A DNA stretch of 64,000 bases from Chromera velia (lineage: Eukaryota). Of the stretch, positions 1 to 64,000 are shown one piece after another; positions within the stretch are counted from its first letter, which is position 1; each line of letters starts with the position of its first letter. A model generated the notes under the pieces. It was not told where the DNA came from. It was given only the letters and a program-made list of their open reading frames with translations, and did no database searches. The position numbers and the translations under genes were made by a program. The stretch lies in assembly GCA_018398765.1 (NCBI GenBank), contig JAHBMJ010000510.1:62001-126000 (forward strand), written 5' to 3'.

Positions 1-3
1 GGC

Positions 4-483
4 ATGCCGAGAAGATCTGAGAAGGCCGAATTCTCGAATGATTTGGCCTTCCGGGACAGAGAGCGTGTCATGGCAGGGGATGATCGCGACGATGAGGAGT
101 TTGGTGTAGATCATGAAGAAAGGATTACGGGGGGTGCCAACCGATTTCCGTACTCCCGATCTCCGTCCTTCCCCCCCCCCCTCCCCAGCCCCCCCCGAGC
201 AGATCAGAGGGACCGAAATGGAAGAATGCCCATCCGGACAGGTTCTCTGGGAAGTCAGTTGCACTCCCACAGACAGCGGGAAGGAGACAGAGCGTCCCAC
301 TGGCATGGAAACGGGGACATGATCCCGAGAGATCGTCCAGAAATGGTCAGAGAAGACAGGCCGGATTTGAATGGTTGGGGGGAGGAGGAGGAGGAGAGGC
401 GAGGGCCAAAGGAGAGCCAGAGGGGAAGGGCGGGACCAAACGGAAATCTTAGATGGGGAAGGGGGGAGGGATGGGGAGCATGA
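4..483 (+). CDS. Probable terminal exon of a low-complexity Arg/Gly/Glu-rich protein gene entering from outside the window
   Basis: Open frame from the window edge to TGA at 481-483, with protein-like low-complexity composition and no recognisable domain. Confidence 0.35.
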   Translation: MPRRSEKAEFSNDLAFRDRERVMAGDDRDDEEFGVDHEERITGGANRFPYSRSPSFPPPLPSPPRADQRDRNGRMPIRTGSLGSQLHSHRQREGDRASHWHGNGDMIPRDRPEMVREDRPDLNGWGEEEEERRGPKESQRGRAGPNGNLRWGRGEGWGA

Positions 484-2420
484 TGAAGGGCAGTGAGGTG
501 ATCTGCCGATTTATATGAAAGAATGTGGTAGTAGCATGATTTTCTGGTAGGCATGTTGTATGAGAAAACAAATAGTCAATTCCTGCCCTTCTGCAATTCC
601 AAACTGTCGGTCCCAAGTGAAGCAAGCAGCCTGACTGGAGCAAGAAGAAATAAATCATCGAGATCCTTGTATACGGACTCCCTCCCTCCCCCTCCACAAC
701 GGTGTCCAACCTCGCAACGAAGGAGCAAGAGGTGGAAAAGCAGGAGGTTCTGTGGACGATTAGCAGAAACACGATGACCTTTCAAGTTGAACGCCTTCAG
801 CCCTGTCGTATTCGCAGATTACAGAGGGGAGTGCTGTATTTCCTCTCTCGTCTCTGAAAAGCACACCGCCCAAGGAGAACCTAAAACTGTAAGATGAAAT
901 CGTCCTGACAATGACTTAAAAGAGACCTTCGACTTATCCTTTGACGTCTTTGAGAAGAAGGAGGGGGGTGTTGTATGGAGTCTTCTCACGAAGGAGCGGC
1001 ACCGGAGGCCATCCAAAGTGAGGAGGATAACCCCTTGAAGGATACCCCCCTCACCCCTCTCAGCCTGCCCCCTCCCTCCCTCCCTCCCTCCCTGTCCTCA
1101 TGTGCAGCGCGTCAGAGCCACCCTTTACCCTCTCCCTCAAGCCGCAGCCGAGCGCGTCTTCTTTTCGTTTGCTGATTGTGGAGAGAAGGTGACCCCCCCC
1201 CCCCCNCCCCCCCCCGACACACACACACAAACACGGAGAGAGAAGGGGAACCTGGAGTAACACGAAGAGAGTGGGTCTGTTCTCTCTGCCTCCCCCAACC
1301 CAGCTAGTGGACAGTCGAGTCGGCCAGAGACAGAGAGAGCAAGCTGATGACGAGGAAGAGAAGGAAGGACAGAGAGATCATCGCTCTCGTCTCCGCAGTC
1401 CCCACCTTCCTTCGGTCCGACTCCCTCCGTCCCCCTCCCTCCCTCCCTCCCTTCCTGCGATTCCTTCCTTTCGTCGGAATGCAGAGGGGATTCGGGAGGA
1501 GAGGTCTGAAGGGCCCGTCATTCTTTCGGGTCTGAGGATCTGCTGGGGGGTCCCTGGAAGGACCCCTTCAATTTAGGGAGACGGAGGGGGGGGCTCTTTG
1601 CGGCTATCAGGTTGGTATTTGGAATGTGTTTTTGGATTGCAGTGGGGCTTCTTCTTCTTCTCTGTTGACTCTTGGCTGCTGCGGGTTTTTCCGTTTGTTG
1701 GGGAAATCCAAATCACAGCGATTCATTTGTCTTTCGTGTCAGTGTCCTTTTTCTCGTCCACCAATTTGTCTTGTACTTTGTGGCTGAACGTGTGTGGGCC
1801 TTCTGCAGCCCCAAATTTTTTGATTCATGGCGTATGTTGCTGTTTGTGGCTGCAAATCGATGCACCTGTTGACACCGCGAGACCTTACTGTGTGCATCTT
1901 ATCTCCCTTGCCCGATCTACATTTGTGCTAATTCCTGTCTTTCTCTATCGTGTTTGCTTGCTGTCTTATTCGTGCATCTTTGCATAGCGCGGAAGAGAGA
2001 CCTGCCTCCCGTGCCTTAGCCCCATGTTTCCTTTGATGCATTTCCTGAGTACGTGCGTTTTCATCTTGTGCTTCTTCCTCTTGCTTGCACTCAGTGGTCA
2101 TACGTCTAATTGCTCCCCTCCCTGTGGGCGGGGGGGCGAATAAGGTACGTGGAGGGGAAGGGGGGGAAGAAGAAGCACCGAAGAACGCAGGACTAGCTTT
2201 GTCTTGAAGTGCCCGTCCATGAAAGCTGTTGCTTTTGCCTGCACCTGACCCTGGTTGCCAGGAAGCTTTCAAACGCACCATCTTGCAGACTTCGAAGCTA
2301 TCAGTGTCTTTTTTGTTATTGCTCCTCTCGCTCTCGACCTCTCCATTGAGTCAGTCAGTCTATCCAATTCACACGGATCCTCCATCCACATCGATCTGTC
2401 ACCTGCCTGCCTGCCTGCAG

Positions 2421-2555
2421 GGCCCTGAAGGCCCTGAGGGAGGCCAAAGACCCCTCTGCCCACCGACCCCAACTACCCCCACCCACCGTCCGAGCACCCC
2501 GTCGAGGAACGGCATCGCGGTTGCCCTGGACCTTGCTGTGTGAGAGAGACAGACA

Positions 2556-2605
<50 letters not shown>

Positions 2606-4794
2606 AACCAGGAGTCTGGTGGGGCGTTTGGGGTCTCTTCGGGTCTCTGTGCGTGTCTGCTGCTTTGCGTCCTCCCCTCTCCGTGCTCGCGGCGTCCCTG
2701 TTTTTTTGCTCTGGGCTCTTCTGTCCTTCTGGCGACTTTGTCTGTCTTTGTGCCCGGACCTTGTGGCCAGTCCTTCGCCTCTTTCTTTCTGGCTTTGTCG
2801 GGCGTGTCGGCTGGATATGCCTCCCTCGCCCCCCCACAGCAGCAGCAGCAGCAGCAGCCTGACCTCCCTCACGCGCAGCAGAAGAACCCGACCCCCCCCA
2901 CACACACACCAGCAGGAGCAACAGCGGCAGCAGAGAGCTCCTCTTCTCCTCCCCGGACAGCAGCAACCATGTGTTGCAACCCCTGCATCCCTCAGCCCCC
3001 ATGTCGAGACGTACACAGAGAGGGGGGAGCCTCTTCGGGCCTCCTCCCAGCAGAGACGGTCGGACGCTTTGCCTCTGGAGTCCTCTGGTCTGTCTGGCCG
3101 CACAGAGGTCAGCTGATGTCAAGCCTGCACCTTCAGAGACTTGCGCAGTCGAAGAGTCAAATCCTCTTGTGGCTGCTTAGAAGTGTGTCCCATAAATGAT
3201 TCAAAAGTCACCTACAGACATCTTCCTTCCTGCACTCTAACCAACCGACCTTGATTGATTGTCCGGGCTCTCTTGGACAGGCAGGCTGTTTCTGCTCAGA
3301 GAAAGAAAGAAAGAGGAAGGATGCCTGCCTACTCAGTGCCTCTGTATGTGTTGACTGAACAAATGTCATCTTTGCATCCTCTCTGCACATCGTGCCTGCA
3401 GGCAGAGGGAGAGAAGAAGACAGACAACGCATACGGTGACGGATGGAGAGCTGAGAGACGGGGCAGACCGAGGCGGAGGAAGAAACCGCTCTCTCCCTCC
3501 CACACAAACCGCACCATGCAGACAGACCCCCCCGCCTCCCCACCCAGCAGCCGTGTGTCCCCAAACCCAAGCCCAGCAGGTGTGTGTTGCTGCACCCGAC
3601 CGCTCCCGTCGTCGCTCGCGCTCTCCCCCCCGGCGTCGCTCGCGCTCCCGATCTCCCGAACCCTCCTCATCCGCTCCTCCTCTCCAGATGCCCAAGTTTG
3701 AAGAAATCGGCATGCAGTTTCCTCCAGAGCAGGTGGACAAATTTCTTAAGTTTTGGGCGAAGTGGGCTGAGGATGAGGAATGGAAGAAGGTGAGAAGGGC
3801 AGCAAGGGAGAGGGAAAGAATTCAAGAGAGAGGGGAGAACGTCAAGTAACAGCAGTCCTGAAAGAAGGGGGCGGTACCGGGAGGAGTATCATCGTGGTTC
3901 CTATAAGGGAGGAATCGGAAAGACGGTCCGAGGGGGGGTAGGGATGTGTATCGGGGAGAGGAGGTGCCTTTTGGAGGTCGTCCTTCTCCCTCTCGATTTC
4001 TTCAGGGGTCCCCTGAGCAGGTACAGGGATGGGGGGGGGGAGCGGGGTGGCCCGACCATCCTCCCCCTCAGTCCACACATGTGCCAGAAGAGTATCTGCG
4101 TGCAGGTCCTCCCATGCACATGCACAGACCCCCGCCTGAGTCTGCCGATCGATGTTTCGATTCCAGAGGACCCCCTCCTCCCCCCCCTCCTGGGATTTCC
4201 CCTGTGAGAGAAGACGAGCTTGGTAGAAGGCTCCCTCCCCCCCTGGATCTGTCTCAGCATGCAGTCTCCTGCAGGAGGGAACGTCCTCCTCCAACAGAGG
4301 CAGTCACGGTAGCAACAGGGGATTTGGAAACAACTTCATTCCAGGAAACCTCCAAGCAACCCCCTCCCACTTACAAGAGAGGGGGCCTCCAATGAGCGGC
4401 TCCGTCTCAGGCCCCCCACCCCCCACTCGGCCCTCTGAGTATGGGCCTCCATTTTCCCCCCCGCCTGGAAGACTCTGACTGTCCGAATTGCCACGGCAAG
4501 ATGGTGATGAAATGAGAGCAGGTACGTGTGTGGGTGTGTCTCTGTATCAATCTCTCTTTCTGTCCCTGCCTCCTTCCCTCTCTTTCTCTCTCCAGTGGCA
4601 AGCAATCGAGTTTAGTGCGGTTGGCGTCACGTCCGTTTCATTTTTCTTGTAGGTTTGTTCTTTTGTTCGCGTGAGTCCTATTTTTACCCCTGCAGGAAGA
4701 GGAGGGATGCGTAGGGAGGAATTTGTGTATGGATGTTTTCTCTTTGCCTGAATTGTACTCTCTCTCTCCCTCTCTCTCTCTGTGTGTGAGTCAC

Positions 4795-4825
<31 letters not shown>

Positions 4826-7800
4826 GAATGCCAACCTAGGGCGTGTCGATTCTGCCAACAAGCACTGGTCCTCCGATGCGAACAGGTGCGTCCTCTTTTT
4901 GTCTCAATTCTCTTTTGGTTTGGCCTTCGTTGGTTGAATAATATTCCTGTTGGTACGATGCGATGATGGCGTGACATTGGGTGGTCCTTCCTTCCTTTTG
5001 TCGGATCGAGGCTTCTCTTCTGTCTCTTTAGATTTGGTGCGATCGATCGGGTCAAGTGGGTCGGTGTTCTTTTCTCTTCTCTTCTCTTCTGTGCATCCTC
5101 TCAATCGAGGGTTGTCACCATGAAACTTTGAAACCCGTGGCACTAGATGCTTTTCATCTCTGCGGTGTGGCCTGCCCGTTTTATGCAAGTGAATGTTTCT
5201 CCTGTGCACTGTCTCTCCCTTTGCTTGATGGGTGCACAGCACGAGAGTGAAACAAAGAGGAACGGGGTACTCCCCAAATAAGAATGCATGCACAGACGCG
5301 TGGCTTCAAGGAAAGAAGCCCCTTCACATGCACATGCATCTGTTTTTCTCCCTCTCGATCTGTCCTTTCCTCTCGATCTGTGCAGGATTGTCGCGCATCT
5401 AAGGCCGCCATCAGCGAGCCGGTGAACATCAAGTTCCTCGGCGACCTCACGGTGTACATGGGGCACACTCCATTTGAACTCTCCAAACGCACCATCACGA
5501 AGAGAAGCGACGCCTTGAGGAGGCCCACTGGGATCTCCGTTGCTTTGGGGGAGAGTGTTTCGACCATGAACCTATCTCCATTGCCGAGATCTTGCTCCGC
5601 GAAGCAGTCGCAGTAGGCAGTCAGCCCCAATGGTCGAAGCCATCGGCAAGGCCATCACCAGCGACAGGAGAACAGAAACGTTCGGCCAATGGGTCTGAGG
5701 CCATGTGTTTGGGCGATGTCGATTGTCTGGAGGTCATGTGGGAGGACGGGTGGATCAACAAACCCCGTGTGATTTTCGAGTTGCGATGTCGTGCTATCGC
5801 CCCCCGCATGATCGCCTGGCTTGAGAGACGCCTTGACGATCTAGATCCCGTCTCCCCCCCACCCCATTCATCTCGTCGGACTCCCTCTTCTTTCCTGTCG
5901 AGATCGACAGAGAGCTCCTCTTCCCCTCCGACGACGCCCCAGTTTCTGTCTGCCCGTCTGTTTCTCTCCCTGCACAGGGGGGGTGGCGGTGTGTGGGTGA
6001 GTGAGGGAGTGAGAAAGCGTCGGACTGTCAGCCGTCGTCTTCTCAAAGAGCTTCCTTCTGGCTGCTTCGAGTCGTCTCATGGGTCCGCAGACGCAGGGGG
6101 AAGAAGGAGAAAGAGAAGGAACAGAAGCTCCAGGATGCAGCAATTCGGAAGCAGGTTGGTCTGTCTGCATGCATACGGAAAAAATGTCCGCGCGGCCATG
6201 GTTGCGACCCGTTTGGTAGCTTTGCGTCTACCGGCTCTATTCGCCCCCCCTCCCCTCCTCTTCCATGTTTCTTCTTGTGCTCTTCTCAGCACTTGTCCAT
6301 GTGGTATGCCTATTTGTCAGCTTCCCTTCACTGCGTCATCCTTTCTTTCCATCCTTCCATCCGAAACTTATTTTTTTGTTCTTTTATCTCTGTGTTTTTT
6401 CTTTTATTGCATGGGCGATGAATGAATCCTTCCACCCTGTATGCAAATCCCTGCAGAGTGCTTCTCATGGAGGGTTGATCGACATTCTAGTCACGCCTCA
6501 ACAGACACGGCGGGCAGAGCAGTCCCGTGCTCTGCTAGTGCGCCTGCATGCGTCTCGAGGGATGCATAGTGCACAAGGACCGCGTAGGACTCCCTGACTA
6601 CCCGATTCTGTCTCTGGAGCCCGTGGTGGAAGACAGAGAACGCACAGAGCTGCGGATCTCTGAAGTCCAGAGAGAGACTCCCGTGGCGGCGTCTCTCCCT
6701 GCATGCAATTGCCGAAGGAGACCAGAAGAACCCTGCGATCGGGGACCCTTCACAGAGCAGTTCCTCATGTGCAATCGGGAGAGGTAACTCTGGAGGGGAG
6801 AATGGGGTTGGGCAATTGGCGGGGAAAGAGAATAAAGCGGAGAATGAGGACTACGAGGTCGGACTCTGTCGTTCCTTTGGTCTGTTGGATGTTTTTGGAT
6901 CTGGAGACAGAAGTAAGCAGAAGAAGCACAAAGGAGACGGCAAGTTCATCTGCAGCGGTTCAAGATTCCATTGAAGGCAGAAATCTTGGATGAGGCCCGG
7001 TCAGTTTGAGGGGGGGTCTTTTGTGAGTTGTCTCTCTTTCTCTTTTTCGTTGGTCGGGATGCTTTTGACGAGATGGGATGTGAGGTTTCTACCTTTTGTC
7101 ACTCTCTGTGTCTATTTGCCGTCTCCTTTGTGTTCGGCGTGGATGCTTGTATGTATGTTCCTGCCAATGCTCTTTTGAGTGCGTGAATGGAGAGAGAAGA
7201 AGGAGACCTCAACTCAGGGCGCACCGGTCATCCTCCCTGCATTTTCCCTCTGTGTACCTGCTTCCTTCCTTCTCCTTCCTTCCTCCTCTCATCTGCTGCA
7301 GCTATGAACGGGAGACTGCGAAGGACACACAGGTGGAGGCCGACCTCGCCTCCACCATCACTCAGGTAGCTCAGCGAGGCCGCAACATCCATCGTCTATA
7401 CTCTCTTCTGGGAGTTTCACGAGACTACCAAGTCACGTCGGAAAGCGAGAGAGAGACGGGAAGGGAAGGGGAGGGGAAAGGGAGAGAGGCGCGGGGTGAG
7501 AAAGGACATTGATGGACCCGAGATGCTCATTCCCATCAGCTCCGACGATGACGAGGATGACGATGACCAAGACGACGGGTCGTCTCTCCAGTCTGCCGAT
7601 CCGGTTAGGATCCGCCCTGACATTCTCGAAGAAGCCTTCCGTCGCTACGAGACTGAGATGGCAGAGCGGCGGGCCCAAGCGCGCAGCAGCAGCAACAGCA
7701 GCAGTGGCCGGGTACGAAGGCCCCTGTGACTTTGATCCCCTCCCCACGGCCCCCTGTGGATCCCTCGACCGCCTCCCAACCTCCTCCGTAGGAGCCTCTT

Positions 7801-10800
7801 CTCACGCCGCCTCTGGCAGTGATCCCCTCGACACCCTTATTCACCGCCTCTTCCCTGCTACCCATCGATCTGTCACAGCTCCCCTCCCCAACATTCCAGA
7901 AGGACCCCTCCAGCCTGACTCGACACGACCCGACATCAAACAACAGCAGCAGCAGCAGCAGCAGCAAGCGAGGAGGCCTGGTGATCCGGAAGTGATGGAC
8001 CTCTCATCCGATCAGGAGGAAGGGGGCGAAGGAGACGGAGACGCGACGATGAATCGTCTGCCTCGATCGAAACTCGATGAAGAGCGAGGCAGCTGGGTGA
8101 AGCAGGAGGAGCCCCGAGCTCCTCCCAGAAGGTCTCGAGCCGATTCTGAATCGAGACGACCTTTCCCCTGTCGAGCAACGAGGGGACCGATCGAGAAGAG
8201 AGACTGGCGAGACGGGACGAAGATCCCCGTCTCCGTCGGTCAATGTCTCGATTGATTCTCTGAAGGGGGACGCGAGAATTTTGATGTCAAGATTCGGCTC
8301 GACCAATTCGCTCTCTGCCTGCAGACAGAGAAAGAGAAACGCACACATACATGCAGGGAGGGGACGAGAGAGATTGGTGTGAGGACACGCTCATCCATCA
8401 TCTGCAAGTCGGTCGCGTTGTTTGCCTGCCTCACTGAATCCATGCTCGGGAGACAAGTGTTGGGTTTTCATGCTCCTTTCTTTTTCTCGATGGGGACATA
8501 GGGAAAAGAAAGAAAACGCGCGGAAAGCAGATAGGAGATGACAAGAAATCTTTTGCTCTCTTTGATTTTGTGCTGCTGCTACTGTTGCTGCTGTGTGCGT
8601 GCGTGCGTGATCGTGCCGAGTGGGAAGATGTCGGATGGATGGTGCGAGATGGAAGAAAACTGAAATGTTCGCGTCCACATGTACCCACCCATACAATGAA
8701 AAGAGAAGATCTAAGGTAGACCGACTGTCGCTTGGCGCTCTTTCACGCATACAGACAAGCGCTGCTTCACCTGCTTTCTCCCGTTCATTTCCCTGCTGGC
8801 TGCAGGTGCCGCAACGAGGAGTGGGGGGGGGGAAACGGTGGCGCTCCGTGGCTGCCAAAGTCAAGCCGGAGAGTCTAGGCACTTCCTGAGATCTCTGCGT
8901 GGGTCTGCGGCTTCCTCTGGAGAGCAACCACAAGAACACACTGGTGACCGAAGCGAGGATCGTCTCCTTGCAAGGGCTGCAAGCATAAGTTCTCCATGCA
9001 AGATCTTCGGACAGCAGTGCAGAACGTGCGGAGGGAACGGTATTATTCTGCATTGCGAGATCAGGGACATGCAGGGAGTGAGAGAGTGAGTGAGTGAGAG
9101 AATGAGGGAGTGAGTGAGTCAGTGTGTGAATGAGTGGGGGAGTGAGCCTTTCTTTTTATTGGTTGGCTGGATCGAAAACAGACTTCAAGGAGCGCATTTT
9201 TTGCCTGTGAATTGGGTCTTCACTTTGTCTTGCCTCTCGAATGCAGCGTTGGCCTCTCTTCTGTCCCGAGCGATGATTGGTTCTGCCCTGAGTGTCGCCT
9301 CGCCAAGCATGTCAGTGGGATTTTCCGGCCAGCTGCAATGCAACCAATCCGGCCTTTCAAAGTTCACAGACAAACGTTTTTGATGGTTCTCCTCTCCTTT
9401 TTTCGTTTGCTCGTTTCGGTCCTTTTCCCCCGCGTTCCCTTTGTTGTTTCTTTTATCCCGCTTTCTCGCTTCTTTCCTCCGTTTCCTCCGTTCCGTGCAG
9501 CAGGAAAGCTCTCTCAAGGAGATCAAAGCCAAAATCACCTCGAGGAAAGGAAAGAAGACGACTGCAGCCGATCGAGAGAACCCTCCTTCCTCTTTCTCCG
9601 AGGAATCCCCCCCAAAGCGGCTGGACAGGCTCGGAGCAGCACCTCTCCCCTCGTCTGCACAGCAAAAAGTACACTCTCCCTGTCCACGAGAAACAGGCAT
9701 CATGCTGACACCCGCTCTTCCCTTCACGTCGATGCCAAGGGCAGCCCCAACTCAGCAGCATGTGGAGGAGCCGATGAGCCGCATGCCAGACATTCGGCCC
9801 CCAAAAAGGCTCGGATCCGAATGGCTCCTTTCGAGAGAATTTTCCCAAATTAACAGCAGAACACCCATGCTGCCCGCGCGCCTTCCGCCCTCCGTCGGTC
9901 CAGCCTCGCCTGCATCGACCCTCAATCAATTTCACACGAGCAAGGGCAAACATAAGCGATCGAAAGGTGGAGATGTCCATTTTTTGGTTGAACCCCAGGC
10001 GTGCAAGATTGTGAAGAAAGAGTAAACGACGACGCCCGCAGCAGAGCCGCCGAAAACGAAGCCCGCCGTTTGCTTCATCTGCCACAAGAAAGGTCCTCAG
10101 ATCCAACCGCTGCCGAGTGAGTGGTTGTGTGAGTGTGGCTGGGTGAGTGAGTGATTGTGGGAGAGTGTACGTGAGTGATTGTATGAGTGAGTGAGTGAGT
10201 GAGTGAGTGAGTGAGTGAGCGAGCGCGTGAATGATTGTGTGTGTGAGTGAGTGAGTGATTGTACGAGTGACTGTGTGAGTGAGTGAGTGAGTGAGTGAGT
10301 GTGTGAGTGAGTGAGTGAGTGAGTGAGTGATTGTGTAAGTGAGTGAGTGAGTGGTTGTGTAAGTAAGTGAGTGAGTGAGTGAGTGAGTGAGTGAGTGGTT
10401 GTGTGCATGAGTGAGTGGCTGTGTGAGTGAGCGAGTTCGTGACTGTGTGAGTGAGTGAGTGAGTGTGTGAGTGTGTGAGTGAGTGATTCAATTCATCCTC
10501 CCTCCCGCCCTCCCTCCCTCCCTCCTTCCTCTTTGCTCTGCAGGTGTTGCAACATGATCAAAGAGGGTGAGGAGGACGAGAAGATTGCCTCCAAGCACCG
10601 AAAGGCCCGCTATGTCGTCAACGGCATCCGGTACACCTGGGTTGAGTTCGGCAACTGCCGTCAAGTCCCGAAGAAGAACGGAGACACTGACATGGACGCC
10701 CTCTGGGCGATGCGACAAGAGGAGTTGGACGATCCCAAGGCCGAGATCTACGAGGTGCTTTGCATTGCCATGAAGGAGAACATCGACGGCCGCGCCTTCT

Positions 10801-12092
10801 CCCACCACCAGAAGCCGCCCTTCCTTGACCTCAAGACCGGTGAGGTCACGAGGATGTTCGGGGAAGGGCAGGTCGGTGAGGGCATTGCGGACGGCCTGAA
10901 GGACATGAAGGTTGTTGACGCAGACGCCTTCGACAAACAAGGTCTGGTTGACAAGACCGACATCGTCTCTGCCATCTCGTCCATCCGTTCAGGCACCAGA
11001 ATTCACGGCCCCCCGACTGCCTCTGACGAGGGGGAGATGATCGATCCCTCGCACAGGAGGACGTCCCCGCCCCCGAGAAATTCTACTGTGCCAAGATCAC
11101 CGTCACCAAACAGGACAACGCGTCCAAGGCAAAGTCGTTCTCCGGTACCACTCACCCCTCCGACACCGTTGACAAGACAGAGCACGGAGATGCAAAAGCA
11201 ACAGGTAGACACAGCAACAAAACAAAAAGACGTACGCACACTCACACACACACGCACGCTCGCGCGCTGAGACAGAGAGAGAGAGAGAGAGAGTTAGGGC
11301 CGGGAAGAAAAGAGGAAAGAACGAGCGAGAAAGGGCCGGGGAGAAAAGAGGAAAGGACGATCGAGACAGGGCTGGGGAGAAAAGAGGAAATTTCGACAGG
11401 GGGCGGAAGAGCGCAAGTGGAAGCGACGACTGAGTGTTGCTAGATGCACTGAGAATTGATGCGGAAGGTGCTCCCAGGAAATGGGAAGGACGATGGGGGG
11501 GGGGAGAAGAACAAGATGATTGCATGAATTCTCATGCAGGTATTTGATCTGCTTTGTTTTGTCTCCATTCTTCTCTCCCTTCGTTCTCATGTCTCTGTTT
11601 GCATGTGAATGCATGAACGAACGCAGGAATGTTGCAGCGGGAATCTGCATTTTGGTGACCCCATCAGCGGGTAGGTGAATGGTCTTCTCCGGCAGTCCCT
11701 CTCTCTTCCTTTGTTTTTTTCTTGCGCGCGATCGTGTGTTTGAGTTTGTGTGTGTGCTGCTTTCACGTTTTTATGTGTGCATATGTCAACCCGAGTATCT
11801 TACCGCCCCCCCTCTCCACCTACAAGGTGCGCAATTGATCGATCTGGTTCCCCCTGTCCCTGCAGGTACGATATGGCGACGGAGATGGTCATTCAACAGA
11901 AGATCGGATCGCAGAAGTGCGAGAGAGGGGTCACCGCCAGAGTGAGGTGGAAGGGTCAGTCAGACAGTCTGTGGGTGTGCATACACTAGATGCATACAGC
12001 TGTGTATTCTGAAGTGCGAGCGCACACATCCACTCGAATTGAAATCCTTCTCCAAAGCTTTCTTTTGTATTTGTTGGTTTACACGTCAAACA

Positions 12093-12128
<36 letters not shown>

Positions 12129-13398
12129 CAAGGGATGGATCTGTGAGCTCCATTGATCTTCTCATTTTTTGAAGTCTTCTTGGTTTTCTTGCTTGAAGAC
12201 ATTCTGCGGGTCCGGATTTGCATTTCATTCAGCGTGTGCAAGCAAGCAAGCTCAATTGAAAGAAAAGCAACCTGGCTTTCCCTGTGTTTTGCCCCCGCAG
12301 GTCATTCTTTCCCCCTCACCATCGAACGCCAGCTCTTCATGGTCCCAGCTCACAAGCAGCACCTCGTGCGCCTCTTGAAGGACTCCACCACCGACAACAA
12401 CACCCAGAACCACCGCCCCCCTCCCCCAAGGACAGAGCCCTTTGGGGCCTCCTGGTGCTACCCTCCCTTTGAGTCCTCCAGGCTCGACTCAAACAGCTCT
12501 TCCGCCAGGCTCCATGCAGACGGACGTCTCTAGTTGCCTCCAACAACTGAAGATGAACACTATGCCGGCAACGAACATCCCGGGCGTGCTCCCTGCCGAG
12601 CTAGTCCTGCTGGCCCTCAACTTGGCCCTCCACGACAACAAGCAGAAGGCCTTCTCTGTGCACACCTTCGCCGAGCAACAGCAGCTGGTGGAGCTCGACA
12701 GACTTCTACAGGTAGGTCTCGACAAAGAAGGATAGATCTCTTCTCATGTCCTTCCTCGATCATGCTTCCTTGGGTGCTGATCGTTTGCTGTTTAGATCAA
12801 GTGGTGTTTCTGTAGAGCTGCAGAGATGGGTGCAACAAAAAGTAAAGGAAGCCATTGAACGATGTCAGATAGCTGCATTGCAACAAATTGCCGCAAAAGA
12901 AAGCAAAAAGGAGTCGCTGTGGTTTCTCTTTTCTTTTCCACTCCCTTTGTTTTCTTGCTTGCCACCTGCTTTTCGCCTTCCTAGCCTTTCTCTCTTTCCT
13001 TTCACTCTCCTTTCGTCTGCTTGCTTTGATCGATCCCCACGATACCTCTTCCTCTTTCAGTTCTCCTGCCTCGATCGTGCAGTGCGAGAAGATCGAGAGG
13101 GAAGAGCGCAGACGCAGCAGCATGAGGCAGCCCGAGAGAGAAAGAAAGGTCCCCAAAGCCCACGACCCCCAATGGGAAGATGTGGACGTCCGCAGAGACA
13201 CAGACAGAGAGGGTAGATGGCGTACATGCGTCTCGATCGTTCCCCCTACCGAAGTCTCAGCCCTCGCCGAGGTTTCCGTCTCCCGTCTATGTCAGAGAGA
13301 GGGAGCGTGTGGGCTCTGACAGATACGACCATGGAGACTTGGACACGTATGAAGAGAGAGAGTGGGACAGACGGGGACAGAGGCAGGGTGTCCTCTGA
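2421..13398 (+). pseudogene. Large multi-exon chromatin-reader-like gene (Cys-rich motifs, PHD finger, CCHC zinc knuckle, chromo-like motif) with many frameshifts and stops; 5' boundary uncertain
   Basis: Exons bounded by (y)cag/gt at ~4826, 5386, 7302, 8805, 9247, 9501, 10544, 11866, 12301, 12816 and 13083. PHD C-terminal half VGLSSVPSDDWFCPEC (9248-9295). CFICHKKG..RSNRC knuckle (10071-10113) split by an indel. RVRWKG|HSFPLTIE chromo-like motif (11940-12330). Frame breaks near 5500, 7495, 7690, 8880-8995, 10023, 10097, 12440 and 13213; TAG at 6536. Confidence 0.6.
10115..10486. repeat. (GAGT)n / (GTGA)n imperfect tetranucleotide microsatellite, intronic
   Basis: Direct reading; produces the spurious THSL-repeat ORFs on the minus strand. 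Confidence 0.95.
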
Positions 13399-13964
13399 TG
13401 ATAGACAGAGGAGAGTAGAGCGAAGTGCGTCGCTTGCCCGACGACATCAGTTCAGTGGTCCAATTCACGCTGTTCTGCGACCGAACAGCAAATTCGTCCA
13501 CAACGACTGCCAGTGGCGTGATCAGCCAAAGGGGCGGGGAGGAGGGAGAAAAGGGAAGAAGCCAGGCAACGTACGCCGCAACGGTGGGGGAAGAGGGGGC
13601 GAAGAATTGTCCTCACAGGGCGCTTCGTCGACTGTATGTTTAAAAAAATGCTCTCATGTGCAAAAAAAACTTATTTTTTCATAATTACTAAATTCTTTTT
13701 ATCTTACCAACAGCTTTCAAACTTTGTAAGTATATAATTCTTTAGCATAGATGATTTGGAAAGCTAAATTAAGATTAATTAAGATATTAATACCTGGAGG
13801 ATGAGTCTTTCAGCCGAATGCAGATCGAATGTCCCGTGTAGCCTGCGGCGTAGGGCTTTCAGAGAAAACGTCTAGGGACACTAAACCAAAAAAAGTTTTT
13901 TAGTAAAAAATTGATTTTTACTAAATATTTTTTTTTTACTAACTGAGTCTTATAAGAGAGGATA

Positions 13965-14030
13965 CCCTGCAGGTAGAAACAAGGATTTTATATAGGATTT
14001 GATGCTAGGAAGCCTGGGATTTTATCATTT
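13965..14030 (+). mobile_element. Solo terminus related to the CCCTGCAGGTAG MITE at 56802-57450
   Basis: CCCTGCAGGTAG followed by GGATTTT subrepeats, as at the left end of the 56.8 kb element; no matching right end found. Confidence 0.55.
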
Positions 14031-14699
14031 TTTATGAGATTTCAACAAGAATTTTCCCAAATTTTAATTTTACTGTCTTCGGATAGCCGGGCGCTTAAGT
14101 AAACTATTTCCCCCCGGTTGTCCTAATTGCATAAAAATCTATTAAAATTTGTTTAGCGCCAGAGGGGGGGTCTGACGAGCCCCCACTGCCGGGTGACTAC
14201 CCAAAGACAACCAGAGAGACCCCCCGCCCCCCCGGCTACTTTAGACAACATGTGTCTTTATGCCATGCAAGCTGCAAAATGGATGATTGAGGGCTGGAAA
14301 ATAAGTTATGTGCAATGCAAGCTGGGCCTTAGCTGGCCATTTCCAACCCCGCGCGCGCGGGCGGTCCGCGGCCGGGGTCCACGGCGGGCTTACAGCTGCT
14401 GCAACGCGCGGGCCGGCCATCGGCATCCATCGGCAACGATCCGTCATCCTTTCCTTCTGAGCCGTCTCCTGCGAATTGTCACTGTGACTTTTGAGCTGTG
14501 AACTCCTTCACAAGACCTTTTCTTGAAATCGCGGAAGACTGCGAAAGTTCTCCTCTCCTCACACATTTAACTTCAGGAAACACTTTAGCGTTTGGTCTGT
14601 TCGGTTCTCTGGGAGAGTACGTAGAGAGTGAGTCGATCAGAAAAGGAGGGGGAAAACAGGACAGAGAGAGACGTACACGTAGTGGGTAAGAACAAAAGA

Positions 14700-17572
14700 A
14701 TGCGGTTCGTTCTTCTAGCAGCCGTAGCGCCCCTCGTGCTCTTCGGAGTCGAGGCGGCACCCGTCGTGGCAGAGGACAATGCTGCTGCTGCTGTTGAGGC
14801 TGTCAAGGCCCCCGAGCCTGTGACGGTCGAGAATGCTCCTCCTGAGCCTGCACAAACTGAGACTGAAACTGCTCAGCCTGAGGAGGAGACCGCCTCTGCT
14901 CCCCTCTCTGAAGAGGAGGAGAGACATATGATGATCGAAGAGTACGCAACGGAAGTCGGCATGGATGTCGCTTCTTCCATGGAGGTCAGTACAGTTTGGG
15001 AAGGCTTGTGCATTCGAAAACTGTATTCCTTCAAACAGTTTCATTTTTTGGGACATGCTTCCAAGCCGTCTCGGTTCCTCGCCTGCTCTCCCAACAAGTG
15101 AGGCGTGTTTTAGTGTTTGTGCTTGAGAATCTTCTTCTTCCAGTGCGGCTTCGTGATTTTCACTGGAAATAAGGCGTCGGTGCTCTAATGGTATGATCTC
15201 TGGCTTCCACCCAGAGGGTCCGGGTTCGATTCCTGGTCGACGCACATTTTTGTGCTTGGGCGAGGCACCTTGAAACTTCAAATGTCGTCACGCAGAAGTT
15301 GTGCTGCCTTGATACAAAAAGTTGGGAACATCGTTATCGAATGTATTCATTGAGGGAGGCTCCTTTATGGCCACTGTATGCTCTAAAGCGCCTCCTGTTT
15401 TGCTTTGCAGCCGGTTTACCTGAAGGACACCGTGTACGTCCCCACCCTGAACTGGGTTGCCGCCACGAATGAGAAGGGCGAGGAGATGAGCCCTGAGGAG
15501 TTCGAGGAGGCAGAGGCAGAGACAGAGGAGCATGTGGATATCGATCCCGAGCCCCAGGAGGAGGAGGCTGGTAAGTCCTTCCATCGTTTTCCTTTGTGGG
15601 ACAATTCAGACAGAACAAAAGAGGACGCCGCATGCTGAAAAAGAGGGTGAGACGGCTTGGAGTGTGTCAGAGAGATGCAAAAAAACAGTCAAGCGCTTCC
15701 TTCCCTGTGAGGCAACGACAGGAAGGAAGGTCGCTCAGAATAACACGAATTGGACAGTGGCAAACGGATAAATTCGCATTCTGTGTTCATGTTGCGGGAC
15801 GAGAGGTATGTGTGTCTCGCGTGTTTCGTTCTGACAGGTTTCGAAGCAACCACTCAATTCTTGGCCTCTTTACCTCTGTCTCTGAAAGAGGAAGAGAAAC
15901 GAAAACAGACTCTTTTGGTCGTGTCACTGCCTGGTTTTGTCTGCAGAAACTGCCGAAGACAGACACCTCCTCGGATACCGACCTCAGCCTTTCAGACCCG
16001 GAAGTAAGTAAGTCAGGCAGGCGGCAACGCAGTCAGCTGATCAGTCTTCTGTTCCAAAACAAACCAGGCACCTTTTGCTCGTCGATGTTTTTTCTGCCCA
16101 AAGGTCCTTTCAACGGATTCCTCTTGCAGCCCATCTCCATTCTCACCCCTCTGACATCTTATGTCTGTTCTGGTCTGTGTGACTGTTGCAGACTACAACC
16201 CCCCCGGGCTCCGTGGCGGTCTCGGGTACACCCCTAACCCCCCCGGACCTCGCGGTGGCCGTGGCTACGGCTACGGACCCAACCCTCCCGGACCCCGTGG
16301 CGGCATCGGTGTCGGCCGTGGGCGCTTCCGTGGCCTCTATCGTCCCCAGCCCTTCAGGCCTGGAAGTGAGTCAGGCAGACTGGGAGGCAGGCAAGGGGGG
16401 AAGGAAGGCAGTATCATGGTCCCAGTAGGCTGTCATGGGAGTATTTGTGTACGAGGGTGGCGCTTCAAAAGGGCTTCTGCTTTTGCTCTTTTCTTTCCAG
16501 ACGCGCATGCTTTTTGAGGCTTGTGTGGTTGGCAGCTGCGGAAATTGCTTGGTGCTTGAAGTTGAGGCGTGTAGAGATTTGGAGGTTTGTTTCCGTCGCT
16601 TGTTTTGTTCATTTTGTGTGCACTTCTCTGTTTTTTGGCTTGCCAACACGGAAGCGAAGAAGGAAAGCAATTCTGCATCGATTTCATTCCGTTTCCCACC
16701 CCCGTTTTTTGACTGTGGCTTGGTGCAGACTACAACCCCCCCGGGCTCCGTGGCGGTCTCGGGTACACCCCTAACCCCCCCGGACCTCGCGGTGGCCGTG
16801 GCTACGGCTACGGACCCAACCCTCCCGGACCCCGTGGCGGCATCGGTGTCGGCCGTGGGCGCTTCCGTGGCCTCCAGGCCTTCCGCTACAACCCACCCGG
16901 ACCCCGTGGCGGCATTGGGCGCACCCCCAACCCCCCCGGACCTGTCGGCGGCCGCGGCTATGGCTACGGACCCAACCCTCCCGGACCCGTCGGTGGTGTC
17001 GGGGTCGGGCGTCGCCGCGGACTTCAGGGAGACGAGGGAGAGTCCTTCGACGATGTGAACCCCGAGGAGGAAGGGCAGATGACTGACGAGGAAATCGCAG
17101 CAATCGAGGAGGAGGCTATGGACTTGGAGAATTCCTTGAAGGTTAGTTGGAGGAACACGCGTACGCACTGAGAGAGGCAGAGCGACAAGTTTTCAGATGA
17201 GATTCGGAGCAAATGCAAAAAATGACATGCATGCTTGGAAAGCAGTTTTAGAAGGCAAATGCCTTCCACACAAACAATGCAGAACAGGCAAAGTGACTGT
17301 GGTGGTCTCTGAGTGACTCGCTGCTTTGCTATTGCCACCATTTTCTCTCGCATTTCTCACACCACGCTCCCCCCATATCTCTTTCCTTCCCTTTCCTTTT
17401 CATTCAGCCCATCTTCCTGGAGGATCGCGTCCTCGTTCCCGAGATCTCCTGGTCCCCTGTCGGCAACCCCAACGAGAAGATCTCCCAGGACCAGTTCGCA
17501 GAGATGATCGCCGACGTTGAGGCAAAGGCCATCGCTGCAGAGGAGGCAAACGCCCCTCAGCTTCGGATGTAG
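14700..17572 (+). CDS. Secreted precursor protein: signal peptide, acidic domain, Pro/Gly/Arg-rich NPPGPRGG repeats, second acidic domain (6 exons)
   Basis: Exons 14700-14984, 15411-15570, 15947-16003, 16192-16365, 16729-17141 and 17408-17572 splice in frame with GT-AG introns. N-terminus MRFVLLAAVAPLVLFGVEA is signal-peptide-like; stop TAG at 17570. Confidence 0.85.
15174..15244 (+). tRNA. trnG-UCC: tRNA-Gly (anticodon TCC), inside intron 1 of the secreted-protein gene
   Basis: Acceptor stem GCGTCGG/TCGACGC+A, anticodon arm TCTGG-CT-TCC-AC-CCAGA, T arm CCGGG-TTCGATT-CCTGG, downstream TTTTT Pol III terminator. The D stem is weak (C at position 10). Confidence 0.92.
16187..16874 (+). repeat. 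Direct repeat of ~150 bp (16187-16337 vs 16724-16874): duplicated exon start including the splice acceptor
   Basis: The two copies read identically from TGCAGACTACAACC to CGTGGCCTC, offset 537 bp. Confidence 0.93.
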
Positions 17573-19347
17573 AAGGGAAAGGAAGAGAAAGAGAGAACCG
17601 GCATGAGAACGACCTAAAGCGGAAGAATCAAAGCTCATTCTCAAGAGAGATCGAGCTCAAATAAAAAAAGAGAAACGAAGGCAGGCCAGATGGAAAAACA
17701 GTCGTTGAAAGAAAGAGCGTGACCAAAGAAGAAACAGAGCGTGACCGAAGAGACAAAGAAAAGAAGACGGTCTGCTTGACGGGAGTCATTCCTTGCGCAG
17801 CTTTGTTCTTTGTGTCCCTTTTCCTTATGTTCCCTTGTATTGTCGTTAGCAACAGAGCAAGTGCGTGCATGCGTTTGGTGTGTCCTGTCATCTATGAATC
17901 AGGCTGACTGTTTGCTCTTCCCTCCCTGGAAACTCTTCGCGGCAAGAGTTGGCTTCCTTGTTGTTTTTTCCGTTGTCTCAGTCTTCACTGCGTATGCATG
18001 AAGACAGTACAGCCTATAGCATGAAATACACGCGAATGAGTGGGAGAACAGAGACGGAAACACGGACTTATACAAAGTCTTTTCCCTCCTTTTTCTCATG
18101 CACACATGCGTGATCGCGTGAAGACCCATCCAACCAACGGGAAGCTATGCGTCTTCCTGCTTTGGTCACCATGCCTGAATCCGATCGAGTTGGATCTCCG
18201 GATTTGGAGCGTGACAGTGAAGTGAAGGGCGACGCAGGGAACTGTCCCTGCGTGTTTCGTCCATGCACTGCATGTGAAATGGTGTTCGAAAGACAAGTAA
18301 GTTCATGGGACAACGAGTGGGGGCCAGTTCGGCCTTGAGTGTCTGACTGGCTGAACTGTATGCTTAGCTTTCCTCGGGCAGTCCGTGAGGATGAGGTTCA
18401 ACTTGATGTAAGTGTCTTGGAGAGTGGAAACGAAGAAAGGAAACAGAGAAAACGAACAGGCAAGGGAGCCATGGAGCAGGCTTCCGTGTTTTAAGTGCAT
18501 GAAGAAGGAAACGGGAAGCCTTGAAGGAGGCTCCTGTCGACATGCGGAACGAAGTTGAAAGAACGGAAGGAAGGAAGGGTTCACCGTGCTGGGCACAGAG
18601 CTCAGCTCGAGGGCATCATTGCCTGTCCGTCTGTTTACTTATTTGTAAATCTTTTTTGAGAACAGCATCTGCAAGTTTGTTGCGTCCTCGACCATGCATT
18701 TGCCAGTAGTTTCCTTTTGGCAAAGTTCCTTTACAACAGTGCAACTCCCTGCACAAAGCACTGTGACATCTGTCTTCAATTGAGTAACGGTCGTCGGTTC
18801 AAGTCGATCGGTGGCCTTCAATCTTGCCGCCGAAGTTGCCGGTACTTAGTACTGAACAAATAAAGTTGTTGTGTGCCGCGGCTGTGGTGCGTCCCACTCA
18901 GCGGTTCTGGCATGCCCCGGTCAGGCACCTCGCTCACGCATGTACGGGCGCGGGGGCCACGGCTGTATTCAACCCTGAACGGCAGAATAATTGGATCTGC
19001 TTGCTCCTCACTGAGATCGATCCACACTGGTTGAAACCCCTTTTCTCTTCTAGCCCTCTCTGACAGTCCTTGGACTTAAAGCCGGCAGAAGTACCTTCGT
19101 TCACTATGTAGCTATATTTGTTCTAGGCTGCTAGCCACTGAACATAATAAAAGTTGAAAGTCTTGAAATTGAGACCTTACAAGACATTACTCAGCTAGCG
19201 TCTCATACAACTTGAAACCTAAGAAGCTGCTTGGTAAAGTTGGTAAACTGAGGTTATAGTAGTACTGTTATACCTAAGGTTATATAATATAAATGCTATA
19301 ATCTGGACTATAATATTTAAACAAAGCTCATAATATATTGCTAAAGC

Positions 19348-19862
19348 TAGGGTAGGGAAAAAGGTAGGTTATGAAGTTAGGTTATAGGTTATTGGCCCTC
19401 CAGTTATGATAACCGGTCATAACCGGCGGTTAACCGGGTTAACCGGTAAGAGCTGATAAAAACAACATTATAGTTAAAAACAACTTCAAACAAGCAAAAA
19501 ATACTGAAAGCATAATAAAACGGTTGCAAACCTTTGTTATAATAACTGAAAACGTATAAAAAATCATGTCTTTCTTAGTGTGTGGACTATAAACATAATC
19601 AAACAAGTTGTTATATGAATTAAAAATGTTTTTTTATTATGTTTTGGTCCAGGTTTTGGTCGTCTTTCATTTGTTTTCCGTATGTAACATCTGTAAATTT
19701 TTTTTTTAATCACGTTTTTACAGTGAAAAGTTTCAAATTCAGTGAGGAAACTATCTCTACTAAGACATAAAAAGGTTATATAACCGATAGGTTAACCGAA
19801 CCGAAACGCTTTTTGACGGCTAAGTCAGTTCGGTTCGGTTAATAACCTATTTTCCACCCCTG
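19348..19862. mobile_element. Non-autonomous hAT-type DNA transposon (MITE), 515 bp
   Basis: Perfect 8-bp TSD GCTAAAGC at 19340-19347 and 19863-19870. Imperfect TIRs TAGGGTAGGGAAAAAGG / reverse complement CAGGGGTGGAAAATAGG. Subterminal TAACCG/CGGTT repeats; no ORF. Confidence 0.85.
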
Positions 19863-20757
19863 GCTAAAGCAGTCCTCTTACCTATAGGTTGTATAAAAAG
19901 CATATCTAGACGCACATCAAATCTCAAAATGGTGTCTTCCATACTTATATAGGCCGCAGTGAGAAAGAGTTTACATGTATACAGGTTATAGTGTGCACAT
20001 GCAAACATTCACCTATTTAAACACCAGCTTAAACATTATAAGTTAATCATCTAGATGTACGCATTTTGGCATACAGCCTATATGATAAGTAAATTTATAA
20101 ATAAATTATGTGTATAGCAATGATTAATTTTTCCAATTATGATTTATTGAATTATCTCCCTAAATACATGAATTGAATTGAATTAAATTTTATAGATTGA
20201 ATTGAATTGAGGTGGTTAAAGTTGGAGAGTCACCACTCTAGCCACCACTTAGGCTCCGGTCTAAGCTCCGGCCAACTTGAACCCTAGTACCAACTACGGA
20301 GCATGACATGTAATGTTTGTAACCGTTTGTTTGTGAGGCGTTCAAACTTAGGCAGAGAAAAGAATCAAAAGTTGGGACATGGTTAAACGGACTTAGCTAG
20401 ACAATCTGCTAAGAGCTTCATTCCACCCAGATCAAGCCTGAGCCAGAGGTTGAAAGTTCAATATAAAGGCCACCATATCGATCTCGAACACTCTTTGCTT
20501 TCGTCTCTATTCCCCGTCCGGCTGAAGCCGCTACCCATTGTGCTATCGATCTGCACCTGTTGCCTAGCCCATTACTCGATTGTCACACGCCCGCGCGCGC
20601 CTTTATATTTTATGTATAGACCTAGCCATAGACTTATCAAGCTTCCGCGACAAGTTCCGTCTTTCCGAGTCCCCTTCAGTATCTTCATACTCAGTCAGAA
20701 GGTGAATCACATTCTGGACCTTCCTGCTATAAAGCAGACTGGACATGTACAATTCTT

Positions 20758-21239
20758 TAATGAAAAACACAGATCTCTATATAGGGCTATACAGAGATAG
20801 ATAGACGGTCAGACAGATATGACTCGGTCTATCATGATGCAAATCACTGGCATTCACATTTAATGCGATGTCCGGCTACGACACGCACAACTGCTACCTA
20901 CCAGTCAGGTTGTTTCCTACATATGAAGAAGACTATCACTTCTAGTCACTTCATACGTACTTTCTTCCTCCTTCCTTTCACAACGTTGTTCGTATTCAGA
21001 TATACGCACTTCAGGCGTGCATGCACGTCGAATTAATTCATGTGAATTCCAGTACAGAGCTTGACGTAGCCCCCGCTGACTCTATACACGCGTGCGTACA
21101 CCTTGATGCACTCGGGCGGCGTATATTCAGACAGGGCATGCCTTGGCCCCCGTGCATTCATTCATTCTCCGCGCCTTGCTATTGTTTGATTCTTTCTGCC
21201 CCGCTGACTACTCGCTTGGCATCGGTCGGTGCATCATGA
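20758..21239 (-). repeat. 3' LTR
   Basis: Direct repeat of 23407-23888 (offset 2649), about 13 substitutions counted by eye. Confidence 0.93.
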
Positions 21240-22361
21240 AATGCATTCCTTTCTTTTTTCGCGGAGCGAATAGAATTATGACTTTGCATTCCTTTCTCTT
21301 TTTTCTTTTATGCAGATTACACAGAGCAGAACAGACCTTAAACCAATTTAAACAAGCTTGTGAGTTTGTTGAATCAAGACATATGGAGTGCTTAGGCTGT
21401 TGTTTTGATACGTTCTTTTCTTTTCAGGTCAGACACTCATTCTGATATCGAGATTGCTTGCAAATCGGTCCTAGACTCAGCTTTTTTGCTCAACCTGTGC
21501 AGTCATCATGCATGAAATTTCGAATCCTGCTTGACTGTCTGATGACTGCATGATACTGCATGCGGGTATAAGGTCCACAATAATTTTTTTCGGACGAACC
21601 TACATGCTCCTGACTCTTGGTCGATACAAAGAGAAAAAGAGATGAAGAAAGATCAGAAAGAAACCAAAAGGACATGGCTCGACTGAAAGGCGCGACTCTC
21701 TCAATCTGCAGTAGAGATACAGCTCACTCTCGTCAGTCTCTCAAACCAATTGAGAGGATAGTCCTTGAACTCTCACCCTGTCAGTTTTTTCTGCCCTCTT
21801 CTCTGTCGGTCAGCTTGCTTAACGCCCTCTGGATTGGTCTCAGAGTCTTCTTTCAAACCCTCCGTCATTCCTGCTCCAGTGTCCGCCATCTCTCTGCCCT
21901 CTGTCTCTCTCCCTTCTCTCCCTTTCTTTCTTGTCCTGTCTGCGTTGCGGGTTATATCGATTTCGTCCCTCCCCTGTTGCTGCTGCTTTTGAGGCCCTCC
22001 TTCCCAGAGTCCCCATCTGTGTTGCTGCATTTGCATAGGGGTTGGGTACTGGCTAAAATGACCACCAAAGGGCGGTCCTGGCATCTGCATAGGATATGGA
22101 TTAGGTCCTTGTGCATGTTGCCAGGAAGGCATTGGGTTGTATATTTATTGGGGGGGAGGAGGACTTCCGTAGTACTACTGTGGCTGTTGTATCTGAATCA
22201 GATTCTGATGCATGGGGAGTGGGCCTGTGTTACACACAGTAATGCTCATCACTGAGCATCACATACGATTTACGATCATGTGGATGCGGGCGTCTCTCCT
22301 GCATGATCTGCTGTTCTCCTTCGGCATTCACAGAGACCACAGGCTCGTCTGCAAATGACAA

Positions 22362-23312
22362 CTATTCAATCACTGCAGATATTGCACACCACATTTCCCA
22401 TGGAATCGACCTCTTGCACGGGGTGTTTGCTACCCTAGTTGCTACCTCCATTGCTCTGTTTCTGCGTGCTTGAGAGATCGATCCTTCGATGAATGCATGG
22501 CTGAGATCTGTGATGAGGTCCATGTTCTGTCTGTAGTCAAGGAACTTCGTTTTTCCCTTCTCACATCCTTGGATGTCTGCTTCTCTTAGGTGAACCCCGT
22601 CGGGGTAAACGGGGGGTCGGGGGCACTCAGTCTGTGCTAGTTCATCCAGATGGGTTTTGAAATCTGACAGATACTTCGACCAGGTCGCGTCTCTTGACTG
22701 ACCTACAGTCAAAAACTGTCGAAATCTTCTCTCTTTCGCCTTGAACAGAGCAAACTGGGAGATCTTGTTCTTTGCAAAGAGCCAGTGAACAAGGTGGAAC
22801 AGATCGGAATGAAGTGGTGTCTCTCCAGCGTTAGTCACCTGGGCCCAGTCATCAAGTGCTTGCTTGTATGTGGCGTTGTCGATGCACTTTACCACTGCGT
22901 TTACGATTATCTGTCTGACTTCTTGGTTTTCCGGTTCGGTTTCGTTCAATCTGTCACCTGTAAGCCCTGTATCAATGCATAAGAGTCTCATCGCCTCGAG
23001 CATAAGAACGCAGACTTCAGGGTTCTTGCTATTGTACTTCCGCCCCTTGACCTCCTCCTCAAACCTTCGGGTGATCTTTGCTTGAAACTCCTCCCTCACT
23101 TTCTTTCCATTGTCGCCCTTTAACTGTCGGTGCGGGTGGGTCACCAGCAGCTGCTTCAATTCATCTCCACTTACTTCCTTTGGAGGCAGAGCAGGGTCCA
23201 TAGGCTCCAGCTCGGTCTTCCCAATGTAGATGACGGACTTGTCGTAGATGTTCTTGGATCCTGTGACGTAGGTATTCGCACCGGTCCACTTCGTGGGCAG
23301 GAAGCGACCCAT
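22362..23312 (-). CDS. Gag-like ORF (316 aa), followed by a degenerate Gln/Pro/Gly-rich continuation to ~21773
   Basis: First long ORF downstream of the PBS. After TAG at 22362 the frame resumes with further stops and frameshifts into a QP-rich segment. Gag identity rests on position, not on a recognised motif. Confidence 0.6.
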   Translation of the reverse strand: MGRFLPTKWTGANTYVTGSKNIYDKSVIYIGKTELEPMDPALPPKEVSGDELKQLLVTHPHRQLKGDNGKKVREEFQAKITRRFEEEVKGRKYNSKNPEVCVLMLEAMRLLCIDTGLTGDRLNETEPENQEVRQIIVNAVVKCIDNATYKQALDDWAQVTNAGETPLHSDLFHLVHWLFAKNKISQFALFKAKERRFRQFLTVGQSRDATWSKYLSDFKTHLDELAQTECPRPPVYPDGVHLREADIQGCEKGKTKFLDYRQNMDLITDLSHAFIEGSISQARRNRAMEVATRVANTPCKRSIPWEMWCAISAVIE

Positions 23313-23386
23313 CGTCCATCAACGACCTTGAAAGCACTCAAGCGAGAATAGAAAGAGAAAAAAGGAACCGGGGGTCAGGGCTGTCG

Positions 23387-23404
23387 CCCTACTTCCTGTC
23401 ACCA
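23387..23404 (-). other. Primer-binding site TGGTGACAGGAAGTAGGG (complementary to a tRNA 3' end, possibly tRNA-Leu)
   Basis: Plus strand reads CCCTACTTCCTGTCACCA, ending in CCA, 2 nt from the LTR edge. Confidence 0.75.
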
Positions 23405-23406
23405 AT

Positions 23407-23888
23407 TAATAAAAAACACAGATCTCTATATAGGGCTATACAGAGATAGATAGACGGTCAGACAGATATGACTCGGTCTATCATGATGCAAATCACTGGC
23501 ATTCACATTTAGTGCGATGTCCGGCTACGACACGCACAACTGCTACCTACCAGTCAGGTTGTTTCCTACATATGAAGAAGACTGTCACTTCTAGTCACTT
23601 CATACGTACCTTCTTCCTCCTTCCTTTCACAACGTTGTTCATATTCAGATATACGCACTTCAGGCGTGCATGCACGTCGAATTAATTCATGTGAATTCCA
23701 GTACAGAGCTTGACGTGGCCCCCGCTGACTCTATACACGCGTGCGTACACCTTGATGCACTCGGGCGGCGTATATTCAGGCAGGGCATGCCTTGGCCCCC
23801 GTGCATTCATTCATTCTCCGCGCCTTGCTATTGTTCGATTCTTTCTGCCCCGCCGACTGCTCGCTTGGCGTCAGTCGGTGCATCATCA
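23407..23888 (-). repeat. 5' LTR (TG...TA termini on the minus strand)
   Basis: Direct repeat of 20758-21239, adjacent to the PBS. Confidence 0.93.
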
Positions 23889-24622
23889 TTCTTTTCCATT
23901 TCTTCCCCTGGTACAGAGAACTAGACAGAGATTATAGTAATCGTTTTATTTTACATTTCACTCATATCGCAGCATCTTAAATTCACTGGCTCAAGACGGA
24001 CCTAGAGACGGACACTTCTTCAAATTACAGCTAGAATTACAGACTCCAAACTTTTGAACATAAAAACAAAACTACTAGAAAAACTATCTAAAACATAACG
24101 TATTTCATCTACTAGTCAAGAGTTCTTTAATTAAAAGATATAACTGTATTTAGTGGTGCAATGTTTGGTATTTAGTGGTACAATGGTTTGCTGCAGTGCT
24201 AAGGACCCTAAGGTTAATCAAGTCAATTAGATATGCAGCTCCGAAGACTGAGCCGCCACTACATCAATGTGTTCCACCATCCTGCAGCAAGAATGGGGGG
24301 ATGACAGCGTGCTGATCCATCTACACATGTATATTTATTTGCGTATGCTAGCTGTATGAATGACAGCTCATTGTGCCTCCATCGAAGCGTTTCCAGTCCA
24401 GTGTTAAGTCAAATGATCGAGTGAAACGGCAAGTCAGCCTCAAAAACAGAGACACAAAAGCCAAACAGACTGTATTATTCCTTCTCTTTTTCTTTTCTCT
24501 TTTGTTCTTGCCTCTTTTCTTTCTCACGTACTGTACATGCAGCTGGAAACTTCCCTTTTTCACATAAAAATGCAGACAGAGCGAGACAGTTAAACGGAAA
24601 TTATACAGGTTCAAACTCGCAG

Positions 24623-24623
<1 letters not shown>

Positions 24624-24667
<44 letters not shown>

Positions 24668-24716
24668 CACACTCACACTCACACTCACACACACACTCAC
24701 ACACACACACACACAC

Positions 24717-24764
<48 letters not shown>

Positions 24765-24773
24765 AGAGAGAGA
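24624..24773. repeat. Compound (CA)n-(CACACT)n-(GA)n microsatellite
   Basis: Direct reading. Confidence 0.95.
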
Positions 24774-24930
24774 GGCAGTCACACAGGCAGGAGGATCGAC
24801 AAACAAAGATTGAGGCATAAGACAGGCAGACAGAGGGATAGACAGAAAGACAGATCGACGCTGGGATAGACAGATGGAAATGCCAAATTTTCAAATCGGA
24901 CCCGAAATCAGGCAGACCCCCCCTGCCTAC

Positions 24931-25603
24931 CTGTCTACAACTGAGAGGGTGTCGACTGTATCGTACTGTTTGTACCCGAAGAAGTCCAGCATTTCGTCGG
25001 CTTCCTCAGGCTTCATTCGTCCTGCATGCGTTCCAGCAATTCATCGAGAAAGGATTGGGTTCACTGGGAATGTGGGGGGAAAAGGAATGAATGAACACTT
25101 CAAACAAGAAGAAAAGCGACACGGAAAAGACTGCTGTATAATAGCTCAACAGAGAGATACACAGACATACAAAGAGAGAGAGAGAGCAAAAGAGAGAAGG
25201 GCTGCAATAGAGACAGCCAGGCAGACAGACAGATACGCAGACAAGCAGACACGGGTTGGGGGGGNNNNNNNNNNNNNNNNNNNNNNNNNNNNNNNNNNNN
25301 NNNNNNNNNNNNNNNNNNNNNNNNNNNNNNNNNNNNNNNNNNNNNNNNNNNNNNNNNNNNNNNNNNNNNNNNNNNNNNNNNNNNNNNNNNNNNNNNNNNN
25401 NNNNNNNNNNNNNNNNNNNNNNNNNNNNNNNNNNNNNNNNNNNNNNNNNNNNNNNNNNNNNNNNNNNNNNNNNNNNNNNNNNNNNNNNNNNNNNNNNNNN
25501 NNNNNNNNNNNNNNNNNNNNNNNNNNNNNNNNNNNNNNNNNNNNNNNNNNNNNNNNNNNNNNNNNNNNNNNNNNNNNNNNNNAAGAAAGACGGACAGAAA
25601 AGG

Positions 25604-25637
<34 letters not shown>

Positions 25638-26459
25638 CCTCCATGTTTGTATTTGTATGCACCAATTCATTCTTTAACTTTTTTTTCTACCCCATCGAGC
25701 TGCCCGCCTATCTGGCTGCCCCACCTTCTCCGTTGGTGAGCACTGCTTTGATCCTGTTCGCCTCCAAGCTTGGTACGCCCCCGGTGACCGCCTCGAAGGC
25801 CTTCAGGAGGTGGTCTCTCTTCGCACCTGCACAAATGGGGAGGGGGGGGGTTCCGGCTGGGACTGGAGTTCGCATGCGGCCTGAGAGTGTGCATCCTTGA
25901 TAATTCAAATTGAAGGTTGACACACGCGGCATCCATTCATCTACACATACAGCGTGATCGACACGTACTTCCTCAGCTGTCTAGATTCTCAGGAGACAGC
26001 CCGACCCCCTCTCAGAAGACCCCCATGCAGCCTTCAATCCGCTATGGGCTTTTGTCCTCTGCTTCTCGCTCTCACTCTGTATTCACTTTTTTTTTCTCTC
26101 ACTCACTTGCATGTCCGTGACTGAGTGAAAAGCGAGGTGTGTAAACGAAAGGCTTGCGTGCGCCTCCACAGGAAAAAATCAACGATTTTCGCTTTCCCGC
26201 ACTTCATGGCTCCTTACGAGTTGTTCAAGTCACCTCTCCATGACGCACATAGCTAATCAAATTCTTGGCATGGCGAGCAAGGTCCAGGTAGGGGAACATT
26301 TTCCGACCATCGACTGACCTCTGCCAGAAGCCTGCGTCTCTGCGACCTTGATCAAACTGGCAAGGGGGTACTTGCCATTCGCTGCGTACCTCCCAGAGAA
26401 GTCGTGGTACTCTGCAGAAAAACAAAATGTAAAGGGAAACTGCAAGTTGACTGACGGAT

Positions 26460-26501
<42 letters not shown>

Positions 26502-28395
26502 CGCGCGTGTGCGTACGTGTGTTTTTTGCATCTGTCTTTGTCTCTCTCCAACTTTCTGCGTCTGCATCCGTTCGTCGATCTGTCTGTCTACCTGCTCGTC
26601 TGCCGTTTTCCTTTTTCTTCACACTGTCCCGGCAATCTCACCCCGCCCCCCTCTATCATCTGAGCAGGTTCCAACGCAGACCCATTCAGGCAGACCCTGG
26701 CCGGAGAATTTGCAGAGCCAGGCAGCCAGCCACCCAAGGGTATCCCCACGATGCAAGGGGCTGCAAGCCTGACTGACAGGGTCACTTACTGACGCTCTGA
26801 CTGATTGAGTGGCTTACTGACGGACGCACGCACCCGCGGACGGACTGACAGACAGACTAACGGACGGACGGATGGACACACAGACTGACTGACTGACTCA
26901 TGAGGATGACATTCTGCAGGCAAGAAAGCAGACAGGCAGATTGATTTGTTGATCAATCATATCGACATCCAAAAATCAAAAACGACTGCACGGGAAGGTC
27001 ATTTCTAAGTGAGCGCAGGACGGAAAAGTCGCAGAGAGGTTGGACCACAACACTTGCAGAAAAGCATATAAAAGAAAAGGCAGCCAGGAAGATGCAGGAA
27101 CAATAAATACATCTGAAAGGCACACGCCTGCCCCGAAAGTGAAACGGAAAGGTGACGAAACACGCAACAGGGGAGAAATGGAGAGAGGGGAGGTTAAAAG
27201 AAAAAAAGCAAGAAGCTGCTGACCACATCGTCGTCGCTGAAGCACCACCCAAGCATGCGAAACCATTCCCCCGCAGCGTCGCGACTCAACACTTCTTCCT
27301 TCGACTCTTCTGAAAGAATCTTGTAAGCCAGCGCGAAGTTGCTGCATTCATTCAAGGCATTCCACGTATTTATTTTGGTGGGCTTTCTCATTTTTGTGAT
27401 GTGTGGAGACTTGGGCCGTAAATGAGTGCAAGGTTTCCCGTGTCCTCCAGCAACCGTACAGAAAGTGGTGCAGAATACTGCCTGCCTGTCTGTCTGCCTG
27501 TCTGTCTGCCTGCCTGTCTGTCTGTCTGTCTGTCTGTCTGTCTGCCTGCTGCCTGCCTGCCTGCCTGTCTGCCTGCCTGCCTGCCTGTCTGCCTACCTGC
27601 CTGTCTGTCTGTTTGCCTGCCTGCCTGTCTGTCTGTCTGCCTGCCTACCTGTCTGCCTGCCTGCCTGCCTGCCTGTCTGTCTGCCAGCCTGTCTGCCTGC
27701 CCGTCTGCCTCTCTGCCTGTCTGCCTGCCTACCTGTCTGCCTGTCTGCCTGCCTGCCTGTCTGTCTGCCTGTCTGTCTGCCTGCCTGTCTGTCTGTCTGT
27801 CTGTCTGTCTGTCTGCCTGTCTGCCTGTCTGTCTGCCTGCCTGCCTGCCTCTCTGCCTGTTTGTTCGTCTGCCTGTCTGTCTGCCTTTCTGCCTGCCTGC
27901 CCGTCTGCCTCTCTGCCTCTCTGCCTCTCTGGCTGCCTGCCTGTCTGCCTGTCTGTCTGCCTGCCTGCCTACCTGCCTGCCTGCCTCTCTGCCTGTTTGT
28001 CTGTCTGCCTGTCTGTCTGCCTGTCTGCCTGCTTGTTTTCCTGCTTCTCTTTCTGCCTGCCTGCCTGCCTGCCTGCCTCGCTGCCCGCCCACCTGGCTAC
28101 CCACCGGCCTTCCTCCCGGAATGTCGGACTTTCTGCCTGCCTGCCTGCCTGCCTACTGTCGATCTTTTCGTCTGACTGTCTCTCTGCTTGCCTGTTTGCG
28201 GCTTCGCAAGTCAAGCATGCTTCCTGTCTGCCATGCATGTAGTGCATACATATATACATATGGACGCATGCATGGATGAATGCATGCATGCATCTCAGTC
28301 AGAATGGAGTCCGACTGATTGACTGACTCCAAGTCTTCCTCGGAGAAGAATCTGGACACGATCTTCTGTTCCTTTTTCTTGCCTGATGCCGACAT
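24931..28395 (-). CDS. Calmodulin-like / myosin-light-chain-like EF-hand protein with degenerate Ca-binding loops; last exon not resolved
   Basis: Exons 28395-28328, 27341-27224, 26913-26898, 26411-26319, 25826-25725 and 25021-24931 splice in frame. Product MSASGKKKEQKIVSRFFSEEDLDNFALAYKIL...WFRMLGWCFSDDDV...HLLKAFEAV...IKAVLTNGEGRMKPEEADEMLDFF is collinear with the calmodulin helices (EFKEAF, MRSLG, REAF, VMTNLGE, EEVDEMI). Confidence 0.8.
25265..25582. other. Assembly gap (N run) in an intron of the EF-hand gene
   Basis: Run of N. Confidence 1.
27478..28153. repeat. ~680-bp (CTGC/CTGT)n mosaic tetranucleotide satellite in intron 1 of the EF-hand gene
   Basis: Direct reading; gives spurious CLPA/QAGR ORFs. 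Confidence 0.95.
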
Positions 28396-29212
28396 TGTCG
28401 TTTCGTTTCTCTCAGTTTGGACAAGCCGTGGCGCTGGAATCAAGAGGTCAACTCAGCGGATTTTTCGTCACAAAATGGAGTCGACAGTTTTCTGCCCGTC
28501 TATATCGATGCGGAATGAACAGAATTGTCCAGCCAATCTGTCACCGCACTTATGTGTGGGGATACAAGGCTTTGCAGGTGGTCAGCTTTACACAATCGCT
28601 GACAGATCATCTGAATTTGCAATGTACGTGGGTCTCGACTGAATTCTGTCGATCATGCACCACTTGAGCTAGTGCACGCTGCATGCATATATTAATAGCT
28701 AGCGTGCATTTAATTGTCAATCCGTCCGCGCATGAGTTTCTGACGCACGCAAGCTAGTGTGCGAAGGGCACCGGAAAGCAAACCATTCACATATATATAG
28801 GGACAAGTCCGAAAAGGGTCCCGGAAAGCCATGCACTGAGCATTGCACTCATATTGCACTCATGCAGTGAAATAGCTCGTACTAGCTGGCTCGCGCGCGT
28901 CCGTTCTGTCCCATTCATGTGTTGCCCAGTATCCAAAGTTGATCCAAAACTGTCTCTATGCTGTCTCTTCTGCTGTTATGCAAAATCAGACCAGCTTCTC
29001 CAAGTAAATTTACGCGTGAATGCATCATAGTTGACCGCTCCGAGTGCACCCATCGGTCGTCGCTTCAAACGAATTGTCTCCGCCAGAGACACGAAAAGAG
29101 GTTCTGGAGTTTTCTTGTGTCGAAGCTTAGATCAGGAAGTCCAAAAAGGATCGATCTTGATTCAAGCAGAACAAGCGCCTTTGCACATCACGTGCGTCCC
29201 ACAGGGATAAAA
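28396..29212. promoter_or_regulatory. Putative bidirectional promoter between the EF-hand and FNT genes
   Basis: Divergent ATGs ~820 bp apart. Contains TGCATGCA (28680), two CCGGAAAGC (28771, 28821), tandem ATTGCACTCAT, GCTAG palindromes, CGCGCGCG and a TATATATA run. Confidence 0.5.
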
Positions 29213-30767
29213 ATGGAGCGTCAAAGCAGTCCAACGCAGGACGTTGAGTCTCCCTCCAGTGACCCTCAGCAAAAGCCGGTCATCGAAGATCCTCCTGGTC
29301 ATGTGAGGAAGGGCAACTCATCCGCTCATAGAGGGCGGGTTGTACAGGTGGAAGTGGAAGAAGATGTCCTCGCTGGTCTTGGGTTTGCCGGAGGGGACTC
29401 TGTTCCAGTCCTCCGACTGGATCCCGGCAATTCCAGTATGGGTCTAGGCCTCCGCCAAGCTTCCCAAAGCCGTCTGGTAAACTCAGATGTGCACTCTCTA
29501 CTGAATCACAGACCCCTTCCCCCAGTTCCCCCTGCAAGATTCGAGCCTCCCACGAATGTGCGCATGGGAGTTGAGAGCATTGATGGCGCCTTCAAAATGG
29601 TACAGTCGTCAATTGATTCGGGTCAGCCTCTCTCTAGAGCCCCCTGCAGTGTGCTCTTGCTATCTCGATCTTTGGTTTCGCACTCATCAACCACACCCAC
29701 TGACCGGCTGACCTCTGCGTGCATGCCCCCACCCCCCTCCCCAGGCCTCTCACCCCGGAAAGAAAAAGAAGCGCCGGGTGTGCCCTGTGTGTCTTGGTGT
29801 TTAACAGTTTGTTTTCCTATCTGTCCGCTTGCACAAGAAAAATAATAGGAGGGACGAGATTATCTTTCTGTCTGTCCTTTGAGTCGCTTTCTCCGTGATG
29901 GTTCAACACATCATCTCCATTTTGACATTCCGTTTTTCTCCATTGACACCTTCAGGGTTCGGGAAAGTCCACTACGAGTTCTGGCAGAACGCAATCAACG
30001 GAATCGTAGCGGGGGCGTTCATCGCCTTCGGTGGTTGGCTGATGAACGTGGTGATGGGGGGCTCACCGGAATTGAAGAAGACTAACCCTGGTCTGCTGAA
30101 ACTCGTGGGGGGTCTGGTGTTTCCCTTTGGCCTTGTGGCAGTTGTGCTGACAGGGGCGGAACTGATCACCTCCACATTCTCGACAGTGGGGGCAGCTGTT
30201 CTCTCCGGACAGCTGAACGGAAAATTTATGCGCACAGGGATGAACCTACTGATTGTGTATTGGTGCAATTTCTTGGGAGCCATACTCGTTGCCGGACTCG
30301 CAGTCGGGTCAGGAGCACTTGACTCAGATCCGTACAAATCTTTCTGCACGGGACTGGCAGAGAAGAAAGTTGATCAAAGCTTTTTGTCCGCATTCACAAA
30401 GGGCATTGTATGCAATTGGTTGGTGTCCCTTGCAGTCTTCCTTGCCTTCGCTCCTCAGGATGTGACTGGAAAAGTTCTTGCCATCTGGCCACCGATTGCT
30501 GCGTTCGTGGCACTCGGAATGGACCATTGTGTGGCAAACATGTTTTTTCTTCCGCTCGGTTTGTTCCTTGGTGCGAATTTTACAGTTGCAGACATGTTTG
30601 CATACAATTTGGTTCCTGTGACTTTGGGGAATTTTGTAGGGTCCCAAATGATTGCGATGGTCTTTGCTGCTCGATTCAAACGGTTTTGGTTCCTTCGAGT
30701 GGACACCCCTCCCCCTCCTGGGGGCATCTCCCTCGAACAGGAAAAGAAGCTGGAGCTCCCCAGGTAA
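29213..30767 (+). CDS. Formate/nitrite transporter (FNT) family channel, 2 exons
   Basis: Exons 29213-29621 and 29956-30767. FNT signatures AGAFIAFG, FPFGLVAVVLTGAELITS, KGIVCNWLVSLAV, FVALGMDHCVANMF and NLVPVTLGNFVG. Confidence 0.95.
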
Positions 30768-31323
30768 TTAATGAATCTGCATGATTGAGTCAAGGAAGTG
30801 ACCTCTCAAAAGGAATGCGCAGCAGTAGGGCGAATCAACAGGTGTAGCGAGGATGGCAGAAGGGGAAGAAGTGAAGTGTTGATGGAAATTCGACAATCGA
30901 ATTCGATGCGGGAACAGAAAGGAAGGAAGAAGAGACAGAAGATGATGATGATGATGATGATGAAAGTTTTTTTGGCTCCCCCCCCTCTCTCTCTTTCTCC
31001 TCTCCTTCATTCCCTTTTGGCAGTTCTTCATCGCATCGATCGACCTGGTAAGACGCCTTCTGTTGCTCTTCAGGCGACCTGCTTGAATGCAGGGAAGGGG
31101 GGAGGGAGCAGGAAAGTCGGGGAAGGAAACTTGACAGAGTTTTTCGAGAACTGAAGCGTGGTCAAAAAGGCAACAAACGTGGAACAGAAGCTTTCTCGAA
31201 GAGGAGGGGGGAAATGGTTCCTGTGCGTCCTTCTCGTGCATGTGCATGTACGTGTGGGTGTGTGCGCTTGTATGTGTATTCATTCTTGTGCTTTCATATT
31301 TCTCTTTCCCCCCCCCCCCCCCC

Positions 31324-31363
31324 NNNNNNNNNNNNNNNNNNNNNNNNNNNNNNNNNNNNNNNN
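31324..31363. other. Assembly gap (N run) within a poly-C tract
   Basis: Run of N. Confidence 1.
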
Positions 31364-33070
31364 NCCCCCCTCCCTCCCTGTTTTGTTCCCTTGCGTCGTT
31401 TCGACAGTTCTTCCTGCCCCGCCTGTCTTTTTATCTTCAGTTCTGTCTGTGCTTGCCCCCTCTTTCGTCCCCGGATGGTTAGTACAGATGGGGGCATTCA
31501 CTTGTTTCCATCTGCATGCGAATGTGAATGTGCATGAGTGTGTCCATCCGTATGCCTCCGTGTCTTCATGTGCTGACGTGTCTAAACTGATGGAAGTGCC
31601 AAAGACCCGCGCCTGCACAGAATTCAATTCACTCTGCCGTCCGCATGGTCTGTCTGGTCCCGACATACAGAGACAGACAGACAGACAGACAGTGTGCTTA
31701 GAAGGCTCCGAAGGAAGTAAATTTGATTCTGGCTGTCGCTAGTCGAACAGAGAAGAGGTGGACAGGCATACTGGACGGATACATGAGTGCATGTTCGAGC
31801 TGAGCCAGTCAAATTGTTGGGAGGGAGTCGGAGTCGGGGCACACAGCATACGGACAGTAGGCAGCGATGCGATGCACATTCACTGGACAGGTTGTGGGGC
31901 TCTTACCACCTTTTCTTAGCTCTGTGCCTCTTTCTTATTTTTGGTAAATTGAATTCGCTTTTGGCGTCAAAATTGACGGTCCAACTCCCCTCCCTCGTCC
32001 ACCACCTCCTCCTCGTTGGGAGGAGAGTAGAGACAAAACCTTTCAAATCCAAGGTCAAGTCTTTCAGAAAGTGAACAACCCGAATTGGATTGTGCTGTCA
32101 TGGCCGCACAGAAGAATGCTGCTTGGCCATGCACGCAAAAATGCTTTTTCTTAAACGTATTGGTATCATATAAATTATTTTATTTTATATGCTATTTTAA
32201 TGTCATTTTTCATAGTTGGAACGTTTTAAATTCTACTATCTAAAAAAAGTTTAAGCAAGAGACTTAGCTAGTCTGAGACTAGTCTTAGGCTAAGTATAAA
32301 TAAGTATAAACAATGAGAGTAGCAGTATAGGTGTTTCATAGTGTTTCAGTCCAGCATGATTGATTGCAAGTGCAGTGCAGGTCTCTAGAGACGACGGAGA
32401 ATGGGTTTAGGCCCCTAGCAAGACCTAGTATTTGCATCTAGGAAAAACAATGATAAAATAATTTTAATAAGTAAAAAAAAAAAAAAGAATAAAATGTTAT
32501 GAAGAATTAAAGCAAACAATGACCAAAAGATTGATTTCTTAAGGCGGTGGCTGGGAGATGCTGGGGGCAGCTCGCCCTAAGCTGGGAGTCACTGCCTATT
32601 TGAACCATATGGCGCGAACAGAGTATCCATGCCGGCCAGCGTAAAATTTCTTGGGCCGGGCCCCAATTATTATTAAGAAGAATTAAGATCTGCATGTGCA
32701 TGGAAGTATTAATACATGCATGCAAGCGCGGTGCATACAGCGATACAAGGGAAAATTTGTCTGACCTTCACATGCCACTGATGCCAGAAAGTGTCAGTGT
32801 GTCTGCATGGAATATTTGCGAGGGTGGCTCCTCACTGAATGCAGGAGATGAGAGGCAGCACATCATTCGGGACCATGACAAAAAGTATGGGTTTACCATG
32901 ATGGGTTTTTGAGGTTGTCTTTCAGGTTTTCTTCCACGGTGCGCTGAAGACTGCCGTTGTCAAACTGTCCGCTCTCTGTCTTGTTCACACCGAGGATCCA
33001 CATGCAGTACATCAGCCGGTGGCACCACAGCAGCACTTGATCAAACTTTAGACGCAGCAGGAGAAACAGA

Positions 33071-35640
33071 ATGTCGGTGACTGGGGATAAGGATGCAGCG
33101 GCCCCGTCACAGGCCTTCGATCAGCACAACACCGCAGAGGGCATGCAAACAAGGAGTGCAGTTGTGGTTGTGAGAGTCCGCCCCCCTGAGTTTTCAAACT
33201 TGGAACCGGAACTTTCTTGCCTCAAAGATCTTAGCACAAATCTCTCAAGGAGCGAAATTGAGCTGAAGATCCCGGCGGACGAAAAGAACGGGTCGATGGA
33301 GGAGGAGAAGAGTTACTACACCACGTTTGATCACGTCCTTGGTCTTGGAGATCACACTGCAGACGATAGGGAAAAGACCAAGCTTGACAGCCAGGACTCT
33401 CTTTGGGAGACAATCGGAAAAAAGACCCTTGGTGAGTGGCGTGCCATGCATCTTGCTGGCTGCCGGAAAAGGTTCCAGAGGAGCAACCTGGCCAACTATT
33501 CTCGTGCTCTTTGGTTTGCTTCTCTATATATCTATCTGTCGGTTTCTTTTTTGCAGTCTCTCTCCATTTTTCTCTCTCTATCACTGTCTCTCTGTCTACC
33601 TGTCTGCGTGCCACAGAAACGTCAAAAGGAGGGACAGGGATAGCAGAGGCAAAAGAGAAAGTGTCTATGACTCGCTGCCCTTCATGCTGTGTCCCTCGAC
33701 CCGACTACATTTGTTTGCAGACGAGGCATGGACAGGCTATAACGTCACGATCCTCGCCTAATCAGTCAATGTGACGAAAGCGCATTCTCGGTGTCTGGAC
33801 TCTCTGTCCCTTCTTGATCTGAAACACTCAGAATTAAAGTCAGAACCATGCACTGACTCTGAAAGCTGCGATCCCTCTTCTTTCCGATAACGACAGAGCT
33901 TGAGGTTTCCCCGTTCTCTGCCATCCCGCATGCCATTCCACCGGCTGGTTCCTGACTCCACATTTCAGCCAACCGATACATGCCGGCAATGCAGCGGTCA
34001 GGCCGCAACCGGGAAACGTCTTTCGCTCGTGGGGGAGGAGGGGCTTGTATTCCGTCACTGTCGGGGGCTCCTCGAGAGGTGTGCAGAGCACAGGAAGGGG
34101 AAGCAGGAGGAGTCCGATGCTTGGGCCCGTCTGTGCATGCTGGAAGTCGACAAGGAGAAGGACGAAGCCTTCGATCTCCTCGCACAGGAGAAGGCTGAAC
34201 GACAAAGCAGACTCACTGACAGAAGCCGACGACTCGCCCCCAGAAAGTTCTGCCCCAAAATTGTGGCCACGGAGGAGGGGCTCGAAACAAGGTCAGGCGC
34301 TTCACGGTTTTTTGTTCAGTGGACATACGTGTCATTCAACGACCCCATGTATTGCCTCCAAGACACTTGTCCGATAGAGTCAAGCACGCCCTGTGGGCAT
34401 CCTGATGTGCATGCGTTTCATCTGAATGAATGTCTGCCTGAACGTCGGAACGTCCATGCAGAGCACTGCACGACGGGACGACATTGAAACAGTGGATCTA
34501 CGAGGGTTTGGCGAGACGGAGGAACAAGGGCAACCACCTGATTATCAAAGTGATTTTGTTCAAGACTCTCGGAAAGGTGGGTGGAGTGTATCTAGATGAT
34601 TTCTGCTGCGTGCTTGACATCCCATGGATCAAACAGCAAAAACAAAAGCTTGTTCTTGTCATTTCTTGTATCTTGAAATCAGACTTCTTTGCTCTTTGAC
34701 GTCGCAGTTGCCTTCGGACTCGGGATGATGATAAAGAAGAGGATTGGCCTTCGAACACATTGAAATGCAGAGACATGCATGCGTGCATTCATTTTGGAAG
34801 CTGCAGAACAAAACCAGCCGGGCGTGGATCAGCGAGTCCTGCTTCGTAGCGCTCGCAGACAGCGAACAGAAGTACAAGCAGAGTTACCGGGGAGGAGGAA
34901 GGAAGCGGACCCTCCTCGCTGTGGAGAATATCATCAACATTGTGGCAAGGGAACGACAGGGGGTCAGCCGAAAGTTTATGCATTGCATGCTTCACATGTC
35001 GCTGTGTGAATAGAGCTTTTTGTCGTACCAATTTTCCGCACTCTTCTGCTGCAATGTGCATATTTTGAATCGGCGATGCATTCAAACCTGTGTGCTGATT
35101 TGCTGCTTGTCCCTCTCTGTCACTGCAGGTGTTGGACTCAGAGTGCCGACAGACAGAGCTTGCAAAGCTTTTGCGTGCGAGCTTCAGAGACGAGGACAAC
35201 TGCATCCTCAAGATGGTCTGTCTGTCTGTCGGTCTGGGGGCACTGACACTCAATATGCTATGACATGTTCCTGCCTTCTTGTCAATGCCTTCTTGTCAAT
35301 AGTAGTTTCCATGTCATTCGGAAATGTGTCAGGCATAATCCTAAATGCTTCTGGTCAAGGTTTACACAGCCGCCCTCACTCACTGCACAGGCGTTATCAT
35401 TCCATGCACACAGATTCGCAGGGAGCTGCAGAGACATGGTTGACACAGTCCCTCTCAATGGATGGCGCTTCACTACGTTTCTTACTCTTTTTTTTCTCTT
35501 GATGCCTCTTGATTTTCTCTCCTATTTTCTGTCCCTTTCTTCTGCAGATTGCGACTGTGAGACCCGAGGAGGTGTATGCTCGAGAGAATAGGTGGACGCT
35601 GGACCTGGCAGCAAGATTCAAGAAGATCACCAAGGCCGTG
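33071..35640 (+). other. Degenerate kinesin motor domain (exons 1-7)
   Basis: VVVRVRP, TFDHV, SQDSLWETIGK, GYNVTILAYGQAATGKR (P-loop), NHLIIKVIL, FVALADSEQ (switch II DLAGSE), RQTELAKLLRASF, MIATVRP..ENRWTLDLAARFKKI, all in canonical order. Confidence 0.9.
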
Positions 35641-36530
35641 TATCCCAATGAAGTCAGCACCATGTACAAAAGACATCTCATTCGTTGGGAAGGCGAACGT
35701 CAGAAGAAGGCCAGCGATAGACAGAAGCAACTGGCAGGACACGACGAAGACACGCACCCGCAAACCCTGAGGCTTCCTAGCGCCATTCTTTCAAGGAGTC
35801 AAGTGGCGAGTCTGGAAGGGAAAGACGTCGGAGCAGTGCGTCACCGCCCCAGTCTGCAAGACCAGGAGGAAGAGGACGGGTGGAGAACTCCTGAGCCTGC
35901 TGAGCGTTTGAATAAATATCTTTCCGAGAATCTGGATGAAGAAGGTGTTTTTCGTCTCTATGCGGAAGAGAGGGGTCGAGTTGTCACGTACACTCTGAAG
36001 GGCGACTCCTATACCCTCGGGAGTCAAAGGAATCACCCCAAGCGACTGCTTCCTGATGAGGAGAATGGTGGAAATACGGAAGGCTCACAGGTCACTCTCG
36101 CTGTACGTCTATCTCGGCAGCATGGAGTGTCATCCATCCCCGCCTCCGTGACAGTGCACTGCCTATTGACCGAGAAGTGAGCGCAGAGTTTTTCTGCCGC
36201 CCTGTCCACAATATGCAGACAGTGTGTACATAGCTCTTTGGTTATTTTGCATTCATATCATTGTTGCAGGGCTCTTACATCTTTCTTGAGGGTCCGGGAA
36301 TCGAACAAAACCACCTTCAGCTCAGAAGACTCCGGAGGGACTCATTGGAAAAGGTGTGTCAAAGGGAATCGAAGATTGAACGCAAGCAAGAATTCGAAAA
36401 AAGTCTGCCGTCTGCCAATGTCAGCACATGCCGAAGAGGACCACAATGTGAGGGGATTCACAGCTTGTGAATGCACGCCAGACCGTTGTTTTCATTTTAA
36501 CTGATCGATCTGCTCTTTTATTCTCTGCAG

Positions 36531-37103
36531 AAGTCATCGGCCAGCCCTACCGACTTTCCGGTCCCAGAAGGCTCAACTTTTTTCTCTCGGCCCTTCACGG
36601 AAGAGATTAGAAAGAAAGGGTGGTTGGAAGCCTACGACAAGGTTCTCGATGTTTGTGAGGACTACCGAAGGGCTGGTCTAGAAGGGGTTCGTCCCGGCAC
36701 CATCGTTGTCCTTTGTGACGCGACCGTCTTTCTTAAAGAAGAAAAACAACGAACAGACGATGGACGGCGGGTCTGCCGGTGGGGCACTGGGCATGTAAAT
36801 CGTGTGTTTAGTCGGCCATACGACCTGAAGACGGACCAAGGCAGGCGTGAATTTCGTGATACAATGACGTATGACAAGGCGCTGGTGGTGGATGGTACCA
36901 GCGCGACCTTCGTTGCTTCCCACTTTCATTTGAACTCTTCGGGGAATACGTCGAACCAGGGAGGGGGGGCAGGACGGAGTGCAGCAGCGGAGACTGCTGC
37001 AAACGCTGAGTGTGTGACTGTCAAGGTGTCGCGAGATGGTGAGATGTCCGTCTTCTTCTCGCACAAGGGGCAGCGGTATAAAGGCAACTGTGCCCCTCCC
37101 CAG
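36531..37103 (+). other. DisA_N/DAC (diadenylate cyclase, DacZ-like) fold domain on a single exon
   Basis: VLDVCEDYRRAGLEGVRPGTIVVLCD ... YDKALVVDG ... FVASHFHL ... GGGAGRSAAAETA ... VTVKVSRDGEMSVF matches the order and spacing of the DacZ consensus (EG..VGTIFVIGD / LDGAFII / GLGARHRAAAAIT / AIVVSE.G.VRVF). Confidence 0.75.
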
Positions 37104-37215
37104 GTGGGTGCATAGAAATTTAAATCCTTTTTTTGAGACTGGTAGCCTGCCAGCGTGGATCTCACAGTGTCAGCACGTGTGTGTGTGTGTGTGTGTGCCT
37201 ATATGTGTGTGACAC

Positions 37216-37247
<32 letters not shown>

Positions 37248-40072
37248 GAAGAGAGAGAAAGAGAGAGAGATCCAGAGAGAGCGCAAACAAACAGGCATTC
37301 CATCCTTAGCCCACTCATGCCTTAGAAGACTGGAAGACTGTGAACACAGCCACCCTTCAGCTGAGTATCAGCCAGTGATCATATGCGAAACTTTATCGTG
37401 GCTCATGAGACACACGGACGGGTGGCTGAGAAGGGCCACCATTCACGGGCGTTAGCGGTCTCAACGTCCTCCAGAAAACATCAATTGGGAGTCTCGTGTG
37501 CATACTCTTTTTTTGTAAGCCAAGGCGCCCATTTGGATTGCGACCGTCCCTGAATGAACCCAGGCTTCTCAAACTTTTACTGGCGTGCCTTCGTCTCTTT
37601 TTCCCATTTCGTATATTTATGACTCCATGTCATAGTGCCCATGCATGAATGTCTTCAGGAAGCAAGACCCGCTACTCACGCACGTCGGTCCTCTGAAGAT
37701 TATCCGGATGAATTGAACCCGGTCAGCTAGCTCTGGGAATCACCGGGCATTTCCCTTTCAGGCTTTCCTGTGATGCTTCTCTCATCCGTCTTGAAGCTTG
37801 TTGCGGTCTGATTCCCCACGGAAGTGGAAAATGTGTCGATCACCGACCCGCCACACAGAGTTGACGTTGCCAAGGGATTGGTGTGTAGGGTCTTGCCGAC
37901 AAGTAAGTGTGGGAAGAATAGAGACTTGAGAAACCAGTCAGACGGTGCAATTTGATGAAGAATTCGGACTTACATGTTTCCACTGTAGCGACAGTGTCAC
38001 GTTTTCATCATAAATTTCATACGTTCGCTTTATATTGGTTGCTCTGAGACTTCAGGGAGAGATGTACTGGGAGATATGCAATCTGGCAAATCGCGGCAGG
38101 AGAGACTCAGGAAACATTCGGAAAGGAGATGCTCGGACGCTTGTCGTCCCAGCAAAGAAGGGAGGAGGAATCGAGGCGAGCAATGCGTTGGATCTGCAGA
38201 CTTTGAAAGATCAGAAGATAAGGGTGCACGACGCAATGATCATCGCAGGATGCTATGCCTGTTGTGGTCTCTCGTCTGAGCGAGACGTTTTCTTCTATAA
38301 CGATTTCCAAATCGAGATGGCGCACAAGGTCTGGAACTGGATGTACCCTCTCTGCTTTAATTTTGCAGACGTGTTGAGTCCTGCAGACGACAACTCCTTC
38401 CCGTGGGAAACTGGGCGGCAAGCCAGCGAGGTCAGATGGAACTGCCAGCTAGTGACGTTCATGCCCGATGAATTTGCCTGAAGCTTCCTGCGGTGATTCG
38501 TTACCTTCACCTGGTTACGTCGAGTTTGTAAGGGTGGGGCAAGGACGAAATCATCTTGCCAGAGAGTGCTGCTGTTTATGTGGTCCTTGCAATCATCCAA
38601 ATGACGCAAAGAAGGACTACTGGTTCTCCAGATTTTCACCTTAACATACCCCCCCCGGATGTCTGCACTAATGTAGTTACTATGGATTTGCAAAGTGAGT
38701 GAGTACGTTGTGACCTGATTGTCTGCAGGGAGGGGTAGCGTTCCACTCTGCCAAACACAGCTGGGTAGAGTTCAAAAAGGACATCGAGTTTGACCGCAAT
38801 TTCAATTTTGACGTAAGCTTGCGTCGATATCTCCTGTCTCGAACTGGTCACCGCACGAATTGCTTGTGTCTGTGCACGTGTGCCTTGTTGCTGCCTTCCC
38901 CACAATGGGCATCTATGATCTCCGTCGCCTTTTGGAACTTACTTTCTTAGCAATTCACTAGATTTCTGTTGAGAGTGACCGCCCATTCATGTGAATTGTT
39001 TGATTGCAGAACCAGAACGGCAAAGAGAAGCTTCGGCTCATGCAAGCAGTTGAGACCACGATGACTGTCCGGGCAATGGCAGAAGACTGGGAAGAAACAA
39101 CAGGAGAGCAAACCACGCTCGTAGACGCTTTCCCGGTCCTCCTGGTCCGTCACCACAGTTTTTTCAAAAGATCTCGCATTTAAACCATCAGCTCCATCTG
39201 GCAGCGAAGGGAAAAAGTCCATCAGACCTCTTCGATCGATCGAAAGAAGTTTGACGACCTGATACTTTCCAGAACGAGAACTTTGCTGTGATCCTTCTCA
39301 CTTGATAGGTTTCTGTTCTAACGTTTGTGTATGTGTACGTATCTGCGAGTGCAGGGCCGGGCGCCAGACACAGCCGAAGACCCACGTTGGCTGATATGGC
39401 TGCGCTTTTCGAAGCACACAGGGGGATATGCGAAAAAGCAGTCTTCTGGAGGCACGGACATTCAGCTTTGGGATGCCGAAGAGCTGGCAGGAAAGCTGGT
39501 TGAGGAGAGACACAGGGAAAACCCGAACGACAGTTGGCTGTTTGCTGAATCTCAGGAGGCGTCCCAGCGACCCACACAGGTGCTGACCTTCTGTGGTACT
39601 GAGATTCCTCGGAGCACATATCCGAAGATGGTCACTTTCCGCGCTCCTCCAATCGAACGCTCAAGCTTCCTGGAGGACTTGTGGTGGTCAACCGATTTCT
39701 GTTTGAAGCAGGACCATGGGAGGGAGCAGAGGTCGAATTTTCGGATGGTTCAGGTCCTTTTGGTTGACTCGGAGCTGCAGAAAGAGCAGCTGGAGGCCCT
39801 GTCGCCTACCGCAAGAGGCATCGTTTTCATCTGGTGAGTCGCTCGATTGGGCCCTCCCCGACGGTGAATCTCTCGATCTCTTCTTTTGGTTTTGAATTGA
39901 AAGAGGCGCAGTGATTCTGTTGAATGCAAAACATGCTCAATTGAGTGAATTGACTCTGGATCACTGTTCATGTTCAGGTGATCGGGATTTAATTGTCGTT
40001 TTGTTCTCATGAGTGTGCTTACTGACCAGAAGGGACCTTCGTCAATTGTTTTTGTCTGAGTTGACCTTGCAG

Positions 40073-41420
40073 GTGGAAGGAATGGCGGCAGCTGCGCAAC
40101 TGCATGAGTGACGTCTTCAGTCGGGCCTCCGATTCCCTCAAGGTGAAGACGCTGTGTCTACAAGGGTGCTCATCTCTGTCTGACCTTCCTCAGTATGATG
40201 AGATGAGACGGATAGTGGGGCCCACAGCAGAGACGGGGTTGGGCCCTCTGTTTCCCTCCATGGCAGAGGGAAGGGCGGTACTCCGCAAAGGACTCTCAGC
40301 TCTATGCCTGAGCGACTGCACAAACGGACCCCGAGAGATCTGTCTAGAGAGCGAATCGTCGAATCTCAACACGGATAGCCAGAACTTGCGCTCGCTCGTG
40401 CTAAGAGAGTCAGTTCGCTTTGATTCCACGTATACGCCTGCATGTCACCAATTCATTGATCTGCATGGCCATATGCGAGTCCCATAGATGTACCTACGCA
40501 TTGTGTACACATGCTAGGGCACACAGAGAGTCGGATATATATATCCTTTCTGTCGAGAGGACGTACGACAGGTACGGACGGTACGGGCGTTTTCTCGATT
40601 CTTCTTCTTTCAAAGAAACCCAATATTTCCTACTGCCCAAAATGCCGAACCTGTCTCCACCATTCATCCATCAGAGTGTAAGTATCTTGACAAAGTGTTC
40701 CACAAGGACGCCACTCCTCCATGCACACGGCTTTACCTATCATGTCATTCCTGCAGCCTCCCCTTCCTCGAGGACATTCAGCTTCCATCCAACTGCTCTA
40801 CCGGTCTTCAGATAGTCAAGGCCAAAAACCTTGTCAAACTGAGAAAGATCGGTCCGCTCAGAGGCCAAGCCGACCTCCGCATCCTGAAGCTTGTGGGACT
40901 TCCAGAGCTCGAGGAGGTCATGACTCCGGAATTGGAGGAAGAACGAATGGAACAGAAAATCGGTTTCTTTGGGAAGGCACCTGACGGGGGGCTGAGGAGT
41001 ATCCGCAGGTTCGAAGTTAGGGACCTGCAGAAGGTCACAAGACTGCCAAAGGTGGCCACTTGGAAGAAGCTTGAGAGGCTGCGAATCATTGGGTGAGTCG
41101 TTTTGCTTTGTAGCTTTTTCTTACAATCAGTGTGAGGTGGGCCTGCAGTACGTGCACTCCGCCGGATTGAGCATTCTGTCACCGCATGATTGTCTTAGCC
41201 AGGTGTGGGGAATGAAATAAAAACGTCTCGACCTGTTCGAGACCGACACAAAGGCACGAAAGGGGCTTAGGTCGAGCTGTAAATTCCGCCTTATCAATCT
41301 GGGCCGCCAACGAGATTTATTGAAATTTTCCTACTGCCCCTCCATGGATGCAGACTTCCTCTCCTAGAGAGGCTCCCGGACAGGCTCTGTGAGTTGGAGG
41401 AACTCGAGGGGCGCCGATCC
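40073..41420 (+). other. Leucine-rich repeats
   Basis: VKTLCLQGCSSLSDLP, LRSLVLRDLPFLEDI, LRILKLVGLPELEEV, LERLRIIGLPLLERLP. Confidence 0.85.
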
Positions 41421-41559
41421 GACAAGGCCAACGTGAACATAGATGACGTTCCAAGTGTGACAAATCCCCCTTGGCACATGGTGAACTACCCCAGTGCTGA
41501 GGAAAGATGGTTCAAAATCGTTAAACTCCAAAAAATGGAAGAAGAGAGGCAGATAAAAA

Positions 41560-44500
41560 GGAACACCCTCAGGGTCTTCGTTGTCGGCCATGCACACAGC
41601 GGTACGTGCATTTTGTCTCGACATCTTGAAAGTGGGTGTTGTTCTATGCTGGTGTACCTTCTCCTTCACCATTTTCACCTATCGTCCTCTTGATCATCTC
41701 ATGAATGCCTGCTGCATACTCTGCGGATTTGTTTGATTTTCTTCTCGCCTCCTTGATGGTGATTTTGCTATTTTTGCTCCCTTCTGGGAGTGTCCACGTG
41801 AATCATGCATGTTGACCCATGTTCCACTGCAGGCAAGACGAGCGTCTGTAATGCCCTGACAGGAATGCGGGATCCTCTCGGCACCACAGCCCTGCAGGAG
41901 GGCAGGTTGCCTCCTTCTCGCCGCAGTTCTCGCGCAGGCCGCAGGCCGGTATTGCGAAAAGAAGGAGCCACGTCGCTGGCACCGAGCCCCCTGACCATCT
42001 ACAGCTTGTGGGTGGAGCCGAAGCCTGCCAGGATCCCCTCATGGAGCGTGAAGCCGAGCATTCGAGGGAAGAGATTGCCCGCCGAAGTGGAGGAGCGTCT
42101 CGAAGGAGAAAACACAATTGGCATCTCCAGTGCGGAGTCCAAGATGGCGCAATACGCGAAAAAGGAAGACTACGAAGAGAAGGGAGACTTCGTCCTCCAG
42201 CAGATGCCCGATGACACAACGGCAACAGGCGATCGGAGTGGGGAGGCGAGCCCGTTCACATTGACTACAGCAGGGCGGTCATCCCGGCTGTCTGACCAAG
42301 ATGTGTCCAACGGCACAGACCGCTCCCCCACTTCGACTCTCGGAGGAGAAGCGGGGCACCAGATTGATCCATCATCCCCCAGTTCCCGAGGCTGCTTCTC
42401 ACCCCATGCAAAGCTGGGGAAGAAATCATTTGCGATTCAAGATAATATGAGAAAACGACCCCTGCCAGTGGATATCCAACTTTGGGACTTTGCAGGAGAA
42501 ATCGCCTACCGCGCATCCTGCCGAACTCTGTACTTTGAAGGGGCCTGTCATCTGCTGTGCTTCGATGGTGCACGAATTGCTGAGGTGCGTGAACAAAAAA
42601 CTTACCCTGTTTTGTTCCTTGAAGACATGGGTGCAATTGAAATCAATGTGAGCATCGTAGATTACTCTGGAGAAATGTCAACAGAGTCCCCCTGATGCCT
42701 GTCCGTTTTTGCAGCGACCGAAGAGCGAATGGGCTGACCTGATTGACCGCCATGTGTTGGAGTGGATCGAGGATATCGCGGCAACCGTTACGGCCTCCTC
42801 CAAGGTGAGCTCACTTAGACGGGCTCGAAGGAGAGTGAATGGTATCGCATCATGCAAATATGCATCTCTGAATACCCAGTACTCAAGTTCATCAGAAGCA
42901 TCACAAAATCTACGATCAACACATAGAGTATTTTGATGATCGCCGCAGGCCAATGCTTTTATATTCGACCTGACAAAAATCTCAGCCTGCGCATCACTGT
43001 TCATGAAATCTCTTGCCCCCTTGCTTTGTGCAGAAGCAAATCCGCCCTCCAAAGGTCATCTTGGTAAGTACCAAGATGAGCCTGGCATCGTCGGCGGAGA
43101 GGGAACTCGTCAAGATGGTCGACAGAGTCACAGAGAGGCTTTATGGAAGACCTGATTCTCCTTCTTTTGCTTCACACAGAGACGACGAGTTTAAAAAGAC
43201 CATCTCCATCGACAGCGTCCTGTGCATCGACGTGAACGGGAACATAAGGTCCCAAGTGACCACGCCCGACTCAAGCAAACCATCTACCAAGCTACTGCCA
43301 GTGGGAATGGTCAGTTGATCAAGGCCTCATGAAAACGATATGTGCAGGCGAAGCTGCATGTGCACGAATTCACTTTCCCCTGACTGCAGATTCTTGCAGC
43401 AGATCAATTTATCGGCTCATGGCCCAGTCTTCTTTAAGCCTGATCGAACAGGGTGTCCAGACTTTCCACTGCCTTTGCACACGCTTCTTGTGCACCGCTA
43501 TCATTTTCTGCGCTGCATAGTTGCAGACAATTCCTCAATTTCAGCCAAATCGAATTATTGAATTCCTTGGCGAGTCGACTCGGCAGCTAGCTGTGTAGAG
43601 CCGCGCTTCACATGTCTGCAGAGGAGAAGTCCAGCCGCTGAAATTCAATTTCTTCCTCCGAGTCCGATCATTGGTCCGGCTTTGAGTTGGAGGCACTCAG
43701 AGTGGTTGGATGATCCCGGGGGACAGCCGCGGAGTCCCTCCCGCCTGTCTACTGGATCAACTAGTCCAGGTAAGAATACAACAGCCCACTTTCGATCAAA
43801 AGCAATCCCCATGGATGAAGCATAGACAGATGTCAAACTTGATTGAGCACTGCATGTATTCCTCTGCATGAGAAAGCGAAGAGGCCTCGTTGGAGTACTT
43901 CGGTACGGGGTGTCTACGCGAGTCACAAACAACTGTCGGCTATCTCAATTGCCGGCGGTTCGAAAAAAGCGCTGCGAAACACCGATCGACTTTCATCATC
44001 CATCACGGAGACTGAGCCCCTTGGAGTGGTCGCCTCTTTTATCTCATTCTTTTGTCGTCAGACTTGACCTAATATCAGACCCACCCATATGTCTTTGTAT
44101 GTATGTGCTACTTGCAGGCAGCGGAACTTGAGCCAGTCGTGGAGGCGTTTGCATCCAGCAGAGACGATCTGAACAGAATGGCCAAGGGGGCGTTTCTGCT
44201 GTCGAAAGTCAGATCCGAGTTGGGGGCAGAAGAGCTCCCCAAATGGATCGAGTGGGTCCAGAGGGACTCGGGTCTGCGTCTCCTGTATGAGCCTCGCTGG
44301 GAGGCTGGAAGTTCTCAGTCGGTCGACAAGCAGCTAGAAGAGTCAGATGAGAAGACATCGGAGACAAAAGACGGCACCCTCAAGAGCGATCCGAGCGAGT
44401 TCGGAGAAGCTGCAGCAGCAGTCGATCCGACTGTCTCTGCGGCTCCCTTCGCGAGCTCGGTTGCCGTTGTCGCAGAGCCTGCTTCTCCCTTGTTCGACAA

Positions 44501-46500
44501 GGAAGCATCTGCTCATTGCTTCGTGCTGACCGATGCCCACTGGTTGCTCGACCTCTTTATGGACCTTCTAGAGCCTCACAAGAGCCCTGGCTCCCTTCTA
44601 GCCCACTCGAATCAACAGATACCCCACAACCGCCAACAGGTGTGGAGCGAAGAGCTCAGAGACAAGCTAGTAGTAGCGCTTCAGAGGGAGAAAACAGTAG
44701 CCAGAAAGGGTAGCATGGAGACGGGTGAAGAGGTAACTTTGGACAAAAAGAAGATCTGCGACATGTTCGGGACGATGTTGGACCAAATGAACCGCAAGGC
44801 CGTGATTCACCTCTTTCTCCTGAAAATCATCCTGAGTCACAGAATCGAACGCATGACTCATGCCTCAAGTGGTGGTGGTGGCTCACGGCAATTCCAAAAG
44901 TTCAGAGAGAAACAGGAGCTATTTCGCACCTATCTCCGGGTACGTGAAGGTTTTAAGACACTACGCATTCCATCTAAAAGGTGCTCTTTCAGTTTGGTTT
45001 GTTTTCTTTAGAGGTGTGCAGGTGTTTCTGTCTGAATGCCCGCCTTTATTCGGGCGAAGTGAAATCGGCGGAAGGACTTCCGCATTGAGCTCTGTGTATC
45101 TTTTCATTCAAACACACTCTGAGACTGATTCCTTTTAGTCAAGGCTGTTCGATCAATGCATGTCCTTTAGAGTGCTGAGCCGAACTGATGCAGATCGATA
45201 GATACATGCAGCCAGTTGCAGCTATGATCACTGGAGATCCATTCTTCATATGCACGCGCAACGGAATCTTTGTTTGTGTCCAATAATTCATTTTTTTTGT
45301 GCCTCTCTGTGTCTTGCAGGTTCTCTGTGCTGCGTTGGTTATGATCCCTGCCGATTCAAATTCTGGGGATCCGAACGGACCAGGTCCTCCTTGTGAAAGG
45401 GCAACGAAGTTTGTGGTGCCCCTCAAGTGGGCGTCTACGGACAGCCACATCCTCAACACAGTCCAAGCAGTCGGGAGAGAAAAAGCCAAACACCAGAGCA
45501 TCGTGCGTTTTGCTACTGGAGGTCGTATTTCTTCGAAACTCTTCCAGGATATCCAATGCGAAGTTATTAGAGCCTGGATGCACCAGTCACCAGAATGTTC
45601 CCCTAGAGCCCTCGTAGACAGCAAAGGTCTTCTGCTGTCCCGTACTTTCAAAGTGCCCGATGGCACAGAAGGGGAGCAGGGGGTCGAAGAGGATGTGGTT
45701 GTGCATGTGCAGCTGGTCAAGATGCACTCAAAGAGACCCAACGCAGAGAGCGAGGCTGTCTCAAAGTGGCAGCGATGGCAGCCACAGGACGCTGGACCCA
45801 GTGGGCGTGCAGTCGAAGAGGCTGAAGAGTTCAACGATCTGCCGGGAAAGCCGGCCAGACTGCTCGTCCGTGTCCTGTTCGGACTTGACACCGCTCTCAA
45901 GAAATTGCACGGTACGGAGAATAGAGGGGGGAATGTTGAAAGATTTGCAGAGAGAATCGAGAGTCACCACTTTTTCCCGCACGTGGTGGACATAACCACC
46001 CAAACGCTCAAGACTGCTCATCCCGATTTAGAGACGGAGCTCAGATGTCCCGTGTGTGAGCGCTTCTGCATCAATCTTGCTGAGTTCGAGAAGCCAGACG
46101 GTTCCATAGACAGTAGGAAATTCATCAGAGATGCAGTTTGCTACACCCATTCGGAGAAAAACTTTGAGCCAAAGCCAATCGAAGCAACACGACTCCCGTG
46201 CCTCACAGCCCAGAACAGAGAGTCTCCCCTAAAAGTTGAGGTCAAATTTACGAAGGACGTCCTATTTGAACTGCCAAAAATGCTCAAACAGGTGAGACGT
46301 GTCGTTTGGGAGACCTACACTGATGGCAGCTTTCCCAGCTGGTTTGTCTGCTGCCCCCCCCCGAAAACAACATTTCGAGAGAGGGTGAAGATGTTTTTCT
46401 TCCGTGATTGGACGGTCATTTTCCTCTGCGAGCTGTGCCAAAAACCCGCACAGAGGGTGGTGAGAAGAGAGAGGGAGGATCAGTCCCCGGATAGCAAGGG
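41560..46500 (+). other. Roc GTPase and COR domains (Roco family)
   Basis: LRVFVVGHAHSG|KTS P-loop across an intron, IQLWDFAGEIAY (G3), KVILVSTK (G4 position), FVLTDAHWLLDLF (COR), KFVVP, FPSWFV..P and VIFLCE C-terminal motifs. Confidence 0.88.
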
Positions 46501-48659
46501 TGACCGTCAGCATCCAGAGCTCAGAGTGGTGTACAGTGAGGGTGAGATCCTGAAGAGGGTTGTACGCATAGACACGTTCGCGACAATCTTTCTGAAGAAA
46601 TTTTTCCTCTATGTGACACTAGCAGCATTAAAACAGATGGAGGAGCTCGGAGTGTTTCCACTCTACACCATCCTGAAAGAGCTGAATCTGGAGTTCATCG
46701 ATCCAAGTTGGACTCCCAGTCAGTTGCAGAATCAGTTTGCCCAATACATACAGCAGTCCGCAGAGAATTGACTCGAGGAAGCGACTGGCGAGGCACTAGC
46801 CCAAGCAGAACAGCCAGATGAAGAGAAGCAGATTGGGGAGGAAGCAGAGAGGGCGGATCAGGAGGGGTTGCGAGGGAATGCAAACAATCTGAGTAGAACT
46901 ATCGCTCATGCACAACACTTTTGGAGGAGGTCAAAAGGGACCCCACAGCCTTCAAGGAAAACTACAAAAAATTTGCAGAAAAACTAAATGAACAGATGGA
47001 GAACGATCCGCTGACTCGTGACTGGAAAACCGCGTATTTGTTCCAAGCAGAATGTACGTCCACCCAAATGACTCCCCGCATCTTCATTTGCGGGAGCTGT
47101 CATGCTCAGTGCAGCAGAGTCCGGGAGGCCCGAGGCCCCCTCTTCAGGAAGAAGTACCCAAGTTCCGATTTTGTGACCGTCCCGGAGGGGAGGGCGGCGA
47201 GGCCAGTGGAGGTGAAAAAACCAGAGCCAGCCACCTGCTGCTGTGGTTGTCGGTGCTCCTGCTGTTCGTGCATGTCTTCAAGGTGTTGTGTTCTCCAGTG
47301 AGAGGGCTCATCAAATTTGAATGAATCGGCGCGGCGATAAATTTGCATGCACAAACTCTGTTCCTCGAGGCGGTGTGTGCCGTTCGTGGGCTGAGACGTG
47401 AGTTTGGGGAGAGAAGATGAGAAGAGGGATGACGTACAAGAAAGAAACGGTTGCACCTCTTAAAAGAGATCATAGACAACGTGTCCTGCAGGCATGTGAC
47501 TCGCGTGACTCGTCATGCATGGCGCTGCTCCGCCTGGTCTGCACTATTTTGTTGAGAGCGGCATGTGCCGTTCTCGACCACGAACGTGGGAAGGCTTGAT
47601 TGTTTGGGATGGAATTAAGGCTTTTTGGGGTGGAAAGAAAGGGATGAGGCCGTTGTGAAGCTAGCTGGCCATCCATTTGAGGTAAAATTCAGTAAAAGAG
47701 GCTCTGAAGACGCATGACCTGCATGAATTGTTATGCTTTTTTTGTCTCGGCTAGTGATCACTTTGCTGAAGACGCTATTAACCTTCCAAAGCCAAATTCA
47801 TACGTTTGGAATTGAATTGTTTGGGAACTGAACACTGAAATGTTTTGCAATAAAAGCCATTGTATGAATGTCATTGAATGAATGAATGAATAAATGAATG
47901 AATGAATGAATATGAATGAATGAATGAATGAAGCAACAATAGGCTCCCAACACTAGCCTTGACATTTTATAGATTTAAAAATCAATAAAATAATATTATA
48001 AAAAATATGACTTTAAAACAAACGTGCAAAAAAAACGTGTTAATTACTACGGACCAGTTCACGGTGTTAGAGTCTGTGCGTAAAGTTTTTAAAAAATCAC
48101 TGCACTTTACTGATACAGCTAGTTACCGTGAGTTGAGTCATAAATTTATAAATAATTTTTTAATAAGAATGTAATCTGATATGAATCGAGCTCGTTGACT
48201 AAAAGGCCAATGAGCTTCCAACCTTCCAATTTTACTTAAAATTTGCATATATGCATGGATGGTGAAAATCGTAGTATGACATTATATGACATCAAATTAA
48301 ATTTTGATAATCATAGTTTAATCATACTTAAATCATACCACATTATTATAAAACTATATAAAATAAGTATTCAAATCAAATTAAAATTAAATCGTATCAG
48401 ACCATACTATTTAGGTACCTTAAGTTATAATCCCCTCATTTGCATATATCTGACGGAGTCTTACCTGTTTGAATACCTTTTGTATCATTTGCACGCACAC
48501 AATGATGGACCAGTGCAAAATTGTTAAGACTAAATGGTACCAAATGGAACTTTATTATATGGAAGGTTGAGTCTGCGAGCGCCGCGTGGCCTGGGGCCGC
48601 CTTCTATGTAGTGTAATGTAGTGTCAATTTAGGGTGGCGCTGTGGCGTGCGAAGGCCGG

Positions 48660-48850
48660 GGTTCACGCGAGTGTTGCATGCATGCGTGAGTGCATGCATG
48701 CACAAATGTTGCAAGTGAATGTTGCATGCATGCGTCGATCGATCTGCGTACGTATACGTACACATGCATATTTTTTCAATATATTGTTTGCATTTTTTTC
48801 TTGGACATGTCATGCATATATGCATGCATCCATATATATACATGAGTGCA
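48660..48850. promoter_or_regulatory. Dense cluster of TGCATGCA/GCATGC motifs upstream of the F-box gene
   Basis: Overlapping TGCATGCATGC runs at ~48676, 48691, 48723 and 48821. Confidence 0.5.
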
Positions 48851-49021
48851 AATACCGGCCAATGCACTGGAAAGAATCAAATCCATATATGTCTGCATTA
48901 GTGAGAATCAATTGCTTTTGCATGTGAAGACAGACAGTCAGCTCAACATTGACGTTGCCTTTGTATCTGCAAGACTTGAAAAAGGGCAATCGATTGAGAA
49001 AAGTAAAAGGGCAACGCAACA

Positions 49022-50836
49022 ATGCATGAAGAGGAACCTCTGGGTGGGGATGAGAGTACAGATGCCTCTCTCACAGAGCTCCCCGATGAGGTTTTCATGC
49101 ATCTCTTCGACGCTCTTCCCCCCTCATCGATGCACAGCCTTTCCAAAGTCTCAAAGGCCCTCAACGCAACTCTCTCCCAACTCAGTCGCTTGGCCTTTCG
49201 ACGTCTCTTTGGGCGAAGCGTCTCTTTTGGTCTCCAGATACCTGACTATCTGGATGCGCAACCTTCTCTGCTGTTTGATCTCCTTGGCCTCGTGCGACAG
49301 GTCCAAAACTCTCACAAGGCGGCCGTCAATGTGCTCTCATGGGCAACGGGTGGGTGAATCTTGTAGGTCTCCTCATTTACTACTCATGCCACCTGCATGT
49401 ATGTACATGATGCCCTTCCTGCTAGCTGGCTGATCTTAATTTTCTCTCCACGCTGGTCCTAATGTCTTCAATGCACTTGTATCATACTTCTCTGTTTTTC
49501 CCTTTCCCCATCCAGAGGCCGTAGCCAGGGAAGTGTTTATGTTCAACTATGGCCCCCTCCCTACTCCTTCGCCTCGAAGGCAGGAGCCCCATCTTTTCTT
49601 TGCTTCCCCTCGAAGGTGTAAAATCATTAAAGTTTCGTCGCCATGGAGCGTGCTGGTGTATTTGTCTGCAGCCTATGGGTATATGGACTTTCTCAGCCGT
49701 TCGTTGAGTCAGTGGACACAGAGAGCAAAGGTTTTCAAGGGGGCGCCTGGAGAGGAGGACGAAGAGGACCAGAGTGTGAATCCGTTTGTGCGTGTCCTCT
49801 GGCTTCTCTGCGCACCCGAGAGAATTTCCCAATGCTCGCCGCCCCTGGCTGTAGCGCTCCGTCAGTCTCCCCTCCACGCACTGCCTCTCTTCCTCAAGGA
49901 GATCGAGAGGGCTGCAGATGAACACTTCACACGAATGGAGACGCGACTCGAGAACGAAGGGGAAACAGGAGAATCCCCCCCCAGGTTCAGCGTGGACCTT
50001 CGTCCTTTTCCTCTTCTGAAGCTGCTGTGCCTGGCTGGAATGAGGGGAGAGCGAGAGGCCTTCAGGAGACTCCTCGAGGTCCTCTGCCGACTTGGATTGG
50101 TCAGTCGACAAAAGGGAAGAGAAAGAGACGAAGGAACGAAGCACGAGAGAGAAGGGGGAAGCTATGCAGAGGGAGAGGAAGAGAGAGAGGGGGGGCTCGG
50201 TTGATCATTTTGACTTTCCAAGGGCGGGGCAGACGGAGGGAAGTGAAGTGAATTCAGGACGATCGTCGAACGAATGCGCGAGCTTCTTAGTCAGGCAGTC
50301 ACAGTTGAACAGAGGACGTATCAGTCAGCCACAGAGAAAGAATGGATAGGTGACATACAGACCCTCTCTCTGAAAGTGCACAAAAGGCCCAGTTTACTGA
50401 ATGCGGTCTCCTGAATTGTCTCGCATCACTCTCTTCTCCCCATTCTCCTTTTCGGCTGATGCAGGAAAGCAGAGGGATGGTTCTTCGGATTGTCTGGTCC
50501 CTCTTGAAGACGCTCAAAGAGCTATCGGGGGATACAGAAGACACCATCAACAACAGCAACAAAAAAGCTGGTACCGGGGGACAGTCAAAAGCAAAAGCGA
50601 AATGGGCAGCGACCCAGGGGCCGCTCAGGAAAAGGGTCGATGAGGGAACTCTTGAGTGTCTCCGAGTTGCTCTGAAGGTATGTAGCTCTCTTCTTTTCTC
50701 CCCAGACTTTTCCCCTCTGTGTTTCTCTCTCTGCACAAATCTGTCTCTGCATGCCTAGTTCTGCTTCTCCCACAAGCTCTTCCTCTATGATCCTTTGGGT
50801 ATCCAGTCAAGCTTATCAGTGAAAGAAAGGAAGGAA

Positions 50837-50874
<38 letters not shown>

Positions 50875-53800
50875 ATGAATGAATGAAAGAAAGAAAGAAA
50901 GAATGAATGAATGAATGAGTGAGTGAGTGAGTGAGTGAGTGAGTCTGTCGTTGTGTGTGCTCGTATGGTCGACCTGTCAAGACCTCTCTTGTACACGTCT
51001 TGCCCCTATTCTTTTTTTCTGACTCCCTCCATGCCCTCCGTGTCTCTTCTCCACAACTCGATTTTCTCCCCATCCTGACATTCCGCTTTCCTTCCCCTGT
51101 CCACAAAGCAGCGCGTCCCTCCAGAGGAAAGACAAGGAGGGGCCGCTGCCTCCGCCCTCCTCTTCGCCTGCCAAGAGAACCTGAGGGAGGCCGTGGAGGC
51201 ACTCGTAAAAGAGCAAGTCGGGACGGACCCCGACCCAATGGCACTTCTGGTCGGTCAGTGGATCTTTCTGTCTGTCCATCATTCCGCCTGTCACACTACC
51301 TCCATGAATGCGTGTCTCCTTCCGTCTTGCCAGCTTTCCGGTCTGTTTGTCCATTGGTTAGTAGAAGTGAATGAAAATAATCAAGAAGCAGAGGTACAGT
51401 TGAAAGGAAGGACGAAACAAGCGAGAGGAAGCTTCTGAAAAATCTCAGAACGGTTTTTGATTTACTTCTGTAAGAGCGGAAGCTGAGAACCCAAAAGGCG
51501 GATTGGTGAATTAATTGGCGTGTCTTTTTTTTTTTTGCCCTTTTGTCCCGAGTTTTTTTCATGATCTTTGTAACTGCTGTATGGAATGGGCAAGCAGGTG
51601 ACCAGAGTGGCGGGAAGACCAGTGCCAAGAGGCCGTCCAACCTCAGCACAGAGAGTGGCGGAAAGAGATGCAACAGTGCGCGCGTCTCTGTACAGAAGGT
51701 CCCGGTCGAGGGGTCAGAGACCTGCACCTCTCTTTTCGGAGACTAGGTCAGGAGTTGTGGGAGGATGGGGTGCCGGTACCCTGGTGCGTACATCCTCTCG
51801 CGTCCCTCCTGCCCCCCTGCCGGAGGGTTTAGAGGGACTCCCTGTGGGTGTGTGGAGGCAGGAACAGGGAGTCGGGGGGAACTTGCCTGTGGAGGATCTG
51901 ATGGGGGATGGTGTCATGACGAGAGGGGCTCCTCAGAATGGAATAGGGGGGGGGGACGAGTTGAGAGCAGACACTTCCCCCCTGCTGGTTGCTGTCAGCA
52001 GAGGGAACTCGGAGGTCGTTGAGGTGGGTTCTGATGGCTCTCTCTCGCCTGCAATTCTTTCTCGCGTTTGCCTTCTCCCGAACTCGCATTCACGCCACAA
52101 AGGATCAACAAAGACGGCTTCGAGCTCTCTTTCGAATCTTCTCAATAATCAATTACAGTTCATCTGGCTCTGAGTTCCTTCCTAATTTTCTTCCCTGCTG
52201 CAGGTTCTTCTTCGTCACCGTGTGGGCAGAGTGAACTTCCGCAGCCTCTCGGGGAAGTCGGCTCTTCTCCTCGCGGTTGAAAAAGGGCGTCCAGACATTG
52301 TCAGACAGGTCTGTCTGTGGGGGTGCAAGTGAATAGAGATGGCATTTGGAGATGTTTCTTTACCCTCAAGTATGGAAGAGCTGCAGCAGCAAATGATAAA
52401 AGTGTGTGCATCTTCTTGAACATTGCGCTGTTTCTCTTCTGAAGATCAATTCATTGGCAGCAGCGGAAGTCAAACGGGATATCCTCCCAAATGAATGCAC
52501 GCAATGAAAGGAGACCGAAATACGCTTGTATATACAATCACATTTTTCCTTCTTCTGCGAACATGCACGGGATAAAACCGTCTCTATTTCTTTCTTCACT
52601 CCTTTCAGCTACTCCGGAGAGGCGCCAACGTTCGCACAGAGAGCGCTGGAGGGAAAAGCGCGCTTTCAGTGGCAGTAGCGGTGGGCCATCTTTCTTCCCT
52701 CCCATTGTCTCTTTTCTTTATCATTGTTGTTCAGTCATCCGTCCCTTCCTTTCTGCCTGTCACGTGATCGCCCTTTCTCGCTTGCTCCTTCCTTCTACGT
52801 GTGTATACTTATCATCTTTTGCACGCAAGCGACGACATGGAATCAGCCGCAGCCACTTACACACGGTCTTTCGTCGGGCTCTATCTCTATGCATTTTTGC
52901 AGAATGGGAACGAAGCAGTGCTCCGCGCTCTTCTCGATTTCTCTTCTCTCGAAGACCTGATGAGGTCAGAGGTAGCAGAGGCGGAATGAAGAAGAAGAAG
53001 AAAGGGAACTAGGAGAGACTGAACAGAATTTGAGTAAGAAGGGAAATGCATTCGAGACGACACCATACTCATACCTGGCTTGGAGTTTAGCCCAGAGCTT
53101 CGACAGGCACGATCTCTCTGTCTACCTCCCTGCCTTATTGGAAGAAGTGTGTCTTCCTGCATCCAGCTTTGGGTTGGTGAGACGAACCCAAGAAGAAAAA
53201 CAAAACAGGCGGACAGAGAGAAAGTGCAGGAGGGACAAGCAGAGCTGCACGGCCTTTTTTTGACCATTGCGAGTGTCACTCACCTGTCTCTACTTTCCAC
53301 TCACAAATTGTGTTCCTCACCGTGCTCAGTGTGCAACCAGATCCAGATAGACCGTCCTGCACACACAGATGGATGGGGATGCAGACGAAAAAACTGCGGC
53401 AAAGTTCGTTCTCTTCACCCATTCCACTCATACCTGCATTCGTACAGGCCCGCTGCAAACGGAGAAACCCTCGTCGGTCTTGCGGAGAGACGCTCCGCCC
53501 GTCCTGTCCTGTGTGCGCTCCTCGAAACGTACCTACGAAAGGTCTGGAACGTGTTTCGAAAAGAGAGAGGACTTTGTTGTTTCTTGGTCATTTTGTCTGT
53601 CATGTGCTGATGCGCCTTTTTGCTTGGGGGAAAAGAAATAGTAAAGCTATCTGACGGCACTTGACGTTCTCCTGCTGGAAGCGAGATCCAATCTGAATTC
53701 TATCTATTAGAGTAGCCCTACAGTGAATGAATGTCGATTGTCAATGTTGTAGTATAGCGATTCATTCGGGTCCGTACTTCTTCGCTCTTTGCCTCCTTTA

Positions 53801-56317
53801 GCTTTCTGACTTCGCCCTGATTAGTGCACAGATCGATTCATGCCAATCGTGTCATTGCAGGTCCGAATGTCTCTGAGAAGGCAGGAGCTGATGGCACAGG
53901 AGCGAGAAGAAAGAGCTGAGAGACAGAGGGAGAGAAGACAGAGAAATGGGACAGACGAAGATTTGGAAGAAGTCGATTTAGATGAGGAAGAGGAGGTACC
54001 ACTGGAACCCCACTGGCTGGACCTTTGTGACCGTTTGGGGGTCAGTTGAATTGACTCCTTCATTTGCTTGCGAACTTTCTCGAGCTCCTGCACTTAGACA
54101 TTCAAAGGCTTATGTATGCATTTGTCCCGCCTGTTTCCTCCTCCTCGCTCCATGGATCTTTTTCACTCTCCTCACTATCCTCTCTGTCTTCATTGTAGCA
54201 CCTGTTCTCTCTAAAATTTCTCTCTCTTGTTTCTGCATGCGTGAAATGTCCTCCATCCTCTGCACTTCCTTTCGCTGGCTTGCAACTTGGATCAAAATGA
54301 GAACAAAAGTTCCTTATTTCTCAAAGACCGCTGGCATGTTCTAAACAAAAAACTGACTTTGCAGATCATTGACAGGGTGGACAGAGAAGATCGTCGACTT
54401 GAACAAAAAGAAAAGGCAGAAGAAGAAGCAACAAAGAAGAACGCAGAATCACTGCGCTCTGCCAATCTTCTTCTGCCGTCTCCAAATCCCCCAAAGATTC
54501 TACCCTCCAGTGCTCCCGACGAGACCCCCGCAATCGCACAACGTTCTCTGTTGACTCCATCTTCTCCTTCTTCTTCGTCTGCCAGACAAAACACCCCGAG
54601 AAATCCTCCCCTCTTCCCAGACTGCCGCGCCTTTTATCTTGGAGAGGCAGAGCCCCTTGACATCGAGGAGAAGACAAACACTCAGGGGACCACGATGACA
54701 GGAAATGAAAGGGAGAATCGTGAACCTCCAACGGATTCTCCATGCACACCAACCACCCCTCCTCCCTTCCTTTGCAGAGCAGCTGTGCTCCCCTCAAGCC
54801 CCTCTCGTCCCTCTGCTGGCTTGCAAGAGGACGTTTTGCTGCAAAGTTTCTCCACACACCCGCAAGCAGCCAGCCCCAGTCTCCCCTCCACGTCTCTCCA
54901 TCCTCAGCTTTTCTCTCCATTGCCGACTGATCACTCCCGGCAGGGCCCTTTTCCCTCCCCCCCTGCCCCCGCTTCGGAGGAACCAAAGCAAATGGAGTCA
55001 CCAGAAAAAAGTTTCCATGAAGAACTCTCACCGGAAAATTTTGGAAAGCAGTTTTGTGCAAGATTCGATCCCACCTCCTCGCACAGACATGAACCAGACA
55101 TCGCCAGGCCTCCCTGTCTCGTATCCTCCCAGAGAGACGAGACGGCAGGTCCTGTTGCCTCTGCTTCGCCTTGCTCACCTTCGTCCCTTCAGGCTTGCGG
55201 GAGCTCTGCAGAATTCCCTTTGCCCCTTCTCTCCCGAAATGAGGAAAGGCGAAAGAAAGACGCCCCTGCCTCCCCATCCGAGCATCCGTCCTTTTTCTCA
55301 TCGAAGTTTTCTTCTCCCTCTACACTCAATTATTTGGCAGCGAACCGAAAAGAACAGGAAGAAACAGAAGGAACCTCAATCAACACAAGTCGAAGCACCG
55401 AGAGGATGGCAGAGGGGAAGGCAGAAAGATACTGTCGGTTGAGAAGCCTGGAAGAAACGGAGACATTTAGGAAACGTTCAGGAAACCTCAAGTCCTGTCC
55501 CCCATCCTCTTCCTCCTCGCACCCTTCTTGCCCACCGAATCACACAGCGCAACCACCCACACACCCCACAAACGGAGACACACCAACCAACAACGCTCCA
55601 CCTAGCATCAATGAGCCCATCAGTTTGGCCCTTCATAGAGCACTCGCACGGAGAGGCCACAAGTTGGAGACCTCAGACGACAGACGGAGACGTCGCATAC
55701 AGAGGGAGCACAGGCGTCAGGAGAGGGAGGACAGGATTCGAACAGAGGCCCGAGCCAGATTCGAAAGGGAACACACCGCCCACAGAACCTCCTCCTTGGA
55801 GATGACGGAGGAAAGAGACGCCTTCACACTTCCCCCTAGGCTCTCGATGTTAAAATTCGGAGAGAGACCGTCAACCTTGGACGTGTCAATCCACTCACAA
55901 ACCCAGACAAAATCCAGGTCTGCCGAAATTACAAAATGGTCCCGACTGTCCGAGTCGACCCGTTTCACTTCTTCCCTGCTTGACTCAGGGAGTCCTACAG
56001 AATCGACTGAAAGACCCACACAGATCGCAACCCTGTCTGGGAATATTGAGAGCACAGATGCAAACACCCGCTGGCTCAGTTGTCAGAACACATCTTACAG
56101 GCTGACAGAAACTAGCCACTGCTTGTCTTCTCCCCGTTCTTCAGAACGTCTGGCATTCTCTCAGAAGATGCAAAAACTGCTTGGCTGGTCTGATGTTCTC
56201 AGGTCGGGAGGAAGACTTGATGCTTGTCTTGCAGCTGAGCAAGTCTTAGCCCCACAATTACAGGAAGCCACTCCAAACCCTTGGAAGCTTCAAAATCCAG
56301 ATTTTGGGCCAAATTGA
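49022..56317 (+). CDS. F-box plus ankyrin-repeat protein with a long Ser/Pro-rich C-terminal tail (11 exons)
   Basis: Exons 49022-49349, 49516-50099, 50465-50677, 51112-51249, 51598-52023, 52204-52308, 52609-52680, 52903-52964, 53448-53541, 53861-54040 and 54365-56317 are phase-consistent. F-box LTELPDEVFMHLFDALPPSSMHSLSKVSK; ankyrin SPLLVAVSRGNSEVVEVLL and GKSALLLAVEKGRPDIVRQLLRRGANV. Confidence 0.88.
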
Positions 56318-56801
56318 TTTAAATAATTCTAAAACTTGAAAACTTTAAAAAAAATCAACTCTGATTTCATAAGCTATGACGCCTATTTATACCAATTTAG
56401 GCGCTAGTGTATTAATATGTGTCACTATTATTATTTAGCTTAATATGACTAATTATGTTCACGTTATATAATTAAATTAATGTGATGTGATGAGGTGACT
56501 TAACCCGGCAGCCATCGTAATCCAATGGCCAAGGGCAGTCTGCTAGGCAGTCTGTTGCATGCATACGTACAACATACATTGTTCACAACTTAGGCCTATA
56601 GAGCTTATATGGCTTTGAAAGGCTAGTTATATTCATTAAAAATAATATAGTCGTTTCCTAGGTCATTTTATTTTCAAATATAGAATTAAGCAACTTAGTA
56701 GGAAATCTTTTGTTTAAACCATGATAAATATTTATAAACCTAAAGAATTTTAATGACTTAATAATAGGTCACTGGGTTTGGTAGCCTGAATGTTTGCTAT
56801 T

Positions 56802-57450
56802 CCCTGCAGGTAGCCAGGATTTTACAGGATTTTAGCCCAGGATTTTAGCGGATTTTACGGGATTTTGGCCAGGATTTTAGCGGATTTTGGCGGATTTTGC
56901 CCAGGATTCTGCCGGACTCTTAATGTTAAAAATATAATCCCTGCACCTAAGGTTTTAGAATCTAAAATCCTGGAAGAAAGCTAAAATCCTAGCCTCTTCC
57001 TAGGATTTTATGGGATTATACGGGACTTTACAGGATTATACGGGATTTTACGGGATTATACAGGATTTTACGGGATTTTGAAGAAATAAATAAAATTAAA
57101 TTCAAAGATGAATGATACACTTCAAGGCTACACAAGAGGGATAACCAGCATCGATTGTGATCAACTTTTATTTCATTGTTTTTGTTTATGTTAAAATTCC
57201 GTAAAATCCCGTATAATATATCCCGTAAAATCCTGTAAAATCCTGGCATTCATTTTTAAAATCCTAGGATCCAGCATTTTAGTCTTTATAATCCCTAAAG
57301 CCAGGATTTTAGATTCTAAAATCTTGAAGAAATAGTCCGGCAGAATCCTGGGCAAAATCCGCCTAAATCCACTAAAATCCTGGCCAGAATCCCGTAAAAT
57401 CTGCTAAAATCCTGGGCTAAAATCCTGCAAAATCCTAGCTACCTGCAGGG
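56802..57450. mobile_element. MITE with ~115-bp terminal inverted repeats (CCCTGCAGGTAG...CTACCTGCAGGG), largely palindromic
   Basis: The left arm of GGATTTT subrepeats mirrors the right-arm AAAATCC subrepeats. Flanked by TT on both sides (possible 2-bp TSD); no ORF. Confidence 0.9.
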
Positions 57451-58304
57451 TTGTTTTTGTTTTTAGAGCTCTTCAAGCTGCTCTTGTTGAAGTTAGTGCC
57501 AAAGTTAATTTAGCAGTACTGATATAACTGGTTTTCAACTGGATAATCAGCCTGAATTTCAATTAAGAAGTTTTTGCACCTAGGTCTGTACCCTAAAAAT
57601 TATTACTGGCTATGTCTTATCCTGACATATTTTTTTCAAAGTATGTTATATAAATTCAACTATCCATATTTTTAAAAAATCCAATGTAAGCTTTCAAATA
57701 CCTGGGGGATTATGCCCCATGGAGCCTAGAGTGAATGAACAAATTTTTGTATGACATGCCCGTATGGTGGCTAGTGGTGGCTTACCGGCTTCAACCTAAA
57801 TATTAATTCAATTCGCTCTTAGATTCTCCTAGACTAAATCTAACTAAATTATAATTAACGTTTTCACAATTTATTAACACATTTGAATGAATGAATGAAT
57901 GAATGAATGAATGAAGTTGGCTTTGCTAGAGTGGAGCCGTGCTCCCAGCAGCCCACTGGGCATGTTCATATTTATGATTTCTCTCATATCTATAAACTAT
58001 ATCTATAAACTATGATAATAACTATATATATGAATCAATCAATCAATCAGGCGGACGTGCTAGGAACTGATCTTAAATGCAGTTTCCCACAAATCAATCA
58101 TGGTTTGAATTAGCATGATAAGTTTAAATTTTATGATTGATGATTGATTTACTAGAAACAACTGCAAAGACGACCTCCGTGCACAGGATGGTATGTCTCT
58201 CTTTTGGAAGTCTTGAGAGCTACGCATTGGGCTACTTGTGTTAGAGTGCACACTTTGAGATACAAGTGATGCGATAAGAGAATATTCTACTAAGCAGGCT
58301 TCGC

Positions 58305-60514
58305 TCAGAGAATGGTGTTCAATGCAGAGTCGAAATCAGTCCCGGATGACGGGACCTCAGTGGCTGGGTCAGAATCTGGCTCTGAGGCCGAGGCTAATGA
58401 CCTTCTTTCTGCTGACCCCGTTGCAAGACTCGTTTCTCGGAGGAGGGTCTGAAGGTCGAGCCGCGCCTCTGTGACGGCAAAGAGGCATTCATGCCCGCCT
58501 TTCAGAGGGGCATCTGACATCGAGAGGTAGGCTGGGAGTGCAAAGGAAGGCAGGAGGGACTGAAGGAAGGACAGAACTCCTGGGAGTTCCAAAACGACCC
58601 ACTGAAGTGAAAGGATTAAAGTTCCCAGGACAACCAACCCCCCCACACGGGAATCGACAACCTTTGCCCCCTCGACACTGTGCGTCTCGAGTCTTGTCGT
58701 GAGCTTTCCAGACTCAAGTGCGAAGTGCACACGGAAGACCACAGCCACCCCCATAGTGCAGAGGTCGACTGTAACACCGTGCAATGCTCCTTTCTCCCTC
58801 CCTCTAAATCGAATACCGACAGACAGGTAAAGAAGCGACTCGTCATACGATGTGGAGAGTTTGGGTTCAGGTTCCTCGAGGAGAGTCAATTCGACACTCA
58901 CGGGGTCCTCAAACTCTTCATGCCAGGGATCCCCGACCAGGGCCGACCAAAACCCGGAACTACCCCACTCCCCGAGCTCCTCAGAGTACAAAATGCCCTC
59001 CTTCTGCGCCAGCTCGCAGAGAAAATTGCTCACCTGAAGAAACGAAAGAATCTTCCGGTACACATTCTTTCACACCAACATCTCTAGTAATCGAACAAGA
59101 ACTACAAACACACATTATGTATTGATGTAGGAAATGTTAACAAAAGAAGTCACGAAGCTGCTGCCGACATGCAAAAATGCGATGCAGAAATGCACGGCAA
59201 AACCACAAGGCTGACCGATCACTCTGGAGAGGTCACAAAAATGTGTTCCTGTCTTCTTCTGCCAGCAGAAAAAAGGGAGTACGTCAACTTGCTGACCTGC
59301 CAATCATGAAGCATGAACCCTGCATTGAGCGCGCCCTTTGCCAAGTGGAGCTCTTGGCGTATCTGCAGGGCACACTCGTTCCCTCCCTGCCACCCCGCAC
59401 ACCTCCCTGAGGGGTTCTTTTCCCGCAGTGTCACCCCTACCCACACAGAACGTCTCAACACGTCAGAATAAAAACCCGAAAACTCCCCACTGTCTCCCAG
59501 CATCCGAGTCGATGCATCTACACGCATGCCGTCAACAGTCGGAATATTCAGCAGCTTCTTTGCTGAATGCTTCTCAATGAGTGTACTCATCGCAGCCCAT
59601 TGTCTCTTTACCGCCCTCGAAATGCCCTCCAATGCCAACCCACCCGCAATCCTGCCAACTGAATCGACCATCGGCGCACACACAGACCCCCAGGAACCCC
59701 AACCATCTCTGTCGAGACCCAGACGGATCTCCTGACCGGATACATGGACTTCTGTCTTGAAGGGAGCGGAGGCCCCGCTCGTGTGGTCCGTGAAAGCGAA
59801 ACGAATGAACACCATCAGACTACGGACGACTACCGTGACCTCCCCCTCACACTTTGTTTCCCTCGGCCCCCTCACGAGAATTTCAGCCGTCCCCTCCATT
59901 CCAAACTGCACCGCAAGGCCCATCTCGTCCACCCCCTGCACGTCCATCATCACCCCCTCAACATCTAGATGAAGTATAGAGACGGTACGAACGACCATGT
60001 AGACGGGAGCAATCTCGTCTCCAAGGAGTTTCCTTCCTGTAAGAAATCTAGTCACAGTGTCTATTAGAAGGTCGTGAATGACTTTTGTGTCGAGGTTCTC
60101 AACAGAGGCCCTCAGCACATCCCGAGTAACGACAGCACCTATGGGGAAAATGCTAGCACTCGGGCTGTGTGTCTGCTCATGCCACCTGGTGGCAGCACAG
60201 CAGCACACCTTGTGGCCACGGAGACACCTCTCGCCGTCGATCCAAGGCTCGCATACTCTGTGGTCGCAGTCGGCATCACAGCTGGCGTTGCAGTTGGGTG
60301 CTGTCCCAACGACAGTGCCAAAACCGGTGAAGGTATTGTCTCCGCGCTTGGCCCGCAGCTTGCAGAACTGATCGCAGGACCCTTGCGCTAAATCAGAATC
60401 TCGAATCTTTCTCTTTCCCCCGAATAATGCGATTGCGATGCACGACGGGCTGGAACTGAGAAGACCGAGCCACAAAGAAAGGAGAATGCGGAAAGCAGGC
60501 AGAACATATGTCAT
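58305..60514 (-). CDS. Secreted protein: signal peptide, Cys-rich GTAPxC module, probable BPI/LBP-like (TULIP) lipid-binding region (2 exons)
   Basis: Exons 60514-59297 and 59033-58305 (phase 0, GTCAGC..TTCAG). Hydrophobic N-terminus; GTAPNCNASC...DGERCLRGHKVCCC; two amphipathic beta-rich halves with GFMLHDWQVSNFLCELAQKEGIL resembling the start of the BPI C-domain. The CDS is firm; the fold is inference. Confidence 0.7.
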
Positions 60515-61498
60515 GATCGTTTAAACAAAGTTATGTATCGATAGTCGCATGGCGCTGTAACACATTTCCGGAACGTATATATATATATATGTACGGAGAA
60601 CAGCGACTGCGAGTGCAGCTCGCGATGCAGGCCAAGATGATGGCAATGACTGGGAAGAAGCCCACATTGAGAGACACAAGACCTGGTCAATCTGCCGAGT
60701 ACTACGTACCGAGTCTGACAGCAATATGATCGTTGAAAAAATATGATGCAAAGTTGATCGAAGTGTTGCACATGCAATTTCGAAAGAACGTGTTGCATGC
60801 ATAAACGCATGCATGTGTTGCATGCAGCTAGGGTATACGTGTTGACAGGGTGTTGTGCGCTGTTGCCTGTACTGTTGCGTGCCAGAATTTGGCCCAGAAA
60901 ACGTAAGAGAGCTCACAGAAACGGCGAAGATCCCCAGTTTTCCCCAATCATGCACTGCTAGTCTGAGGTGACACAGCACCTAGCACAGCAGCAAAGTGAA
61001 ACAACAGGGTCCAGTTTAAGAGCATTGACAGAAACGGGTTTCTATGTACTTTTATGCGTTAAATAAGTTAATGAAAATACATTATGAGATAATGACAGTA
61101 CCGCTAGGCTGTACTAGGCTGTTATGAAGTTTAACTATGACTTTCTACCAATTGAGCAAGAACTTTGAACAATGTAGCCTGCTAAGAGCTATAGGCTATA
61201 AGTGTAAAACAAACGAACCTATCATTAGTTTTTCTATCTTGCCGTTGAAGCCACAAGTGATAAGCTGCGCATTAAAAGTGATTAATAAGCTTGCTCCTAG
61301 AATCGAGACTAACAGGAAAAAGCGGAACTTTCGGACAAACTAGGCTAGATCCGCCCCTCATATGTGGGGACGTGGCATACATAATAAAACCTTCGATCAT
61401 CATTTTGTTTCCTTATGCAATTCTGGTTTTGGAGCTTCTCTGGAGATAATTGATTTGAGTTGGTTAGGTGATATCGGGAAGGCCCTAGGGCGGAACAT

Positions 61499-61535
<37 letters not shown>

Positions 61536-61851
61536 AAAGTTTTGAAATCATATTTTAATCATGCAAAAAAAAATTGTAAGAAAAAAAGTTTAACTATAAA
61601 AAAGAAATACTACTACGCCTACTTATGCCAGGCTAAATGCTGTTATCCTAGCACCGTAGTAGTGGCTACGTCTAGGGCTACGTTTATCACTAAAAAATAA
61701 TATACAGATAAGCTCTGGTTGCTCCATAGCTATCCGCCGGAGCAAAACCTGAAGCAAAACAATTGAAGTTACAATTTACAAAGACCAAGTCTGCAATCCA
61801 ATTGAACTCGGTAGACTGCACATGCAGGTACATGCGTTTATACACTGTAGA

Positions 61852-62212
61852 TCAATTTGTTCTCAACCTAGTTCTGAATTGCACCAAAATTTCCAGGACG
61901 TTCAACAAATCTGCAGGTGTCAGATGTACTGAGCCGTGTTCTGCTTTTTTGAGTCGCTGAGAAAGTTCCGATGCTGAACCCCGATCTCCCTCACCAGAAT
62001 GAGATAATTCTACGGAAGCCGCCCGTTGTCTTATGACGTTGACAGCCGCTTCCCTGCAGATAGGGGCATCGAAGAGAAACCAAAGAGGATCAAATACGAT
62101 GGAGACACACTGAGAATTCGGCGCAGACTCTTCCCCTGAACAAGTTGAAGTTACGGTCACTCCGTTCATGCATCTGCCTGGCAGCTTGAGGTCCGTCTAC
62201 CCAGTATCGGTT

Positions 62213-62249
<37 letters not shown>

Positions 62250-63100
62250 GTGCGTGCGTGCGCGCGCGCCCGTCTTTCCGTCTGCTTGTCTGTCCTTTGT
62301 CTGTCTCTCTCCCTCTCTATCTATGTGCCTGCCTGCCTGCCTGCCCGTGAATTCGACTCTGGATTCCTATCTGCCTCCCTCCATTGAAATTGGTTTCTTA
62401 CCTCGTCCCTCCGGGCTGTTCTTTCTCCCTTCCAACATTCACCTGCATATGCATTGCTCAAGTACTCTCAGGTGCTTTCCTTCCCCAACCTTCTGCACCG
62501 ACCTGCAGACAGCCACCGTGATTGCCGGAACACTTGACCCACGCCCATACAGACCGCCCCCCTCTCTGGATGCCCCCCAAATCCCCTCTGCAACCGCCGC
62601 CCAGGAGGGACCGAAGGGCGCCACCTCCTTCTTTTCCTCCAATGATGCCTCACAGACAGGTGGTCTCTCATTCATTGTCTCTGCCGTCCTGCCTTGAATG
62701 TAGAGCCCCAGAAGCGCCCGCACCTCCTCAGAGGTCCACTCTGCAGAGTCCTTCGTTCTCCAGACCTTCCACAGGCGGTGGGGCTGCACCCATCCATTCA
62801 TACACACCGCCCACACACAGACAGTCAATTGGTGAGATCAATGAACTTTGTGAGAAACTGGTTGTCGGTTAAAGGGTGCCCCCTTTTCAGGCGCGTTCCT
62901 GAAGAAACGCTTGCTGTGCTGGTCTCTTTTCTTCTCTGAGAGAGAGAGAGGGAGAGAGAGGGAGAGAGAGAGAGAGAGCGAGAGAGGGCCTGACTGGCAG
63001 ACAGGCAGAGAGGTTGAAAAGACAGGAGTCCGTCCAGAATCTTCTTTGTCGTCCAACCTCAGTCCTCTCTGATCGATTGATGGAGGGTCTCTCTCCATCT
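61852..63100 (-). CDS. 3' exons of an unidentified gene entering from the right; structure unresolved
   Basis: Protein-like frames 62828-62442 (donor GTGAAT) and ~62172-61852 (acceptor ATGCAG, stop TGA). Upstream exon phases could not be reconciled. Confidence 0.35.
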
Positions 63101-63694
63101 GCCTGCAGTGCGCTCGGGTGCGTCGCTCTCTTTTTTTTGTTCCTCAACCTTTCCTGCACGTCTGGTTGTCGGGCTCCCACCAGTATTTTGGTATTTCTTT
63201 TTGCTTCTGTACAGTTTCATTCTTGCCTTGCCATTTGAGTCAATCCCTTCCCCTACAGCCCTCAATGCGTGTCTACGTATCTGTCCAGCTGGTCTTTTGC
63301 GCATATTCAAAAATGAAATATAACACGTGGGGTGCCAACAAGCAGACAGGAACAAAGAAACAAGTGTCCACAGACACCTTCAATAAAGCAGAAAAGCCTC
63401 TTCTAAACGCACCTCCAGGAGAAGCTCAGAGACGTCGTGGGAGCTTTTGGTTGTGCAGACCAGAAGAACAGGAGGACTGTCTTGCGACCTCAAGGTTTCA
63501 CCGTCGGACTCCAAAAATCCAAATGCAAACCCCGCAACTCCGGGCCCCCTGTCCCTGCAGTCAGGAGGCAAAATCACAACTGCAATCAAACCCATCAACG
63601 ACCCAATCGGTGCCAGGAGGAAAAGCCCAAAACACCGTGGCTCCAACATCGGAGGGCAGAGCAGAAGGAAACCACTTGAGCATGCGCAAACGCG

Positions 63695-63723
<29 letters not shown>

Positions 63724-63728
<5 letters not shown>

Positions 63729-63920
63729 ATATGTTTCTTCTTCTTCTCCCTCCTTTGACAGACAGACAGACAGACAGACAGACTATATGTTTCTTCTTCT
63801 TCTCCCTCCTTTTCTTCATGAACACAACAGACAAAAAGAAAGAAAGAACAAAGACAAAAGAACAGCACCGACAGACAGACTATATGTTTCTTCTTCTCCC
63901 TTCTTTTCTTCATGGACACA
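63724..63920. repeat. Three copies of a ~30-bp unit GACTATATGTTTCTTCTTCT..CCC
   Basis: Copies begin at ~63724, 63781 and 63878. Confidence 0.85.
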
Positions 63921-64000
63921 ATAGACAAAAAGAAAGAAAGCAACAAAGACAAAGGAACATCACGACAACTCAGACAAAGTGGGCAGGGGGCCCGAAAGGT

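What the first reader, a model, noticed from the sequence alone, without database searches (positions are those of the whole stretch)
33071..47301. Kinesin-3 / FHA / diadenylate-cyclase-like / LRR-Roc-COR / CaaX fusion: a candidate nucleotide-signalling Roco system in a protist
Seen: consecutive, phase-compatible exons encode a kinesin motor, FHA-like strands, a DAC-like domain, LRRs, Roc and COR, ending in CCVLQ. Kinesin-3-like segments continue after the DAC exon (DVFFYNDF vs HVFRFNHP; SWVEFKKDI vs DWAFAQREL; IQLWDAEELAGKL vs HYWTLEKLRQRL) and splice in frame into the LRRs. This argues for one gene rather than two neighbours. Established: Roco proteins carry variable accessory domains and are linked to signalling and innate immunity; DAC domains make c-di-AMP in bacteria and archaea. 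Inference: a microtubule- and membrane-tethered LRR sensor GTPase coupled to a cyclic-dinucleotide-type module. I know of no described protein with this architecture.
Basis: partly seen in the sequence, partly recalled or inferred. Interest (0 to 1): 0.92.

Follow-up and report, generated by a model that had tools for sequence, protein, structure and literature searches.

The report
Kinesin–DAC-fold–Roco fusion gene, broken here
In the alga Chromera velia, what is likely one long gene joins a worn-down kinesin motor, a domain folded like the bacterial c-di-AMP enzyme but lacking its catalytic motif, and an LRR-Roc GTPase; this genome's copy is broken, while a copy about 1% different is spliced and open where it was covered, so it is likely a fast-evolving immune-type sensor rather than a working c-di-AMP maker.

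Summary
The fusion is largely real, but it is probably not a c-di-AMP system, and the window's copy is broken. The locus is Chromera velia Cvel_3583. I modelled 22 exons and about 2,770 aa; run X1 shows 10 of 21 introns spliced. The two decisive junctions (37103/38056, 39833/40073) have no RNA cover. They rest on strong in-frame splice sites, public gene models and weak kinesin-3 stalk traces after the DAC exon. Confirmed: a kinesin motor with altered P-loop and switches, half an FHA, a DAC fold (Z 11-14), an LRR-Roc junction and a CaaX end. COR was not confirmed. The DAC-like domain has DKA/GAGRS instead of DGA/GTRHR, and none of its relatives has RHR. X1 is spliced or open at all four. The wider lead: the same RHR-less DAC fold sits N-terminal to NB-ARC, beside a GTPase and after a COR domain in other proteins, so it may be a mobile module of protist immune-type receptors.

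The parts
33071..47301 (+). Whole gene model, 22 exons, about 2,770 aa when read through its breaks; public gene Cvel_3583 (models t1-t4 each cover part)
   Evidence: 10 of 21 introns spliced in run X1
33158..35655 (+). Kinesin motor domain (aa 30-388, exons 1-7) with P-loop GQAATGKR, switch I NKGNH and switch II ALADSE; predicted ATPase-dead
   Evidence: 48 bits; 5 of 5 fetched full motors keep GQTG[SA]GK, NxxSSRSH and DLAGSE
33761..33994 (+). Intron 2, beginning AT instead of GT in the window; unspliced reading hits TAA at 33759-33761 just before the P-loop (break 1)
   Evidence: joint 33760/33995 AT..AG in X1; sequence
35977..36329 (+). N-terminal half of a kinesin-3-type FHA domain (end of exon 7 and exon 8)
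36531..37103 (+). Exon 9 (phase 0 on both sides): complete DAC/DisA_N-fold domain with DKA and GAGRS in place of DGA and GTRHR
37104..38055 (+). 952-nt intron 9 (inferred); in-frame stop 9 nt after the donor; the one-gene versus two-gene junction
   Evidence: donor beaten by 5 of 784 decoys, acceptor by 25 of 1,079; public model t2 uses it; no RNA cover
38056..38430 (+). Exon 10, unassigned; neither a second DAC copy nor a detectable FHA C-terminal half
   Evidence: partly covered and spliced in X1
38750..39510 (+). Probable remnant of the kinesin-3 stalk element that follows FHA (two ordered blocks in exons 11 and 13)
   Evidence: best chain in the whole model; 0 of 400 regional and 3 of 150 whole-protein shuffles reach it; post hoc; profile searches negative
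39834..40072 (+). Intron 13 (inferred), joining the kinesin-derived half to the LRR-Roc half
   Evidence: donor beaten by 0 of 784 decoys, acceptor by 7 of 1,079; public model t3 uses it; no RNA cover
40143..41560 (+). Irregular LRRs ending in the NPP cap and helix that lead into Roc
   Evidence: profile from 61 prokaryotic Roco proteins
41562..43309 (+). Roc GTPase: G1 GHAHSGKTS and G3 WDFAG intact, about 190-aa insert between them, G4 deviant (STKMS)
   Evidence: (Pfam Roc E 3e-4, below cut-off)
43622..43769 (+). Exon 20 (inferred); the window has 4 more bases than X1 near 43735, a frameshift (break 2)
   Evidence: table 4; public model t3 skips this exon; not bridged by a spliced contig
44118..46150 (+). 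Region in the COR position; identity as COR not confirmed
46769..46771 (+). In-frame TGA in the last exon (break 3); X1 reads a sense codon
   Evidence: table 3
46909..46910 (+). One base fewer than X1, a frameshift (break 4)
   Evidence: table 4
47236..47301 (+). Cysteine-rich tail ending in CaaX (CVLQ) and stop; predicted lipid anchor
   Evidence: sequence; inside an X1 contig 47036-47422

Best explanation
This is likely one lineage-specific fusion gene encoding a membrane-anchored LRR-Roc (Roco-type) sensor GTPase that carries a predicted motor-dead kinesin-3 front half and an inserted DAC-fold domain predicted not to make c-di-AMP; the window's copy has four breaks and a copy about 1% different is spliced and open where covered. 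Shown: the domains and their motif states, ten spliced introns, and the four differences from run X1. Inferred history: the front half of a kinesin-3 gene (motor, FHA, stalk) was joined to a Roco gene, and a mobile one-exon DAC-fold module landed in the FHA region. Inferred working: the CaaX tail holds the protein on a membrane, the LRRs sense a ligand, and the Roc GTPase switches and clusters the protein. The dead motor acts as a static microtubule tether or bait, and the DAC-fold module acts as a nucleotide-binding or oligomerising output. The inferred role is defence-type signalling, in a family with fast turnover, which explains the loss of this allele.
For: One gene: strong in-frame splice sites at both open junctions; no AT-rich spacer inside the locus (lowest 200-nt GC 0.41 against 0.26 and 0.23 on the flanks); public models t2 and t3 use the two junctions under one gene id; kinesin-3 stalk blocks after the DAC exon. 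Dead motor: all three nucleotide motifs altered; X1 matches the P-loop exon with 0 other letters. DAC fold without catalytic motif; mutating DGA or RHR abolishes synthesis (PMC4568413, passages), and D, G, G, R are invariant in bacterial DACs (PMC13640721, passages). Mobile module linked to immune-type NTPases: of 8 relatives at E<=0.001, 3 carry the domain N-terminal to an NB-ARC/STAND-like domain, 1 beside a GTPase, 1 after COR-A. Fast turnover: 7 synonymous and 24 non-synonymous of 31 exonic differences, with 7.05 synonymous expected under neutrality; brown-algal Roco families hold many pseudogenes (PMC11378527, passages).
Against: No RNA spans either decisive junction, nor any part of 36119-37669. 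The exon-10 acceptor is the only TTCAG among 21, intron 9 is the longest (952 nt), and an ATG follows the acceptor by 6 nt, so two transcription units are possible. The public models are Augustus predictions (PMC4501334, passages) and not independent proof. The stalk test was post hoc and three profile searches of that region were negative. COR was not detected. X1 evidence is single contigs at depth 3-6, the run is only guessed to be RNA, and its genomic donor at intron 2 is unseen. No second protein with this domain order was found. The neutral-looking ratio also fits decay of both copies. No function was tested.
Confidence: 0.55

Rival explanations
1. A decaying chimeric gene without a current function: domains were shuffled together, are still transcribed in some isolates, and drift neutrally.
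For: Non-synonymous to synonymous ratio at the neutral expectation; every domain scores below its Pfam cut-off; four breaks in the window's copy; no orthologue found.
Against: The domains have diverged very far from their families while X1 stays open over the pieces covered, and its one extra indel is an in-frame 6-base insertion. Roc G1 and G3 and the CaaX end are intact. Long neutral decay would be expected to have closed the frame.
Confidence: 0.18
2. Two neighbouring genes: a kinesin-FHA-DAC gene ending at the stop 37113-37115 and an LRR-Roc gene starting at the ATG at 38062.
For: Public models t1 (ends at that stop) and t3/t4 (start at that ATG) exist; longest intron and atypical acceptor; no RNA bridge.
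Against: Strong donor 9 nt before the stop, in phase with the next acceptor; no AATAAA/ATTAAA and no AT-rich spacer in the interval; kinesin-3 stalk blocks lie downstream of the gap.
Confidence: 0.17
3. One reading: an active nucleotide-signal enzyme switched by the Roco GTPase, with a non-standard active site in the DAC fold.
For: The family keeps an Asp at the DGA position, a second Asp (IIDG), SxDG and an N-terminal RxG in most members, and sits where NLRs carry effector domains.
Against: No RHR in any of the 11 aligned copies; the window's copy also has Lys at the Gly of DGA; I found no c-di-AMP pathway described for such protists.
Confidence: 0.1

Closest known systems
Roco proteins (LRR-Roc-COR), e.g. 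brown-algal candidate immune receptors (PMC11378527, passages)
   Same: LRRs, NPP cap and helix leading into a Roc GTPase with G1 and G3; high divergence and pseudogenisation
   Different: N-terminal kinesin-3 half and DAC fold; long insert in Roc; deviant G4; COR not confirmed; CaaX end. The word kinesin does not occur in that paper's main text.
Kinesin-3 motors (KIF1/KIF13/Unc104 type)
   Same: Motor, then FHA about 110-150 aa later, then probable stalk blocks
   Different: P-loop, switch I and switch II all altered; only half of FHA detectable; KIF1B, DUF3694 and PH domains not detected; tail replaced by LRR-Roc
Diadenylate cyclases DisA/CdaA/CdaS and the minimal immune DAC PanS (PMC13640721, abstract and passages)
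   Same: DAC fold (Z 11.1-14.0, rmsd 2.8-4.7 A over 126-141 residues, 40 PDB entries; next unrelated row Z 2.5)
   Different: DKA for DGA and GAGRS for GTRHR; eukaryotic, fused into a GTPase; no product shown
NLRs with integrated domains (PMC4759884, passages)
   Same: An LRR-bearing switch protein fused to a degenerate copy of a host protein that could serve as bait
   Different: Roco rather than NB-ARC core; protist; no effector or partner known
Chromera DAC-like + NB-ARC proteins (Cvel_16893, 25995, 16077, 18779) and unnamed P0012 (COR-A + two DAC-like copies)
   Same: Same RHR-less DAC-fold family, 30-37% identical to exon 9, attached to P-loop switch domains
   Different: They keep DG at the DGA position (P0012's second copy reads EGA); none has a kinesin part

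Membership tests
Roco (Roc-COR) GTPases | Roc domain with G1 and G3 motifs | tested here: met
   GHAHSGKTS and WDFAG; Pfam Roc E 3e-4, below cut-off; 0 of 300 shuffles
Roco (Roc-COR) GTPases | COR domain directly after Roc | tested here: inconclusive
   No hit with a 73-sequence prokaryotic COR profile; hhalign below shuffles; best block rank 12 of 2,752; single-sequence model pLDDT 35
Roco (Roc-COR) GTPases | LRRs with cap leading into Roc | tested here: met
   E 8e-6 on the whole model; 0 of 300 shuffles
Roco (Roc-COR) GTPases | GTP binding, hydrolysis and dimerisation | not testable with these tools
   G4 is deviant (STKMS); needs biochemistry
Diadenylate cyclase (DAC/DisA_N) | DAC fold | tested here: met
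   AlphaFold2 model pLDDT 78 from a 10-sequence alignment; Foldseek E 7e-6 to DisA; Z up to 14.0
Diadenylate cyclase (DAC/DisA_N) | DGA motif | tested here: not met
   DKA in the window's copy
Diadenylate cyclase (DAC/DisA_N) | RHR motif (G-x-R) | tested here: not met
   GAGRS aligns to GTRHR; no RHR in 11 of 11 aligned copies
Diadenylate cyclase (DAC/DisA_N) | c-di-AMP synthesis | not testable with these tools
   needs an enzyme assay
Kinesin-3 | Kinesin motor domain homology | tested here: met
   48 bits over the whole motor
Kinesin-3 | Intact P-loop, switch I and switch II | tested here: not met
   GQAATGKR, NKGNH, ALADSE against invariant motifs in 5 of 5 fetched motors
Kinesin-3 | FHA domain after the neck | tested here: inconclusive
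   N-terminal half detected; C-terminal half not detected (20 of 30 shuffles reach the score)
Kinesin-3 | Stalk elements after FHA | tested here: inconclusive
   Ordered-block test positive but post hoc; profile tests negative
Kinesin-3 | Motor groups with kinesin-3 in a tree of all kinesin families | not tested
   only kinesin-3 sequences were fetched
CaaX-prenylated proteins | C-terminal CaaX | tested here: met
   CVLQ then stop, after a cysteine-rich run; unchanged in X1. Modification itself untested.

The most novel reading that the evidence does not exclude
The RHR-less DAC fold is an undescribed eukaryotic effector domain that protist NLR-like and Roco receptors use to bind or make a nucleotide signal by non-standard chemistry, and this gene is a membrane- and microtubule-tethered receptor of that system.
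Probability: 0.18. Interest if true: 0.9.

Novelty: new variant of a known kind. Interest (0 to 1): 0.58.

Why it matters
The architecture extends the Roco repertoire with a kinesin-derived half, which my searches did not find in print. The larger point is the DAC-fold family: DAC domains are known as prokaryotic c-di-AMP makers, recently also in anti-phage defence. Here a motif-shifted version recurs next to NB-ARC, GTPase and COR domains in eukaryotic proteins. If it binds or makes a nucleotide, it adds a new bacterial-type module to eukaryotic innate immunity, and small single-domain proteins make that directly testable. If the gene is only decaying, it remains a clear example of exon shuffling and of allele loss that misleads annotation.

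Tried and rejected
No genome is held for the window, so paralogs could not be sought at DNA level. X1 gave no cover of 36119-37669 or of the two key junctions; this is absence of cover only. Exon 10 as a second DAC copy: 101 of 500 shuffles reach its score, rejected. Exon 10 as FHA C-terminal half: not detected. A second stalk-like placement across the 39833/40073 junction was not significant. ESM Atlas gave no usable hit for P0002. PDB sequence search of P0002 found nothing; that of P0004 was swamped by ankyrin hits from the neighbouring gene. A full-length relative search with P0004 residues 1-1720 found none among 7,993 scored candidates of 1,254-3,992 aa; it is a weak search. No relatives of the DAC-like alignment in GTDB genomes or viral contigs by the pattern method, and no PADLOC hits. 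The single-sequence fold of exon 22 failed. No kinesin-3 motif match in viral contigs. Galperin 2023 on DAC architectures is not held and may mention eukaryotic DAC domains. Cvel_3583 was not found in 12 of 16 supplementary files of the genome paper; 4 were not searched. One search used one term that could not match as a whole word, so it required the other four. Three look-ups of earlier scan findings were empty. I considered assembly error for the four breaks: possible, but four in one gene together with about 1% other differences favours a separate allele. No complex prediction was run.
Full report
Identity. The DAC-like exon is 100% identical to a UniRef/EukProt protein of Chromera velia CCMP2878. 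Four public models share the gene id Cvel_3583: t1 (631 aa, ends at the stop 37113-37115), t2 (769 aa, spliced 37103/38056), t4 (311 aa) and t3 (2,281 aa, spliced 39833/40073). They are Augustus predictions made with RNA-seq intron hints (PMC4501334, passages), so they are supportive but not independent.

Gene structure. I modelled 22 exons from 33071 to 47301. Run X1, guessed to be RNA and held as contigs at depth 3-6, shows precise removal of 10 of the 21 introns, including both around exon 12, which the public models skip. Two further joint rows with 21-letter sides were dropped as repeat artefacts. Neither decisive junction is covered. In a leave-one-out splice-site model, donor 9 is matched or beaten by 5 of 784 decoy GT sites and donor 13 by 0 of 784; the acceptors by 25 and 7 of 1,079 decoy AG sites. 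Both pairs are in phase. GC never falls below 0.41 in 200-nt windows inside the locus but reaches 0.26 and 0.23 on its flanks. Against: intron 9 is 952 nt (the others 130-380), its acceptor is the only TTCAG, and an ATG follows it. I put one gene at about 0.8.

The window's copy is broken. A literal splice gives 27 stops. Four sites differ from X1 in ways that matter: intron 2 starts AT and is spliced in X1, while the unspliced reading hits TAA just before the P-loop; exon 20 has 4 more bases; there is a TGA at 46769-46771; and one base is missing at 46909. The public models route around all four. The exon-20 break depends on that exon being real, which no spliced contig shows. Of 39 single-letter differences, 8 lie outside the coding exons and were dropped; the other 31 are 7 synonymous and 24 non-synonymous, one being the stop, where neutrality predicts a synonymous share of 0.227. 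The sample is small and fits decay on one or both lines or diversifying selection. The protein clusters list no near-identical paralog beyond Cvel_3583 itself, so X1 is likely another allele or an unassembled copy.

Kinesin half. I fetched kinesin-3 pieces from 118 metagenome loci with a recalled motif; Pfam finds Kinesin and Kinesin_assoc in 5 of 5 checked and FHA in 4 of 5. A profile of 68 pieces matches aa 30-388 at 48 bits. The nucleotide motifs read GQAATGKR, NKGNH and ALADSE where 5 of 5 fetched full motors have GQTG[SA]GK, NxxSSRSH and DLAGSE, so I infer no motor activity. The first half of an FHA domain is detectable at aa 496-553 (0 of 300 and 0 of 30 shuffles); its second half is not. 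Profile searches of aa 753-1140 were negative. Block scans then showed that SWVEFKKDI fits another kinesin-3 stalk block. A chained test found the pair at 38750 and 39457 to be the best chain in the whole protein; 0 of 400 regional and 3 of 150 whole-protein shuffles reach it. The spacing there is 104 aa against 67-95 in 4 homologues and the allowed range was set after seeing it, so this is suggestive only.

DAC-like domain. It fills exon 9, which is phase 0 on both sides, as a shuffled module would be; many introns of this gene are phase 0, so this is weak. Pfam DAC is below cut-off (E 0.018). The AlphaFold2 model (pLDDT 78) hits DisA and CdaA structures in all 37 Foldseek rows shown and gives Z 11.1-14.0 for 40 entries against 2.5 for the next row. 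Atlas neighbours are prokaryotic clusters partly labelled DAC. The alignment to S. aureus DacA puts DKA on DGA and GAGRS on GTRHR. Either motif is needed for c-di-AMP synthesis in CdaS (PMC4568413, passages), and D68, G69, G103 and R105 are fully conserved in bacterial DACs, with D and R mutants inactive (PMC13640721, passages). Standard synthesis is therefore unlikely.

The family. A search of 1.84 billion representatives gave 9 hits at E<=0.001: the locus itself and 8 relatives at 30-37% identity. Six are other C. velia proteins. In P0005 and P0009 (and its cluster mate P0013) the domain lies N-terminal to NB-ARC, in P0006 before a weaker STAND-like hit, in P0010 after a GTPase, and in P0007 and P0008 before unassigned regions. 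Unnamed P0012 has COR-A followed by two copies. None of 11 aligned copies has RHR; most keep D-G, IIDG and SxDG. UniRef already labels P0008 a DAC domain-containing protein, so the domain's presence in Chromera is in databases.

Roco half. A profile from 61 prokaryotic Roco proteins aligns aa 1301-1420 through the last LRRs, the NPP cap and the helix into G1 (E 8e-6). G1 and G3 are intact and about 190 extra residues lie between them; G4 is deviant. COR could not be confirmed by profile, hhalign, BLAST to P0012 or a single-sequence fold, so membership in the Roco family is likely but not shown. The protein ends in a cysteine-rich run and CVLQ; that this is prenylated is inferred from the recalled CaaX rule.

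Mechanism. I commit to a membrane-anchored LRR-Roc sensor whose dead kinesin half tethers it to microtubules or serves as bait, and whose DAC fold binds nucleotide or oligomerises rather than making c-di-AMP (0.55). The defence role is inferred from the company the DAC-like family keeps, from the high divergence and allele loss, and by analogy with brown-algal Roco genes (PMC11378527, passages) and integrated-domain NLRs (PMC4759884, passages). Rivals: neutral decay (0.18), two genes (0.17), active non-standard enzyme (0.10).

Novelty. Eight literature searches (listings only, apart from the papers cited) showed no kinesin-Roco fusion and no eukaryotic DAC-NLR or DAC-Roco fusion; subscription papers are not covered and the main review of DAC architectures could not be read. 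Verdict: new variant of a known kind, interest 0.58. The fusion itself is a single, degenerate and locally broken gene; the RHR-less DAC family is the lead worth following.

Noticed in passing
P0005, P0006, P0009, P0013 (C. velia proteins): RHR-less DAC-fold domain placed N-terminal to NB-ARC/STAND domains, the position of NLR effector domains such as TIR; several paralogs in one genome.
   Followed up: partly
P0012 (unnamed NCBI contig): A separate protein with COR-A followed by two copies of the same DAC-like domain, suggesting an independent Roco-DAC fusion.
   Followed up: partly
window 49440-53610: Neighbouring ankyrin-repeat gene that public model t3 splices onto Cvel_3583, apparently to avoid the stop at 46769; X1 instead runs through the CCVLQ stop, so that fusion is likely an annotation artefact.
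   Followed up: partly
window 42804 and 43534-43766: X1 has a contig end that seems to join 42804 to about 43180 out of frame, and a contig that reads unspliced from intron 19 into exon 20: possible mis-spliced or unspliced RNA, or DNA in the run.
   Followed up: no
window 32847-33060: X1 contig upstream of the ATG, a probable 5' UTR.
   Followed up: no
window 29883-30764 (+): Formate/nitrite transporter gene (Pfam E 1e-65).
   Followed up: yes
window 15174-15245 (+): tRNA-Gly(TCC).
   Followed up: yes
window 22365-23318 (-): 318-aa open stretch with no Pfam hit in a lower-GC region; looks like a mobile-element fragment by eye, untested.
   Followed up: no
window 58308-60520 (-): Two long open stretches (433 and 254 aa), the first with a signal-peptide-like start and a cysteine-rich segment; no Pfam hit.
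   Followed up: no
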